Shown here: one piece after another, positions 1 to 61,616 of the stretch | Layout of the letters: each line of letters starts with the position of its first letter | Numbering within the stretch: the stretch's first letter is position 1 | Assembly (NCBI GenBank): GCA_903913965.1 | Contig: CAIWNB010000150.1 | Location: forward strand, 1 to 61,616 | Source of the DNA: an uncultured beta proteobacterium | GTDB taxonomy: Bacteria; Pseudomonadota; Gammaproteobacteria; Burkholderiales; SG8-41 | DNA: 61,616 bases | Direction of reading: 5' to 3' | Made by a program: the position numbers and the translations under genes | The notes under the pieces: model-generated | Told to the model about the DNA's origin: nothing | Databases searched by the model: none | The model's input: the letters and a program-made list of their open reading frames with translations, nothing else

Positions 1-273
1 CGTGTTCTTGAGAGCGCCGATGCAAACAGCTTTGCCACCGCCTGCCTTGCGCTCGCCGAGGTCGATTTCACGCCGCGGCTGGGCGGCATCCGCAATCAGA
101 CTCTGGTGATGGTCGGTGCGCTGGATGCAACCACCGCGCCCGCACTTGCACGCGAACTCGCCGCCGGCATCGCCGGCGCACGCTTCATGGAAATCCCCGG
201 TGTCGGTCACTGCCCGCAGATCGAGGATCCGCAGGCGTTTGTGGCGGCAGTCGAAGGCTTCCTGCTGATGTAA
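1..273 (+). CDS. alpha/beta-fold hydrolase, C-terminal fragment (5' end outside window)
   Basis: Frame 1 is open from the window edge to TAA at 271-273. The translation ...LVMVGALDATT...FMEIPGVGHCPQIEDPQAF... carries the C-terminal catalytic-His region typical of alpha/beta hydrolases (enol-lactonase-like). Confidence 0.6.
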   Translation, partial: RVLESADANSFATACLALAEVDFTPRLGGIRNQTLVMVGALDATTAPALARELAAGIAGARFMEIPGVGHCPQIEDPQAFVAAVEGFLLM

Positions 274-275
274 GC

Positions 276-2282
276 CTATTTCAGTACGCGCACCAGATTG
301 TTGAAGTCGTCGGTCCAGACACGGAAGCCAGCCGGGATCGTTATTGCAGTAGCCACACTGCGGATTTTTTCCGACTGCAACAGCGCCTTGTTGGCCGTGA
401 CGATGACTTGATCGGTACTTGATGTCCAGTAATCATTACCCGCTTCACTCTCCGGTGAGTCGCTGACCAGCACCGAGGCCAACCCAAACTCATTGGCCAA
501 GCTGGCGACGATGGGTGCGATATTGATAAAGCGATTGGTCGCCTGAAAGATGATGACGCCGCCGGGTTTGAGATGACGCAGATAAATCTGCATCGCCTCG
601 CGGGTCAACAAGTGCATGGGGATGGAATCGCCGGAGAAGGCGTCCATCGCCAGCACATCGAACTGCTGATCGGGTTCGCGTTCAAGACTCAGGCGCCCGT
701 CGCCGAGAACCACTTCAATTTTCGCCGGCGTATCGTTCATGAACGTGAATTCCCGCCGCGCAACATCGACGACCTGCGGATTGATTTCGTAGAAGCGGAA
801 CACGTCGCCCTTGCGCCCGTAGGCAATGACCGAACCGGCCCCCAGGCCAATGATGCCGACATTGCGCGGCGCTTCCGGCAGACTGGCAAACATGCGGCCG
901 TAACCGCTGGTGACGCCGAAATAACTGCTTGGGTGCAGGCGGTATTGCGGATCCATCAATTGACCGCCGTGCATGATGCCACCGTGCACAAGCGCACGGA
1001 ACGGCGTTGGCTCAGGGTTATCACGCACCTTAATTACACTATAAAAATTACGCATCATCAGACGCGAATCCGCGAACTGGTGCTGAATGGATTTGCCTGA
1101 ACCCCAGGCCGTCGCGCCGACCACCGCGACTGCACCAATCAACGACCACCACGCCAGCTTGTAGGTACGATAGAGCAACAAACAGGCGCAGGCGGTCAGC
1201 CCGATCGCCAGCTCGAAATAACCTTTCAACAGGTATGGGGCACCGAAGCCGACCAGCAGGCCGCCGACCGCCCCGCCCACCGAGATCATCAGGTAGTAGC
1301 GTGTCAAATGGCGCGGCGCCGGTTTGCTATGCGCCAGTTCACCGTGACAAAACATGCAGCAGACAAACAAACCGAGCAGATACATCGGTATGACCAGCTT
1401 CAGATTCAAGGAATCCGAATACCAGGCCATCAGCGGAACCAGGGCCGCCACCAGAACGAGAAACACCCCGCGCCGATACCAGCGCGGATGGTCGAAACAC
1501 AAAATGAAAGTTGCCAGGTAGAGCGACAGCGGAAGAATCCAGAGGAAGGGTAGCGAGGCGACGTTTTGCGTGATATGCGTGGTCACCGCCAGCAGAAGAA
1601 ATGTCGCGGTTGCCGCCAGCGTCATCCAGATCAACTGGGTGCCCAACTTGGGCGGCGCTTCCGGGGCCGCCGCCGCGGTCTCCGTGGACGCTTCAGCGCC
1701 GGTGACACGCATGCTGGCAATCGCCGCATAACCGCACAAACAAACGAACAGACCGTAGAACACCGACCACGCAATCGATTGCATGCGGGTGGTGACCCAA
1801 GGCTCGACCAAAAACGGATAAGCCAGCAAGGCCAGCAACGAAGCCAGATTCGATAATGCGAACAGGCGGTACGGAATGGCATGGTGAAAGCTGCGCGCAA
1901 ACCATGATTGCAACAGCGGACTGGTAGTCGACAATATGAAATACGGCAGACCGATGGTCAGGGTCAATAAACCCAGAATGCGCCAGCTCGGATTATCCTC
2001 ACCGCCGGGTTTCCACGACACGTCAGGGGTAATGGGCAGCACCAGCAAACTAACCGCCAGCAAGGCCAGATGCAGAATCACCTGCTTCCGGTGCGAGAGG
2101 TGACGGGTGGTGAAATCAGCATAGGCATAACCCGCAAGCAAGGCCATCTGGAAGAAAACCATGCAGGTCGCCCACACTGCGGCTGAACCGCCGAACCACG
2201 GCAGTATCTGTTTCGCAATGATCGGCTGGACAAGAAAAAGCAGAAAGGCGCCGAGGAAAATGGCGGAGGCGTAGAGGATCAT
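276..2282 (-). CDS. fused polytopic membrane domain / spermidine synthase-like (class I methyltransferase-fold) protein
   Basis: 668-aa ORF with ATG at 2282. The N-terminal ~400 aa are repeated hydrophobic segments. The C-terminal part (VGIIGLGAGS...FDVLAMDAFSGDSIPMHLLT...LKPGGVIIFQ) matches the spermidine synthase / PABS fold. Confidence 0.75.
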   Translation of the reverse strand: MILYASAIFLGAFLLFLVQPIIAKQILPWFGGSAAVWATCMVFFQMALLAGYAYADFTTRHLSHRKQVILHLALLAVSLLVLPITPDVSWKPGGEDNPSWRILGLLTLTIGLPYFILSTTSPLLQSWFARSFHHAIPYRLFALSNLASLLALLAYPFLVEPWVTTRMQSIAWSVFYGLFVCLCGYAAIASMRVTGAEASTETAAAAPEAPPKLGTQLIWMTLAATATFLLLAVTTHITQNVASLPFLWILPLSLYLATFILCFDHPRWYRRGVFLVLVAALVPLMAWYSDSLNLKLVIPMYLLGLFVCCMFCHGELAHSKPAPRHLTRYYLMISVGGAVGGLLVGFGAPYLLKGYFELAIGLTACACLLLYRTYKLAWWSLIGAVAVVGATAWGSGKSIQHQFADSRLMMRNFYSVIKVRDNPEPTPFRALVHGGIMHGGQLMDPQYRLHPSSYFGVTSGYGRMFASLPEAPRNVGIIGLGAGSVIAYGRKGDVFRFYEINPQVVDVARREFTFMNDTPAKIEVVLGDGRLSLEREPDQQFDVLAMDAFSGDSIPMHLLTREAMQIYLRHLKPGGVIIFQATNRFINIAPIVASLANEFGLASVLVSDSPESEAGNDYWTSSTDQVIVTANKALLQSEKIRSVATAITIPAGFRVWTDDFNNLVRVLK

Positions 2283-2384
2283 TTCGATGGCCTGGACAAA
2301 ATTACAAAGGCGCGATTCTAACAGGCTTGCCCGCTCCTCTGCCTCGGCAGGCGCGGGCGCAGCGCAGCGCGCGTCGGTCCGTTT

Positions 2385-3356
2385 TCAGAGCAAAGCGGAC
2401 ATGCCTTTGATATCGACATTACCGCCGCTGATCAGGATGCCGACACGCTTGCCGCGTGCATCAATTTTGCCCTCAAACAACGCCGCCGCGCCCAGCGCAC
2501 CGGTGGGCTCAACCACGATCTTCATGCGCTCCCAGAGGTAAAACATGGCGCGGACCAGTTCCGCGTCGCTGACCGTGTGCATTTCGCGCACGTGCTCGAG
2601 AATCAATGGAAAGGTCAGCGTGCCAGCGCTACTGGTCCGCGCGCCGTCGGCAATGGTGTCGGGGTTATGCACGGTTTGCAGCACACCCGTTTTAAACGAG
2701 CGTGTTACATCATCACCAGCCTCGGGCTCCACACCAATCACACGGATGCCCGGCGACAGATGGTTGGCAGCAATCGCACAACCCGAAATCAAACCGCCAC
2801 CGCCACACGGCACTAACAGGTAATCAAGCGGCCCGGTTTCCTCGATCAACTCCAGCGCTGCAGTCCCCTGCCCGGCGAGAATGTGCGCATGATCAAACGG
2901 CGGAATCACCGTCAAGCCGCGCTTTTCCGCGAGCCCTTTGGCGATCAGCTCGCGATTTTGAGTTAGCGGATCGTAGGTCACCACCTCAGCACCATAGTCG
3001 CGCGTCGCCTGCAATTTCACCGACGGCGCGTTCGACGGCATGACAATGGTGGCAGGAATGCCCAGCAAGCGACCCGCCAGCGCCACAGCCTGAGCGTGAT
3101 TACCCGACGAAAAAGCCACCACCCCGGTCTGGCGTTGCCTGACGTCAAGACAGGACAATGCGTTATAGGCGCCGCGAAACTTGAAGGCCCCCATGCGCTG
3201 AAAGTTCTCGCACTTAAAGAATACCTGCGCGCCCGTCCGGCGATCGACGGTAGCCGAGGTCAGCACCGGCGTCCTATGCGCAACGCCTTTGAGCCGCTGC
3301 GCGGCCGCAGCGACATCGGCAAAAACAACCGGTGATTTATTCAATTCACTCATCAC
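2385..3356 (-). CDS. PLP-dependent threonine/serine dehydratase family enzyme (serine racemase / threo-3-hydroxyaspartate ammonia-lyase-like)
   Basis: 323 aa. The PLP-lysine motif FKCENFQRMGAFKFRGAYNA and the glycine loop PCGGGGLISG are typical of fold-type II dehydratases. Confidence 0.85.
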   Translation of the reverse strand: MMSELNKSPVVFADVAAAAQRLKGVAHRTPVLTSATVDRRTGAQVFFKCENFQRMGAFKFRGAYNALSCLDVRQRQTGVVAFSSGNHAQAVALAGRLLGIPATIVMPSNAPSVKLQATRDYGAEVVTYDPLTQNRELIAKGLAEKRGLTVIPPFDHAHILAGQGTAALELIEETGPLDYLLVPCGGGGLISGCAIAANHLSPGIRVIGVEPEAGDDVTRSFKTGVLQTVHNPDTIADGARTSSAGTLTFPLILEHVREMHTVSDAELVRAMFYLWERMKIVVEPTGALGAAALFEGKIDARGKRVGILISGGNVDIKGMSALL

Positions 3357-3457
3357 ATAACCATTGTAAAAATCGGAACACTCGCACTGCCCCCAAATCC
3401 AGGTTCACAATGCTGTGGGCGTCGACCTACATCCTTGGCTCAAGTAATACCCGAAGA

Positions 3458-3493
3458 AATATTATTATTTTTATATATAAAAAACAATAATTT
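3458..3493. repeat. AT-only imperfect palindrome inside a ~60-bp AT island
   Basis: AATATTATTATTTTTATATATAAAAAACAATAATTT. The arms ATTATTATTTTTATA and TATAAAAAACAATAAT are near reverse complements. The flanks are GC-rich. Confidence 0.6.
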
Positions 3494-3573
3494 AATACGA
3501 ATATATCATCTGATTTCGAGAATCTTGGGAGGGATACCCCCGCCACAAGACACTCGAAACTCGCGCTATCGCC

Positions 3574-5796
3574 CTAGGCCAGGGACGCTTTAACCCTTTC
3601 CGGCAACAGCGGAAGATCTCGCACTCTGCGCCCAGTGGCATGCGCCACCGCGTTGGCAATCGCTGCCACCGTCGGGCCCTGCGAGCCCTCGCCCGTACCC
3701 AAGGATTTCTCATCCGGCCGATCCAGCAACACGATCTCAACCGCCGGCACATCCGCAAAGGTCAGGATCGGATATTCGGACCAACTGCGGGTCAAAACCT
3801 TTTGCCGGTCATATTGCAACTGCTCTTTCAGGGTCCAACTGGTCGACTGGATGATGCCGCCTTCAATCTGGTTCTTGACGCCATCAGGATTGACGATCAT
3901 GCCCGCATCGACCGCCGCAAATGCCCGCCTGACGTGCACCTTGCCATTGGAGCGGTCGATCTCGACGTCCACTACCATTGCCACATAAGAGGCCAGATTC
4001 TTGTATTTCGCGAATGCGAATCCGCGCCCATGGGAGCCATCCCCCTTGAGACCAGCCTTCCAACCCGCTTTTTGCGCCACCGCTTCAATCACCGCCCGCG
4101 CCCGTGGGTCTTTCATATGACGCAGCCGGAATTCAACCGGATCTACCGCAGCCGCAAAGGCAAGCTCATCGATGAACGACTCGGCGGCAAACACATTGGC
4201 GTAAGCCCCCAGGGTGCGCAGCGCCGAGGTGCGCAGCGGCATCTCTGGCAGGTAATGCAACATCACGCGCTGGTTGGGAAAATCATAGAGCGGCACCGCA
4301 TTGCGGTCGGCCGCGCCGCTTGGTTGCGGGGAGTTGACGGGGTCGCCCAACATTTGCGGTTTTGCCAGATATTCACCGGCCAACAGGTTTGTACCAGGAC
4401 CACCCGGTCGCGTGCTATGCGGATGACTCCAGATATCATGACGCCATTCGACTATCTGTCCACTCTCGTTCAAGCGCCCACGCATCTTCATGACCATCGG
4501 CGAACCGTAGGGCTCCCAGCCGAATTCGTCTTCGCGCATCCACTGCAACTTGACCGGCCGGCCACCCGTCGCTCGTGCCAGCAGAGCCACATCCCCGGCC
4601 ACATCGTCGGCGGCGTTGTGACCATAACAACCTGAGCCTTCGACGTGCACCGCCGTAACACTGCCCTCCGCCATACCGGTCAGCCGGGCTAAATGCTGCC
4701 GCAAGGGAAACACGCCCTGGCTATGCGTCCAGACCGTCAGCCGCCCCTCTTTTAATTGTGCGATAGCGCAAGACGGACCAATCGAGGCATGACATTGATA
4801 CGGTCTGGTGTAGGTCGCCTCTATCGTCTCTACCCGTCCACCTCCGGTGCTGCCGGCCTTGACGCTGACCACGACGTCTTTGGAGGGGATTTTTTGCAAA
4901 TGCTCATAGAGTTCCATGCCGCGTGGCGGCAGGTCGGCGACTTCCGACCATTTGGCCATGGCACGCATTTTTTCTGCAGCCTTGATGGCCTGCTCTTCAC
5001 GCTCAGCCGCCACGGCCAGAAAATTACCGTCGCGCAATACTGTGACCACGCCGGGCATGGCACGCACCACCGCTTCGTCCAACGCTTCAAGCCGCGCCCG
5101 TCGGGAAGGTGGTCGAACGACACGACCAAACACCATGCCGGGCATGCGCATGTCCTGCACGTAAGCCGCTTCCCCACGCACTTTTTTCGGAATATCGCGG
5201 CGCGGCACCGACTTGCCGATCAAATTGCGTCGGGCTGCGACCTTCGGCTTGGCCCGCGCAGTCGCCTCGCGCTTGAAGTTGGCGCCCTGCGCCAGTTCCC
5301 AATACGTCGTTTTTGCATTACCCGCAGTGACCGTCCCGTCGCTGACTGTCAGGCCGCCAGCCGGCACGCCAAGACGCGCCGCCGCGAGCTGCAACATAAT
5401 GTCGCGCGCCTCTGCAGCCGCAAAATGCAAAGCCGTGCCGCTTTGCTCGACCGACTGACTTCCCGCGGTCATGCCCTCGTTTGGGCTACGCGAAGTATCT
5501 GTCGCGATCATATCGATACGATCAATATTGACGTCAAGCTCATCAGCCGTAATTTGCGCCAATGCGGTAAGTATGCCCTGCCCAAGCTCGACCTTACCCG
5601 TAAAAACAGTCACGCGGCCATCAGCATTAATGCGCAACCAGCCGTCCAGCATACGGTTCGTTTGCAGGCTGCCAGGCAGCGCAACCGCTTGGGTCTGCGC
5701 CATTACCACCGGAAACAAGCTAAAACCAACAACGACCCCGGCACTGCGCTTGAGAAAAGAACGTCTGCCAGCAGCTTGAATCAGAGCCTCGCTCAT
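3574..5796 (-). CDS. molybdopterin-binding oxidoreductase large subunit (IorB / aldehyde oxidase beta-subunit family), Tat-exported
   Basis: 740 aa. N-terminal twin-arginine motif GRRSFLKRSAG followed by a hydrophobic stretch and AQ. The length, and the 4-bp overlap with the upstream 2Fe-2S subunit gene, are typical of IorAB-type enzymes. Confidence 0.8.
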   Translation of the reverse strand: MSEALIQAAGRRSFLKRSAGVVVGFSLFPVVMAQTQAVALPGSLQTNRMLDGWLRINADGRVTVFTGKVELGQGILTALAQITADELDVNIDRIDMIATDTSRSPNEGMTAGSQSVEQSGTALHFAAAEARDIMLQLAAARLGVPAGGLTVSDGTVTAGNAKTTYWELAQGANFKREATARAKPKVAARRNLIGKSVPRRDIPKKVRGEAAYVQDMRMPGMVFGRVVRPPSRRARLEALDEAVVRAMPGVVTVLRDGNFLAVAAEREEQAIKAAEKMRAMAKWSEVADLPPRGMELYEHLQKIPSKDVVVSVKAGSTGGGRVETIEATYTRPYQCHASIGPSCAIAQLKEGRLTVWTHSQGVFPLRQHLARLTGMAEGSVTAVHVEGSGCYGHNAADDVAGDVALLARATGGRPVKLQWMREDEFGWEPYGSPMVMKMRGRLNESGQIVEWRHDIWSHPHSTRPGGPGTNLLAGEYLAKPQMLGDPVNSPQPSGAADRNAVPLYDFPNQRVMLHYLPEMPLRTSALRTLGAYANVFAAESFIDELAFAAAVDPVEFRLRHMKDPRARAVIEAVAQKAGWKAGLKGDGSHGRGFAFAKYKNLASYVAMVVDVEIDRSNGKVHVRRAFAAVDAGMIVNPDGVKNQIEGGIIQSTSWTLKEQLQYDRQKVLTRSWSEYPILTFADVPAVEIVLLDRPDEKSLGTGEGSQGPTVAAIANAVAHATGRRVRDLPLLPERVKASLA

Positions 5797-6299
5797 GCTT
5801 GCACTCCTTCCACACCCACGGCCATACCGACTTTTTTACCCGCCATCATGTCCGCCGCGCGCTGCACCGCGCGAACGATTCGGTTATGCGTGCCGCAGCG
5901 ACATAGATTGGCCGCCAGCGCCTTGCGAATTTGCGCTTCGGTCGGGCGCGGGGTTCGCTCTAAAAATACTTTTGCGGTCATGATCATGCCGCTGGTGCAA
6001 TAACCGCATTGCGCGGCCTGCTCGTCAATAAATGCCTGCTGCAGGGGGTGTAACGCGCCCGCCTGCGCCAACCCTTCCAGAGTGGTGATAGCTCGTCCAC
6101 TCGCCGTGGAGAGCGCCGTCACACAAGAGCGTACGGCCTTGCCATCGAGAGCAACCGTGCAAGCACCGCACTGGGAAACCCCGCAGCCATATTTGGCGCC
6201 GTTCAGTCCGAGGTCATTACGCAATACATAAAGCAATGGCGTATCCGCCGCCGCCTCCGACGCATGTGCCTTGCCGTTCACATTGATTGTTAAGGACAT
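5793..6299 (-). CDS. (2Fe-2S)-binding small subunit of molybdoenzyme (IorA-like)
   Basis: 168 aa. Has a plant-type cluster motif (CGVSQCGACTV) and a second cluster motif (QCGYCTSG...CRCGTH). Translationally coupled to the large subunit. Confidence 0.85.
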   Translation of the reverse strand: MSLTINVNGKAHASEAAADTPLLYVLRNDLGLNGAKYGCGVSQCGACTVALDGKAVRSCVTALSTASGRAITTLEGLAQAGALHPLQQAFIDEQAAQCGYCTSGMIMTAKVFLERTPRPTEAQIRKALAANLCRCGTHNRIVRAVQRAADMMAGKKVGMAVGVEGVQA

Positions 6300-6448
6300 C
6301 GCTTCCCCTGGCTTCAGTTTTATCGTGTTGCGATTTTAGCGCATGAAAACAGCCATTCATCTTGATTTGTGAGGGCTCGCAGAGCGCTCACATGGGACTG
6401 TTTCGCGCTATACTTTGCCCCCAATTGCCCGCTCCAAGGTGTCTGCCC

Positions 6449-6652
6449 ATGCAGCCCGATTTTGAATCGATCAGGCGACGCGTCAACGAACTAAAAGTCG
6501 AACATCGCGACCTCGATGATATTGTTGCCCGCCTTGCCCTTGAGCCCGGGCAAGACCAGCTTCAACTGCAACGACTGAAGAAAAGAAAACTGCTGCTCAA
6601 AGATCAGATCCTCCATCTTGAGCGGCAACTGAGTCCTGATATTTTGGCTTGA
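6449..6652 (+). CDS. DUF465 (YdcH-like) small coiled-coil protein
   Basis: Internal ATG at 6449 of the 6362..6652 ORF. The pattern ELKVEHRDLDDIV...LKKRKLLLKDQI matches the DUF465 signature. Confidence 0.6.
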   Translation: MQPDFESIRRRVNELKVEHRDLDDIVARLALEPGQDQLQLQRLKKRKLLLKDQILHLERQLSPDILA

Positions 6653-6685
6653 GCCGAACCAGTGTTCCAGTCGACATTGTGAAGT

Positions 6686-6713
6686 TGTTTTTGTAGCATT
6701 ACGCGCAAAAACA
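6686..6713. terminator. weak AT-rich hairpin between convergent DUF465 gene and dsbB
   Basis: TGTTTTTG-N12-CAAAAACA forms an 8-bp stem. Confidence 0.25.
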
Positions 6714-6738
6714 GGCAGTGACTACCACCAGCAAGCGA

Positions 6739-7266
6739 TCAGACTAACGCATCCCGGTCGCGTCGACCCACCAGAACCGCAATCACAATTGCGTAGATGC
6801 CAAGCAGCACCAGGCACAGCAAAGACCACTCGGCAATACTCAAGCTCATGAAGCGCCAGCTAACCTCGGCGCATTCACCAGAGCCGCGAAAAATCTTTTC
6901 AAACGCCTGGCTGAGCGGAAACCGGTTCAGCATGTATTCAAGTCCCGGACCACATTCCGGCACCCGATCCTTCGGCAAGTGCTGGAGCCATACGTGACGG
7001 GTGGCGACGCCTGCACCCAAAACAGCGATCAACGCCAGCACCACACTGTAAATCCAGACCCCAACACGTCCCGGTGAATGAACCGCCCCTAGCAAAAAAA
7101 CGACACCCAACCCGATGAACGCTACCCTTTGCAATATGCAAAGAGGGCAAGGATTCTGGTATTCGTAATGCTGAAGAAAAAGCGCGTAGGCAATCAACGC
7201 GGCACAAATAAGAAAGCCCGCGAAATATCCTAAGCGCGGCGTGAGCTTGGATAGCAACCGATTCAT
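6739..7266 (-). CDS. dsbB: disulfide bond formation protein B
   Basis: ATG at 7266 (MNRLLSKL...). Four TM segments with a CPLCILQR pair in periplasmic loop 1 and a second Cys pair (PECGPG...CAEV) in loop 2. Confidence 0.8.
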   Translation of the reverse strand: MNRLLSKLTPRLGYFAGFLICAALIAYALFLQHYEYQNPCPLCILQRVAFIGLGVVFLLGAVHSPGRVGVWIYSVVLALIAVLGAGVATRHVWLQHLPKDRVPECGPGLEYMLNRFPLSQAFEKIFRGSGECAEVSWRFMSLSIAEWSLLCLVLLGIYAIVIAVLVGRRDRDALV

Positions 7267-7475
7267 GGTTTTATCAACCCGCAAGTTGGCAAAAATCCAT
7301 TCTAGCAAAGCCCCGCGAACATACTGCGGTGAAATCGCTTCACAACGGAAAAACCCGCTTGAAATAGCACCCCGATCCAATCAAGTCTTCGCGACCTATG
7401 GAGTCAGGCGATTCAACACCACTGCCTGCGCTTGGGACGCTTGTGAGCCGACAGCCGCCCAAGTAGACTGCAACG

Positions 7476-7895
7476 ATGCGCATTTCAGAACAAATTGTGA
7501 TCGATGAAAAAGAGCTGGACGAACAATTTGTTCGCGCCTCAGGGCCGGGCGGCCAAAACGTCAACAAGGTTTCGACCGCCGTTCAGCTTCGATTTCGTGC
7601 GACTTCCTCGTCCTCACTGACTCCCGATGTATGCGCCAGACTGCTGAAGCTGGCGGGCAACCGAGCCACCGCCAGCGGCGAAATTATCATCATCGCGCAA
7701 CGCTTCCGCACACAAACCCAAAACCGCGTAGATGCACGCGCAAGGCTGGCGGCGATGATACTCAGCGCCTTCCTTCCCCCCAAGCTTCGCAGGGCGACCA
7801 AACCAACTTTTGGCTCAAAGAAACGGCGCCTTGAGACCAAACAACGTGTGGGATCGATTAAAAGGCTGCGCGGCTCGGTTGCAGGGGATGAATGA
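7476..7895 (+). CDS. arfB: alternative ribosome-rescue factor ArfB (peptidyl-tRNA hydrolase, class I RF domain)
   Basis: 139 aa. Has the GGQ motif in SGPGGQNVNKVSTAV and a basic C-terminal tail (KKRRLETKQRVGSIKRLR). Confidence 0.85.
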   Translation: MRISEQIVIDEKELDEQFVRASGPGGQNVNKVSTAVQLRFRATSSSSLTPDVCARLLKLAGNRATASGEIIIIAQRFRTQTQNRVDARARLAAMILSAFLPPKLRRATKPTFGSKKRRLETKQRVGSIKRLRGSVAGDE

Positions 7896-8038
7896 TTCCT
7901 GAGAATTCCGCGGTCAGGCCCAAGATTTCTGTAGATAGACGCCAAATTTGCGCTGCGCTAAGATTCGCCGCGCATTTCTGAAAATGTTCTAACCCGTTCC
8001 GGGCTACGTACGAAACCATAACAATCCAGGAGAACCGA

Positions 8039-8488
8039 ATGAACGTCAAAGCGATAGCAGCCGCCGCGGTAATGTCGATCGCCGCCAGCGGTGCGCTGGC
8101 ACAGGCCAAACCAGAGACGCTGGTGAAACAGCGCCAGGCAGCGATGACCCTGCAAAGCAAATACTTTGGCCCAATGCGGATGATGGGATTGGGCAAGATG
8201 CCCTATGACGCCGCGGTGGTCGCGCGTAATGCGCCCATGCTGGACGCACTCGCAAGAATGCCCTGGGATGGTTTCACCGCAAACACCAAGGATATCAAGA
8301 CCGGTGCCCTGCCCGCCGTATATTCGGATGTAGCTAAATTCAAAGAGGCTGAAGATCGTTTTATGGCTGAAACGGCAAAACTGGTCAGCATTTCGAAAAG
8401 CGGTGACGAAGCCGCGATTAAAGCTCAAATCGTGGCCATCGATAAATCATGCAGCGGCTGCCACGAAACCTACCGTGAACGGCAATAG
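8039..8488 (+). CDS. class II c-type cytochrome (cytochrome c' / c556 family)
   Basis: 149 aa. Has a signal peptide, a four-helix-bundle length, and a single C-terminal haem site CSGCHETYR. SD CAGGAG lies upstream. Confidence 0.8.
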   Translation: MNVKAIAAAAVMSIAASGALAQAKPETLVKQRQAAMTLQSKYFGPMRMMGLGKMPYDAAVVARNAPMLDALARMPWDGFTANTKDIKTGALPAVYSDVAKFKEAEDRFMAETAKLVSISKSGDEAAIKAQIVAIDKSCSGCHETYRERQ

Positions 8489-8506
8489 GGACGGCCTGAC
8501 CTAACA

Positions 8507-9418
8507 ATGACCTCCCCCGCCATTGCTCGCAGGATCTGCGTTGCCCCGCCAAGTGGGCCAACCCTTTCCAAGGTATGCCGGTTAATGACGGGGGTGCTGT
8601 GCCTGATCGTATTATCGTTTGGCGGCGGTGCGATAGCGGCTGATGCGAAACGCGGTGAGTATCTTGCGGCAGCCGCGGGTTGCGCGGGTTGTCACACGGT
8701 GGCCGCCAAGACTACCGTGGCGTATGCCGGCGGCCGAGCACTCAAAACGCCTTTCGGGACCTTCTACGGCCCCAACATTACCCCCGACAAAATAGCTGGC
8801 ATCGGCAACTGGTCGGAGGCAGATTTTCTCCGTGCCATGCGGCACGGGGAACGTCCAGACGGCAAGAACTATTTTCCCGCCTTCCCATACCCGTCGTTCA
8901 CTAAAATCACCAATAGTGATTTGAAAGACTTGTGGGCTTTCCTGCAAAGTCTGCCGCCCAGTAGTCAGGCAAACAAATCTCATGAACTACGCTTTCCTTA
9001 TGGATTTCGCTTTTTGGTAACGGTTTGGAAGTGGCTGTTTTTTACAGCCGGACCTTCCAGTGAGATCGAGGGACCCGTGGCGCGTGGCGCCTATTTGGTT
9101 GGCGCACTTGGTCATTGCGGCGAATGCCACACCACGCGCAACTTTCTCGGCGGACCACAACGCAATCGCACCTTGGCCGGGGGCCTCGGCCCCGAGGGCA
9201 AACGTGTGCCCAATCTGACGCCGTCGCGGCTGAAATCATGGAGCGACACTGATCTACGGGAATTCTTCCTCAACGGTTCGACCCCGGATGGAGACACAGC
9301 CGCTGCACCAATGGATGAGGTCGTTCGAAATTCAACGAGCCGCCTGAAGCCTGCCGATTTAACTGCGGTGATCACCTACCTGCGTAGCCTGCCTGCAATT
9401 ACTGATGAGGCGCGCTAA
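8507..9418 (+). CDS. dihaem c-type cytochrome (dehydrogenase cytochrome c subunit-like)
   Basis: 303 aa with two CxxCH sites (CAGCH, CGECH) and an N-terminal hydrophobic segment. The true start may be the internal ATG at 8585. Confidence 0.75.
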   Translation: MTSPAIARRICVAPPSGPTLSKVCRLMTGVLCLIVLSFGGGAIAADAKRGEYLAAAAGCAGCHTVAAKTTVAYAGGRALKTPFGTFYGPNITPDKIAGIGNWSEADFLRAMRHGERPDGKNYFPAFPYPSFTKITNSDLKDLWAFLQSLPPSSQANKSHELRFPYGFRFLVTVWKWLFFTAGPSSEIEGPVARGAYLVGALGHCGECHTTRNFLGGPQRNRTLAGGLGPEGKRVPNLTPSRLKSWSDTDLREFFLNGSTPDGDTAAAPMDEVVRNSTSRLKPADLTAVITYLRSLPAITDEAR

Positions 9419-9600
9419 ATAAAGGCCGACGTATTGCCCGTGTATCAACGCGCCATGATGTCAGCGTTCCGGCGAATCTGCCGTATTTTCGGCAAGAGCC
9501 TATTTCCTTTAGCTGATTCCATGTGTAATTCCCAACTTTTCGTGAAAATTTTAACGGTTGCCCAGCGTTAACTTATAGGCCTGCATTTTGCTCTTGTTGT

Positions 9601-9626
9601 CCTTGCAGTGAAGAAGCACTGCAGGG
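9601..9626 (+). other. 10-bp stem hairpin in the leader of the small RRM-like ORF
   Basis: CCTTGCAGTG-AAGAAG-CACTGCAGGG (one G-T pair), 55 nt upstream of the ATG at 9681. Confidence 0.5.
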
Positions 9627-9680
9627 AATTGCGATTACCGCACATGCGCGGAGTCCCGTATACGACAAGAGGAAAAACGC

Positions 9681-9908
9681 ATGCTTAAAATTGATCTCGG
9701 CACACACGACCGTGAGATCGGTGAACTCGTTGCTCAACACTGCGCAAAATTCGGCGCGGTGTTATCCGCCCGGGTTCATCGAACGCCATCGCCATTCGCC
9801 CTGGTGGAAATGAAAACACGCGATGAAACGGACCGACTTGCGATTGAATTCGGCGGATCCGTTTTCGGAAATTGTGTGCTCATTCATCTGTCGGACACGG
9901 CCGATTGA
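9681..9908 (+). CDS. small hypothetical protein with RRM-like beta-alpha-beta-beta-alpha-beta pattern
   Basis: 75 aa with a good SD (AGAGGA) 7 nt upstream of the ATG. Its layout aligns by eye with bacterial RRM proteins (KIDLG / CAKFGAV / FALVEM / LAIEFGG...VLIHL). Confidence 0.5.
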   Translation: MLKIDLGTHDREIGELVAQHCAKFGAVLSARVHRTPSPFALVEMKTRDETDRLAIEFGGSVFGNCVLIHLSDTAD

Positions 9909-10034
9909 GGCACAACAATAAACTGGCTGCCCGTTGCAGTTTTTCTTCCAGCCAATCAGAGCTGCGGCGACGAGAGCAAGATTGCGGTAGATAGCGCTTT
10001 AATCTGCAGGCTTAATGGCCAAGGATATGAAACA

Positions 10035-10601
10035 TCATGTCGACATCAGCGCAGCAGGCGCAGATTTTAGCCACAGCAAACCTGCCACCGTCTTGATATC
10101 TGTAATATCACCGCACCATACGTGCTCCAGCGCGGATTCGAGTTTCATAGGTACAACATCAAGAAACTCCCCCTCGTCTAACCGTCGACCAACATGGCGC
10201 AATTCGTTGGCCACAAAAAACTCCATGCGCTCGTTTGAGTAACCGATACACGGATGCAGTGTTGAAATGTGTCGCCACTGCGCAGCCTCGTAGCCACACT
10301 CTTCCACCAACTCGCGACGGGCCGTCATTATCGCTTCCTCGCCTGGCTCGATCTTGCCGGCAGGTAACTCCAGAAAATGTCGACGCATGGGATATCGATA
10401 CTGGCGCTCCAACAGGATAGTCTGCGGATCGAGAAATGCCAGTATTACAACGGCGCCAGGATGGCGCACCCACTCACGGCGCGACAGACTGCCGTCTGGC
10501 AGGCGCACGGTATCTTCTTCGAGTTTGAGTAGATCACCGTCATACGCGAGTCTGCCTTCGACCCGGATCTCGGTGTAGTCAGCTTGCCCCCTATCCGGCA
10601 T
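10035..10601 (-). CDS. NUDIX hydrolase (ADP-ribose pyrophosphatase-like)
   Basis: 188 aa. Has the Nudix box GKIEPGEEAIMTARRELVEECG. It starts 14 nt after the nuoN stop. Confidence 0.8.
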   Translation of the reverse strand: MPDRGQADYTEIRVEGRLAYDGDLLKLEEDTVRLPDGSLSRREWVRHPGAVVILAFLDPQTILLERQYRYPMRRHFLELPAGKIEPGEEAIMTARRELVEECGYEAAQWRHISTLHPCIGYSNERMEFFVANELRHVGRRLDEGEFLDVVPMKLESALEHVWCGDITDIKTVAGLLWLKSAPAALMST

Positions 10602-10615
10602 GCGAGTAGGGAAAT

Positions 10616-12064
10616 TTAGAGTGAAAGTGCTACGGAATACGCACAGATCGCCATCAAGGCACCTGGGAATATGCCGAAACCGAGTACCGCCAGGCCGTTC
10701 ATGCTCAACACAATACGCATCGGAGAGTTCGATACGATAGGCGAGTTATCCTGCGGCGCGTCGAAATACATCAACTTGACAATGCGCAAATAGTAGAACG
10801 CACCGATCAACGAGAACATAACGGCGACCACAGCTAGCCACACATAGCCGGCCTCGACGACCGCCCAAAGGACTGACAATTTGGCGTAAAAGCCAACGAC
10901 TGGCGGCACCCCGGCCATGGAAAACATCAACAAAAGCATTATTGCCGCATACCAAGGACTACGCTGGTTAAGCCCTTTGTAATCGTCCAGATTTTCCGCT
11001 TCGAATCCATCACGTGACAGCAGCAGCATGACGCCGAAGGTGCCCAAAGTGGTCAAAACATAAACCACTACGTAAAACATCGATGCTGCATACCCCTCCG
11101 AAGTACCGCTCAGAATGCCGAGGAGCAGGAAGCCCATATGCGAAATTGCCGAATAGGCGAGCATGCGCTTTAAATTCGTTTGCGCAATCGCAGCGATATT
11201 ACCGATGGCCAATGACAGCACCGCCATAATAATCAGCATCCATTGCCACTGCTCAACCAGAAACGGCGCCCCCAAACCCGACACCAGCAGTCTAATCACA
11301 AAAGCGAACGCAGCAAGTTTCGGCGCAGAACCGATAAACAAGGTCACTGCAGTAGGCGCACCGTGGTACACATCGGGCACCCACATATGGAAGGGCACCG
11401 CCGAAAGCTTGAAACCCAGCCCGGCGACAACGAAAACCAGAGCAAACGCCAGTATGGTGACGTCGGCCTCCCCTGCACTGATAACGTCTGACATGACATC
11501 GATATCAAGAGTGCCGGTTGCACCATAGAGCATGGACATTCCGTAGAGCAACATGCCTGAGGCAAGAGCACCCAAAACGAAATACTTCATCGCAGCTTCT
11601 GTCGCCTGCCTGGAGTCACGTTGCAAGGCGATCATTGCGTACAACGAAAGACTCAACATTTCCAGCCCAAGATAAAGCGTTAGCAGGCTGCTACCAGAAA
11701 CCATGACCAACATGCCCAAAGTCGCAAACAGGGCCAGCACAAAAAATTCGCCGCGAAACATATCCCTCGATCGGATGTAGCTCTGCGAGTAAACAAAAAC
11801 CACGGCCACCGAAATATAAATACACAACTTAAGCACACTTGCCATCGAGTCGGTAACGAACATGTCGCTGAACGGTTCGACTTCGTTGATGGGGTCGACA
11901 AAGGCAGTAATGAAAAAACAACCCAGCAGCGTCGCCAGAGACAACAGGTAGGTCAGCCCGCGTTGCTCATCACTAAGAAAAAGGTCGATCAGCAATATCG
12001 CGCATATCATGCACAGCAGGAAGACTTCCGCATAGGCGGGCGCGAGGGAGAGGAGAAATTGCAT
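10616..12064 (-). CDS. nuoN: NADH-quinone oxidoreductase subunit N
   Basis: 482-aa polytopic antiporter-like protein in the last position of the nuo cluster. Confidence 0.9.
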
Positions 12065-12065
12065 C

Positions 12066-13556
12066 CTACAGTCCGATCAATAGTTTGCGACCAGGGGTTG
12101 CCAATCGCAGGATTTCGTTGACCGATTCGTGCAACACCGCACCGAATGGCGCCGGGTACAACCCCATTAGAAGCACGAACAGTGCGAGCACTGCGAGGAT
12201 AAAAAATTCGCGTTTCGATATGTCACTTAACTGCTCGACATGGGGGTTGGCGATCTCACCAAAGATCACGCGTTTATACATCCAGAGGGTATAAGCCGCG
12301 CCAAAAATCAATGTGCTTGCAGCAAGCGCCGCATACCAGAAATTAACTTTCATGGTTGCGAGAATCACAAGCCATTCCCCGACAAAGCCGCTGGTGCCTG
12401 GAAGGCCGGCATTCGCCATTGCGAACAACATAAACATCGCTGCAAATACCGGCATCCTGTTAACCACGCCGCCGTAATCGGCAATCATGCGTGAATGCAT
12501 ACGATCGTACAGCACTCCCACGCATAGAAACATCGCCGCAGAGATGAAGCCGTGCGAAATCATCTGCAATATCGCACCTTCCATGCCCTGCGCACTGAAA
12601 ATGAAGACACCCAGGGTTACGAAGCCCATGTGAGAAATGGACGAATAGGCAATCAGTTTCTTCATGTCGGCCTGTACCAGCGCTACCAAACCAATGTATA
12701 CAACGCCGATCAACGACAGCACGATGACGAAACCCGCCAGCTCGTGGCTCGCGTCCGGCGCAATCGGCAGTGATAGCCGCAGAAAACCGTATCCACCAAG
12801 CTTCAACATGATCGCCGCCAGCACCACCGAACCGCCGGTAGGCGCTTCGACGTGCGCGTCGGGCAACCATGTATGAACCGGCCACATTGGCACCTTGACC
12901 GCAAACGCCAGCATGAATGCAGCGAATATTGCGATCTGTGCATTCAGCGGCAGCGGCAGATCGTAAAAGTGTAGCAGCGAGAAACTACCGCCCGCGGCGT
13001 TATAGAGATAAATCAATGCGACCAGGGACAGCAATGATCCCATCAGCGTGTAGAGGAAGAATTTAACCGCTGCATAAACCCGGTTGGGGCCGCCCCAGAC
13101 GCCGATGATAATAAACATCGGTATCAGCGTGGCCTCGAAATACACATAAAACAATAAGGCATCAAGTGCGCAAAACACGCCGTTCATCAATCCGGACAGA
13201 ATCAGGAAGGACGCCATGTATTGGGAAACGCGTTCCTTGATGACTTCCCAGCCCGCGATCACCACGATGACCGTCGTCACGCAGTTCAACAGAATCAAGA
13301 GCAGCGAAATGCCGTCTATACCCAGGTGGTAATTGACATTGAATGCGGCAATCCAGGGGGCGGACTCTACAAACTGAAAGTCCGAAGTGCCAGGGTCAAA
13401 GTGAGTCCACAGTGGTAATGCAACAAGTAATCCGGCAAAAGCGCCAAGCAGAGCAAGCACTCGCGCAGCACGTTGATTGTTGTCACCAACTGCGAGTACC
13501 GCAAGGCCAGCAAAAATCGGCGTCCAAATTACCAAGCTAAGCATGGGGAGATTCAT
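12066..13556 (-). CDS. nuoM: NADH-quinone oxidoreductase subunit M
   Basis: 496 aa with motif [17 protein letters not shown]. Position is between nuoL and nuoN. Confidence 0.92.
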
Positions 13557-13574
13557 TTAGTTATGTACGCCCGC

Positions 13575-15590
13575 TTAAAACGAGCTGCCCAACAATAAGG
13601 ACAGCAACAAAAGAATGCCAATAATCATGGCGAACGCATAATGATAAATATAGCCGGACTGAAACTGGCGTATGACGGTTGAAGCCCACCCGATCACCTT
13701 TGCCGAACCATTGACAAAAAAACCGTCAATAATGGCGATGTCGCCAATTCGCCAGAGTCCGCCACCAAGGCTGCGCGCTCCGCCTGAGAAAACCCAGCTA
13801 TAGAGACGATCAAGTCCGTATTTATCATCCAGTATACGCACGATGAATCCAAATTTTTGCCGCAGCACGGCGGGTAAATCAGGCTTGACGATATAGAGGT
13901 AAAAGGCGGTCCCCGCACCGGCCAACGCCAAGGCAAAGGGCAAGGTGGTGAAACTATGAATGATCATCGGAACAACGCCATGAAATTCCTCGGCAAGTTT
14001 CGCCATGCCCCCGTGATCGCTGCCGATGAATATTGAGCTGCCAAAATACTCCCCGAAGACTACGCTACCAATCAACCAGCCGGCGCATACAGACGGGATT
14101 GCAAGCAGAATGAGCGGTATGGTGACCACCAAAGGCGATTCATGAGGTACGCCGCCGTGCCCGTGCTCATCATGTGCCTGCTCGCCATGTGCATGGCCGT
14201 GGTCAGGATGTGTCTCGAATCGTTCTTTTCCATGGAATGCGAAGAAGACCAAGCGAAACGAGTAAAAACCACCGGCAAACACAGCGCCCAGCGCAGCAAC
14301 TAATGCAAAAGAAGCGCCCGGCACACCTGCCGCTTGCGCTGCATGAACGGCCTCGATAATGGTGTCCTTCGAGAAAAATCCGGCGAATGGCGGGAGGCCC
14401 GCATTGGCCCAGGCACCGATCAGCATCGTCACATAGGTGACCGGCAGATATTTCCTCAAGCCCCCCATCTTGCGCATGTCCTGCTCATGATGCATGGCGA
14501 TAATGACCGAGCCAGCCCCCAGGAACAGCACTGCCTTGAAAAATGCGTGGGTGACAAGATGAAACATGGCGGCAGAATATGCAGAAGCGCCAAGCGCCAT
14601 GGTCATATAGCCCAGCTGCGACAGAGTCGAATAGGCGACCACGCGCTTGATGTCAAACTGAGTCATCGCAATCAGCGCCATGAAAAAAGTGGTAATGGCA
14701 CCGATAACCAGCACAAATGACAAGGCTGTCTGCGACAACTCGAACAGGGGCGACATGCGAGCCACCATGAAAATACCCGCTGTTACCATGGTTGCTGCGT
14801 GGATCAGCGCTGAAATCGGGGTCGGGCCTTCCATCGAGTCGGGCAACCAGACATGGAGTGGAAACTGTGCGCTCTTACCCATCGCTCCGATAAACAAAAG
14901 GATGCAAGTCACGGTAATCAGAGACCATGCGTGGCCAGGGATGATTTCTATCGTGTTTCCGGCCAACGTCGAGGCTTGCTCGAAAACCTTGGCGTAATCC
15001 AAAGTGCCGAAGTACATCAGCACCAAGGCGATCCCGAGAAGAAAGCCGAAGTCACCGACACGGTTTACCATGAATGCCTTGAGGTTGGCGTAAATAGCCG
15101 TCGGTCGCGTATACCAGAACCCGATCAGCAGGTAGGAGACTAATCCCACTGCTTCCCAGCCGAAAAACAACTGAAGAAAGTTATTTGACATCACCAACAT
15201 CAGCATCGAGAAAGTGAACAGGGAGATATAACTGAAGAAGCGGTTATAGCCCGGGTCACCGTGCATGTAGCCGATTGTATAAATATGCACCATTAGCGAA
15301 ACAAAAGTGACGACCAGCATCATCGTCGCCGATAGCTGATCTATCAGGAAGCCAACCTCAAAGTGGGCAGATTCGCTTTCTAGCCACGTATACAAAGCGC
15401 CGTTGAAATAGTTGCCGTCGAGCACATCGCGAAACACCGCAACGGCGCCAGCAAACGAAACGAGCATCAGCAGGATGGTCAGCGAATGGGCTACACGGTT
15501 GCTGATTTTCCTGCACAGCAGACCCGACAAGAGAGCCCCTGCAAGCGGTGCCAGGGGGACCAAAAGATAGATTTTTTGCATCGACGTCAC
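13575..15590 (-). CDS. nuoL: NADH-quinone oxidoreductase subunit L
   Basis: 671 aa with motif HVWLPDSMEGPTPISALIHAATMVTAG and a long C-terminal extension. Start is GTG at 15590 or ATG at 15581. Confidence 0.92.
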   Translation of the reverse strand: MTSMQKIYLLVPLAPLAGALLSGLLCRKISNRVAHSLTILLMLVSFAGAVAVFRDVLDGNYFNGALYTWLESESAHFEVGFLIDQLSATMMLVVTFVSLMVHIYTIGYMHGDPGYNRFFSYISLFTFSMLMLVMSNNFLQLFFGWEAVGLVSYLLIGFWYTRPTAIYANLKAFMVNRVGDFGFLLGIALVLMYFGTLDYAKVFEQASTLAGNTIEIIPGHAWSLITVTCILLFIGAMGKSAQFPLHVWLPDSMEGPTPISALIHAATMVTAGIFMVARMSPLFELSQTALSFVLVIGAITTFFMALIAMTQFDIKRVVAYSTLSQLGYMTMALGASAYSAAMFHLVTHAFFKAVLFLGAGSVIIAMHHEQDMRKMGGLRKYLPVTYVTMLIGAWANAGLPPFAGFFSKDTIIEAVHAAQAAGVPGASFALVAALGAVFAGGFYSFRLVFFAFHGKERFETHPDHGHAHGEQAHDEHGHGGVPHESPLVVTIPLILLAIPSVCAGWLIGSVVFGEYFGSSIFIGSDHGGMAKLAEEFHGVVPMIIHSFTTLPFALALAGAGTAFYLYIVKPDLPAVLRQKFGFIVRILDDKYGLDRLYSWVFSGGARSLGGGLWRIGDIAIIDGFFVNGSAKVIGWASTVIRQFQSGYIYHYAFAMIIGILLLLSLLLGSSF

Positions 15591-15594
15591 GACA

Positions 15595-15906
15595 TCAGCC
15601 TTTCAGACTGTCGAGGTCTTCGACGTCGATCGTCTGCAGATTGCGGAAAAGTACGACCAGAATCGCCAGGCCAATGGCCGATTCAGCGGCCGCGACCGTA
15701 AGAATAAAAAACACAAATATCTGCCCGGCAGGATCGCCGAGATAATGCGAAAAGGCGACAAAGTTCATGTTCACTGCAAGCAACATTAACTCGATCGCCA
15801 TCAGCAAAATGATGACGTTCCGGCGGTTCAGAAATATTCCAACCACGCTGATCGCGAAAAGGATCGCGCCCAACACCAGATAATGCTGCAATGAAACCAA
15901 TCGCAT
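15595..15906 (-). CDS. nuoK: NADH-quinone oxidoreductase subunit K
   Basis: ATG at 15906 ([17 protein letters not shown]...). Three-TM protein of ~100 aa. Confidence 0.9.
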
Positions 15907-15996
15907 CCCCTCTTCGCTCAATAACTTAAGCTAACGCGCATCGTGCAATCACGCCAAAGTTCCATAAACCGATAAATCGCCCGGAGAATCCTTGGC

Positions 15997-16599
15997 TCAA
16001 TCCTGACCAGTGTCAGCGGGCATGCTCACCATTCGTACACGATCCTCGCGTCGTACCTTGACCTGCATTGCAGGATCAACGTACTTGTTCAACTTGCGCT
16101 TACGCAGCGTTAACGCGATCGCCGCAACGATAGCCACCAACAGAATGACCGCTGCGATTTCAAATGGATACACATATTCCGTGTAGAGCAAACGCCCAAG
16201 CTCCCTCGTGTTGCTGTAATGAGCGGGTAATACCGGTGCCTCGAGCGCGTTGCGCGAATAAAATCCCCATAAAACCGCGCCCATTTCCAATGCCAAAAGT
16301 ATGCCGACGACCGCGCCCAGAGGCATATAACTCCAGAACCCTTCGCGCATTTTGGTCAGATTAATGTCAAGCATCATGACCACGAATAGGAACAAAACCA
16401 TAACAGCCCCTACGTAAACAAGCACCAGGGTAATCGCCAGAAACTCGGCCTGTAACTGTATCCACAAGCCAGCTGAGGTAAAAAATGCCAACACTAGCAG
16501 TAGTGCCGAATGTACCGGGTTACGCGAAGTGATCACGCCACATGCTGCAACAACCAGCACCAGCGAAAATGCGTAGAAGAGGAAGTCTTGAAATGTCAT
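15997..16599 (-). CDS. nuoJ: NADH-quinone oxidoreductase subunit J
   Basis: 200-aa membrane protein in the nuoJ position. Confidence 0.88.
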   Translation of the reverse strand: MTFQDFLFYAFSLVLVVAACGVITSRNPVHSALLLVLAFFTSAGLWIQLQAEFLAITLVLVYVGAVMVLFLFVVMMLDINLTKMREGFWSYMPLGAVVGILLALEMGAVLWGFYSRNALEAPVLPAHYSNTRELGRLLYTEYVYPFEIAAVILLVAIVAAIALTLRKRKLNKYVDPAMQVKVRREDRVRMVSMPADTGQD

Positions 16600-16619
16600 G
16601 GCGGTTTCAGTTCGGCCTT

Positions 16620-17111
16620 TTACCGGTACGGCGCGTCGGCAGCGCGATCTTTTGCAATCTGGTCTTCATACATATCGCCGATCGCAAGCAGCATGGGTTT
16701 GGTGTAGATCAAGTCACCGCGTTTTTCACCATGATATTCGAGCACACGGGTCTCGACTATCGAGTCTACCGGGCATGATTCTTCACAAAAACCGCAGAAG
16801 ATGCATTTGGTCAAATCGATATCGTAGCGGGTAGTACGGCGCGTACCGTCATCGCGTTGTTCGGATTCAATCGATATCGCTAGAGCCGGACAGACTGCTT
16901 CGCAAAGTTTGCATGCGATACAACGCTCTTCGCCATTCGGGTAGCGGCGCAGTGCGTGTAAGCCCCTGAACCTCGGCGACTGCGGCGTTTTCTCTTCAGG
17001 AAACTGCACGGTAATCTTGCGCCGAAACAGATGCCTGCCGGTCATCATCAGGCCCTTGACCAGTTCAAACAGAAGGAAGGTGCGAAAAAAATCGAGGATA
17101 CGGGTGATCAT
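16620..17111 (-). CDS. nuoI: NADH-quinone oxidoreductase subunit I
   Basis: ATG at 17111. Has two 4Fe-4S ferredoxin motifs, [12 protein letters not shown] and [12 protein letters not shown]. Confidence 0.92.
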
Positions 17112-17115
17112 TGTC

Positions 17116-18273
17116 TTATCTCCACCATATCCATAGCGGCGTCTGCGTCCAAATACCCACAACTATGATCCAAACAATGGTGATTGGTATAAAAACCTTC
17201 CAGCCCAAGCGCATGATCTGGTCATATCGATAGCGCGGAAATGTTGCGCGGAACCAAAGAAAGCTCGATACCACAAGGAATAGTTTTATAAACAACCAGC
17301 CAAAACAACCCGCTGCCAACCACGGCATTCCGAGCGCAGTAGCATACGCCAGGGGAATCGGTGACAACCATCCACCGAGGAACATGATGGAACACAGCGT
17401 CGACACCAGGATCATGTTCGCGTATTCCGCAAGGAAGAAGACCGCAAAAGTCATACCCGAGTATTCAACGTGGAAACCAGCGACGATTTCTGATTCACCC
17501 TCAGCGACGTCGAACGGCGCGCGGTTGGTTTCCGCGACCCCTGCGATCAGATAAACCAGAAATAGCGGAAAAAGTGGAATCAAGTACCAGTTGAAAATTC
17601 CGTAGTTACCGCTCTGCCCATTGACGATATCGACAAGGTTGAGGCTTTGCGAAGCCATTAGGACGCCGACCAACGCAAAGCCCATGGCAATTTCGTAGGA
17701 TACGATTTGAGCGGCAGAACGTAGGGCTCCGAGAAATGCATATTTGGAATTGGAGGCCCAACCGGCAATGATGATGCCGTAGACACCCATCGAAGTAATG
17801 GCCATAACATAAAGAAGCCCTGCGTCAATATTGGCAAGAACCACTTCAGGCCCAAACGGGATAACCGCCCAAGCTGCCAAGGCTGGCATCAACGCCATTA
17901 CTGGTGCAAGAACGAACAAAAATTTGTTGGCCCCCGTTGGAACAATGATTTCTTTGAGCAGCAGTTTCAGGCCGTCGGCAATGGGCTGTGCCAGTCCACC
18001 CAACCAGCTGATACCGAAGAAGGTCACCCGGTTTGGCCCGATCCGTATCTGCATCCAGCCTATCAGCTTGCGCTCCCACAACGTTAGGTAAGCAACGCTC
18101 AACAATAGGGGTACAACAATACAAACGATCAGTGCGATGGTTTTGAGTAGCAGCAAGAGGGAATCAAGTACTTGCGGCGCGGATTCCTGGCCGACAACCC
18201 ACACGACGGCAGCTGCCACAAACCCCCAGAGCCATGCGCCCAAGGAAATTACGGGTTGAAGAAGTGCGCTCAC
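17116..18273 (-). CDS. nuoH: NADH-quinone oxidoreductase subunit H
   Basis: Has motif [19 protein letters not shown]. The GTG start overlaps the nuoG stop (GTGA). Confidence 0.92.
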
Positions 18274-20621
18274 ACCGCCACCTTTTGTTCAGTCACCACA
18301 GGCTCCAGACTCACGCTGCCAAATAGTCCGCCAAGTACAGCAGTTGCCTCATGCCCACCGGGGATCCGGATACAGTGCGCCGGCAACTTGTCGTCTTTCT
18401 TCACGCTCACAACAACCACACCGGAACCCTGTGAAATTTTGAGGCTGTCGCCATCATTTATTCCAAGGCGCGTGAGATCCATGCCGTTCATGGTTGCGAG
18501 CGGTGGTGCACCGACCGCCGATTTTTGTAACGCAGCGGCACGGCGCACGATGGCGTCCGCCTGATAAGGGGCGACTTCGCCGATGCGTTCCATCACGATC
18601 GTGTCACCCCCAATATGTGCCACCGGGGCAGCGCGAAGGCTATTATCCAGACGGCTGAGCACATTACCGTCACCGATGGCGTCGCGACGGACCGCTTCGC
18701 TGCTGTCATAATCAAATCCCGGCAGACCCGCGAGGTTCCCAAGGACACGAAGCACTTTCCACGCAGGCCTGGTCTCTGCGAGCGGCAGCACAATTCCATT
18801 AAAGCTTTGCACACGCCCTTCAGTGCTAATAAATGTTCCAGAGGTCTCGGAAAAAGGCGCGATCGGCAATAACGCGTTCGCATATTCCAAAGCCTGGTGC
18901 TGGTATGGGGATAAGGCCACTACGAATTCGGCCTCTTTCATCGCCGCTAAGGCCTGTGCAGCATCATACGAGTCGCACTCAGGCTCGACTCCCAGCAATA
19001 AATAGGCTTTGAGCGTTTTTTCCAGCATCTGCCGCGCGTTTAGGCCTGACCGAGGCGTAGCTTCAGCAAGGTAACCACCGACACTGTTTGCAGCCTCCCC
19101 GAGGAAGCCAAATTTAGCGCCGAGTAACCCTGCCAGTTGTTCTGCCAGCCAGTGCAAGCGCCCCGCTGAAGGGTGATGCTGCGCCAGGTTCCCCAGCCAG
19201 ACCACCGAGTTGCCAGCAACTGCCATACTGCTCGCGATGGCAAGAGCCGCCGCATCGACTGCCACCACCGGAACATCTGCCGGCAACGGGGCGCCCTTAA
19301 TCTGGGCTACAGCGTTGATCACCGCTGCGAGTGCGCCGGCCATTCCTGACGGCGCGACGATCGATTTCGCAGCGACCCGCATCAACAAATCGTCATCAAC
19401 CGGATTGATCAGGTTGAGTTCCAGTTTTTTCTTTGCAGCCTGTCGCAGACGCAGAGCCAGCAACGGGTGATCGTTACGCAATGAGCTGCCAATCACCAAG
19501 ACACGATCAAGCGAGGCGATTTCAGCGACCGGCATGCCCAGCCAGGGGGCGCCCGAGGCAACTGCATCAGCTGAAAAATCTGATTGGCGAGTACGGAAAT
19601 CTATATTCTCTGAACCAAGGCCGCGCACCAGTTTTTGCAGCAAGTAGAGCTCTTCGACCGTCTGATGCGCACTGCCAAGGGCGCCAATTTGGTTGGCACC
19701 ATGCCGTTCACGCACTGCGAGCAATCCTTTGGCGACGAAATCGAGCGCGACCTGCCAATCGACTTCTTCCCACTTGCCGTCCTGCTTGATCATTGGCTTG
19801 ACCAGACGGCTGGAGGCGTTCAATCCTTCGTAGGCGAAGCGGTCCTTGTCAGACAGCCAGCATTCGTTGATATCGTCATTCTCACGTGGCAACACCCGCA
19901 TGACGCGGTTTTGCTTGATCTGAACCGTCGTATTTGCGCCAAGACCGCAATGCGGGCTGATCGATGGACGACGGTTCAATTCCCAAGTGCGCGCACTGTA
20001 GCGGAATGGCTTAGACGTCAATGCACCTACCGGGCAAAGATCGATCACGTTACCGGACAGTTCCGAGTCAACCGTCTTGCCAACGAACGCGATAATTTCG
20101 GAATGTTCTCCGCGGCCGATCATGCCAAGCTCCATCACACCCGCTATTTCCTGGCCAAACCGAACACAACGCGTGCAATGAATACAGCGCGTCATATCAG
20201 TCGAAATCAGCGGGCCAAGGTCCTTGTTACCGACGATGCGTTTGGGTTCGTCGTATCGCGACGCACTGCCGCCATACCCGACTGCCAGGTCCTGCAATCT
20301 GCATTCCCCCCCCTGGTCACAGATCGGACAGTCGAGGGGATGATTGACCAGCAGAAACTCCATCACGCCCTTTTGAGCGTTGATGGCCTGCTCGGAATGG
20401 GTTTGCACCTTCATGCCGTTGGTCACCGGCGTCGCACAAGCGGGCAGCGGTTTGGGTGCCTTCTCGACCTGGACAAGACACATTCGACAGTTCGCGGCAA
20501 TCGACAGTTTTTCGTGATAGCAGAAATGAGGCACATAAATGCCCGCCTGCTGGGCTGCATCCATTACGGTGCTGCCGTCAGCAACTTCCAGTTTGTGGCC
20601 GTCTATTTCGATTTCGAGCAT
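18270..20621 (-). CDS. nuoG: NADH-quinone oxidoreductase subunit G
   Basis: ATG at 20621 ([13 protein letters not shown]). Has an N-terminal 2Fe-2S region ([17 protein letters not shown]), the 4Fe-4S motif [10 protein letters not shown] and a molybdopterin-like domain. Confidence 0.92.
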
Positions 20622-20632
20622 GGCGTTCCGCG

Positions 20633-21946
20633 TCAGATATATTCCGGCACCAGGCACTTCTTGTGCTCGATGTGGTACATGAATTCATCGCGATAATGTT
20701 TCAGGAATGCACGCACCGGCATCGCAGCGGCATCGCCAAGAGCGCAAATGGTCCTGCCCTGAATGTTTTCAGCGACCTGATTAAGCTTGTCTAGATCCTC
20801 GGGCTTACCTTTACCGTGTTCAATGCGATCAACCATGCGGTAAAGCCAGCCAGTACCTTCACGACAGGGCGTGCACTGGCCACAAGATTCTTCGTAGTAA
20901 AAATAGGATAGCCTCAATAGGCTCTTTACCATACAACGGGTTTCGTTCATCACAATCACCGCACCGGAGCCCAGCATCGAGCCTGCTTTGGCAATCGAGT
21001 CATAGTCCATATCTGTTGCCATCATGATATCCGCTGGCAAAACGGGCATCGACGAACCACCTGGAATAACCGCTTTTAGTTTGATGCCTTCGCGCATGCC
21101 GCCGGCCATCTCCAGCAGCTTTGGAAAAGGGGTGCCCAATTGAATCTCATAATTTCCTGGGCGCGCCACATCACCTGACACCGAAAAAATCTTTGTGCCG
21201 CCGTTATTCGGCTTGCCGAGCGCGAGAAATGCATCTGCACCGTTTCTGATAATCCACGGTACCGCAGCAAACGTTTCGGTATTGTTAATCGTGGTTGGCT
21301 TGCCATAAAGGCCAAAGCTTGCCGGGAAAGGCGGCTTAAAGCGTGGCTGCCCCTTTTTACCCTCAAGAGATTCCAGCAGTGCCGTTTCTTCTCCGCAAAT
21401 ATACGCGCCCCAACCGTGGTGGTTATAGAGCTGAAAATTGAAACCGCTGCCGATAATGTTGTCACCGAGGAGACCTGCCGCGCGCGCCTCGTCTACCGCA
21501 GCCTCGATACGTTCGAAAGCGGCCCAGATTTCTCCATGCACGTAGTTGTACCCTACAGCGGTGCCAGTGGCGTAACCAGCAATCGCCATCCCTTCGATCA
21601 AGGCATGCGGGTTGTAGCGAAGAATATCGCGGTCTTTGAACGTACCAGGCTCACCCTCATCCGAATTACAGACCAGGTATTTTGCACCGGCGAACTGACG
21701 CGGCATGAAACTCCACTTCAATCCGGTTGGGAAACCCGCGCCACCGCGACCACGCAAAGCCGACTTTTTGACATCGGCGATTACCTGCTCAGGTGGGGTT
21801 TTTTCCGCCAGTATCTTTCTCAGCGCTGCATAACCGCCACGCGCCTCGTAATCCTTGAGACTCCAGTTCTCCCCATTGATGCCTTTCATAATCACGGCAT
21901 CGGGTCCAAACTGATCAACAGCAAATGGTGGAACGGGCAAACCCAT
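20633..21946 (-). CDS. nuoF: NADH-quinone oxidoreductase subunit F
   Basis: ATG at 21946 overlaps the nuoE stop by 1 nt. Has FMN/NADH motifs [13 protein letters not shown] and the 4Fe-4S motif [12 protein letters not shown]. Confidence 0.92.
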
Positions 21947-22434
21947 TACTTGAGCTCCTCGATCAGCTTGTCGAGTTTGTCCGCGGTCATCGCGCACAAC
22001 ATATGTTTGTTATTCCGAATCAACACGGGTGCATCACCACAAGCCCCCATGCATTCAGATTCTTTAAGCGTAAACGCACCGTCAGCGGTCGTCTCACCGA
22101 ATCCGATGCCGAGCTTGGACTTCAGGTGCTGTGCAGCCACATTGGCTCCCAGCAATGCGCATGGCAAATTCGTGCATATGGACAGTTTGCAACGCCCAAC
22201 CGGCTTGAGGTCGTACATCGTATAAAAACTCGCCACCTCGTAGACGGCGATCGGCGGCATGCCAAGGTAGGAAGCAACGCAGTCCATCGTCTCATGCGAC
22301 AGCCAGCCCTTCTCATCCTGCGCGATAGTTAATGCAGCCATCACCGCCGATTGTTTTTGATCAGCTGGATACTTGGCAATCGCCTTGTCAATTTTAATCA
22401 ACGATTCGGGGCTGAGAAGCATCGGCGCACTCAT
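21946..22434 (-). CDS. nuoE: NADH-quinone oxidoreductase subunit E
   Basis: 162 aa with thioredoxin-like 2Fe-2S motifs (ICTNLPC...[10 protein letters not shown]). Confidence 0.92.
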
Positions 22435-23684
22435 CTATCAATTTCTCCGAACACAATCTCAATGGTTCCTATGATGGCAACAACGTCTGCAATCATATGC
22501 CCGCGCGACAACTCATCAATGGCCGAAAGATGGGTAAAGCTTGGCGACCGTATCTTCATACGGTAAGGTTTATTTGCACCGTCGGACATCATATAAATTC
22601 CGAATTCGCCCTTAGGGTGCTCGATGCCTGCATAAGCCTCCCCCTCGGGCACATGCATCCCCTCGGTGAAAAGCTTGAAGTGGTGGATCAGCTCTTCCAT
22701 ATTCGATTTCATCGCCAAGCGCGAGGGCGGCCCGACCTTGTGGTCGTCGGTCATCACCGGCCCCGGATTCTTGCGCAGCCATTCAACACACTGCTTCACA
22801 ATCCGGTTCGCCTGCCGCATTTCTTCAATACGCACGAGATAACGGTCATAGCAGTCGCCATTAACCCCGACCGGAATATCAAAATCCATCCGGTCATACA
22901 CCTCGTAGGGCTGGTTCTTGCGCAAATCCCAGGCGATCCCCGAGCCGCGCAACATCGGGCCTGTGAAGCCCATCGCGTACGCTCTTTCCGGAGAAACCAC
23001 ACCAATGCCTACTGTGCGCTGCTTCCAAATGCGGTTATCTGTCAACAAAGTTTCATATTCGTCGACACACTTCGGAAACCGGTCAACAAAATCCTCGATA
23101 AAATCGAGCACCGAACCCTGCCGGTTAGCATTTAGGTCGCGCGTTGCGCGCTCATTATGTATCCTCGTCGCGGTGTATTGCGGCATGGTATCGGGCAAAT
23201 CGCGATAAACGCCGCCCGGCCGGTAGTACGCCGCGTGCATCCGGGCTCCAGAAACCGCCTCATAGACATCAAACAGGTCTTCGCGCTCGCGGAAGCAATA
23301 CAAAAACATCGTCATGGCGCCCAGATCCAGACCATGACACCCCAGACCCAGCAGGTGCGCAAGAATACGGGTGATCTCATCAAACATCACGCGGATATAT
23401 TGAGCGCGCAGAGGCACCTGTATGCCCAGAAGTTTTTCAATCGCCAGCACGTAGGCATGCTCATTGCACATCATGGTGCAATAATCCAGACGGTCCATAT
23501 ATGGCACCGACTGCAGGAAGGTCCGATGCTCGGCCAGCTTTTCCGTCGCGCGATGCAGCAACCCGATATGCGGGTCGGCACGCACAATCGTTTCCCCGTC
23601 CAACTCCAGCACCAGACGCAAAACGCCGTGAGCAGCAGGATGTTGCGGCCCAAAATTCATTGTGTAATTGCGGATATCAGCCAT
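22431..23684 (-). CDS. nuoD: NADH-quinone oxidoreductase subunit D
   Basis: 417 aa. N-terminal [19 protein letters not shown] overlap with nuoE. Confidence 0.93.
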
Positions 23685-23686
23685 GC

Positions 23687-24301
23687 TTAACCCTTGCGGA
23701 ACCCTGCGCCACCGGCGTAGTTCTCTTCGCGAACGATACGCGGCGTGATCTCTCTGGGATCGATAGTGACCGGCTGGTATATGACACGGCGCTGATCTGG
23801 GTCGTAGCGCATTTCGACATGCCCCGATATCGGAAAATCCTTGCGAAACGGATGCCCGATGAAGCCGTAGTCGGTCAAGATTCGTCGTAGATCTGGGTGA
23901 CCGTTAAAGAGGATGCCAAAGAGATCGAATGCTTCTCGCTCAAACCAGTTCGCAGCAGACCACACCCCCACCACCGTGTCCACCATTGGCATATCATCGT
24001 CTGGCGCAAAAACCCGGACACGCAACCTGCGGTTCTTGCTGACGCTTAGCAAATGGTAAACTACCGCATAGCGGGCACCATCCCACCTGCCATCACCATA
24101 GGTCTTGTAATCAAGACCACAAACATCGATGACCTGCTCGAACATCAAGTCTGGCGCATCGCGCAACACTAACATCGATTCGACCAACCCCTCAGCCTTG
24201 AGGGTTACGGTGACCTCTCCGAGAGCATCAACCACGCCGACAACACGCTCACCAAGAAGGTCATTGACGCGGGCAGCGAGAATTTCGGTACGGGCTGTCA
24301 T
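23687..24301 (-). CDS. nuoC: NADH-quinone oxidoreductase subunit C
   Basis: 204-aa 30-kDa subunit pattern ([23 protein letters not shown]), between nuoB and nuoD. Confidence 0.9.
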
Positions 24302-24784
24302 TTATCGCGCAATCGTATTGGTACGTTTGATTTTGTTTTGCAACTGGATAATCCCGTAGAGCAGCGCCTCGGCCGTCGGCGGACATCCCGGTACGTATAT
24401 ATCTACCGGAACGATGCGATCACAGCCGCGGACAACGGAATAGGAATAATGGTAATAACCACCGCCGTTAGCGCAGGAACCCATGGAGATCACCCAGCGC
24501 GGCTCAGCCATTTGGTCGTAAACCTTGCGCAGGGCTGGCGCCATCTTGTTGCAAAGAGTGCCGGCAACAATCATTACGTCGGATTGGCGTGGACTGGGGC
24601 GGAACACGATACCAAAACGGTCCAGATCGTAGCGCGAAGCGCCTGCGTGCATCATTTCAATCGCGCAACAGGCAAGGCCGAAGGTTACCGGCCACATTGA
24701 ACCTGTGCGAGTCCAGTTGATGAGCGTATCAACTGTTGTAGTCAGGTAACCCTGCTCCATTAACGCCGCGTCATTCGCGCCCAT
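24302..24784 (-). CDS. nuoB: NADH-quinone oxidoreductase subunit B
   Basis: ATG at 24784 (TTG at 24787 is possible). Has N2-cluster motifs [20 protein letters not shown] and VPGCPP. Confidence 0.92.
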
Positions 24785-24797
24785 CAAAACCCCGTCT

Positions 24798-24838
24798 CAA
24801 CGTGCAGCATCCTGTTTAACTTAGCTGCAATGTGCAGC
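24798..24838. repeat. direct repeat CAA[C/T]GTGCAGC x2, 30 bp apart; second copy inside palindrome GCTGCAATGTGCAGC
   Basis: Copies are at 24798-24808 and 24828-24838. The 6-bp inverted repeat GCTGCA/TGCAGC is at 24824-24838. A looser third copy CAAAGTGCAGG is at 24986-24996. Confidence 0.4.
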
Positions 24839-24902
24839 CTACTTCCGCCCGTAAGCTTTATCACCAGATTACACCCGTAAACGGGCCATAAAACAGCCTG
24901 CG

Positions 24903-24932
24903 ATTTTACCCTCGCTCAGCGTCCAGGGTCAA
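24903..24932 (-). promoter_or_regulatory. candidate sigma70 promoter for nuoB-N (TTGACC-N18-TAAAAT)
   Basis: The minus strand has TTGACC (24932..24927), an 18-nt spacer, and TAAAAT (24908..24903). It lies inside the 239-bp gap between the UbiE-like gene and nuoB. Confidence 0.35.
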
Positions 24933-25023
24933 CGCAGAACATTGCGCTGTATCAAATGCTTGGACATCCAGGGCATTGCAACACCCAAAGTGCAGGCGCC
25001 ACCGATTTTCCTGCATCTCTCAG

Positions 25024-25776
25024 CTACTTCTTTGCGGCGCGATGGCAGCCTATCATGCCGGCAAAAACCGACTTCGCTGAAACATCACAAAAACCCAAGT
25101 CTCTCAACAGCTCGGCCAATTCGTCGGCCGAATAGAACATCTCAAGTGCATTTATGAAATACTTTTTGCAATTGAGCGCCGACTCATCACTGCGAAAAAG
25201 AAAGCCGGTAAATGCCAAGCACATCCGCAGGTAAGCGTAATAGAGCTTTTCAACCACCGGATTGGCCGGCCGCAGCATGTCACAATGGTAAAAATGCCCT
25301 CCCGGCTTTAGCACTCTGAGTATCTCGCTGAAGACGGTACGCACACGCAAATGACGCGAGGCAAACTGCAGCGTAACAACATCAAAGTGATTGTCAGGAA
25401 AAGGCAGTTTATGCACGTCACCGATAACGCTATGAATATGGAAGCCTCGGTCAACCGCGCGCTGCCTGCCAACCGCCTGCATCTCCGCGCTGCGGTCAAT
25501 GGCATGCACCTCAAGCGTGGGCTCGCGGCGCAACAAGGCGATCCCGATCGCGTTAGTCCCGGCGCAAACATCGAGGGTCCTTTGTCCGGGGCGAAGCTCG
25601 ATCACCGACATGAAGGCCTGAAGAAAACGATTCCACAATCCCAGGCTGGCGACATAATTCGCCCTGTCATAATAAGGCGCAACGTCAGCAAATACCCTAT
25701 TTAACTCCTTGGTCCAAACGACATTGAAACGTTCTTCACGCAGTTGTTCACGAACGGCGACTGGTGGGGGGCTCAT
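25024..25776 (-). CDS. UbiE/MenG-family methyltransferase-fold protein with degenerate SAM motif I; candidate rhodoquinone biosynthesis protein (RquA-like)
   Basis: 250 aa. It is collinear by eye with E. coli UbiE (YDRANYVASLGLW.., LPFPDNHFDVVTLQFASRHL, VLKPGGHFY). Motif I reads LDVCAGTNAIG where UbiE has LDLAGGTGDL. It lies immediately downstream of frdABCD. The CDS and family call are high confidence. The RquA assignment is an inference (about 0.5). Confidence 0.85.
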   Translation of the reverse strand: MSPPPVAVREQLREERFNVVWTKELNRVFADVAPYYDRANYVASLGLWNRFLQAFMSVIELRPGQRTLDVCAGTNAIGIALLRREPTLEVHAIDRSAEMQAVGRQRAVDRGFHIHSVIGDVHKLPFPDNHFDVVTLQFASRHLRVRTVFSEILRVLKPGGHFYHCDMLRPANPVVEKLYYAYLRMCLAFTGFLFRSDESALNCKKYFINALEMFYSADELAELLRDLGFCDVSAKSVFAGMIGCHRAAKK

Positions 25777-25866
25777 GACTGAAGTGATCTCCTCAAAGTT
25801 GAATCAAACCGCAAATTACCTATATTTTTTCTGCTTACATAAAAACAGTGCCTGGAACACACCTTC

Positions 25867-26208
25867 CTAGAAAGACCAAAGACTCGCCGCCGCCCACAGA
25901 CTCGCCAGAATCGCCACGCCATAAACAACCGTAGCAACTGCCGAGTCCGCACGCACACCAAAATCATAAAAAGTAATACGCAAACGATGCGCCGCACTCC
26001 AAAGCACTAGGAAAATCACAACCGTAAAAGCTGCCTTGTAGACGCTATGGGACAAAAACATGCGCAAACGGTCGTATGCCAGAATGTCCGGCAGATGCCC
26101 TGTCGCGGCAAGCAGGGTCATGACTATCATGACGGGAATTAAAAACGCACTGACGGTTCCGCCTGCAGCGAATGGCCCCCAAACCAGCGGTTTGTTCGAT
26201 ATCGCCAT
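25867..26208 (-). CDS. frdD: fumarate reductase membrane anchor subunit D
   Basis: ATG at 26208, 2 nt after the frdC stop. PLVWGPFAAGGTVSAFLIPVMIV aligns with E. coli FrdD [24 protein letters not shown]. Three TM segments. Confidence 0.85.
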   Translation of the reverse strand: MAISNKPLVWGPFAAGGTVSAFLIPVMIVMTLLAATGHLPDILAYDRLRMFLSHSVYKAAFTVVIFLVLWSAAHRLRITFYDFGVRADSAVATVVYGVAILASLWAAASLWSF

Positions 26209-26210
26209 GA

Positions 26211-26603
26211 TCAATGCACCCCTGCAAAAACCAGAATGGCCACAGACAGCACAAACCACACCCCGTAATGCAAACCCGCCACAAACCAGCCAGGCATAAA
26301 ACTCTCCCCCACCTGCAACGGCAGCGCCTTAGGCGTGAGGTTGAACCAGGTAACACTGTGATAAACCGAGAACACCAAAGCCAGCATTTGAAAAACGATC
26401 ATGGACGGACTCTTGAGGGAGTCAAGAAACAGCTGGTATCCCGCCTCGCTCTCTGCGAGACGCGCCAGCCCGACCACCACCAACAAGGCGTACGCCCCAA
26501 CAAACAAACAGGTCAATTCCCGCACCATATAGCGCAAATAACGCGGATGATCGAAAAACCAACTGACTTTTGGCACTTCGCGGACAAACGGATTACGGCT
26601 CAT
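26211..26603 (-). CDS. frdC: fumarate reductase membrane anchor subunit C
   Basis: ATG at 26603 forms an ATGA overlap with the frdB stop. The N-terminus MSRNPFVREVPKVSWFFDHPRYLRYMVRE parallels E. coli FrdC [27 protein letters not shown]. Confidence 0.85.
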   Translation of the reverse strand: MSRNPFVREVPKVSWFFDHPRYLRYMVRELTCLFVGAYALLVVVGLARLAESEAGYQLFLDSLKSPSMIVFQMLALVFSVYHSVTWFNLTPKALPLQVGESFMPGWFVAGLHYGVWFVLSVAILVFAGVH

Positions 26604-27343
26604 TTTTTCACCCACGGCATCAGATGTTCCGTATACCAATCAACCGTACTGGCAATCTTCACCTGCTGCAGCGCGCTGGCCGGATCAACGTGCTCAGGAC
26701 AGACCTCCGAACAGGCGCCGGCAAAAGAGCACTCCCACACACCTTCGCCAGAGGCTATTTCCTGCTGACGCTCTTTGCGCCCGCCGTCCCTTGAATCAAG
26801 GTTGTAGCGATGGGCCATCGAAATCGCCGCGGGGCCTATGAATTTTGGCGTCAAACCATACTCCGGACACGCCGCGTAACAGAGCATGCAGTTTATGCAA
26901 AGCGTGTATTGCTTGAATTTCTTGAGTTCAGCTGGTGTTTGCCTGTATTCCCCCTCGCCGACCGGCTTTTCGTCCTTGGGAATCAGGTAAGGCTTGACGC
27001 GCTTGAATTTCGTCATGAAATCATCGATCACCGTGACGAGATCCCGCTCAATCGGGAAGTGCGCCAGGGGTTCGACGCGGATCACTCCCTGGTAGTTACG
27101 CAGAAATGATTTGCAGGCGAGTTTCGGCTCGCCATTGATCATCATTCCACAACTACCGCACACCGCCATGTGACAGGACCAGCGATAGTTCAACGTCGGG
27201 TCGATGGTTTCCTTGACATGGTTCAGCGCGTCGAGAACTACCCACTCCTCCTCGCACGTCACCAAGTAGCGCTGAAAATGCGGCTCCGTTTCCGTCTCCG
27301 GGTTATAGCGCAGGACTTCCAGCTCAATCACGCGCTCGCTCAT
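26600..27343 (-). CDS. frdB: fumarate reductase iron-sulfur subunit
   Basis: 247 aa with three cluster motifs: CHMAVCGSCGMMING, CINCMLCYAACP and CSFAGACSEVCP. ATGA overlap with frdA. Confidence 0.92.
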   Translation of the reverse strand: MSERVIELEVLRYNPETETEPHFQRYLVTCEEEWVVLDALNHVKETIDPTLNYRWSCHMAVCGSCGMMINGEPKLACKSFLRNYQGVIRVEPLAHFPIERDLVTVIDDFMTKFKRVKPYLIPKDEKPVGEGEYRQTPAELKKFKQYTLCINCMLCYAACPEYGLTPKFIGPAAISMAHRYNLDSRDGGRKERQQEIASGEGVWECSFAGACSEVCPEHVDPASALQQVKIASTVDWYTEHLMPWVKK

Positions 27344-29103
27344 TTGTGATCTCCCGAATAATCACGCACACCGGGCTGTGATTTGGTAATCACCACATCA
27401 CGATAATCAACGCGCGGAGGTTCATGCGAACGGAAGTAAGCCAGCGAATGCCGCAGGAATTTGCCGTCGTCACGCTCGACAAAATCCAGACGCTGGTGAG
27501 CACCACGGGATTCAGTTCGCGCCAACGCGCTCACGGTCACCGCCTCCGCACAATCCAGCATCGAACCGAGCTCGAGCGCCTGCAGGAGGTCAGTGTTGTA
27601 GACGTTAGTGCGGTCGGTCAACCCCACATCGAGATAGCGCCGCCGCAACTGGGATAATATGGCACAGGCAGCTTTGAGGCCCTCTTCCTCCCTATAGATG
27701 CCCGCATTTTCTTCCATTGTGCGCATCATCTCGCGACGCAAACCAGCAAGCGACTCACCACCGTCCGCCTTCTCAAACAAACCGCGTATGCGCCCCTGCG
27801 CAGCCGCGGCCTGAGCAGACAGCGCAACTTCGTTTACCGATGGTTTTCCGGAATTGATAAATTCAATTGCACTCAATGCGGCACGCCTGCCGAACACAAG
27901 CAGCTCAGTCAACGAATTCGAGCCGAGCCGGTTGGCTCCGTTGATACTCACACAAGCACACTCGCCCGCCGCATACAGGCCGGGAAGACTGGTCGCCGCG
28001 TCGATATCCGTATCAATGCCGCCCATCATGTAATGCACGACGGGTCGTACCGGTACCGGATCCTTGACCGGATCCACTCCGAGGTAACTAATCGACATGT
28101 CGCGCACTAAAGGCAAACGTTCGTCGATCTTTTTCTCACCAAGATGGCGCAGGTCAAGCAACATGCAATCACCATATTTGGTCGGCAACATGTTGCCTTT
28201 TTTCTGCTCATGCCAGAACGCCTGGCTGACGCGGTCACGCGGCCCCAATTCCATCGTCTTTAACTGCGGTTTGCCAACCGGCGTTTCAGGCCCCATACCG
28301 TAATCCTGCAAAAACCGGCGCGAATTCCGGTTCAGCAAAATCCCGCCCTCACCCCGGCACGCCTCGGTCAGCAAGGTGCCGGTGTTTGGCAATCCCGTCG
28401 GGTGATATTGGACAAACTCCATATCCTTCAGCGCAACGCCAGCGCGGTAGGCGAGGGCCATGCCGTCACCGGTCTTAATCGCCCCATTGGTAGTAAACGG
28501 AAACATACGCCCTGCACCGCCACCCGCAATGATGACGGCACGCGCCTCGAATCGGCGCATTTGTCCGCTACGCATTTCAATCGCCGTAAAGCCCTGGCAG
28601 CGACCGTCATCAACGATAAGATCCGTTGCATAGTATTCGTCGTAACGCTCAATCGACGGAAATTTAAGCGAGGTTTGAAACAGCGTATGCAATATGTGAA
28701 AGCCGGACTTGTCCGCGGCAAACCAGGTACGTTGCTTTTGCATTCCGCCAAACGGCCGCACCGCTACTGAGCCATCCGGCTCTCGGCTCCAGGGGCAGCC
28801 CCAATGTTCAAGCTGTAACAGCTCTTTGGGTGCCTCTCTTACGAGATAATCGACCGCATCCTGGTCGCACAGCCAGTCACCGCCACCGACCGTATCGTTA
28901 AAGTGGTGCTCCAGACTGTCATCAGGTTTGATCACCCCAGCCGCCCCGCCCTCGGCCGCACAGGTGTGACTGCGCATTGGATAAACCTTGGAGATCAGGC
29001 TGATCTTAAGCAGTGGGTCCGTTTCCGCCAGTGCTATGGCTGCGCGCAAACCAGCGCCGCCCGCGCCTATGATAGCCACGTCGCTACGGATGATTTCCAT
29101 CAT
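27340..29103 (-). CDS. frdA: fumarate reductase flavoprotein subunit
   Basis: ATG at 29103/29100 preceded by GGAGG. Has VAIIGAGGAGLRAA, HPTGLPNTGTLLTEACRGEGGILLN and LQDYGMGPETP...MELGPRD. Close collinearity with E. coli FrdA rather than SdhA. Confidence 0.92.
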   Translation of the reverse strand: MMEIIRSDVAIIGAGGAGLRAAIALAETDPLLKISLISKVYPMRSHTCAAEGGAAGVIKPDDSLEHHFNDTVGGGDWLCDQDAVDYLVREAPKELLQLEHWGCPWSREPDGSVAVRPFGGMQKQRTWFAADKSGFHILHTLFQTSLKFPSIERYDEYYATDLIVDDGRCQGFTAIEMRSGQMRRFEARAVIIAGGGAGRMFPFTTNGAIKTGDGMALAYRAGVALKDMEFVQYHPTGLPNTGTLLTEACRGEGGILLNRNSRRFLQDYGMGPETPVGKPQLKTMELGPRDRVSQAFWHEQKKGNMLPTKYGDCMLLDLRHLGEKKIDERLPLVRDMSISYLGVDPVKDPVPVRPVVHYMMGGIDTDIDAATSLPGLYAAGECACVSINGANRLGSNSLTELLVFGRRAALSAIEFINSGKPSVNEVALSAQAAAAQGRIRGLFEKADGGESLAGLRREMMRTMEENAGIYREEEGLKAACAILSQLRRRYLDVGLTDRTNVYNTDLLQALELGSMLDCAEAVTVSALARTESRGAHQRLDFVERDDGKFLRHSLAYFRSHEPPRVDYRDVVITKSQPGVRDYSGDHK

Positions 29104-29188
29104 GCACCTCCAGCGGCGCACGACAAGCGCGGCCACATGAATCGGGCAAAGAAAAATAACCGGGAAAGAACAACCAGAAAACCAACCA

Positions 29189-29209
29189 CGCCGGGCATTG
29201 CACCCGGCG
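29189..29209 (-). terminator. GC-rich hairpin with T-rich tail 21 nt after nuoA stop (terminator/attenuator-like)
   Basis: The minus strand reads CGCCGGG-TGCAATG-CCCGGCG (7-bp stem, 7-nt loop). It is followed by TGGTTGGTTTTCTGGTTGTTCTTT...TTATTTTTCTTT. Confidence 0.4.
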
Positions 29210-29229
29210 CCAGACAACGGCCTAGACCG

Positions 29230-29598
29230 TCACTCCCACTCGAGAGCGCCTTTTTTCCACTCGTAGGCGAAGCCGACGACCAGAATACCCAAGAACACAA
29301 CCATGGCCCAGAAGCCGAATGCACCGATCTCCCGCAATACAATCGCCCACGGAAAGAGGAAGGCGATTTCAAGATCAAACAGTATGAAAAGAATAGCGAC
29401 AAGATAGTAACGCACGTCGAACCTCATACGTGCGTCTTCGAAAGCCTCGAACCCACATTCGTAGGGCGATAACTTTTCGCTGTTCGGTCGGTGTACGCCG
29501 AGCAACCTGCCCACCGCACCACCAAGGATAATCGGCGCCAACCCCACCACGGCACCGACCAGGATAAACAGGAGAATCGGAAAATAATTGGCTAGCAT
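29230..29598 (-). CDS. nuoA: NADH-quinone oxidoreductase subunit A
   Basis: ATG at 29598 (TTG at 29604 is possible). Three TM segments, with [35 protein letters not shown]. Confidence 0.92.
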
Positions 29599-29728
29599 GA
29601 GCAAACTGGCCCGTCCGAGTTGAAATGTTGGTGGCGAGTTTCCGCCGATTTGTAACCATAACCGCAGGATGTTCCATCAAAATCTAAGTAACGATGGTTC
29701 ATTCTGAACCAGCAAACGTTACCACCAC

Positions 29729-29742
29729 TTGATCTTGATCAA
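29729..29742. promoter_or_regulatory. perfect FNR/CRP-family box TTGAT-N4-ATCAA upstream of nuoA
   Basis: The sequence TTGATCTTGATCAA is a palindromic consensus. On the minus strand a CAGAAT hexamer (29706..29701) lies 22 nt downstream of the box. Assuming transcription starts 7 nt downstream of that hexamer (about 29694), the box centre falls at -41.5. Confidence 0.6.
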
Positions 29743-29762
29743 ACAAACTGCATTGATAACAC

Positions 29763-29847
29763 TGGTGCCGGCGGAGAGACTCGAACTCTCACGACTTTCG
29801 TCACCGCCCCCTCAAGACGGCGTGTCTACCAATTCCACCACGTCGGC
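29763..29847 (-). tRNA. tRNA-Leu (anticodon GAG)
   Basis: The reverse complement reads GCCGACGTGGTGGAATTGGTAGACACGCCGTCTTGAGGGGGCGGTGACGAAAGTCGTGAGAGTTCGAGTCTCTCCGCCGGCACCA. It has a 7-bp acceptor stem (one A-C mismatch) and an anticodon stem CCGTC/GGCGG with loop TTGAGGG. It also has a long variable arm, a T-loop TTCGAGT and a 3' CCA. Confidence 0.9.
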
Positions 29848-29906
29848 ACTGCAAAAACTTAACCATTCCGCCGTCAACTTACGGCACTACATCAACATAA
29901 AGCCGA

Positions 29907-30266
29907 CTACTTAGGTATTTCATTGACCTTTGAATCAGCCGCGTCGCCCTTCGAGACAGGTGCCTGATCCACCGCAGGCGCGGTAACCGGCAAGGTCACC
30001 GCCGACGGCGCCGACATTACCCCTTTTTGCTCACCGCGGTGCGCAGAAAACCACGTCAAACCCAAGCTGGTCAAAAAGAATAGCGTCGCCAAGACTGAGG
30101 TAATACGGCTCAGGAAATTAGCCGAACCGCTAGAGCCAAACAAGCTCCCAGAGCTACCGCCACCAAATGCCGCCCCCATGTCCGCGCCCTTGCCATGCTG
30201 CAAAAGCACCAAGCCAATAATGCCTAGCGCGGCAACAACGTGAACAACGATCACCAGAACTTCCAT
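29907..30266 (-). CDS. secG: preprotein translocase subunit SecG
   Basis: 119 aa. LLQHGKGADMGAAFGGGSSGSLFGSSGSANFLSR is the SecG signature. Confidence 0.9.
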   Translation of the reverse strand: MEVLVIVVHVVAALGIIGLVLLQHGKGADMGAAFGGGSSGSLFGSSGSANFLSRITSVLATLFFLTSLGLTWFSAHRGEQKGVMSAPSAVTLPVTAPAVDQAPVSKGDAADSKVNEIPK

Positions 30267-30282
30267 GCGATCCTCTCAAATC

Positions 30283-31044
30283 TCATCCGCGCAAAATCGC
30301 GGCACGGCAAATTGCCACAAAATCGTCTGCCAACAACGAAGCGCCACCGATCAACCCGCCATCAATATCAGGCTGCGAAAACAACTCTCCCGCATTACTT
30401 GCTTTGACGCTGCCGCCGTAAAGAATCTTCAACCCAGCGGCGACTACTGCATCAAGCTTACCAATCTTGCTGCGTATAAACGCATGCACCGCTTGCGCCT
30501 GTTCGGGCGATGCTGTTTTACCGGTTCCGATCGCCCACACAGGCTCATAAGCGACCACAGCATTCGCGAGTGAAGCCACACCGCAAACCGACAAAACGGC
30601 GTCTATCTGGCGACCGATGACCGTCTCGGCAAGACCTGACTCGCGCTCCTGCAAACTTTCACCCACGCACAATATGGGAACCAGTCCAGCCGCATTCGAC
30701 GCCGCAAATTTTGCAGCAACAACACTATCACTCTCTGCAAACAAGGCCCGACGCTCAGAGTGTCCGACGATCGCATACTTGGTCGCAAAATCCGTCAGCA
30801 TATCGGCAGTTACTGCCGCAGTATAAGCACCGGCGGCAAACTGACTGACATCCTGAGCCCCCCATGCCACTGTAGAGCCTGACAACACCTGCTGCGCCTG
30901 AGCGATGTATGGGAATGGCACACAAACTGCTACATCAACCCCGCTTATCGCGGGCAAAACAGCGCGAAGTTTGTCAAGCAAAACGGCGTTCGCGGCCAGA
31001 TTGCCATTCGATTTCCAGTTACCGACCACCAGCTTGCCGCGCAT
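30283..31044 (-). CDS. tpiA: triose-phosphate isomerase
   Basis: ATG at 31044 (MRGKLVVGNWKSNG). Has IVGHSERR, AYEPVWAIGTG and GGASL. Confidence 0.92.
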   Translation of the reverse strand: MRGKLVVGNWKSNGNLAANAVLLDKLRAVLPAISGVDVAVCVPFPYIAQAQQVLSGSTVAWGAQDVSQFAAGAYTAAVTADMLTDFATKYAIVGHSERRALFAESDSVVAAKFAASNAAGLVPILCVGESLQERESGLAETVIGRQIDAVLSVCGVASLANAVVAYEPVWAIGTGKTASPEQAQAVHAFIRSKIGKLDAVVAAGLKILYGGSVKASNAGELFSQPDIDGGLIGGASLLADDFVAICRAAILRG

Positions 31045-31158
31045 CGTCCTGCCCACCGTTCAAAACCGACGGATTTTACCGGCCACTGCATACATGGTCA
31101 ATGCAAATCCGCACCTTGGACATACAGAGCACATTGATAACTCGGAATAATCTTTTTG

Positions 31159-32514
31159 CTAGCGCAACTCGGCTCGTATGCGCACCGCATCGGCAATCTC
31201 TTGTGCCCAGCGCTCCACGGTACGTTGCATGCGCCCCTCTACCATCACCCGAACCAGCGGCTCTGTGCCCGAGGCTCGCAATAGCACACGCCCCTTACCT
31301 TTGAGCGCCGCCTCTGCTCTTGCCACAGCACGCTTTACTACCGGGTCAGCAGAAAAATCGAACCTCTCTCGCATGGCTACATTCACCAAAACCTGCGGGT
31401 ATAGCATGAGCCCCGCCGCAGCTTTAGCCAAAGTTACAGCGCCACCACGCAACGCTGCCAGCACCTGTAACGCCGAAACGATTCCGTCGCCCGTGGTGTG
31501 CCGGTCGAGGCATACGATATGCCCTGAATTTTCGCCACCGAGTTGCCATCCGCGCTTCTTGAGCAATTCAAGAACATAGCGATCCCCTACCGCAGCGCGG
31601 GCAAACGGTATCCGCATCTTCGCAAACGCCTCTTCCAAACCAAAATTACTCATCAGGGTTCCAGCAACACCGCCTCGCAAGAGGCTTTGCCGACGGCGAT
31701 CTGCCGCAATCACATAAAGCAAACGATCTCCATCATAAATTTCACCCTTCGCGTCGACCATGACCAGACGGTCGCCATCACCGTCGAGCGCAATACCAAG
31801 GTCAGCGGCTTCGCGCACCACTGCTTTTTGCAACGCGGCAGGGTTTGTGGCGCCGCAAAGATGATTGATATTCATGCCGTCAGGTCGATTGCCAATAGCA
31901 ACCACCTCCGCCCCAAGCTCATGTAACACAGGCTCTGCGACGTGGTAACTCGCACCATTGGCGCTATCAAGAACGATCTTCATTCCACGTAAATCAAGCG
32001 AGGACGGGAAAGTACTCTTGCAAAATTCGATATAACGGCCCGCCGCATCATCTACACGCCGTGCCTTGCCCAAGCCAGACGACTTGCGGGTCTGCATAGG
32101 GCGGTCCAATTCAGCCTCTATGGCCAACTCAATATTGTCTGGCAGCTTGGCACCCTCGCCCGAAAAGAATTTGATTCCGTTGTCGTCAAAAGGATTATGA
32201 GAGGCGCTAATCACAATACCCGCCGACAGGCGCAGCGCCCGCGTCAAATAAGCGACCCCGGGCGTCGGCATCGGCCCGACCAACAGAACATCAACGCCAG
32301 CGGCGGCAAGCCCGGCCTCCAGAGCAGATTCAAGCATATAGCCGGAGATACGGGTGTCCTTACCGATCAAAACCGCCGGACGCTCGCCCTGCTTGCCCTG
32401 TGACGCAAGCACACGACCGGCCGCAAACCCCAAACGCAACACAAAATCCGGTGTGATCGGCGCCTCGCCAACCTTGCCCCGAATACCGTCAGTACCGAAA
32501 TATTTTCTTTTCAT
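31159..32514 (-). CDS. glmM: phosphoglucosamine mutase
   Basis: 451 aa. Starts [13 protein letters not shown], has the active-site SASHNP and the metal site DGDGDR. Confidence 0.93.
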
Positions 32515-32550
32515 TTGAATTCCATAATTTTTACAAAAGCGCAGATGCCT

Positions 32551-33384
32551 CTAAGCACTATTGGCACGCACTGCCTGCAAAACCTCAAGGGCATCCCTGG
32601 TCGCTGCGACATCGTGAACACGCAGGATATGCGCGCCATGCTGTGCCGCAATCAGGGCGGCCGCCACGCTACCAAACACCCGCCGATTCTCGGCCCTTCC
32701 GGTAATCTGTCCGAGCATGGACTTGCGCGAAAGGCCTGCCAACAGCGCCACGCCGTGCGGGGCAATAGCCGCCAAACCACGCAACAATTGAAGATTGTGT
32801 TGTAGCGTCTTGCCAAAGCCGAAACCAGGGTCTACGAGCAGTCGATCCCGAGCGACACCCGCCGCACAAGCAGCTGCAACTCGTTCCTCGAGAAATTTGG
32901 CAACCTCGGTAACCGCATTGTCGTAGCGTGGTGCGATTTGCATATTGGCTGGCGTGCCGCGCTTGTGCATCAAGCACACGGCGACAGCACTTCCTGCGAC
33001 GACCTCGACCGATTCGGCGGATTGCAGCGCTTCGATATCATTGATCATGGAGGCACCTGCCGCGACCGCCTCGCGCATCAATGCCGGTTTACGGGTATCA
33101 ACCGATATAGGCACGTTAACGTCCGACAACGCCTCCAACACAGGAAGCACCCGACGTCTCTCTTCCTCCACCGTCACTTCGGCAGCACCGGGTCGGGTCG
33201 ACTCGCCGCCGATATCGATTAAATCGGCGCCTTCCTCGATTAATTGACGGGCATGTGCCACAGCAGAAGTAACCGAGTAGAAATGCCCGCCATCTGAGAA
33301 AGAGTCAGGCGTTACGTTGACGACCCCCATGATCAGGGGTCGTCCTAAATCGAGGCAATATTTGCCGCAACGAAGTGCCATCAT
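32551..33384 (-). CDS. folP: dihydropteroate synthase
   Basis: 277 aa with IMGVVNVTPDSFSDGG, DIGGESTRPG and DPGFGFGKT. Confidence 0.92.
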   Translation of the reverse strand: MMALRCGKYCLDLGRPLIMGVVNVTPDSFSDGGHFYSVTSAVAHARQLIEEGADLIDIGGESTRPGAAEVTVEEERRRVLPVLEALSDVNVPISVDTRKPALMREAVAAGASMINDIEALQSAESVEVVAGSAVAVCLMHKRGTPANMQIAPRYDNAVTEVAKFLEERVAAACAAGVARDRLLVDPGFGFGKTLQHNLQLLRGLAAIAPHGVALLAGLSRKSMLGQITGRAENRRVFGSVAAALIAAQHGAHILRVHDVAATRDALEVLQAVRANSA

Positions 33385-33453
33385 CGCCTGCCCCGGCCAA
33401 CCGGGTTCATCTGACTAAGCAACGACGATCAAACCTGAAAAGTAAAAGGGTAA

Positions 33454-35349
33454 TCAGGTCGCGCCGGTTGCAGCAGTAGCGGCGGCGCTCGGTGGCAAGT
33501 CCCTGGGCGGAACTGCGGCTGTTGGCGCAGCAGGCTTGGGCGGGTGAGGCTCACGCCCTTCCATAATGTCTTTCAACTGGTCGGCGTCGAGCGTCTCCCA
33601 CTCCAGCAGAGTCTTGGCGATTTTCTCGACCTTGTCGCGTGACTCCTCGATTATCTTGCGCGCCACATGGTACTGCTGGTCGATAAACCGGCGAATTTCC
33701 GCATCCACCTTCTGCATTGTGGCTTCAGACATATTCTTGTGTGTTGTCACTGACCGCCCAAGAAAAACTTCGCCCTCATTTTCCCCATAGACGACCGGAC
33801 CAAGAGCGTCGGACATGCCCCACTCGGTTACCATTCGTCGCGCGAGATTCGTCGCATTCTGGAAATCACTGCTCGCACCGGTAGTCATCTGACCGAGAAA
33901 AACCTCCTCGGCAATTCGCCCCCCCAAAGAAACTGAAATATCCTGACACAGGCGCTCGCGGTCTTTTCCGTGACGGTCCTGCTCCGGCAACATCCAGGTC
34001 ACCCCCAGCGCACGACCACGCGGAATAATGGTCACTTTGTGCACCGGATCAGCTTTTGGCAACGTATACGCCACCACTGCGTGCCCCGCCTCATGATAGG
34101 CGGTAGTCACACGCTCGTCTTCAGGCATCACCATCGAGCGGCGTTCCGCCCCCATGAAGATCTTGTCTTTCGCCTGCTCAAAATCATCCATATCAACCAG
34201 GCGTTTGTTCTTACGTGCCGCAAACAACGCTGCCTCATTCACCAAATTGGCGAGATCTGCCCCCGAAAAACCCGGCGTACCACGCGCAATGATCTCGGCC
34301 TTAACGTCAGGTGCCCCAGGAACCTTGCGCATGTGCACAAGCAATATCTGTTCGCGCCCCCTGATATCGGGCAGCGGCACAACCACTTGACGATCAAAGC
34401 GGCCCGGACGCAACAAAGCCGGATCCAGTACGTCCGGACGGTTAGTGGCGGCTATCACAATGACGCCTGCCGCCCCCTCAAAGCCGTCCATCTCGACCAG
34501 CAATTGGTTCAATGTCTGCTCGCGCTCATCATTGCCGCCGCCCAAACCGGCGCCACGCTGACGCCCCACGGCGTCGATCTCATCAATGAAAATAATGCAA
34601 GGCGCCTGTTTTTTCGCCTGTTCAAACATATCGCGAACGCGCGCAGCGCCCACACCAACGAACATTTCGACGAAATCGGACCCGGAAATACTGAAAAAAG
34701 GAACCTTCGCCTCGCCGGAAATAGCCCGTGCGAGCAGCGTCTTGCCAGTGCCTGGGTTGCCCACCATCAAGACACCGCGGGGAATCCGTCCACCAAGCTT
34801 TTGAAACTTGCTAGGATCACGCAAAAACTCAACCAGTTCTGCAACTTCCTCCTTGGCCTCCTCGCAACCGGCAACGTCGGCAAAAGTCACCGTATTGCTG
34901 TTCTCATCCATCATGCGCGCGCGACTCTTACCGAAGGAAAAAGCGCCACCGCGGCCGCCGCCCTGCATCTGCCGCATGAAGAATACCCACACACCGATCA
35001 GCAAGAGCATCGGCCCCCAGGAAAAGAAGAACGCCGAAAGGAAGGACTGTTCCTCCTCGGGTTTCGCATCCACTTTCACACCGGCTTTAAGCAGATCGCT
35101 GACCATCCATAAGTCGCCGAGCGTGCCGGGGCTGTAGGTGACGTATTTGCGCTCATCAATCGCCTGCCAGCGAACCGTGCGCCCTTCCACCAGCGCCGAT
35201 TTAACGCGGCCATTCTTGACCTCGTCCATGAATTGCGAGTACGGCACAACGCTCTGCGCCGACTGGTTCTTGCTGTATTGGTTAAAGACGGTCATCAGCA
35301 CCAGCGCAATAACCAACCACACCGCTACGTTCTTAATCAATTGATTCAA
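33454..35349 (-). CDS. ftsH: ATP-dependent zinc metalloprotease FtsH
   Basis: 631 aa. TTG start with GAGAGG SD. Has Walker A GNPGTGKT, Walker [32 protein letters not shown] and zinc site HEAGH. Confidence 0.93.
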
Positions 35350-35399
35350 GTGCGCCTCTCGCTATTTGCGATAAAAAACAAAGCTTTTCTCCGACAATT

Positions 35400-36071
35400 C
35401 TAAACTCTTTTCTGGAGTTCTGTTGGTTCTCCGCCGGTAACCGCCGGCAGCGTCACACGACATTTGCTCCCCAGCAGATACAGTTCGTTGCTACGGCCCC
35501 GTGAAGCCTCCGGCTTGCGCGCCGAAACCTTCTCAAAACCCCGCTGCATTTCCTTGAAAAACTCTTGAAATCCAGACCCTTGGAACACCTTCACAAGAAA
35601 CGACCCGCCCGGCTTCAAATGTTTTACGGCAAAAGCCAGCGCAAGTTCAGCCAAGTGCATGGCCCGCGCCTGATCGCTCATCGCGATACCGCTGATATTG
35701 GGGGACATATCGCTTAATACAAGGTCTATCGGACGCCCCGCCAGAGCAGCGCTCAACTGTGCCTCAACGGTTTCATCCCGAAAGTCGCCCAGCATGAAGT
35801 TAACGCCAGGCAATGGTTCCATTTCAAGAATATCGAGGGCATAAACCTGCCCACCCGAACCTACTTGGGCGCGCGCAACCTGCGACCACCCGCCTGGCGT
35901 TGCCCCAAGGTCCACCACCGTCATCCCCTGGCGCAGCAATTTATCGCGTTCGGCGATCTCAAGTAATTTATAGGAGGCTCGCGAACGATAACCTTCACTG
36001 CGGGCACGTTTGACGTATACGTCATTCATATGCTCCCGCATCCATTGATGACTCGTTTTTGAGCGTTTCAT
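35400..36071 (-). CDS. rlmE: 23S rRNA (uridine2552-2'-O)-methyltransferase RlmE/FtsJ
   Basis: 223 aa with YRSRASYKL and [12 protein letters not shown], immediately upstream of ftsH. Confidence 0.9.
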
Positions 36072-36228
36072 TGAATATCATTTCCGGCGTTGAAAAACGG
36101 TGACATAAAACGCCAGCGGCACAGCCCTGACCCGCAATACAAAACACATCGTTGGTTAGTCCCAATACCTTGTTTTGCCGGCGCCATACGCCCGCCAACG
36201 CCACAACCTGTTAGACTCCGGCGCAATC

Positions 36229-36579
36229 ATGATACTAGAACTCACATCAGCACAACGCCGCGAACTGCGTGCCCGCGCACACTCTCTCAATCCGGTAGTC
36301 ATGGTCAGCGAAGGGGGGCTTACCGCCACCGTTCTGCAGGAAATTGACCGCAGCCTCGACAGCCACGAACTGATCAAAGTCCGGATTTTCTCGGACGAGC
36401 ACGCAACGCGCACCGCGTTGCAGCAAGAGTTGTGCGAAACACTTTCTGCGGCCCCTGTGCAGCACATCGGCAAAATTCTGGTCGTATATCGACCGCATCC
36501 AGACAAGCCCGAGGCCGCAAAAAAACAGGTGCGAAAACGCAAAAAACCGCGTCGCACCAAACGCAGCTACCAAGGCTAA
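36229..36579 (+). CDS. yhbY: YhbY-like CRM-domain RNA-binding protein
   Basis: ATG at 36229 (MILELTSAQRRELRARAHSLNPVVMVSEGGLT). Divergent from rlmE, as in many proteobacteria. Confidence 0.8.
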   Translation: MILELTSAQRRELRARAHSLNPVVMVSEGGLTATVLQEIDRSLDSHELIKVRIFSDEHATRTALQQELCETLSAAPVQHIGKILVVYRPHPDKPEAAKKQVRKRKKPRRTKRSYQG

Positions 36580-37037
36580 GACGGGTCTCTTCCCTGCAGC
36601 CAAACCAGGAGCAGGGCGAGGCAGCACTCGATCAGATACAAGACGCTGGCAACCCCGTGCCAGGTTGAAAAACGGTCGCGAAACACGCTCTCCATCACCT
36701 CCGCCGGCAAGGCCTGCTCTTTGATCGCAGCGAGTATGGGTTGCACGCCATATTGCCCGGCAATAATGAGCACCAACATCAGAGCGACGATCCAAAAACG
36801 ACCGTGCTTCAGCCCTTTTGCACCGAACCGAAACAATCGGAAGAGGAGCAAATACACAGCACATCCGATCCCGAGGTATGACACCAGCGTAAACAACTTG
36901 CCGGCGATACTGCCTGCCAGTGCGCGGTCGCCCAGCGAATAAAAAAGTGTCGGCGCGACCAGCAATCCCACAGCCCACAGACTGCCTATCCACAATGTCA
37001 GGGCGATTGCATGCAATCCGTCGGCAATGCTGCGCAT
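36576..37037 (-). CDS. DUF4149 (TMEM205-like) membrane protein
   Basis: 153 aa with four hydrophobic segments. It starts 3 nt after the greA stop. Confidence 0.65.
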   Translation of the reverse strand: MRSIADGLHAIALTLWIGSLWAVGLLVAPTLFYSLGDRALAGSIAGKLFTLVSYLGIGCAVYLLLFRLFRFGAKGLKHGRFWIVALMLVLIIAGQYGVQPILAAIKEQALPAEVMESVFRDRFSTWHGVASVLYLIECCLALLLVWLQGRDPS

Positions 37038-37039
37038 GG

Positions 37040-37516
37040 CTAGACGTACTTAACCTCGATAATTTCGAAACTGCGCACGCCACTAGGTGCCTGCACATCC
37101 GCAATATCACCTTCAGACTTACCGATCAGCGCGCGCGCAATCGGCGAGCTGATTGAAATCTTGCCCGCCTTGATATCCGCCTCGTCATCACCAACGATCT
37201 GATAAGTTACCGAATCACCCGTGGTCTGATCCTCAAGCTCAATGGTGGCGCCGAATACACAGCGCCCATCAGCGTCCAGCGTCGCGGGATCAATCACCTG
37301 TGCGTTGGACAACTTGCTCTCAATCTCGGCAATACGCCCCTCAATAAAGCTCTGGCGCTCCTTGGCCGCGGCATATTCTGCGTTCTCCGAAAGATCGCCA
37401 TGCGCCCTCGCCTCAGCAATAGCGGCAATAATTTGCGGTCGGCGTACTGATTTCAGCTCATGCAATTCAGCACGCAGCTTTTCAGAACCCTTGATTGTCA
37501 GCGGTATCTTGCCCAT
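37040..37516 (-). CDS. greA: transcription elongation factor GreA
   Basis: 158 aa with coiled-coil N-terminus ([13 protein letters not shown]) and [14 protein letters not shown]. Confidence 0.92.
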
Positions 37517-37542
37517 GGTGGTCCCCGTATCCCAGTGTAGTC

Positions 37543-40500
37543 TCAGCGAACCATCTCGGTGATGCGCGCATGCAAACCCTGCAAATCGTAAGCCTGAAGG
37601 TCACGCGATTGCTGCATGCCGGTACAGGCCGCACGCGCACCCGCCAAAGTCGTGTAGACCGTAATACGACTCTGGAGCGCGGCACGCCGGATGGCGTAGG
37701 AGTCGCGCACAGCGGCACGTTTATCCTCGACCGTATTAACGATCAGCGAAATTTCACCGTTTTTGATCATATCAAGAACATGCGGCCGCCCTTCGGCAAC
37801 CTTGTTCACTGCCGTGACCGCGATACCTGCGGCCATCAAGGCAGAAGCGGTGCCGCGCGTGGCGATCAACTGAAATCCGAGCGCGATCAATTCCCGGGCA
37901 ATAGGTACTACGGCCTGCTTGTCAGGATCGCGCACGCTAACGAATACATTCCCCGAAACCGGCAGACGATCTCCAGCCCCCAGTTGGGACTTGAAAAACG
38001 CCTCGCCAAATGTTGCGCCGACCCCCATAACCTCGCCCGTCGACTTCATTTCCGGGCCAAGTATGGTGTCTGCACCGGGAAACTTGATGAAGGGGAATAC
38101 AGCCTCTTTCACGCAGAAATAAGGCGGCACCACCTCATGCAGACGCTTTTGCTCAGCCAGCGAGATGCCTGCCATGCAACGTGCGGCTATCTTTGCCAGA
38201 GGCTGCCCGATCGCCTTCGATACAAACGGTACCGTACGCGAAGCCCGGGGATTAACCTCAAGCACGTAGATGACATCCGCACCGCCGGCTTCGGGATTTT
38301 TCTGAATGGCGAACTGCACATTCATCAAACCGACCACCTTCAGGGCGTGCGCCATGGCAACGGTCTGCCGGCGCAACTCGTCCTGCACGGCAGGCGACAG
38401 GCTGAACGGCGGCAGCGAGCACGCCGAATCGCCTGAGTGAACGCCAGCCTGCTCAATATGCTCCATGATGCCGCCGATCAAAACATCCTTGCCGTCGCAA
38501 ATCGCGTCGACATCGACTTCGGTTGCATCGTTCAGAAAACGATCCAGCAGCACCGGCGAATCATTCGATACCTTGACCGCCTCGCGCATATAGCGCTCGA
38601 GTTCACTTTGCTCGTGAACGATCTCCATTGCGCGGCCACCCAACACGTAAGAGGGGCGCACTACCAACGGATAGCCGATTTCCGCCGCCAGTGCGAGCGC
38701 CTTTTGACTGCTGCGCGCGGTGCGGTTAGGCGGCTGCTTGAGCTTCAACTTGTGCAGCAGTTTCTGGAAACGCTCGCGATCTTCAGCGACATCGATTGAG
38801 TCCGGCGAGGTACCGATAATGGGCACGCCATTGGCCTCGAGATCACGTGCCAGCTTGAGCGGCGTCTGACCACCGTATTGCACAATCACGCCAAACGGCT
38901 TTTCGACGTGCACGATCTCCAGCACATCCTCGAGCGTCACCGGCTCGAAATACAGCCGATCCGAGGTGTCATAGTCGGTTGACACCGTTTCAGGATTGCA
39001 GTTCACCATGATCGTTTCGAAGCCGTCCTCGCGCAGCGCCAGCGAGGCATGCACGCAACAGTAGTCGAACTCGATGCCCTGCCCGATGCGGTTGGGTCCG
39101 CCGCCGAGGACGATGATTTTTTTGCGGTCAGTCGGCTGCGACTCGCACTCTTCCTCATAGGTTGAGTACATGTAAGCGGTACGGGTGGAAAATTCCCCGG
39201 CACAAGTGTCGACGCGTTTGTAGACGGGGCGTATCCCCATCGCGTGCCGATAAGAGCGCACCGCCGCTTCCGTGGTCTTCAACAAATGGGCCAACCGGCG
39301 GTCGGCGAATCCCTTACGCTTTAACATGCGTACCGTCAGCACATCCAGCTCTTCAAGCTTGCGCGTCTCGAGATCCATTTCGAGATCAACAATTTCCTTG
39401 ATCTGCGTGAGGAACCAGAGGTCGATTTTCGTCAGCTGATGGACTTCCTCCAGCGTGAATCCATTTTCAAAGGCGTCACCGACATACCAAATACGCTCAG
39501 GCCCCGGCTCGCCGAGTTCCTTCTCGATAATCTCGCGATCAGTGGTTTTCTGGTTGAGGCCGTCGGCACCAACCTCGAGTCCGCGCAATGCCTTCTGGAA
39601 TGACTCCTGGAAAGTGCGGCCCATCGCCATCACCTCACCGACCGATTTCATCTGCGTGGTCAGCCGATCATTGGCCTGCGGGAATTTCTCGAAGGCAAAC
39701 CGCGGCACCTTCGTCACAACATAATCGATGGTCGGCTCAAACGACGCCGGCGTTGCACCACCGGTAATGTCATTACTCAGCTCGTCAAGCGTATAACCAA
39801 TGGCCAGTTTTGCCGCCACCTTGGCGATCGGAAAGCCCGTGGCCTTCGAGGCCAGCGCCGATGAACGCGACACGCGCGGGTTCATCTCAATGATCAACAT
39901 GCGCCCATCGGCCGGATTAATCGCAAACTGCACGTTCGAACCACCGGTATCGACGCCGATCTCGCGCAGACAAGCGATCGAGGCGTCGCGCATGATCTGA
40001 TATTCCTTGTCGGTCAGCGTCTGCGCCGGCGCTACCGTGATCGAGTCCCCTGTGTGCACACCCATCGGGTCGAGGTTCTCAATCGAACAAATAATGATGC
40101 AGTTGTCCTTGCTATCCCGCACCACCTCCATCTCGTATTCTTTCCAACCGATCACAGATTCTTCGATCAGCACTTCCTTGGTCGGCGAGGCATCAAGACC
40201 GCCGCTGCAGATGGAGATGAATTCTTCGCGGTTATAGGCAATACCGCCACCGGTGCCGCCGAGCGTAAACGACGGCCGGATGATGGTTGGAAAACCCACC
40301 ACAGCCTGCACCTGCAGCGCCTCTTCGAGGCTGTGTGCAATCGCCGAACGCGCCGAATCAAGCCCGATCTTCTTCATCGCCTGCTTGAACTTCTCACGAT
40401 CCTCGGCCTTGTCGATCGCCTCTTTTTTCGCGCCGATCATCTCGACGCCATACTTGTCGAGCACGCCATGCTTGGCGAGATCAAGAGCGCAATTCAACGC

Positions 40501-40782
40501 GGTTTGCCCACCCATGGTCGGCAGCAACGCGTCCGGACGCTCGATTGCGATAACTTTTTCGACCATGCGCCAGGTCACGGGCTCGATGTAGGTCGCGTCA
40601 GCCATATTCGGGTCCGTCATGATAGTGGCCGGATTCGAGTTGACCAGAATCACGCGATAACCCTCTTCGCGCAGCGCCTTGCAGGCCTGTGCGCCCGAGT
40701 AATCGAATTCGCAGGCCTGACCGATGACGATCGGACCGGCGCCGATGATTAATACACTCTTGATGTCTGTACGTTTTGGCAT
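37543..40782 (-). CDS. carB: carbamoyl-phosphate synthase large subunit
   Basis: 1079 aa. Starts [30 protein letters not shown], with duplicated ATP-grasp halves. Confidence 0.95.
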
Positions 40783-40783
40783 T

Positions 40784-41941
40784 TCAGACTGTCGCCTGTT
40801 TGCGGTGTTCTTCGATCAACGCCACGAAGCGGTCAAAGAGATAACCGATATCCTGCGGCCCTGGACTCGCCTCGGGATGCCCTTGAAAACAAAACGCCGG
40901 ACGATCGGTGCGGGTAAACCCCTGCAGCGTGCCATCGAACAGCGACTTGTGCGTGACACGCGTATTGGCCGGCAGCGTACTCGCATCGACGGCAAAACCG
41001 TGGTTCTGACTGGTAATCGCCACCCTGCCGCTGTCCAAATCCTGCACCGGATGGTTGGCGCCGTGATGACCGAATTTCATTTTCAATGTTTTCGCACCGC
41101 TGGCGAGCGCGAGCAGTTGATGACCGAGACAGATACCGAACACCGGAATGCCGGTATCCACAATTTCGCGTATCGCCTTGATCGCGTAATCGCAGGGCTC
41201 CGGATCACCTGGACCGTTAGACAAAAAGACGCCATCGGGATGGCGCGCCAAGACCTCGCTGGCAGGCGTCTGCGCGGGAACCACTTCAATGGCGCATCCG
41301 CGTGCAGCCAGCATGCGCAGAATATTGCTCTTAATACCGAAATCGTAGGCGACAACCTTGTATTGGGGCTGGTCTTGACTGCCGTAACCACGCCCCAAGG
41401 CCCAAGTCGTTTCTTTCCACGAATAAGGTGTTTTGCAGCTAACAACCTTGGCGAGATCCATACCGGCTAGGCCGGGAAACGCACCGGCCAGACGCAGGGC
41501 TTCTGCGTCATCCATGGCGGACAGCTGTTTGCCCGCCATTACGCACCCCTCCTGCGCACCGCTCTCGCGCAAAATACGCGTCAATTTGCGAGTGTCGATT
41601 TCCGCGATGGCAACCACATTATTGGCACGGAGGTAAGCGGATAAATCCATCGTGTTGCGAAAATTGCTCGCATATCGCGGCAGATCACGGATCACCAATC
41701 CGGCCGCGTACACCTTGCTGGACTCGACATCTTCGGGGTTGGTACCGGTATTTCCGATATGCGGATAGGTCAGCGTGACAATCTGGCGGCAATAGGAAGG
41801 ATCCGTGAGGATTTCCTGATAACCGGTCATCGAAGTATTAAAAACCACTTCGCCCACGGAATGACCCGTGGCGCCGATGGATATACCGCGGAAAACCGTA
41901 CCATTTTTGAGGACAAGAATGGCTGGCTCGTGTTGCGGCAC
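40784..41941 (-). CDS. carA: carbamoyl-phosphate synthase small subunit
   Basis: I chose the GTG at 41941, preceded by GGGAG 6 nt upstream. That gives 385 aa starting [15 protein letters not shown], collinear with E. coli CarA. The 417-aa ORF-track start adds an unconserved extension. The glutaminase site is GICLGHQ. Confidence 0.9.
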
Positions 41942-42173
41942 TTGTAACTCCCGGAGTAGATATGGAAAGCGGGACAGGTCATGGACCCGTCCCGCTTCGA
42001 TCGCGTCGATTATACGCGAAAGCCTCCCCGCAGACAATCTCGACGCGGCTAGCGACTCCCGTCAAGCGCCTGATTCAGCATCCTAATCAATGGCATCGCT
42101 TGCCCCCGCCGCACCGCAAACGGCCCTCTAAAGCAACAGGCGAAACACCACCAAACGCGTAGGGCACGCAGTT

Positions 42174-42980
42174 TTAACGCAGCCCGAGGACGTCCTGCAT
42201 GTCGAATAACCCGCACTTCTTCTCCGCCAGAAACCAGGCGGCGCGCAAAGCGCCCTGCGCATAAGTGGCGCGGCTGCCCGAACGGACGATAATTTCCACG
42301 CGCTCGCCGGGGCCAGCAAACATCACGGTGTGTTCGCCCACAATGTCACCACCGCGCACCGTGGCAAAGCCGATCGTGGAACTTTTGCGCTCGCCGGTCA
42401 CACCTTCCCGACCATAGACTGCACATTCATCGAGATTACGGTCGAGCGCTTTGGCGACGATGCCACCAATATGCAGCGCGGTACCCGAGGGCGCATCCAC
42501 TTTATGACGGTGGTGGGCCTCGATAATTTCGACGTCGTAACCGTCTTTCAAAACGCCCGCGGCTATTTCCGAGAGCTTGAAAACCAGATTGGTGCCCACG
42601 CTCATATTCGGCGCCATGACGATCCCGATATCCTGCGCTGCCTCGGCAATAGTCTTTTTTTGCGACTCGCTAAAGCCGGTAGTGCCGATCACCAGATTGA
42701 CGCCGAGCTTGCGGCAAGCGGCCAGATGCACCAGCGTTCCTTCGGGGCGCGTAAAGTCGATCAGCGCAGAACAACCGGCAATGGCTGCATCAATATCCGC
42801 ACTCACCAGTACGTCAGACATTGCACCGATCATTTCACCTGCATTTTTCCCCAGACTCGGGCTATCAACCACTTCCAACGCGCCGCCCAATTCGGTATCT
42901 GCGCCCTGCAGCACGGCTTCAAGAAGTGCCCGCCCCATGCGGCCGGAACTGCCCGCCACCGCGATTTTGATTTTTTTCAT
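42174..42980 (-). CDS. dapB: 4-hydroxy-tetrahydrodipicolinate reductase
   Basis: 268 aa with [16 protein letters not shown] and [15 protein letters not shown]. Confidence 0.92.
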
Positions 42981-42991
42981 TGCCCGATTTC

Positions 42992-43504
42992 CTAGAAGCC
43001 CAATTTATTCAGCATCCGACTGAAGAACCCTGGCTGCGGCGCCTCATTCGCCGCCTCTTTATTGGCGGGATCAGCCTTCTTTGCGTCCGCAGCCGCGTTT
43101 TCTGCAGCCTGCTTCTGCGTTGCCTGGGCGGCTTTATCGCTGCCCGCCACAAACACATCACCCTCGATACTGGCCAACTTTTCATCGGCAAAAATAATCG
43201 TCACGCGACGGCGCTCAACCGCTTTGCCCTGACTCTGAAAAGTGGACACATAATCCCAGCGATTAGCCCTGAAGGGATCCACCACCAACGGCGAACCCAA
43301 TACAAACTTAACCTGCGCTGGAGTCATCCCCGCCTTGAGTTTGGACAACATTTCCTGAGTGATGACATTACCCTGCTGAATATCAATTTTGTAAGGACTG
43401 ATAATCGCCGGCAATTCCGGCGCCTGCTTGCAGCCACCGCAAAAAACAACCAAGACTGCAACAGACACAGTCACGCCCAGCTTGCTTCGGCGATCGAATT
43501 GCAT
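42992..43504 (-). CDS. bamE: outer membrane protein assembly factor BamE (SmpA/OmlA lipoprotein)
   Basis: ATG at 43504, signal sequence ending in Cys (VFCGGC). Has the [29 protein letters not shown] motif. Located between dapB and fur. Confidence 0.8.
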
Positions 43505-43656
43505 GGCTCGACTTTCCATAACCCGGTTGGAAACGCGGTATCATAACGCAGGCCTGCCAACGCCGGCTGGCGAAAATTTACCACCAGCCGCCACGTCACT
43601 TTGAAACATCAAAGTCTGCTTAAAATGACAGGCTGTAGCGCCGCGTAAATGCGCGT

Positions 43657-44142
43657 ATGTCGATCAATTCAAAACCGCCCCAGACATCATCCAGGAAGCG
43701 ACTCGCGACTGTGAACTCCCCGAGCAGCCTAAAAAACAAGGGTCTCAAAGCCACCCTGCCGCGGCTGCGCATACTTGAACTCTTCGAACGCAGCGACGTG
43801 CGCCACCTGTCCGCCGAAGACGTCTACCGCTTGCTGCTCAAAGAGGGCACGGACACGGGCCTAGCTACGGTCTATCGGGTGCTCACACAGTTTGAACAGG
43901 CCGGCCTGCTGGTGCGCCATCATTTCGAATCGGACAAAGCGGTTTTTGAACTCAACCAGGGCGGTCACCATGATCACCTTGTCTGCCTGCAGTGCGGCCG
44001 CGTGGAGGAGTTCTTCGACGAGGCCATTGAGAAACGCCAGACCGCCATTGCGCTCGAACGCGGCTTTGAAATCCGCGAGCACTCCTTGCATCTCTATGTG
44101 GATTGCACCAGGAAAAACTGCCCGAACCTGCGCAAGGGCTAA
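43657..44142 (+). CDS. fur: ferric uptake regulator
   Basis: 161 aa with [27 protein letters not shown] and a C-terminal second Cys pair. It has a ~20-aa N-terminal extension relative to E. coli Fur. Confidence 0.9.
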
Positions 44143-44169
44143 GCCCGCGCCTCACGGCATCAGAAGTAA

Positions 44170-45831
44170 CTAGGTCTTGATGCCGAGCATTTCGGCGGCA
44201 TGCTTGCGTGTGGTCTCGGTAATTTTGACGCCGCCCAGCATGCGTGCGATTTCTTCCACGCGCGCCGCATCATCGAGCATTGCCACGCGATTGGACACCT
44301 TGCCGCCAACCGTCGACTTGCTGACCTGCCACTGCTGATCGCCGGCTGCCGCCACCTGTGGCAAATGCGTCACACACATGACCTGGTGCCGCGTACCAAG
44401 CGCGCGCAACATACGACCAACAATCTCGGCGACACGACCGCCGATACCCGCATCGACCTCGTCAAAAATAAGCGTCGGCACCGCCGCCACCTCACTGGAG
44501 GCGGTTTGCAATGCCAGGCTAATACGCGAGAGCTCGCCACCGGAGGCCACCTTGGATAACGGCCTGGGCGCGATGCCCTGATGCGCAGAAACCATGAATT
44601 CGACGTTCTCGAGGCCGTGAGCGCCGCCTTCTTCAAGCGGATTCAGGACAATTTCAAAAACGCCCCCGGCCATCGCCAGCGTCTGCATTGCTTCGGTCAC
44701 TCGGGCCGCCAACTTTTTCGCCACTTTCTTGCGCCCCGCCCCCAACCGGACAGCTTCGGCGCGGTATGCCGCGTGCGCCGCCTCAACCCGAGCACGCACT
44801 GCGCCAATGTCGCCCCCCGCCTCCAGCTCAGCAAGCCGTCGTTGCGCGCGCAACTGCGCATCAGGCAAGCCTTCGGGCGTGACTCGGTACTTACGGGCAC
44901 AGGCATGCACCGCTTCCAGACGCTGTTCAACCTGACGAAAGCGTTGCGGGTCGACCTCCAATCGCTGCTGATAATCGCGCAACATGTAGACCGCCTCCTG
45001 GGTCTGCGCCTGCGCAGCGGCCAGCACGTCGGCAATGTCCTTCAGACGCGCATCGTATTCCAGCAAGTGATCAAGACGCGAAGAGGCTTGCGCAATTTGC
45101 GCCAGACTCGACTGATCGGCTTCGGAAAGAATATCCATGGCGAATTGCGCACCCTCGATCAAACTCTGCGCATGCGCCAAACGGCTATGCTCACCCTGCA
45201 GCTCCGCCCACTCTTCGACCGTCAGATTGAGGGCGTCCATTTCACGCACCTGCCATTCAAGCTGCTCGCGCTCCGCAGCAATCGCGGCAGCGTCGGTCTC
45301 CAGCGCCTGCAAATGCCGCCGCAAATCCTGCCAACCGCGCCAGGCCGTGGCCACCGCGGCAAGCAGATCCCCGTGACCACCATAGGCGTCAAGCAATTGG
45401 CGCTGCGCCACCGGCCGCATCAGATTCTGGTGCTCATGCTGGCCATGGATATCAATCAGATATTCTCCGGCACCGCGCAATTGCGCCAGCGTCGCAGCAC
45501 AGCCATTGATAAATGCACGCGAACGGCCTCCAGCATCAATTACCCGCCTGAGCAGGCACCGTCCATCATCACCGGTCAACTCCTGCTCGGCCAGCCACCC
45601 TTGCAAAGGTGAGCCCTTGCCGAGCTCAAATTCAGCGGAAATATCGGCGCGTTCTGCCCCCTGACGCACCACCGAGGCCTCGCCACGCTCGCCCAGCGCC
45701 AGCGCAAGTGCGTCAATCAGGATGGATTTACCGGCGCCGGTTTCGCCGGTCAGCGCAGTAAAACCGGCCGAAAACTCCAGCTCAAGACGATCGACGATGA
45801 CAAAATCACGAATATTAAGACTGCGCAGCAT
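44170..45831 (-). CDS. recN: DNA repair protein RecN
   Basis: 553 aa. Starts MLRSLNIRDFVIVD, has Walker A GETGAGKS, a long coiled coil and the SMC signature SGGELSR. Confidence 0.93.
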   Translation of the reverse strand: MLRSLNIRDFVIVDRLELEFSAGFTALTGETGAGKSILIDALALALGERGEASVVRQGAERADISAEFELGKGSPLQGWLAEQELTGDDGRCLLRRVIDAGGRSRAFINGCAATLAQLRGAGEYLIDIHGQHEHQNLMRPVAQRQLLDAYGGHGDLLAAVATAWRGWQDLRRHLQALETDAAAIAAEREQLEWQVREMDALNLTVEEWAELQGEHSRLAHAQSLIEGAQFAMDILSEADQSSLAQIAQASSRLDHLLEYDARLKDIADVLAAAQAQTQEAVYMLRDYQQRLEVDPQRFRQVEQRLEAVHACARKYRVTPEGLPDAQLRAQRRLAELEAGGDIGAVRARVEAAHAAYRAEAVRLGAGRKKVAKKLAARVTEAMQTLAMAGGVFEIVLNPLEEGGAHGLENVEFMVSAHQGIAPRPLSKVASGGELSRISLALQTASSEVAAVPTLIFDEVDAGIGGRVAEIVGRMLRALGTRHQVMCVTHLPQVAAAGDQQWQVSKSTVGGKVSNRVAMLDDAARVEEIARMLGGVKITETTRKHAAEMLGIKT

Positions 45832-45872
45832 GGCTACAGCGCCTTCACACTATGCGACGCATCAAGCGCGCG

Positions 45873-46745
45873 CTAATAAAACTCCGTCCAATGCAACTTC
45901 TCGCGCAACATGCTGTAGTAGTCATGGCCGGTCGGATGCAACAGACGGATGGTGTGCTTATACCGGCGGACCAGGATCCGGTCACCGTTGTTTAAATCAA
46001 AATGGGAGTGGCTGTCAAAATGCGCGCGCGCATCGGCCGCGCTGCGCAGGGTGATCTCGACCACGCCGTCGCCGCCGATGACGATCGGACGGCTTGAAAA
46101 GGTATGCGGACAGATCGGCACCAGCGCCATCGCCTGCAAAGAGGGATGAATAATCGGCCCCCCCGAGGACAATGCATAGGCGGTTGACCCGGTCGGCGTC
46201 GCGACAATCAAACCGTCGCCACGCAACGCATACAAGAAACGTCCGTCGATCTTGACCTCAAACTCGATCATGCTGCCTTTGAGGCCCTTCGACAGCACCA
46301 CATCATTAAATGCCAGCACCCCGAACACCTTGCGACCGCCACTGAAGACCTCGGCCTCGACCAGCATGCGCTCCTCGGTCACACAACTGCCGTCGAGAAT
46401 CGCGTTGATGGTTTCGCACATGGTATCAATCGAGATATCCGTGAGAAAACCAAGCCGCCCCTGATTGATCCCTACGAGCGCCACATCAAACGGTGCCAGC
46501 ACCCGCGCAATGTTAAGCATCGTGCCGTCACCGCCCAACACGATGGCCAGCTCGGCGTCGCGACCGATCTCTTCGAGCGTATGCACCGGAAAACGGCTGT
46601 CGCCGATGTGCTGCGCCGTGAGTCCGTCAATAATGACCTTGACGCCACGCGCCTCAAGAAATTTGCCGAGCGCGAGCAGAGGCACCGCAATCTCGGGACT
46701 CTTGTATTTGCCGATCAGGCCGACGGTCTTGAACAGTGCGTTCAT
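45873..46745 (-). CDS. nadK: NAD kinase
   Basis: ATG at 46745 (MNALFKTVGLIGKY). Has GGDGTML and TPTGSTAYALSSGGPI. Confidence 0.9.
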   Translation of the reverse strand: MNALFKTVGLIGKYKSPEIAVPLLALGKFLEARGVKVIIDGLTAQHIGDSRFPVHTLEEIGRDAELAIVLGGDGTMLNIARVLAPFDVALVGINQGRLGFLTDISIDTMCETINAILDGSCVTEERMLVEAEVFSGGRKVFGVLAFNDVVLSKGLKGSMIEFEVKIDGRFLYALRGDGLIVATPTGSTAYALSSGGPIIHPSLQAMALVPICPHTFSSRPIVIGGDGVVEITLRSAADARAHFDSHSHFDLNNGDRILVRRYKHTIRLLHPTGHDYYSMLREKLHWTEFY

Positions 46746-46864
46746 GCGCTCATTATATGTGAAGCCGCAGACCACAGCCTAACGCAATGCACCGCCGCTA
46801 CTTCGAGCACGCGCCACCGCGAGGGAATTGCACCCTGGCCGCACGTTTTGTGTAGAATTCTTTG

Positions 46865-47899
46865 ATGGCCGCTGCTCATCCCAATCTCAACGAACGTGCG
46901 CAGACCCTGCTCAAGGCACTGGTCGAGCGCTACATCACCGACGGCCAGCCCGTCGGGTCGCGTGCGTTGTCGCGTATGTCCGGACTCGATCTGTCACCGG
47001 CGAGCATCCGTAATGTCATGGCCGACCTCGAAGAGATGGGGCTCATTGCAAGCCCACATACTTCGGCGGGGCGCATTCCGACCCCGCGCGGCTATCGTCT
47101 TTTTGTCGACACCCTGCTGAAAATAAAACCGCTCGACAGCATCGAGATCCACGAGCTTGAAGGCCACCTGCAAAACAACAGCCGTCAAAAACTGGTTGCC
47201 TCAGCCTCCCACCTGCTCTCCGATCTGACCCACTTTGCCGGTCTTGTCATGACACCGCGACGGGCCGCCATGTTCCGCCACATCGAATTTGTCGGCCTGA
47301 CTGAAAAGCGCATATTGCTGATCATCGTTTCGCCCGAAGGCGACGTGCAAAACCGCATTCTGACTACCAACCGGTCCTACAACCAATCGGAATTGGTCGA
47401 AGCGGCCAATATGCTTAACCAGCATTATGCCGGCCTCTCGTTCAATGAAATCCAGCATCGTGTTCATGATGAATTGAAAAAACTGCGCGAAGAGATGTCA
47501 CACCTAATGTCGACCGCACTAGAAGCGGGCAGCCAGGCGCTGCAGGAGGCCACCGACGAAGTGGTGATCTCTGGCGAGCGTAACCTGCTCGAGGTCCACG
47601 ACCTCTCCGGCAACATGTCCAGCCTGCGTAAACTCTTCAACCTGTTTGATCAAAAAGCCAGCCTGTTGCAACTGCTCGACGTTTCGAGCCGCGCCCACGG
47701 CGTACAAATCTTCATCGGCGGCGAATCCGGCCTGGTACCGCTCGATGAATGCAGCATCGTCACCGCGCCCTATGAAGTCGACGGCCAGATCGTCGGCACA
47801 CTGGGCGTCATCGGTCCGACGCGCATGGCATACGAACGCGTCATCCCGATTGTCGATATCACCGCCAAACTGCTGTCGAGCGCACTGTCGCAAAATTAA
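46865..47899 (+). CDS. hrcA: heat-inducible transcription repressor HrcA
   Basis: ATG at 46865. [26 protein letters not shown] is the HrcA N-terminal signature. Confidence 0.92.
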
Positions 47900-47993
47900 T
47901 GTTCCGATCGCCCACGCGGGGCAGATAAAATCCCGCCGCGGCAACGCCTCTTCGTTGTCGCCGTTCCAAATCCAACCGACACCGGACTCAGCT

Positions 47994-49088
47994 ATGCCAC
48001 GCTATCTTCCCGAACCCAGCTACGCCCACGGCACTCCGGCAAAAACCGGCGTTTTACTCATCAATCTCGGCACACCCGAGGCGCCGACACCGGCCGCCGT
48101 GCGCACTTATCTGCGCGAGTTTTTGTCGGACCCGCGAGTCGTCGAAATTCCGCGTCCCGTATGGTGGATGATCCTTAACCTGTTCATTCTGCCCTTCCGC
48201 CCGAAAGAGTCGGCAAAACGCTATGCGCAGGTGTGGACCGCCGAGGGCTCGCCACTCAAATTTCATACCGAACGACAGGCGCGTCTGTTGCGTGGCTATC
48301 TCGGCGAGCGCAGCCAGACGCCGCTGACGGTCGAATACGCCATGCGCTACGGCAATCCTTCAATCGCAGCGACGCTGGCACGGATGAAAGCCGAAGGCTG
48401 TACACGCATCCTGACAGTGCCACTGTACCCGCAATATGCCGCCAGCACGACGGCCACCGCCATTGATGCAATCGGCGCGGCGCTGGCCCGCATGCGCAAC
48501 CAACCCGCACTGCGCACCATCCGCAACTTTCATGATGACCCGGGCTATATCGAAGCCCTCGCGCACCGGGTGCGGGAGTACTGGGCGGTCAACGGACGCC
48601 CGGACGTTCTGGTCATCAGCTTTCACGGCGTACCGCGTTATTCCCTCGATCGTGGTGATCCTTACCATTGTGAGTGCCACAAGACAGGGCGGCTGCTGGC
48701 CGAAGCGCTCGCGTTGCCGGCAGACAAATACCGCCTGACCTTTCAGTCGCGCTTTGGTCGCGCCGAATGGTTAAAGCCCTATACCGCCGAGGTTTTGCAA
48801 AAGCTGGGGGAAGCAAAAACCAGCCGGATCGACGTAGTCTGCCCCGGTTTCGTCAGCGATTGCCTGGAAACCCTGGAAGAAATTGCAATCGAGGGCAAGG
48901 GCATTTTCCTGAACGCGGGTGGCGGCGAATATCACGCCATCCCCTGCCTGAATGAAGATGACCTGTGGATACGTGCATTGGCGGATATCGTGCAAAACAA
49001 CCTGCAGGGCTGGCTGGAACTACCGCCCGCCGCCGCCACACTCGAACAAAGCCGCGCCAGCGCCCTCGCGCTCGGTGCAAAAAACTGA
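47994..49088 (+). CDS. hemH: ferrochelatase
   Basis: Internal ATG at 47994 of the long ORF that overlaps hrcA. Has [26 protein letters not shown] and SFHGVP. Confidence 0.9.
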
Positions 49089-49130
49089 CGCCGCCCCGCT
49101 TTTCTTTTCAGCTCAAGCGCTTGCCTGCCT

Positions 49131-49158
49131 CTTGAAATCGGCAGCAACGCCCCCATAA
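49131..49158 (+). promoter_or_regulatory. sigma32 (RpoH) heat-shock promoter of grpE
   Basis: Reads CTTGAAA (49131-49137), a 13-nt spacer, then CCCCATAA (49151-49158). The consensus is CTTGAAA-N13/14-CCCCATnT. Confidence 0.75.
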
Positions 49159-49201
49159 GCTCTGGATTGACCAATTTAGAGCCGCCTTTTTGAGGTAAAC
49201 A

Positions 49202-49753
49202 ATGCAAGAAAACACCCCACCAACCGGCGACGCCGGAAACACGCCAGCCACCGATGCCACCGCCAACACCAACGCCGGCCCGGAAATCATGCCAAGCATG
49301 GAAGAGCTTCTCAAAAAAGCTGAACTGACTGCGCAAGAGCATCACGACGCCTGGCTACGCGCCAAAGCCGACGCCGAGAATATCCGCAAGCGTGCGCAGA
49401 CCGACATCGCCAGCGCACACAAGTACGCCATCGACAATTTCGCCAACGCGCTGCTGCCCGTCAAGGACAGCCTAGAAGCTGCGCTCGCGACCAACAACGC
49501 AACCCTGGAAAATCTGCGCAGCGGTGTCGAATTGACGCTAAAACAGCTCGGTTCCGTATTCGAAAAATTCAAAGTGATCGAAATCGACCCGACCGGACAG
49601 AAATTCGACCCGCATCAGCATCAGGCGATCAGTGCTGTTGAGTCCGAGACGGAGCCGAACACGGTGTTGCAGGTCTTCCAGAAGGGCTACATGTTGAACG
49701 ACCGTGTCATGCGGCCGGCCATGGTCTCGGTGGCGAAGGCAAAAGGCGGTTGA
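49202..49753 (+). CDS. grpE: nucleotide exchange factor GrpE
   Basis: 183 aa with RAKADAENIRKR and DPHQHQAIS...V.QKGY.LNDRV.RPAMV. Confidence 0.92.
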   Translation: MQENTPPTGDAGNTPATDATANTNAGPEIMPSMEELLKKAELTAQEHHDAWLRAKADAENIRKRAQTDIASAHKYAIDNFANALLPVKDSLEAALATNNATLENLRSGVELTLKQLGSVFEKFKVIEIDPTGQKFDPHQHQAISAVESETEPNTVLQVFQKGYMLNDRVMRPAMVSVAKAKGG

Positions 49754-49776
49754 AAGCAAGCGAGTGAGCCCCATAT
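49750..49776 (+). promoter_or_regulatory. sigma32 (RpoH) heat-shock promoter of dnaK
   Basis: Reads TTGAAA (49750-49755, overlapping the grpE stop codon), a 13-nt spacer, then CCCCATAT (49769-49776). Confidence 0.75.
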
Positions 49777-49858
49777 AAGGGGCATGGATTAATCGGACAA
49801 CGGGCTGCCGGCCCCTTGCGGGTCGGCACTATTCAGAATCAGCATAAAGAGGTCAGCA

Positions 49859-51790
49859 ATGTCGAAAATCATCGGTATCGATCTGGGCACCACCAACTCC
49901 TGCGTCGCCATCATGGAAGGCGGCCAACCCAAGGTTATTGAAAACTCGGAAGGTGCGCGCACCACGCCGTCGATCATCGCCTACACCGAGGACGGCGAAG
50001 TCCTCGTCGGCGCTTCGGCCAAGCGTCAGGCAGTGACCAATCCGAAAAACACGCTGTATGCCGTCAAGCGCCTGATCGGCCGTCGCTTCGATGAAAAAGA
50101 AGTGCAAAAAGACATCGACCTGATGCCGTACAAAATCCTCAAAGCAGGCAACAACGATGCCTGGGTTGAAGTACGCGACAAAAAAATCGCCCCGCCGGAA
50201 GTGTCGGCGCAGGTTTTGATGAAAATGAAAAAAACCGCCGAGGATTATCTTGGCGAGCCCGTCACCGAAGCGGTGATCACGGTACCGGCCTACTTTAACG
50301 ATTCGCAACGCCAGGCCACCAAGGACGCCGGACGCATCGCCGGTCTCGACGTCAAGCGCATCATCAACGAGCCGACCGCCGCGGCACTCGCCTTCGGCAT
50401 GGACAAAAAAGAAGGCGACCGCAAAATCGCGGTGTATGACCTTGGCGGCGGCACCTTCGACATTTCGATCATCGAAATCGCGGCGGTTGACGGCGAACAC
50501 CAGTTCGAGGTCCTCTCAACCAATGGCGACACCTTTCTCGGCGGCGAAGACTTCGACCAGCGCCTGATGGAATACCTGTGCGATGAGTTCAAAAAAGAAC
50601 AGGGTATCGATCTGCGCAAAGACATGCTGGCCCTGCAGCGCCTGAAGGACGCCGCCGAAAAAGCCAAAATCGAACTCTCGTCGTCACAGCAGACCGAAAT
50701 CAATCTGCCCTATGTCACAGCCGACGCCTCAGGGCCGAAGCACATGGCGATCAAAATCACGCGGGCCAAGTTTGAAAGTCTGGTCGAAGATCTGATCGCG
50801 CGCACCATCAAACCCTGCGAACTCGCAGTCAAAGACGCTGGCGTAAAACTCTCGGATATCTCCGACGTGATTCTGGTTGGCGGCCAGACGCGCATGCCGA
50901 AGGTGCAGGACAAGGTCAAGGAATTCTTCGGCAAGGAACCGCGCAAGGACGTCAACCCGGACGAAGCCGTTGCCGTCGGTGCCGCTATTCAGGGCGGCGT
51001 GTTGAAAGGCGACGTCAAGGACGTGCTGCTGCTCGACGTCACGCCGCTCTCGCTCGGCATCGAAACACTGGGCAGCGTGATGACCAAGCTGATCCAGAAA
51101 AACACGACGATCCCGACCAAGGCGGCACAGGTTTTCTCCACCGCCGAAGACAACCAGTCGGCCGTCACCATCCATGTGCTGCAAGGTGAACGCGAAGTCG
51201 CCTCCGGCAACAAGAGCCTCGGTCAGTTCAACCTCACCGACATCCCGCCTTCACAGCGCGGCACGCCGCAGATCGAAGTTGCTTTCGACATCGATGCCAA
51301 CGGCATCCTGCATGTGTCGGCCAAGGACAAAGCCACCGGCAAGGAAAACAAAATCAAGATCCAGGCAAGCTCGGGGCTCAGCGAAGATGAAATCCAGCGC
51401 ATGGTGAAAGACGCCGAGGCGCATGCGGAAGACGATAAAAAAGCCATCGAACTGGTCACTGCGCGCAACCAGTGCGACGGCCTGGTCCACTCGGTCAAGA
51501 AAACCCTGGCCGAACACGGCGACAAGGTAAGCGCCGAAGAGAAGGCGAAAATCGAAGCCGCACTGAAGGAGGCTGAAGAAGCACTGAAGAGCGACAACAA
51601 GGAAGAGATCGAAGCCAAGTCTCAGGCGCTGGCCACCGTCTCGCACAAACTGGCCGAACAGATGTACGCGAAGGAACAAGCCACACAGCAGGCGGCAGGC
51701 GGCGAACACGCCCAGGGCGGCGCCGAAGCGAAGAAAGACGACGGCAATGTGGTAGATGCCGAATACGAAGAAGTGAAAGACAAGAAGTAG
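49859..51790 (+). CDS. dnaK: molecular chaperone DnaK
   Basis: 643 aa. Starts [17 protein letters not shown], has DLGGGTFD. Confidence 0.97.
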
Positions 51791-51812
51791 CCGCAACAGA
51801 CGTCAGACGCGA

Positions 51813-51850
51813 GGGGTGAGGCGATCAACTTCGCCTCACCCCTTTCGCGT
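51813..51850 (+). terminator. rho-independent terminator/attenuator between dnaK and dnaJ
   Basis: GGGGTGAGGCGA-TCAACT-TCGCCTCACCCC forms a 12-bp perfect stem, followed by TTTCGCGTTGTT. Confidence 0.7.
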
Positions 51851-51894
51851 TGTTACATGCGTTGAACACCTCACACATCAGATCCTAAAAAACA

Positions 51895-53010
51895 ATGGCT
51901 AAACGCGATTTCTACGAAGTACTGGGCGTCAATCGGGACGCCTCGGAAGACGACATCAAAAAGTCCTATCGCAGATTAGCGATGAAACACCATCCGGACC
52001 GTAATCCGGACAACCCCAAGGCAGAGGAATCGTTCAAGGAAGCCAAGGAAGCCTACGAAATACTCTCCGACGCCAACAAACGCGCCGCTTACGACCAATA
52101 CGGCCACGCCGGCGTCGACCCTTCGGCGGGCGGGGGTGGCGCTGGCATGGGCGGGGGATTTGCCGATGCGTTCGGCGATATCTTCGGCGATATCTTTGGC
52201 GGCGGACGCGGCCGCTCGAATGTTTATCGCGGCGCCGATCTTCGTTACAACCTGGAAATCGGACTCGAAGAAGCCGCCCGCGGTACGGAAACCAAAATCC
52301 GTATCCCGGCGATGGAGCAATGCGAAACCTGCGACGGCAGCGGCGCCAAGCCCGGCACCAAACCGGTCAAATGCAGCACCTGCGACGGGCATGGTCAGGT
52401 GCGCATGCAACAGGGTTTCTTTTCCGTGCAGCAAGCCTGTCCGAAGTGCCGCGGTGCCGGCAAGATGGTGGAGTCCCCCTGCCCGACCTGTCGTGGTGTC
52501 GGCCGCCTCAAGCAGCACAAAACGCTGTCGGTCAAAATTCCCTCGGGCGTTGACGAAGGCGATCGCATCCGCCTGTCGGGCGAAGGCGAAGCGGGTGTCA
52601 ATGGCGGTCCGCCTGGAGATCTGTATGTTGTCATTCATCTTAAGGCGCATGCGGTATTCCAGCGCGAACACAATGATCTGCATTGCGAAATGCCGATCAG
52701 TTTCACCACCGCAGCACTCGGCGGCGATATCGAAATCCCCACGCTCGAAGGCTATGCCAAGATCAAGATCCCCGCCGAAACGCAGTCCGGCAAAGTGTTC
52801 CGTCTGCGCGGCAAAGGCATCAAGGGCGTGCGCTCCTCGACCCACGGCGACTTGCTCTGCCATGTGGTCGTCGAAACACCGGTCAATCTGACCGCCCGCC
52901 AGCGCGAGCTCCTGAACGAACTCGAAGCCATCAATAACAAGGATTCCGGCCAGCACAACCCGCGAGCGAAGTCCTGGATGGACAAGGTCAAGGAGTTCTT
53001 TGCCGAATAG
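51895..53010 (+). CDS. dnaJ: molecular chaperone DnaJ
   Basis: 371 aa with a J-domain HPD motif, a G/F-rich region and four CxxCxGxG zinc motifs. Confidence 0.95.
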
Positions 53011-53049
53011 CCCCGGCAAAAATATCTATTCGCTCTAACAGACCTCCGA

Positions 53050-53076
53050 TTAAATGCCGCTCCGGGCGGCGTTTAA
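53050..53076. terminator. bidirectional hairpin between convergent dnaJ and quinone reductase genes
   Basis: TTAAATGCCGC-TCCGG-GCGGCGTTTAA forms an 11-bp stem with one G-T pair. The right arm overlaps the stop codon of the minus-strand gene. Confidence 0.5.
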
Positions 53077-54050
53077 TCGATGTCCAGCACGACATGCCCG
53101 ATCTTCGCGCCGCGTTCAACGGCGAGATGAGCATCAATCACATCACCCAGCGGAAAGCGCTGCGCGATCGCAAATATCGGTTTCGATTGCTGGAGCCAAC
53201 GCGCAATATCGGCCTGCGCAGCAAGCTTGGCGGCATCCGACATGGTGTAAACAAACACCGGGCGCACCGTCACATTAAGCCTTAGCAAATCGTTATACGG
53301 AAAAGCCGGCTCGCGCACGCTCATCGACGCATAACAACTGATCGCCCCGAACGGCCTGATGATCTCTTTGGACAGCGGCAGGTTCTTGCCAAAATCGACA
53401 TCGACGATACGATCAACGCCGCCACACACCGTACGCACCCGTTCCACGACATTTTCGCTGCGGTAATTGATCACTGCGTCCGCACCGGCGGCACGCGCAT
53501 GCGCAGCCTTCTCAGGCGAGCTAACAGTGGCAATCACATGTGCCGCCCCCGCCCACTTCGCCAGCTGAATCGCATAATGGCCGACCACACCAGCGCCGCC
53601 AGTCACCAGCACGTTGAGACCGGCTACCGGCCCCTCGGCAAACAAGCAACGATGCGCCGTCATCACCGGGATCCCGAGGCAGGCCCCTTGCTCCCAAGAC
53701 AGGGACTGCGGCAAGGCCACGACAAGCGTCGCAGGCAGCACGATGTATTGCGCACTGGTACCGAACGGCCGCTCCCACTGCCCGTTAAAAGTCCAGACCC
53801 GGTCACCGACGCGATGTGTGGTCACGCCGGCACCGACACGATCAATCACACCGGCGCCGTCACTGTTCGGTATCAACCGGGGCCAGCGGATCGGTCGGCT
53901 ACCGGCGCGGGCCTTGACGTCAGAGGGATTGACCGCCGACGCATGTAGCCGCACCCGGACTTCGCCGGCCTGTGGCCCGGGGTCGGGTAATTCGCCGGTC
54001 TTCATTACGTCGGCCGCCGCACCATTTTTTTCATACCACGCTGCAAACAT
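53073..54050 (-). CDS. NADPH:quinone reductase-like zinc-type (MDR) oxidoreductase
   Basis: 325 aa with EVRVRLHASAVNPSDV and the Rossmann motif VTGGAGVVGHYAIQLAK. Confidence 0.8.
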   Translation of the reverse strand: MFAAWYEKNGAAADVMKTGELPDPGPQAGEVRVRLHASAVNPSDVKARAGSRPIRWPRLIPNSDGAGVIDRVGAGVTTHRVGDRVWTFNGQWERPFGTSAQYIVLPATLVVALPQSLSWEQGACLGIPVMTAHRCLFAEGPVAGLNVLVTGGAGVVGHYAIQLAKWAGAAHVIATVSSPEKAAHARAAGADAVINYRSENVVERVRTVCGGVDRIVDVDFGKNLPLSKEIIRPFGAISCYASMSVREPAFPYNDLLRLNVTVRPVFVYTMSDAAKLAAQADIARWLQQSKPIFAIAQRFPLGDVIDAHLAVERGAKIGHVVLDID

Positions 54051-54080
54051 CGACCCTCCTCCAATCCCTCATCAAGACAT

Positions 54081-54719
54081 TCAAACCCGCTCCGCGCCCT
54101 GCCACCCGCCGTGTGCCGTCCGCGTCGTCAGGCGTTTGAGCATGGCTGGCCAGAGCGCTGGCGCATCCGCAGAAAAAATCGTTGACGCGTCAGCCGCCGT
54201 CACCAGCCAGGCGCCCGCCGCGATTTCGGCCTTGAGCTGCCGCGGCGCCCACGCCGCATAACCGATATAGGCTCGCAACGCCTGCGCCGCGATTTCACCC
54301 CGCACAATCTGCTGCGGCAGCCCGGCGTCAGCGCTGAGAAAAACATCGTCAAGCAAACGCAGGCTGTTTGCTGGCGCAACCTCGCTTTGGAGCAGAAACA
54401 AGATGCGATTTTGCGCCAACGGCCCGCCGTGATAAATCCGTTCGGAGGCCAACGCCAAGCCACCGGCCTCCGGGGCGGCATCGGCAAGACGTGCAGCAAG
54501 CGGCTTATTGAGAATCAGGCCCATCGTGCCAACGCCTTCCGGCGCTGGCATCACGCATACAACGGTGTCACGAAAATTGGCATCCGTGAGATCGGGTTTC
54601 GCGACCAGTAATACGGCGCCGTCGGGCGCGTCATCGAGTGCAGCCGCGAACACGCGCGCAACAGGTGCAAAGGCCACCCCCAACGCGGCGGCGAGCAAGC
54701 GCCTGCGCGTTTGACTCAT
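54081..54719 (-). CDS. YqgE/AlgH (UPF0301) family protein with N-terminal signal peptide
   Basis: 212 aa. VLLVAKPDLTDANFRDTVVCVM...GTMGLILNKP matches the AlgH signature. It is preceded by MSQTRRRLLAAALGVAFAPVARVFAAAL, which is Tat/Sec signal-like. Confidence 0.7.
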   Translation of the reverse strand: MSQTRRRLLAAALGVAFAPVARVFAAALDDAPDGAVLLVAKPDLTDANFRDTVVCVMPAPEGVGTMGLILNKPLAARLADAAPEAGGLALASERIYHGGPLAQNRILFLLQSEVAPANSLRLLDDVFLSADAGLPQQIVRGEIAAQALRAYIGYAAWAPRQLKAEIAAGAWLVTAADASTIFSADAPALWPAMLKRLTTRTAHGGWQGAERV

Positions 54720-54728
54720 ACGCCCAAA

Positions 54729-55745
54729 TCAGCTGCTACAAGCAAACGGATCGGACGAGGCCGCCGCAGTGGTAGCCGGCGCGGCAACGCCGATACTCTC
54801 GAGCTTCACGCCACGCCGCACGGCGGTCATTTCAGCGATGATAGCGACGGCAATTTCCGCCGGCGTTTTACTGCCGATTTTCAGCCCGACCGGGCCATGC
54901 AAACGGGCGATCTCCGCGGCAGACAAATCAAAATCGGCAAGCCGTTTGCGGCGCTTTTCGTTGTTGGCACGCGAACCCAGGGCGCCGACGTAAAACGCCG
55001 GCGACTTCAAAGCTTCAGTCAGCGCCGCATCATCAAGCTTGGGGTCATGCGTGACGGCTACCACCGCCAGATGCGGATCGGCATTCAACTCCAGCACCGC
55101 GTCATCCGGATAACTGCGACTGAAATTGACGCCCGTCACCGTCCATTCGTCGGCATATTCTTCGCGCGGGTCGCAAACCGTCACCTGATAATCCAGCGCC
55201 TGCGCAAACTGGGCAAGAAAGCGCGAAGTCTGGCCGGCGCCGATGATCAACAAACGCCAGCGTGGCCCGTGGATGCTGCGCAATACTTTGCCATCAAAAT
55301 CCAGCAGATCCGACCAGCGCCCGGATTCCAGCGTCACCACGCCAGATTGCATATCGAGACTGCGTGCAACCAGTTCGTGCCGGCCGATGATTTCGAGCAA
55401 TTCCTTCAACTGGGATTCAGGCCGTACCGGCTCCAGCACCAGTTGCAGAGTGCCGCCGCAGGGCAGACCAAAACGCGCCGCCTGTTCGGTGGTCACCCCA
55501 TAGGTAACCACCTCCGGTGCACCGCCCTTCATCTGGTGGGCCTTGACGCGCTCAATCAAATCATCCTCGACGCAGCCCCCCGAAACCGAGCCGACAACAT
55601 GGCCGTCGTCGCGAATCACCAGCATCGCACCGATCGGTCGCGGCGCCGAACCCCAGGTCCGCACCACCGTCGCCAGGGTGGAACGATGCCCCGCATCGAG
55701 CCAGGCAATGGCACTCTTGATGACTTCGGTATCTACACTATCCAT
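54729..55745 (-). CDS. XdhC/CoxI family molybdoenzyme maturation protein
   Basis: ATG at 55745 (MDSVDTEVIKSAIAWLDAGHRSTLATVVRTWGSAPRP), with a second Rossmann-like half (LLIIGAGQTS...THDPKLD). The ORF-track start at 55790 adds 15 unconserved aa. Confidence 0.8.
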   Translation of the reverse strand: MDSVDTEVIKSAIAWLDAGHRSTLATVVRTWGSAPRPIGAMLVIRDDGHVVGSVSGGCVEDDLIERVKAHQMKGGAPEVVTYGVTTEQAARFGLPCGGTLQLVLEPVRPESQLKELLEIIGRHELVARSLDMQSGVVTLESGRWSDLLDFDGKVLRSIHGPRWRLLIIGAGQTSRFLAQFAQALDYQVTVCDPREEYADEWTVTGVNFSRSYPDDAVLELNADPHLAVVAVTHDPKLDDAALTEALKSPAFYVGALGSRANNEKRRKRLADFDLSAAEIARLHGPVGLKIGSKTPAEIAVAIIAEMTAVRRGVKLESIGVAAPATTAAASSDPFACSS

Positions 55746-55961
55746 AATGGTTGCCGTTAATGTTATTGCGCAAGAGCGCGATACGATCAAGGGTAGTGCA
55801 GGCCCAGTAGCCGGTCAAGCACACAGGTCAAGCGCAATTGTTGCGATTACGGCAGGCGATTGCGGCAGGCCTTAGCCTAGACTAGGATAAGCGCGGCCCG
55901 AACTGCCGAAAATCTCAAGCCTGTGCCGATCAATGCGACCAAATGCGGATAACTTCACTCG

Positions 55962-57302
55962 ATGAATACCGGTTCATTTTTTAAAGGCCTGCTGGACAAG
56001 GTTGCGGCCCCCGCAGACCCCGCACGCGGAGCGGCACGGCGCGCGCGGGAAGTGGCAGAACTATGTCATTCATTACTCTCCGGACGCGGCGAGGTTTCAG
56101 GCGCCGCACTGGCACGCGAACTGCTCGCCGCCTATGCCGGCCTACCCGCCGCAGCGCACACCCCGTTTCTGAGTTTGCTGGCCTCGGATTTTTCACCGGA
56201 TGCGGCAGCCATATCCCGCGCCGCCGATACATTTGCCGATGAACCGTCGCCGCATCACTTGATTGCTTTGCAGCGCGCCGTTGAATCACCGCGTCAGGAG
56301 TTGTTCCGCCGGCTGAACGTAGCCCCGGGCGCAACCGCCATGCTGATTGAACTGCGACGGCGTTTATTGCGGGAGATTAAAGCCCATCCCCAACTCGCGG
56401 CGGTGGACTCTGACCTTGCTCATCTCTTCAGCTCCTGGTTCAACCGCGGCTTTCTCAAGCTCGAACGTATCGACTGGCGGACACCGGCGCTGGTCCTCGA
56501 AAAACTGATTGCTTATGAAGCGGTGCATGAGATTGCCGGCTGGAATGACTTGCGCCGGCGACTCGCTGCCGACCGTCGCTGCTTCGGGTTCTTCCATCCG
56601 GCACTGCCGGACGAGCCGCTTATTTTTATCGAAGTCGCTCTGACCAAACGCATCAGCTCGACCGTCGCACCGCTACTCGATCCGAACTCTCCTGTGGCTG
56701 ATCCGTTTCATGCAGACAGCGCCATTTTTTATTCCATTACCAATTGTCAGGACGGTCTGCGCGGAATTTCCTTCGGCAACTTGTTGATCAAACAAGTCGC
56801 TGCAGAGCTCAGTCGTGAGTTCCCTCGACTCAAAAATTTCGCCACCCTCTCGCCGATCCCGGGCTTTGCGCGCTGGCTGGAACAACAGGCCATCGGTAGT
56901 CCGGCGCTCGCCGCGTTGCTGTCCACACTGCAGACCACTGACTGGCATCTGCCAGCAGCGCAGGCAGAGACCTTGCGCGCTGCGCTCACATCGCAATGCG
57001 CGCGTTATTTGCTGCACGAAAAACTGGAAGGCAAACCCGTCGATCCAGTCGCGCGCTTTCATCTGGGCAACGGCGCACGTCTGGAAAACCTGCACTGGCT
57101 GGCCGACACCACACCGGCAGGCCTGCAACGTTCAGCAGGAATGATGGTCAATTACATCTACGACCTTGATGAGGTTGAGGCCAACCACGAAGCCTTTGTT
57201 GGCAACGGACGTATTGCCGCTTCGCACGCCATCAGAAAGCTGGCCCGTGAATACGAGAAGGCCGGCAACGGCGTTGAAGCCAAGCCGCAGCGCCGCAAGT
57301 AG
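55962..57302 (+). CDS. malonyl-CoA decarboxylase family protein
   Basis: 446 aa. SWFNRGFLKLERIDW, FATLSPIPGF and ARFHLGNGARLE are MCD family hallmarks as I recall them. Confidence 0.75.
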   Translation: MNTGSFFKGLLDKVAAPADPARGAARRAREVAELCHSLLSGRGEVSGAALARELLAAYAGLPAAAHTPFLSLLASDFSPDAAAISRAADTFADEPSPHHLIALQRAVESPRQELFRRLNVAPGATAMLIELRRRLLREIKAHPQLAAVDSDLAHLFSSWFNRGFLKLERIDWRTPALVLEKLIAYEAVHEIAGWNDLRRRLAADRRCFGFFHPALPDEPLIFIEVALTKRISSTVAPLLDPNSPVADPFHADSAIFYSITNCQDGLRGISFGNLLIKQVAAELSREFPRLKNFATLSPIPGFARWLEQQAIGSPALAALLSTLQTTDWHLPAAQAETLRAALTSQCARYLLHEKLEGKPVDPVARFHLGNGARLENLHWLADTTPAGLQRSAGMMVNYIYDLDEVEANHEAFVGNGRIAASHAIRKLAREYEKAGNGVEAKPQRRK

Positions 57303-57340
57303 TCGCGCCAAAATGCATCTGCGGTAGTAAAATCGGCGGC

Positions 57341-57787
57341 ATGGAAATCATCGGTCAGCAATTAATCCCCCAAGCCCAGGACAAGACCTGGAATGCCATC
57401 TGCGACCCGGCGGTGCTGCAAATTTGCATCCCCGGTTGCGACTCCATGATCAAGAATTCAGACTCTGAATTCGACCTGACCATGAGCGCACGTGTTGGTC
57501 CCGTCAGTGCAAAATTCAAGAGCAAGATCATGTTGACCAATGTCGACGCCCCCAACTCATATATGCTGATTTTCGAGGGGCAAGGCGGTGTGGCCGGTTT
57601 TGCCAAAGGACAGGCCGAGGTCAGACTGACCACCGAGGGCACATCAACACGCCTCGAGTACACGGCGAAAGCGACGATTGGTGGCAAGCTCGCACAGGTC
57701 GGCTCGCGACTGGTCGACGGGGTCGCCAAGAAACTCGCCGAGCAGTTTTTCACCGCCTTTAACAAGCACCTGTCTTCGCCGGACTAA
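57341..57787 (+). CDS. CoxG-like SRPBCC family protein
   Basis: 148 aa with CIPGCDS, ARVGPVSAKFKSKI and IGGKLAQVGSRLVDGVAKKLAEQFF. Confidence 0.8.
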   Translation: MEIIGQQLIPQAQDKTWNAICDPAVLQICIPGCDSMIKNSDSEFDLTMSARVGPVSAKFKSKIMLTNVDAPNSYMLIFEGQGGVAGFAKGQAEVRLTTEGTSTRLEYTAKATIGGKLAQVGSRLVDGVAKKLAEQFFTAFNKHLSSPD

Positions 57788-57886
57788 GTTCCCCGTTAGA
57801 CAAGCCGTCGTTAAGACCGCTCTCGCAGCAGGGCTGCTGCCCCGGGGTAATGGATATGCGCTTTGTCCAACGATAGAATGCAGCCG

Positions 57887-58855
57887 ATGAAAATATTCCC
57901 CGCGCTTGCGAGCCTCCTGCTCACCGTCCTCTGCACATCAGCATTGACGGCTGCTGCACAAAACTACCCCTCAAAACCTATCCGCATGATGGTTCCCGCC
58001 GCGCCAGGTGGCGTCACCGATATCGCGGCGCGCGCCATCGCACCACAAATGACCGAACTCCTGGGGCAACCGATCATCGTCGATAACCGTTCCGGTGCGG
58101 GCGGAGTACCGGGCACCGACATCGTGGCCAAGGCCTCCGCAGACGGTTACACCTTGCTGGCCGTCTTCGACAGTTTCATCTCCAATCCATTTGTGTTTGG
58201 TAACGCGCCCTACGACACACTCCGCGACTTTGCCCCCATCTCTCTGTTGATCCGCGGTCCGCAATTGTTGGTGGTACACCCAAAACTGGGCATCAAATCA
58301 TTCAACGACCTGCTTGCTGCAGCAAAGGCCCGCCGCGCCCCCTTTAACTTCGCCACTGCGGGTGCTGCCACCTCGAGCCGGCTCTCAGTGGAGTTATTCA
58401 AATCCACCACCCAGCTGGACGCCATGCTGATTCATTACAAAGGCGGCGGGCCCGCCCTGACCGATCTGGTTGGTGGCCACGTCGACGCGATGATCGCCTC
58501 GGCAGGGCTCGTGCTATCCCAGGTCAAAAGCGGCCGTCTGACGGTGCTGGCGGTCACCTCCCGCGAGCGCAGTGCACTGGTACCCGGAGTCCCCGCACTG
58601 AGCGAATTCGTGCCGCGCTTCGAAGCACTATCCTGGGTCGGTGTGCTGGCACCTGCCGGAACGCCACGGCCCGTGGTGGCGCGCTTGAACGAGGTGTTAC
58701 GCCAAGCGGTGGCTCAGCAAGACGCACGCGAACGCTTCGCCCAGCAGGGCTATGAAATCGTCGGCAGTACGCCCGAACAATTCGGGGCGTGGCTCAAAAG
58801 CGAGTCGGACAAGTGGGGCAAGATCATTCGAGAACGCGGCATCACCGCTGAATAA
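57887..58855 (+). CDS. Bug-family (TctC-like) tripartite tricarboxylate transporter substrate-binding protein
   Basis: Signal peptide followed by YPSKPIRMMVPAAPGGVTDIAAR, the Bug family signature. The start is uncertain (57863 TTG, 57878 ATG or 57887 ATG). No tctAB genes are adjacent. Confidence 0.8.
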   Translation: MKIFPALASLLLTVLCTSALTAAAQNYPSKPIRMMVPAAPGGVTDIAARAIAPQMTELLGQPIIVDNRSGAGGVPGTDIVAKASADGYTLLAVFDSFISNPFVFGNAPYDTLRDFAPISLLIRGPQLLVVHPKLGIKSFNDLLAAAKARRAPFNFATAGAATSSRLSVELFKSTTQLDAMLIHYKGGGPALTDLVGGHVDAMIASAGLVLSQVKSGRLTVLAVTSRERSALVPGVPALSEFVPRFEALSWVGVLAPAGTPRPVVARLNEVLRQAVAQQDARERFAQQGYEIVGSTPEQFGAWLKSESDKWGKIIRERGITAE

Positions 58856-58904
58856 GTGACACCACACCGGTTGTAATTCACGCGCGACAAGGGGAACCCG
58901 CACC

Positions 58905-59528
58905 ATGCTGAAAATCTGGGGACGTTGTAACTCCATTAATGTGCAGAAGGTATTGTGGTGCTGTGCGGAACTTGCGCTGCCCTTCGAACGGATCGACGCC
59001 GGCATGAAATTCGGCGTCAACAATACCCCCGAATACAGGACGATGAATCCAAACGGCCTGGTACCCACGATCAATGATGACGGTTTCGTGTTGTGGGAAT
59101 CGCACGCCATCGTGCGCTACCTGGCACGAAAAAACGGTTTGGGCAGCCTGTGCCCTGCCGATGCGCAGCAACACGCTGACGCTGACCGCTGGATGGATTG
59201 GTACGCGACAACCGTGTGGCCCAACCTGCAGCCGATTTTCTGGAACCTGGTGCGAACCGCTCCTGAACAGCGCAATCTGCCGCTGGTCGCCGACCTCACG
59301 AAAAAGGTCGCCGCCGCCATGGATCTGCTCAACAGCCATCTCGCCAACCACAGCTATGTGACCGGTGAAACATTCACCATGGGTGACATACCGCTGGGCT
59401 GCGCGCTGGCGCGCTGGCTTAATCTGCCTGTCGAACGCCCGGCCCACGCCCATCTCGACGCCTACTACCAACGCCTGCAACACCGGGACGCCTACCGCCA
59501 GTGGGTCAACGTGTTGCCGCTAACCTGA
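58905..59528 (+). CDS. glutathione S-transferase
   Basis: 207 aa with N-terminal thioredoxin-like domain (S at position 10; NPNGLVPTINDDGFVLWESHAIVRYLA). SD AAGGGGAA. Confidence 0.85.
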   Translation: MLKIWGRCNSINVQKVLWCCAELALPFERIDAGMKFGVNNTPEYRTMNPNGLVPTINDDGFVLWESHAIVRYLARKNGLGSLCPADAQQHADADRWMDWYATTVWPNLQPIFWNLVRTAPEQRNLPLVADLTKKVAAAMDLLNSHLANHSYVTGETFTMGDIPLGCALARWLNLPVERPAHAHLDAYYQRLQHRDAYRQWVNVLPLT

Positions 59529-59582
59529 AACGGTGGCAACGATGCAAGGCGAACTAAAACCCGCGGCGAAAAGAATACCCGC

Positions 59583-60407
59583 ATGCTGAAGCAATTCTTG
59601 CGAGAGCTTCGCGGTCGCGGCCAAGACAGCGCCGTCGACGCCATAGAATTTCCTTTAGAGCTCGAAGAAAAACTCAGTGCGCTGCACGTGACCGCACCGG
59701 TCGACCGGCATTTGGAAATGCTTTTTCGCGGAATCGATATCGGCGGAGAAAATTTCGCGCAGCTTTTCCAGCGTTGCCTGGCAGAAACACAAACGCCGCT
59801 CACCCCCTTCAATGTGTTCCATCGCTTCCAGAGCCGGCGCGATCTGCTGCAGTATTTTTTTTCAACCCTCGACATTCCCGGCGCACGTGCCGAATGCGGT
59901 GTTTACCGCGGCGCTACCGCACTACTGCTGGCGCGTGCGTGGCGCAGCCGGCACACGACGTTTGACGGCAACGGACTCTACCTCATCGACAGTTTTGTCG
60001 GCACCAGCGCATCCGGCCAACGGGATTTCATCCCGGTGCGCGACGGCAAGGGTTTACGTTACGAGCCTTTTTTCAAGGTAGCGCAAGCCGGCCTCACCCC
60101 CGAACTGGTGCGCGGCTACTTTGGTGAATTCCCACAGGTTGAAATCTGCGCAGACTGGATTCCACAGGTATTCATGCCGCTCACGCATTTGCGTTGGGCT
60201 TTTGTACACCTGGACGTCACGCTCTTCGCGCCGACACTGGCCGCATTGGAGTATTTTTATCCGCGCTTGAACGCGGGTGGCGTGATCGTCTGCGACGGCT
60301 CCCCCTTCTGCCCCGGCGCGCGCGCAGCATGGGATGAGTTCTGCGGCAAACTAAACCTACGCTATATCGTTCTGGGCAATCGCGAGACGGTACTCATACG
60401 CGAATAG
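59583..60407 (+). CDS. TylF/MycF-like class I SAM-dependent O-methyltransferase
   Basis: 274 aa. ECGVYRGATA...LYLIDSF...VHLDVTLFAPTLAALEYFYPRLNAGGVIVCDG matches the macrocin-O-methyltransferase fold pattern. Confidence 0.7.
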   Translation: MLKQFLRELRGRGQDSAVDAIEFPLELEEKLSALHVTAPVDRHLEMLFRGIDIGGENFAQLFQRCLAETQTPLTPFNVFHRFQSRRDLLQYFFSTLDIPGARAECGVYRGATALLLARAWRSRHTTFDGNGLYLIDSFVGTSASGQRDFIPVRDGKGLRYEPFFKVAQAGLTPELVRGYFGEFPQVEICADWIPQVFMPLTHLRWAFVHLDVTLFAPTLAALEYFYPRLNAGGVIVCDGSPFCPGARAAWDEFCGKLNLRYIVLGNRETVLIRE

Positions 60408-60412
60408 CGCTC

Positions 60413-61531
60413 TTAGCGAAACAGCTGCGCAGCCCGGATACGCAGTGCGTTGAACATGCCTCCAGCGTGTGCCGCGGTATCCGCGGATGCTGCCGGTTCA
60501 GGATAGTCAGCCATCAGGTATTGCGCTTTAACCGCTGCGGCCCATAGCGCACGCTCAATGTCGCGCGGCGACTGACGAGGGTAAGCGGCAATCTCTTCTG
60601 GCGGAAGCTGCCCGCCTTTGTGCAACAGTCCGTCATCGTCTAGCCGGTACCAAACCGCAGTCGCAGGATCAACGAATCGCCGGTCAAAAATGTGTATCAA
60701 TGAAATCTGCCTGCCCTTCGCTGCGCTTAACTCAACCATCGTGCCCAAGGGTGGAGACGCTCCACCGGCCGCCGTCATGCTGTGCAATACCATGCGATTT
60801 AACAACTCGAGCGATTGAAGGCGGGCCGCGTCAGGCGGCCAAGGACCTGTCGGCGCAGCAGTAACCTGCCACAACACGCCGCCCCAACGTATCACTGATT
60901 GCCGGTCGCCAAGCTCCAGGTAAAACGGATTGTCCTTACAAACCTCGCTCGCCCGGTAGCCATGGCACTCCAGCACCCAACGCTCCATCTCGTATTCATC
61001 GGTTGAATACGAGCCCCCAAGAAGGACCGTTCCTGCTTCCAGCAAACGGGTGAGCCCCGATGCGTCGAGCCAGCCCTGGTATTTTTGAAATCCCGGCTGA
61101 AACATCACCGCAAGATCAAACTTCACTTCTGCCTGTATCGACAAAAAATCCACCAGCGGCGCCCGTACACCAACAGCAGCAACCGCCGGCGCAATATCCG
61201 CAAGTGCCGATGAAAACGTCTGATCCAGCTCACTACCGACCAGCGTCACGTCGATTCGCAGCGCACTACCGAGCATGACGGCAACCGCTTGATACCAGCG
61301 CCCCTGGTCTGGCGCATCGGTCGATTCGGCACCAATCACTAAAATGGATAACTTCGACCGCTGCGCCAGCTGCGGTGCAAAAAGCGCAATACCGCGCGCC
61401 ACGGCAGCAGGCGCCGCCAAAACCGCCGCTGCATTCTGCGGTCGCGCATTGGCCAACCCGCGCCATTCTTCGTGTACCGCAATTTCCGCGATCAACGCTT
61501 CGAAGTCAGCACAACGTAGCACCGGTTCCAT
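60413..61531 (-). CDS. hypothetical protein (possible MSS51/DUF4470-like fold in N-terminal half)
   Basis: Long ORF with GC-rich third-position codon usage like its neighbours. The ATG at 61531 overlaps the TGA of an upstream ORF (TGATG), and a GTG at 61543 is also possible. I recognised no catalytic motif. Confidence 0.6.
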   Translation of the reverse strand: MEPVLRCADFEALIAEIAVHEEWRGLANARPQNAAAVLAAPAAVARGIALFAPQLAQRSKLSILVIGAESTDAPDQGRWYQAVAVMLGSALRIDVTLVGSELDQTFSSALADIAPAVAAVGVRAPLVDFLSIQAEVKFDLAVMFQPGFQKYQGWLDASGLTRLLEAGTVLLGGSYSTDEYEMERWVLECHGYRASEVCKDNPFYLELGDRQSVIRWGGVLWQVTAAPTGPWPPDAARLQSLELLNRMVLHSMTAAGGASPPLGTMVELSAAKGRQISLIHIFDRRFVDPATAVWYRLDDDGLLHKGGQLPPEEIAAYPRQSPRDIERALWAAAVKAQYLMADYPEPAASADTAAHAGGMFNALRIRAAQLFR

Positions 61532-61616
61532 CAGGCGCTCCACAAGATACCGACGACCGCTCCGGTCATGCAGGTTGCGAGCGTACCCGCAATAATGGAC
61601 TTCATACCCAGCCCGA
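61531..61616 (-). CDS. 3' end of an ORF ending in a glycine-zipper hydrophobic helix (partial or small membrane protein)
   Basis: The reverse frame reads ..GLGMKSIIAGTLATCMTGAVVGILWSA-stop. The stop overlaps the ATG of the downstream gene. It is truncated by the window edge. Confidence 0.3.
   Translation of the reverse strand, partial: GLGMKSIIAGTLATCMTGAVVGILWSA

Follow-up and report, generated by a model that had tools for sequence, protein, structure and literature searches.

A fumarate reductase operon and a UbiE-like gene lie between nuoA and nuoB in an uncultured betaproteobacterium

The stretch of DNA analysed here, which we call the window (61,616 nucleotides, from an uncultured betaproteobacterium), carries a complex I operon that is parted between its first two genes. 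Along the minus strand, on which every feature described below lies, the order is tpiA-secG-tRNA-Leu-nuoA, then frdABCD, then a UbiE-like gene (hereafter MT), and finally nuoB-N; from nuoA onward this is the order claimed by an earlier note on the same DNA, and it was borne out when gene identities were assigned with NCBIfam and Pfam profiles. Both genes at the edges of the split are intact, as had been supposed: nuoA (29230-29604) matches PF00507 at full length (139 bits, profile positions 6-99 of 99), and nuoB (24302-24784; NF005012, 272 bits) encodes the four N2-cluster cysteines (C39, C40, C104 and C134), with low dN/dS against relatives in each case (0.045-0.08 and 0.015-0.027, respectively). 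A second nuoA was not detected in the 61.6 kb window. The genes nuoC to nuoN are contiguous (10616-24301), with Pfam matches for nuoC to nuoM, and the last ORF, of 482 aa (10616-12064), is named nuoN from its position. Nearly all ORFs of at least 120 aa in the window were scanned; the remaining ones among them are housekeeping genes, and neither men nor mqn genes turned up.

The inserted frd genes encode a fumarate reductase of the E. coli type, in agreement with the earlier reading. The flavoprotein subunit gene frdA (27340-29103) scores 934 bits against the equivalog NF006686 (cut-off 854), and its product carries the RSHT covalent-FAD motif; the iron-sulfur subunit gene frdB (26600-27343; NF009051, 361 bits, cut-off 333) encodes the cluster cysteines (Cys 57, 62, 65, 77, 149, 152, 155, 159, 205, 211 and 215); and two membrane anchors follow, frdC (26211-26603; PF02300, 118 bits), in whose product Glu29 is present, and frdD (25867-26208; NF003977, 67 bits, cut-off 60). 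The genes are coupled as previously described, with ATGA overlaps at frdA/frdB and frdB/frdC and 2 nt between frdC and frdD (TGA-TC-ATG). The outer junctions measure 126 nt (nuoA-frdA), 90 nt (frdD-MT) and 236-239 nt (MT-nuoB), and MT itself (25024-25776; PF01209, 127 bits) encodes a class I SAM-dependent enzyme of the UbiE family.

An assembly error can be excluded, and the nuoA-frdABCD-MT-nuoB arrangement is real: an identical MT protein is encoded in a frdD-MT-nuoB or nuoA-frdABCD-MT-nuoB context on 17 contigs, which come from six or more samples, and a relative that is 89% identical has this gene order as well, in two more samples. All genes of the locus are under purifying selection, with dN/dS against relatives far below 1 for nuoA, frdA-D and nuoB, and a dN of 0.086 with saturated dS for MT. 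The insert also matches the flanking nuo genes in GC, GC3 and codon usage (RSCU r = 0.89, compared with 0.93 within nuo), a comparison that the earlier note had proposed and which marks the arrangement as old. It is nonetheless a rare variant; the normal nuoA-nuoB junction is found in 63 of the 64 evaluable metagenome contigs with a related nuoA.

The signals around these genes point to more than one promoter. Directly downstream of the tRNA-Leu(GAG) gene (29763..29847, ARAGORN) lies a perfect FNR/CRP-family box, TTGATCAAGATCAA (29729..29742), with its centre ~131 nt ahead of the nuoA start. No other perfect match to TTGAT-N4-ATCAA occurs in the window, and the box is kept at the same place at three related loci (L001, L002 and L081). 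In relatives with an unsplit operon (an alignment of L004, L005, L007 and L011), nuoA begins right after the tRNA-Leu. Exactly 22 nt downstream of the box is a -10-like hexamer, CAGAAT (29701..29706), a spacing that would put the box centre near -41.5 in a class II layout; the same hexamer occurs at the same spacing in L001 and L002, where the spacer sequence differs. Across the MT family, an FNR-type box (at most one mismatch, no more than 200 nt ahead of the gene that opens the module) was found at 19 of 68 loci, compared with an expectation of 1.2, and at 16 of the 23 loci where the module opens with frdA or nuoA. The module is thus apparently under an oxygen-sensing (FNR) promoter. If this were the only promoter for the window's sole nuoA, it would fit poorly with aerobic use of complex I, which would then need read-through from secG-tRNA-Leu, as we assume.

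Two further elements flank the insert. In the nuoA-frdA spacer, a terminator scan returned a GC-rich hairpin of 10 pairs followed by GGTTGGTTTTCTGGTT (29188..29210), whose stem is present in both the minimum-free-energy fold and the centroid; hairpin and T-rich tract could possibly act as a partial terminator or attenuator, and recur only in the near-identical contig L081. In the MT-nuoB spacer, a promoter scan identified a sigma-70-type promoter-like site, TTGACC-18 nt-TAAAAT (24903..24932; 10/12 positions), the hexamers of which are kept in five lineages (the window, L084, L001, L016 and L023; consensus TTGACC-N17/18-TA(A/G/C)AAT) while the flanks diverge. Taken together, this site and the hairpin after nuoA predict at least two promoters. 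The earlier proposal of one transcription unit therefore stands only in part: an FNR promoter is predicted before nuoA, but nuoB-N appear to have their own conserved sigma-70-type promoter.

What kind of enzyme is MT? Its best family match is UbiE/MenG (TIGR01934, 143 bits, sub-cut-off), its nearest neighbours outside the family are UbiE/MenG proteins at 30-36% identity, and E. coli UbiE is 30% identical. Coq5 (4obw) matches it over the full length (E = 9e-12), and the Arg and Tyr aligned with the Coq5 catalytic residues, which we take to be R141 and Y36, are kept in MT. As the SAM-binding positions likewise keep their acidic residues, MT may still be a plain C-methyltransferase. However, it falls below all curated UbiE/MenG equivalog and subfamily cut-offs of NCBIfam, for which reason we rejected its identification as a canonical UbiE; its motif I reads DVCAGTNA, and HCDMLRP replaces the LEFSxP of UbiE. 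Both features run through the clade to which it belongs (motif I DVCAGTN[A/D], with the third glycine changed to Asn or, in a few cases, to Ser or Met; HxDxLRP for LEFSxP). Canonical RquA was rejected as well, in a comparison made by published motif alone: Gln and Val at motif I positions 3 and 7 are reported for all RquA (PMC7813818), and MT has Asp and Gly there. A search for homologues of MT found 3619. Among the 150 closest cluster representatives there was no Gln/Val-motif protein, and all were of the MT clade or UbiE/MenG. MT is thus a member of a large UbiE-derived clade of uncultured Beta- and Gammaproteobacteria that, judged by sequence, has no name of its own; NCBI calls its members only "class I SAM-dependent methyltransferase", and JGI demethylmenaquinone methyltransferase. 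The quinone-tailoring role given to MT in the earlier note is putative.

The neighbourhoods of this clade are nevertheless suggestive. Of 71 species-level loci, 30 have MT next to frdABCD, to the start of nuo (tpiA-secG-nuoA) or to both, in seven or more distinct arrangements, and at the other 41 it lies away from both; in other lineages it adjoins multihaem-cytochrome and porin modules. This linkage, with the FNR-type boxes before the module, lends support to the functional grouping of complex I, fumarate reductase and UbiE-like enzyme that had been postulated from the window alone. Many clade loci also have a conserved partner gene beside MT, here called Y, which is not present at the window locus. 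At L002, a nuoA pseudogene fragment (tblastn E about 1e-12) lies between Y and nuoB, and from this relic we infer that the split probably arose via duplication of nuoA. In such a history, nuoA would have been duplicated around the MT-Y module and the nuoB-proximal copy would have decayed; in the lineage of the window, frdABCD would have entered later between nuoA and MT, and Y would have been lost from the locus.

We posit, with a probability of roughly one half, that these genes specify an NADH-to-fumarate chain which is switched on anaerobically and is integrated at the 5' end of the complex I operon, with MT tailoring the quinone. At low oxygen, the class II FNR-type promoter upstream of nuoA would drive nuoA-frdABCD-MT, and nuoB-N would be served by their own sigma-70-type promoter, perhaps with additional read-through from upstream; transcription reading through from secG-tRNA-Leu may reach nuoA too. 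Going by gene neighbourhoods, MT would act on a benzoquinone from the ubiquinone pathway and yield a carrier of lower potential, which complex I would reduce and FrdABCD would oxidise. MT would in that case fill the place held elsewhere by RquA and rhodoquinone, and its product might be rhodoquinone or another quinone.

Could MT simply be a divergent, true RquA orthologue, and the locus, gene order aside, an ordinary rhodoquinone/fumarate reductase/complex I cluster? Motif I is altered in both proteins, and three gammaproteobacterial loci of the family (L057, L059 and L064) bear isolate names that might denote marine invertebrate symbionts. A "potential rquA" has been reported in a gammaproteobacterial nematode symbiont with frdABCD (PMC8269255). 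Moreover, in the rows listed from Stairs et al. (PMC5953543), rquA of Betaproteobacteria bacterium RIFCSPLOWO2_02_FULL_67_26 follows frdABCD in the same order as MT, that of Candidatus Accumulibacter lies two genes from frdABCD, and both RquA proteins also match Pfam Ubie_methyltran. We still consider this identity doubtful, given the Asp/Gly in place of Gln/Val, the complete lack of Gln/Val-motif proteins among those 150 representatives, and the generic NCBI name of the clade; RquA is also reported to be independent of a partner protein (PMC9814641), whereas MT often occurs with Y. As a weaker point, two members of the MT clade from 2016 Rifle MAGs, OGA23539 and OGA39442, are not among the rows listed from Stairs et al., though a sibling MAG is. 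It is likewise unlikely that MT is a second UbiE/MenG-type C-methyltransferase for anaerobic ubiquinone synthesis or for menaquinone from genes elsewhere, making no new quinone and linked to frd by co-regulation only. The best family matches, the full-length Coq5 alignment with its Arg and Tyr, and the JGI label all speak for it, as do Sulfuritalea MAGs that carry the MT clade, since the HMM survey of Chobert et al. assigned three UbiE but not a single RquA to S. hydrogenivorans. Against it stand the sub-cut-off scores, the clade-wide changes in motif I and LEFSxP, and the lack of men and mqn genes among the scanned ORFs of the window. Fumarate reduction is, besides, thermodynamically beyond the reach of ubiquinol, and a plain UbiE copy would leave the repeated linkage to frdABCD unexplained.

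Finally, the tpiA-secG-nuoA region could be a permissive integration spot, where frd and MT landed by chance and without function. Lineages do differ greatly in arrangement, as repeated hot-spot rearrangement predicts, and both the 41 unlinked MT loci and the rarity of the split would fit. We regard this as very improbable: the same three components are united in those seven or more independent arrangements, FNR boxes stand before whatever gene opens the module, nuoA and MT are a mere 4-23 nt apart in relatives, and rquA, from an unrelated clade, shows the same association in the supplementary rows listed.

Several known systems resemble the locus or parts of it. Like E. coli frdABCD, an FNR-activated type D quinol:fumarate reductase, the enzyme has four subunits with two small anchors; FrdA, FrdB and FrdD pass equivalog HMMs, FrdC keeps Glu29, and an FNR-type box goes with the operon in relatives of the window locus. 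Unlike in E. coli, the host is betaproteobacterial, menaquinone genes were not seen within the window, FrdC scores below its NCBIfam cut-off, and the FNR box precedes nuoA rather than frdA. MT, for its part, shares fold and full-length similarity with UbiE, MenG and Coq5, and departs from them in motif (GTGD to GTN[A/D], LEFSxP to HxDxLRP), in score and in an N-terminal extension; its context is one of respiratory modules and not ubiE-ubiJ-ubiB. Extra reading frames are tolerated within other complex I operons: the nqo/nuo operons of Paracoccus denitrificans and Rhodobacter capsulatus contain small interspersed ORFs whose function is not known. The insert described here differs from these, being a complete second respiratory enzyme with a quinone-pathway-like enzyme, flanked by separate predicted promoters on either side.

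The likeness to the rquA clusters is close. Stairs et al. (2018, eLife; PMC5953543) reported rquA no more than 15 genes away from those for complexes I and II, and the rows listed from their Supplementary file 1 include contiguous frd-rquA-START-nuoA-nuoB in Novispirillum itersonii and Rhodospirillaceae bacterium BRH_c57. Whether such an architecture had been described, a question left by the earlier note, can thus be answered in two parts: the clustering of rquA, frd and nuo is on record in these rows, and for the split between nuoA and nuoB we found no description in the literature searched. In those rows the module lies upstream of nuoA, and here it is inside the operon, with the FNR box preceding nuoA; MT, moreover, is of a different clade from RquA (DVCAGTNA, not the Gln/Val type), many members of which have the partner gene Y, not known for RquA. 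What is shared is a UbiE-related SAM-dependent enzyme beside an E. coli-type frdABCD and nuoA-N, and a predicted physiology in which complex I reduces a low-potential quinone and fumarate reductase oxidises the quinol carrier. As frd-rquA-nuo clusters have already been tabulated, the window locus varies a known theme: it is a rare variant of the habit of encoding the genes for anaerobic NADH-to-fumarate respiration together.

On the minus strand the genes of the window run tpiA, secG, tRNA-Leu(GAG), nuoA (29230-29604), frdA, frdB, frdC, frdD, a UbiE-like gene that we call MT (25024-25776), nuoB (24302-24784) and nuoC-N; the contiguity of nuoA and nuoB is absent, with a 4.4 kb insert intervening. 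As the earlier note had described, the frd genes are tightly coupled, with ATGA overlaps at frdA/frdB and frdB/frdC and a gap of 2 nt between frdC and frdD. The outer junctions are loose (nuoA-frdA 126 nt, frdD-MT 90 nt, MT-nuoB 236-239 nt). Complex I subunits A to M were matched by HMM and nuoN, a 482-aa ORF, was assigned by its expected position; with this qualification for nuoN, the nuoA-N set appears complete and intact in the window, and NuoB retains all four N2-cluster cysteines. FrdA scores 934 against an equivalog cut-off of 854 and carries the RSHT motif of covalent FAD attachment (flavinylation), and FrdB (361 against 333) has the cysteines of three Fe-S clusters. FrdD matches PF02313 at 86 bits and clears its NCBIfam equivalog cut-off, whilst FrdC matches PF02300 at 118 bits, misses its NCBIfam cut-off (81 against 143) and contains Glu29. 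FrdABCD can thus be assigned, by these profile matches, to the E. coli-type (type D) quinol:fumarate reductases, its two small anchors belonging to the FrdC and FrdD families; it is from family membership alone that we infer haem-free anchors and a fumarate-reducing direction with a low-potential quinol.

The setting is that of a housekeeping chromosomal region, with folP, glmM, ftsH, greA, carAB, dapB, fur, recN, hemH and grpE-dnaK-dnaJ. The ORF of hemH, encoding ferrochelatase (47646-49088, plus strand), is 480 aa long and its HemH match begins at residue 132, which means either about 130 additional N-terminal residues or an internal true start. Elsewhere lie the large and [2Fe-2S] subunits of a molybdopterin oxidoreductase of the xanthine dehydrogenase / aldehyde oxidase family (3574-6299, minus strand), all under equivalog cut-offs; an XdhC-like maturation factor about 48 kb from these genes (54729-55790, minus strand); and a 668-aa ORF of the fused MFS / spermidine synthase family (276-2282, minus strand; NF037959, over the cut-off).

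The gene order reported in the earlier note is confirmed, and the arrangement is old and maintained by selection. MT recurs as an identical protein on 17 contigs, and the six places listed, from six samples, all read frdD-MT-nuoB; the longest such contig (L081, 17 kb) carries folP-glmM-tpiA-secG-nuoA-frdABCD-MT-nuoB and onwards to nuoH. A relative 89% identical shows frdABCD-MT-nuoB and following genes in two more samples. Across the genes dS is saturated and dN low: the dN/dS ratios are 0.045-0.08 for nuoA, 0.05-0.125 for frdA-D and 0.015-0.027 for nuoB, and MT has a dN of 0.086. The GC content of the insert (0.53-0.57), its GC3 and its codon usage agree with those of the nuo genes, the RSCU correlation being 0.89 between insert and nuo and 0.93 between the two nuo halves; with a composition the same as that of its flanks, recent horizontal transfer of the insert was rejected. 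Taken together, recurrence, low dN and matching composition rule out that the arrangement is misassembled, decaying into pseudogenes or recently transferred.

The normal nuoA-nuoB junction is present in 63 of 64 evaluable metagenome contigs that carry a NuoA 72-84% identical to that of the window; the remaining one reads nuoA-MT-nuoB. Species-representative genomes yielded four cases of nuoA-MT-(Y)-nuoB (loci L001, L002, L016 and L023), where Y is a gene often found 3' of MT, and none of the form that contains frd. By this survey the split is restricted to a small set of uncultured Betaproteobacteria, whose nearest relatives include several MAGs from groundwater.

These simpler forms also point to how the split arose. 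In L001, L002 and L016, MT starts 4-23 nt after nuoA and is followed by Y; in L023, MT follows nuoA and Y was undetected. The Y-nuoB spacer of L002 holds, just 5' of nuoB, a decayed fragment of a second nuoA (L002:10642-10855, codons about 53-124; 64-69% identical to nuoA genes at the DNA level, with a tblastn E of about 1e-12), preceded by the conserved nuoB promoter element, and L001 retains a 62-nt remnant of the same fragment (L001:2184-2245). A decayed copy of nuoA near nuoB shows that the split came about by duplication of nuoA around MT-Y, followed by loss of the nuoB-proximal copy, and not by simple insertion. In the lineage of the window, frdABCD lies between nuoA and MT, and Y is missing from the locus and from the entire window.

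Regulatory signals suggest that the separated parts are differently controlled. A perfect FNR box, TTGAT-N4-ATCAA, lies on the minus strand at 29729-29742, between tRNA-Leu(GAG) (29763-29847, found by ARAGORN) and nuoA, and is the only perfect match in the 61.6 kb window. CAGAAT follows exactly 22 nt 3' of the box, placing the box centre near -41.5, as in class II FNR promoters. Box, 22-nt spacing and CAGAAT are all kept in L001 and L002, where the bases between differ. An FNR-type box with at most one mismatch stands within 200 nt 5' of the module's first gene in 19 of the 68 loci that could be evaluated, where the density of sites predicts 1.2, and in 16 of the 23 loci whose first gene is frdA or nuoA. 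The box goes with the leading gene of the module, which is nuoA in the split lineage, frdA in loci of the Sulfuritalea type and others, and MT in L014, L021 and L041. No fnr gene was seen within the window.

The MT-nuoB spacer, for its part, holds TTGACC-18-TAAAAT, whose -35 and -10 hexamers are kept in five lineages with otherwise divergent spacers; this promoter shows no detectable homology to the sequence 5' of nuoA in relatives with an unsplit operon. Just 5' of its -35 element, at 24940-24962 (minus strand), is GCAAGCATTTGATaCAGCGCAA, an element kept in L084 and L001 as well as in the window; it includes the FNR-like half-site TTGAT and may be a binding site for a regulator. A GC-rich hairpin of 10 pairs with a T-rich tail lies 3' of nuoA. 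A scan of the whole window at the Rfam gathering threshold returned zero families, the tRNA included despite the ARAGORN call, so the spacers hold no riboswitch or leader of a known family. From these motifs we would predict that two promoters serve the split operon, an FNR-dependent one driving nuoA-frdABCD-MT and a sigma-70 one driving nuoB-N, with read-through possible at both ends. The earlier interpretation, a single transcription unit for an NADH-to-fumarate chain, stands in part: the genes for such a chain are associated across loci, and the predicted promoters are two, not one.

MT belongs to the class I SAM-dependent enzymes, and a word-index search gave 3619 homologues, almost all from uncultured Beta- and Gammaproteobacteria and labelled only "class I SAM-dependent methyltransferase" or with generic UbiE names. 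A search of 1.84 billion cluster representatives set its clade apart from the nearest neighbours, full-length members being 37-60% identical to MT and UbiE/MenG proteins 30-36%. The clade has motif I in the form DVCAGTN[A/D] (D[LV]xxGTGD in the UbiE/MenG neighbours), reads HxDxLRP where UbiE has LEFSxP, and is extended at the N-terminus. One Sulfuritalea MAG (JALNYT01, contigs L025 and L027) encodes two paralogues, the first in frdABCD-MT-Y and the second alone beside an MFS transporter and PAS/GGDEF/EAL genes.

Y, a protein of about 213 aa, is all-helical and is encoded directly 3' of MT in 36 fetched loci (L001:1441-2097, L002:9658-10350 and about 34 others). It matches no Pfam family, and its confident AlphaFold2 model (pLDDT 87) gave no Foldseek match in the PDB with E below 0.5. 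It is likely a functional partner of MT, and its absence from the window and from L084 and L085 shows that it need not be encoded at the locus. A 501-aa protein (P0165) that looks like a fusion of MT and Y appears to stem from frame-shifted, low-quality sequence and was set aside.

MT adjoins frdABCD and/or the tpiA-secG-nuoA junction in 30 of 71 species-level loci, in a variety of arrangements: frdABCD-MT-Y either 5' of tpiA or divergent from it; MT-Y, or MT-(Y) followed by frdABCD, placed between secG and nuoA; MT-(Y) placed between nuoA and nuoB; and frdABCD-MT alone. The order in the window, nuoA-frdABCD-MT-nuoB, makes a seventh. In Gammaproteobacteria of the methanotroph type, represented by Crenothrix sp. 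D3 and Methylococcaceae MAGs, MT comes directly after genes for a multihaem cytochrome, a porin of the MtrB/PioB type and a 241-aa membrane protein with CxxCH (L018:5747-10756 in Crenothrix sp. D3; also L010, L015, L028 and L050; L043, L044, L067 and L090). Further loci place multihaem-cytochrome or cytochrome b clusters beside MT, L090 being of this multihaem cytochrome / cytochrome b kind. This suggests that the clade is tied to extracellular or alternative electron transfer, and the common factor of its neighbourhoods is quinol-dependent, non-oxygen respiration. The neighbourhoods of the most divergent members, P0123 and P0130, were uninformative.

The best-supported reading of the locus is an FNR-induced chain from NADH to fumarate, for which MT would supply a suitable quinone; the nature of that supply could take several forms. 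MT could be a plain UbiE isozyme: its top matches are UbiE/MenG, acidic residues are kept at the SAM-binding positions, it retains an Arg and a Tyr that align with residues we take to be catalytic in Coq5, and a PDB sequence search returned generic class I methyltransferases and Coq5 only. Against this, it falls under every curated UbiE/MenG cut-off (143 against 158.35 for TIGR01934; 99-131 against 216-378 for the PRK00216 equivalogs), and its motif I, DVCAGTNA, departs from the UbiE/MenG form D-x-x-x-G-T-G-D. MT could also be a divergent RquA, as the company of fumarate reductase and complex I might suggest. According to PMC7813818, which cites Lonjers 2012 and Stairs 2018, RquA is distinguished by Gln and Val at positions 3 and 7 of motif I; MT has Asp and Gly there, a comparison made at the level of the motif. 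Proteins with the Gln/Val motif were absent from the 150 nearest representatives; a regex scan for such methyltransferases in 1.46 Mb of fetched loci found nothing relevant; tblastn for RquA against plasmids gave only UbiE/MenG and generic methyltransferases; and a protein search seeded with the gammaproteobacterial member from L059 gave no match named RquA. An Azospirillum candidate for RquA (L089) was rejected, having the normal motif VLDVAIGTG.

Lastly, MT could make a low-potential quinone by a route other than that of RquA. In its fullest form, to which we give a tentative probability of about one in three, this reading holds that the clade, often paired with Y, evolved from UbiE independently as a second means of making a low-potential respiratory quinone in Beta- and Gammaproteobacteria of the ubiquinone type and was recruited to fumarate reductase and complex I in Betaproteobacteria and to multihaem-cytochrome/porin conduits in methanotroph-type Gammaproteobacteria, with nuoA captured into an FNR-controlled unit in the lineage of the window. 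The clade might yield rhodoquinone, through an enzyme other than RquA, or a quinone that is as yet undescribed.

The type of quinone sets which electron acceptors a bacterium can use, and to our knowledge rhodoquinone made by RquA is the sole known means of fumarate respiration in ubiquinone-only Proteobacteria. The MT clade is large and unnamed, with thousands of members in metagenomes from groundwater, lakes, sediment and other environments, and current surveys score its genes as extra UbiE copies or generic methyltransferases. If it makes a low-potential quinone, predictions of anaerobic respiration from genomes would change for many uncultured Beta- and Gammaproteobacteria. The split operon is, moreover, a compact natural case of one subunit gene, nuoA, moved under other regulation than the rest of complex I, with the traces of the move still visible in a decayed duplicate and a retained internal promoter.

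In the literature searched, we found no description of a module between nuoA and nuoB, of a duplication-and-decay history of nuoA, of an FNR box before nuoA together with an internal nuoB-N promoter, or of an enzyme clade separate from RquA and with a partner gene of its own, and nothing on the overall architecture beyond Stairs et al. That study reported in 2018 that rquA often lies within 15 genes of genes for complex I, II or III, and suggested operon linkage (PMC5953543). Entries in its Supplementary file 1 include frdABCD-rquA in a Rifle betaproteobacterium, rquA near frdABCD in Accumulibacter, and frd-rquA-START-nuoA-nuoB and following genes in Novispirillum itersonii and Rhodospirillaceae bacterium BRH_c57 (PMC5953543). 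The concept of complex I, a quinone-tailoring enzyme and fumarate reductase together is therefore already on record; without the RquA signature, the MT clade fills the same genomic niche as rquA.

Follow-up and report, generated by a model that had tools for sequence, protein, structure and literature searches.

A separate, uncharacterised clade of UbiE/MenG-family methyltransferases often encoded beside fumarate reductase or complex I genes

Sequence comparison places X, a 250-aa reading frame lying between fumarate reductase and complex I genes, as a paralogue in its own, uncharacterised clade of the UbiE/MenG/Coq5 methyltransferase family, distinct from the rhodoquinone-forming enzyme RquA that the original prediction had proposed. 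We put the chances at about even that X uses SAM to tailor a quinone that serves anaerobic electron transport. We infer that its substrate is a quinone, that it is expressed anaerobically and that its product is relevant to fumarate reduction. The potential of ubiquinone is too high for fumarate reductase and a number of other anaerobic modules, which require a lower-potential quinone; to our knowledge the Pseudomonadota have only two sources of one, the Men pathway and the action of RquA on ubiquinone. X represents a widespread, unnamed, UbiE-derived clade that is wired into low-potential-quinone modules. Its genes are presumably counted as extra 'UbiE' copies in genome surveys, and quinone-based predictions of anaerobic metabolism could therefore be wrong for the lineages that carry them. 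As far as sequence and gene order can tell, what is new here is an unnamed UbiE-family clade with a distinctive gene context; the fold family is already known.

Results

Positions refer to the window, the whole 61.6-kb stretch of DNA that was analysed. The features around X, in the order of minus-strand reading, are as follows.

29729..29742, no strand assigned: FNR/ANR-type box TTGATCTTGATCAA, a palindrome and perfect consensus match, ~135 nt upstream of the nuoA ATG
29230..29598, minus strand: nuoA (PF00507, 139 bits), split from nuoB by the frdABCD-X insertion
29188..29210, minus strand: G+C-rich hairpin followed by a T-rich tract in the nuoA-frdA gap, terminator-like as a consensus match only
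27340..29103, minus strand: frdA, flavoprotein subunit (NF006686, 934 bits against a cut-off of 854, the alignment beginning at ORF residue 40)
26600..27343, minus strand: frdB, iron-sulfur subunit (NF009051, 361 bits against a cut-off of 333)
26211..26639, minus strand: frdC (PF02300, 118 bits; NF003445, 81 bits, below its cut-off)
25867..26259, minus strand: frdD (NF003977, 67.2 bits against a cut-off of 60; PF02313); these are ORF bounds and the true start is probably further downstream
25789..25794, minus strand: Shine-Dalgarno sequence GAGGAG of X, read from the sequence, 12 nt before the X ATG
25024..25776, minus strand: X, 250-aa ORF and translation, separate unnamed clade of the UbiE/MenG/Coq5 methyltransferase family
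24903..24932, minus strand: sigma-70-like promoter match (10/12 positions) in the 236-nt X-nuoB spacer, a consensus match only
10616..24787, minus strand: nuoB to nuoN, downstream of X (NuoB and NuoC by NCBIfam; NuoD, E, F, G, H, L and N by Pfam)

The minus-strand gene order runs tpiA, secG, tRNA-Leu(GAG), nuoA, frdABCD, X, nuoB, nuoC and on to nuoN, and by this order frdABCD and X are inserted between nuoA and nuoB. GC content gives frdABCD-X no foreign signature, and the insertion is not marked as recent. The frdA frame probably starts at the ATG at 29103, after GGAGGT, the mechanical ORF start being 29217. The box TTGATCTTGATCAA, located between tRNA-Leu(GAG) and nuoA, is the sole zero-mismatch FNR-type box in the window. 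In the nuoA-frdABCD-X-nuoB arrangement, an NADH-to-fumarate chain and a putative quinone-tailoring enzyme apparently share one operon. The original prediction had described X as a 250-aa protein collinear with UbiE, preceded by its own GAGGAG and set 90 nt from frdD. Both the ribosome-binding site and the 90-nt gap, from the frdD stop (25867) to the X ATG (25776), were confirmed in the sequence, and the minus-strand frame gave a full-length match to PF01209.

In the PF01209 (Ubie_methyltran) match, X residues 23-249 correspond to profile positions 7-233 of 233, with 127 bits against a gathering cut-off of 20.1. X scored 143 bits with NCBIfam TIGR01934 (cut-off 158.35), 130.8 bits with NF001244 (cut-off 216) and 111-114 bits with the MenG equivalog models (cut-offs 327-420), and so reached none of the UbiE/MenG cut-offs of NCBIfam; the scores with BioC-type models and with generic methyltransferase models were far lower still. 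BLASTP against Pseudomonas mendocina UbiE returned 34% identity over 238 aa (122 bits, E 3e-37), and hhalign of the X family against UbiE/MenG-like representatives returned a probability of 100% (E 4.8e-63, 232 columns). Coq5 (PDB 4OBW) could be aligned to X residues 24-247.

A neighbour-joining tree was built from 22 X-family members, 47 UbiE-like sequences (UbiE of E. coli and of P. mendocina together with 45 sampled representatives) and four RquA sequences, with distances capped because of saturated RquA pairs; the X family was monophyletic in 100/100 bootstraps. An exhaustive HMMER search gave a corresponding gap in bit scores, with full-length X-family representatives at 195-329 and generic UbiE/MenG proteins at 127 or less. 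The canonical ubiE of Beta- and Gammaproteobacteria lies in a conserved ubiE-ubiJ-ubiB locus (PMC11707229). In the 71 loci that a first genome scan had given, neighbour analysis and Pfam scans found neither ubiJ nor ubiB beside X. With these scores, its own clade and this separate location, X stands as a paralogue rather than the housekeeping ubiE, as had been predicted.

Residues 68-78 of the X translation read LDVCAGTNAIG, the motif I sequence noted originally, where it was called degenerate. Numbered as T-L-D-V-C-A-G-T-N, the motif has Asp3, Cys5, Gly7 and Asn9, and its only unusual features are Gly9→Asn and the change of the following Asp to Ala. To that extent the description holds. It fails for the Cys at position 5, which is ordinary for enzymes of the MenG type: in Chloroflexia, a MenG-like gene that immediately follows menA (locus L072) has LDMCCGTGD. 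Asn at position 9 occurs in 98% of the X clade and in 0% of 82 UbiE-like representatives.

Conservation in the X clade was compared with these 82 representatives. Shared between X and UbiE/MenG are Tyr36-Asp37-x-x-Asn40, Asp69, Gly73, Thr74, Asp94, Arg141 and a PGG...acidic...Pro segment; Asp120 and Asp166 are also conserved in the X clade. The SAM-contacting acidic residues, namely the motif I Asp (Asp69), the post-I Asp94 and Asp120, are all retained in X. Arg141 and Tyr36 are equivalent to the Arg and Tyr proposed as catalytic in yeast Coq5. Conserved at 90% or more in the clade and rare or absent in the UbiE-like set are Asn75 (Gly in UbiE), Arg95, Gln100, His122, Gln137, His142, His164, Met167-Leu168 (Phe-Ser in UbiE), Ser196, Phe207 and Ala210, together with an N-terminal Glu10..Arg13...Phe17...Trp21 pattern. 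Residue 142 is His in 100% of the X clade and in 5% of the 82 UbiE-like proteins, the UbiE/MenG residue being Asn in 91%. The near-invariant clade-specific residues fall into groups, one within the loop of motif I and others immediately beyond the stretches aligned to UbiE motif II and the LEFS strand. An AlphaFold2 model of X, computed from a shallow alignment (74-94% identity), was poor, with a pLDDT of 55.

X thus resembles UbiE, MenG and Coq5 in fold, in full-length collinearity, in the YDxxN segment, in the motif I Asp-x-x-x-Gly-Thr and post-I Asp, in the Arg after the FDxVT strand and in the PGG...acidic...P segment. It differs from them in having GTNA for GTGD, RH for RN and H-C-D-M-L for LEFS, in R95, Q100, H122 and Q137, and in a conserved N-terminal E..R...F...W extension; unlike ubiE, its gene sits in respiratory operons (in the window between frdD and nuoB) and not in a ubiE-ubiJ-ubiB locus. 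From its residues X appears to be an active SAM enzyme whose pocket has been remodelled and whose substrate is quinol-like, and the changes at N75, H142 and H164, placed by alignment, leave room for another substrate or reaction.

RquA makes rhodoquinone from ubiquinone, with SAM donating the amino group and Mn2+ serving as cofactor (PMC9814641). That X should be such an enzyme was suggested by its methyltransferase fold, its altered motif I and its position adjoining frdABCD; moreover, true rquA genes often lie near complex I and II genes (PMC5953543), and Betaproteobacteria hold most known bacterial rquA genes (PMC11707229). All RquA proteins are reported to carry a motif I signature in which position 3 is Gln rather than Asp/Glu and position 7 is Val rather than Gly (PMC7813818, with reference to Lonjers 2012 and Stairs 2018). 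X has Asp3 and Gly7 instead. The RquA motif, LQPA(C/A)VYG, keeps Gly9, the very position that X changes, and the Gln/Val form of motif I occurred in 0/150 of the nearest 50%-identity representatives in the exhaustive HMMER search.

For direct comparison, RquA genes were fetched from the genome collection with a degenerate DNA pattern for LQPAxVYGPF. The R. rubrum rquA TaqMan oligos (PMC6529003), as translated here, encode FEPGQE, LQPA and VYGPFS; the exact forward primer gave only chance matches in the same collection. The four genes obtained, from Pararhodospirillum oryzae, two Rhodospirillum sp. and Rhodospirillaceae Z3-40, are all of the R. rubrum type, outside Stairs' Group B; their proteins share 59-84% mutual identity and all contain VLQPA(C/A)VYGPFS. 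The best BLASTP score of X against these four was 21 bits (E 0.085). With RquA queries, tblastn against ~180 X-family loci yielded no match at E<=1e-3, while Pseudomonas UbiE was found at ~1e-7, and hhalign of the X family against RquA gave a probability of 1.4%. In a joint alignment the UbiE N-terminal YDxxN...SxG segment is kept in X and absent from RquA. A regular-expression search and tblastn also detected no rquA next to X in any fetched locus.

X and RquA (R. rubrum Rru_A3227 and relatives) are alike in the class I methyltransferase fold, a non-canonical motif I, retained ribose- and adenine-contacting Asp residues and frequent linkage to complex I/II genes. R. rubrum RquA D118 and D143 contact the SAM ribose and adenine and are required in vivo (PMC9814641); X Asp94 and Asp120 align to them, such Asp residues being generic to class I methyltransferases and hence non-discriminating. 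Where UbiE has Arg-Asn, RquA has His-Glu and X has Arg-His, a weak parallel only. On motif I, and on BLASTP, tblastn and hhalign with R. rubrum-type sequences, RquA was rejected as the family of X. The BLASTP, profile and phylogenetic comparison with RquA and UbiE-like proteins that had been suggested as a check left X in its own clade of the UbiE/MenG family, far nearer to ordinary UbiE/MenG than to RquA. The proposed identity with RquA accordingly fell: by its sequence X is not RquA, and we rate that identity as extremely improbable.

The X clade comprises at least 121 distinct genes in species-representative genomes and, with a gammaproteobacterial member as query, 2,355 clusters at 90% identity (E<=1e-40). 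Nearly every member comes from a betaproteobacterial or gammaproteobacterial MAG. Among the carriers are numerous MAGs of Burkholderiales and Rhodocyclales, Sulfuritalea, Georgfuchsia, Sterolibacterium, Methyloversatilis, Crenothrix, Methylococcaceae, Ca. Thiodiazotropha, Sedimenticola, Muproteobacteria and Acidiferrobacterales, and their lifestyles range over groundwater and lake Betaproteobacteria, Crenothrix/Methylococcaceae methanotrophs and the lucinid symbiont Ca. Thiodiazotropha. Existing annotations of X homologues read 'class I SAM-dependent methyltransferase' or give a generic UbiE/MenG name, and we found no description of the clade in the literature. When the tables of PMC11707229 and PMC13386864 were searched for X-carrier taxa or assemblies, the sole row was Sulfuritalea hydrogenivorans, a strain that may or may not carry X. 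The closest relative, L146, has a ~490 bp deletion within X; X can therefore be lost.

Neighbours were counted within 6 kb of 121 distinct X genes among the matches listed. The tie of X to frdABCD, postulated from the window, recurred in the family, with frdABCD near 40 of these 121 genes; nuo genes lay near 32/121, an MtrA/MtrB-type decahaem cytochrome and porin near 12/121, and an NrfC/NrfD-type module near 10/121. A gene for a 220-aa orphan helical protein, here called Y, accompanied 52/121 listed genes (43%). Y had no match among Pfam, NCBIfam, PDB sequences or PDB folds, and the window lacks it. For 42/121 listed X genes, some of them on short contigs, neither Y nor any of the four respiratory modules lay within 6 kb.

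Several gene orders were recurrent: nuoA-frdABCD-X-Y-nuoB, and without frd, nuoA-X-Y-nuoB; cytochrome c-MtrA-MtrB-(241-aa protein)-X in Crenothrix and Methylococcaceae; and NrfC-NrfD-multihaem cytochrome-X-cytochrome c in Thiodiazotropha. In locus L109, frdABCD-X lies between nuoA and nuoB as in the window. Other direct neighbours of X were a Coq10/START quinone-binding-type protein (PF03364, three loci), NapH-like Fer4_5 proteins, a di-haem peroxidase and CtaA. Perfect FNR boxes, as consensus matches, stood upstream of X operons in five loci besides the window, and boxes with at most one mismatch numbered 8 against 1.9 expected (~four-fold, P ~8e-4), the operon calls being crude.

Genes for quinone biosynthesis were sought around X as well. 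With UbiA and MenA as queries, no homologue was found within 8 kb of X in any locus or in the window, the sole match being in the Chloroflexia outgroup L072. No other quinone-biosynthesis gene was found within 8 kb of any X-family member, and in the loci examined no ubiT/U/V or other ubi gene was linked to X.

Discussion

What the neighbours of X have in common is that they are membrane enzymes trading electrons with the quinone pool when oxygen is low. FrdABCD and CymA/Mtr classically need a low-potential quinol. In the role that we rate at about even, X would most likely act on the head group of a prenylated quinol, with C-methylation as the most economical chemistry, and would make or adjust the quinone used by low-potential, quinol-dependent modules. 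[quoted passage not shown] The original suggestion, that X provides a suitable quinone to the fumarate reductase, now stands as no more than an analogy.

Several points count against quinone tailoring: the lack of quinone-biosynthesis neighbours within 8 kb, the 42/121 listed genes without modules or Y, the missing Y in the window, the deletion in L146, a structural model too poor to give the residue arguments an active-site geometry, and FNR-box and promoter matches at the level of consensus.

Two conservative versions of the quinone-tailoring role are a MenG function and a plain anaerobic UbiE isozyme. It is unlikely, though worth weighing, that X is a MenG-type demethylmenaquinone methyltransferase that gives the FrdABCD, Mtr-type and NrfD-type modules menaquinol, through a full menaquinone pathway or through salvaged DHNA and a MenA encoded elsewhere. 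The enzymes beside X are classically menaquinol-using, X retains the SAM ligands and the Arg/Tyr pair proposed as catalytic in Coq5, and the NCBIfam MenG models score it about as well as the UbiE models do. Those equivalog scores are nevertheless far under their cut-offs, neither menA nor any other men gene occurs within 8 kb of an X gene, in contrast to the menA-menG pair of Chloroflexia in L072, and the Asn beside the catalytic Arg of UbiE/MenG has become an invariant His in the X clade. E. coli (proteobacterial) UbiE, moreover, already methylates DMK. Sulfuritalea hydrogenivorans is listed with MenA=1, UbiE=3 and RquA=0 (PMC11707229 Table S1), which, the strain being just a possible carrier of X, is a lead only. 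The FNR-type boxes upstream of X operons and the full-length collinearity with UbiE would also suit a redundant, anaerobically expressed UbiE isozyme that performs the usual C-methylation towards ubiquinone alongside the O2-independent UbiT/U/V pathway, and that ubiquinone pathway is likewise FNR-linked (PMC11707229). We regard such an isozyme as distinctly unlikely. The near-invariant, clade-specific N75, Q137, H142, H164 and M167-L168 (F-S in UbiE), placed by alignment, favour altered specificity over a mere isozyme, X is unlinked to ubiT/U/V or other ubi genes, and E. coli needs no second UbiE.

A function on protein rather than on quinone would be that of a maturation or assembly factor which, with Y, modifies a subunit of complex I or of another respiratory complex. 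NDUFAF5 and NDUFAF7, methyltransferase-fold factors of mitochondrial complex I, provide the likeness; X-Y sits exactly between nuoA and nuoB in many Betaproteobacteria, even without frd, and the orphan helical protein Y has no relative among known folds. X is also present where nuo is not, beside Mtr-type, NrfCD and cytochrome genes. Its match spans the entire Pfam model, with the N-terminal YDxxN segment and the C-terminal region specific to UbiE both retained, and its scores with BioC-type or generic methyltransferase models are far lower. Given this complete UbiE-specific architecture and the loci that lack nuo, we consider this function very unlikely.

A bolder extension of the quinone-tailoring role, possible in our view but doubtful, is that the X clade provides a third, RquA- and Men-independent route to a low-potential quinone for ubiquinone-based Pseudomonadota. 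That quinone could be a benzoquinone not yet described, or rhodoquinone formed through another chemistry, and complex I, FrdABCD, Mtr-type and NrfCD-type modules would run on it anaerobically. The clade-specific His, Asn and Gln around the SAM/substrate site would then mark the new chemistry, with Y as the partner of X. MpqE, the methyl-plastoquinone methyltransferase of Nitrospirota (NF052510), is a UbiE-derived paralogue dedicated to a non-ubiquinone benzoquinone. X matches that model over its full length but reaches 118.6 bits against a cut-off of 335; its taxa and gene context differ, and no other mpq-type genes were seen near X.

The presence of X in Crenothrix and Methylococcaceae also brought methylene-ubiquinone into consideration, which, as far as is known, is general in aerobic type I methanotrophs and is a side-chain feature. 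A role for X in its formation was set aside: that quinone concerns the side chain, and X tracks redox modules.

Sequence features of the complex I operon

The window holds the following features around the operon that carries X, the 250-aa UbiE/MenG-family gene (25024-25776, minus strand), and elsewhere.

29729-29742: FNR/ANR-type box TTGATCTTGATCAA, between tRNA-Leu and nuoA, a perfect match to the consensus
29188-29210: strong hairpin with a T-rich tail, between nuoA and frdA, 10 pairs, 7 of them G-C
8507-9418: cytochrome c-domain protein, 303 aa
6739-7380: dsbB
3574-6299: Mo enzyme of the xanthine dehydrogenase family, with genes for its large subunit and its small subunit
276-2282: fused MFS/spermidine-synthase-like protein, 668 aa

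TTGATCTTGATCAA is the sole perfect FNR/ANR-type box across the 61.6-kb window, and its position before nuoA suggests, at the level of sequence, that the complex I operon carrying frdABCD and X would be under anaerobic control. The hairpin may act as a terminator or attenuator, or it may mark the junction at which frdABCD was inserted.

The closest relative at the DNA level is L146 (L-numbers denote loci with X-family genes from other genomes), a lake MAG labelled 'Bordetella', with 93% identity from nuoB onward. Approximately 490 bp of X are missing from this locus (L146:1-200 versus window 25009-25497), where X is either a gene remnant or the product of a collapsed assembly. The organism label looks wrong.

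A recurrent partner gene of X

An orphan gene, Y, encoding about 210-230 aa, lies 25-70 nt 3' of X on the same strand, and was present at 52 of the 121 X-family loci among the matches listed. Two examples are as follows.

L109:10803-11492, same strand as X: Y
L036:8787-9446, same strand as X: Y

Sequence searches of Pfam, NCBIfam and the PDB with Y returned zero matches, and each of its 454 homologues is annotated 'hypothetical'. AlphaFold2 gave a confident model (pLDDT 88) containing seven helices, for which comparison with PDB folds revealed no significant match. The window does not contain Y, the X-nuoB spacer being 24788-25023; the gene was either lost there or never present.

X in gammaproteobacterial respiratory clusters

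X was also observed in the following gene clusters of Gammaproteobacteria.

L018:3308-8756 (also L015, L028, L050, L010; Crenothrix/Methylococcaceae MAGs): cytochrome c, MtrA-like decahaem protein, MtrB/PioB porin, 241-aa protein, with X last
L068:4727-9123 (also L069, L061; Ca. Thiodiazotropha and related Gammaproteobacteria): NrfC-like FeS protein, NrfD-like membrane protein, multihaem cytochrome, X, cytochrome c
L017:8840-9292 (also L050, L019; three Methylococcaceae loci): Coq10/START-type lipid-binding protein (PF03364), encoded immediately 3' of X

The methanotroph MtrA/MtrB-X cluster is an extracellular-electron-transfer-type module. At L061, a perfect FNR box lies 127 nt 5' of the first gene of the cluster.

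Taxon labels and genome collection

Betaproteobacterial-type tpiA-frd-X-nuo loci were found under Sphingomonadaceae, Spirochaetota or Enterobacteriaceae MAG titles (L005, L020, L047, L048), which are probably binning or labelling errors. A published R. rubrum rquA primer had zero exact matches in the genome contig collection, and a degenerate RquA pattern retrieved Rhodospirillum sp. and Pararhodospirillum from the same collection but not R. rubrum itself, whose genome seems to be absent from the collection or masked in it.

Table S1 of PMC11707229 records three hits to UbiE and one to MenA for Sulfuritalea hydrogenivorans, and none to RquA. A single MAG, Sulfuritalea sp. bin 197, carries two copies of X on separate contigs, one after frdABCD and accompanied by Y, the other after an MFS transporter (L025, L027).
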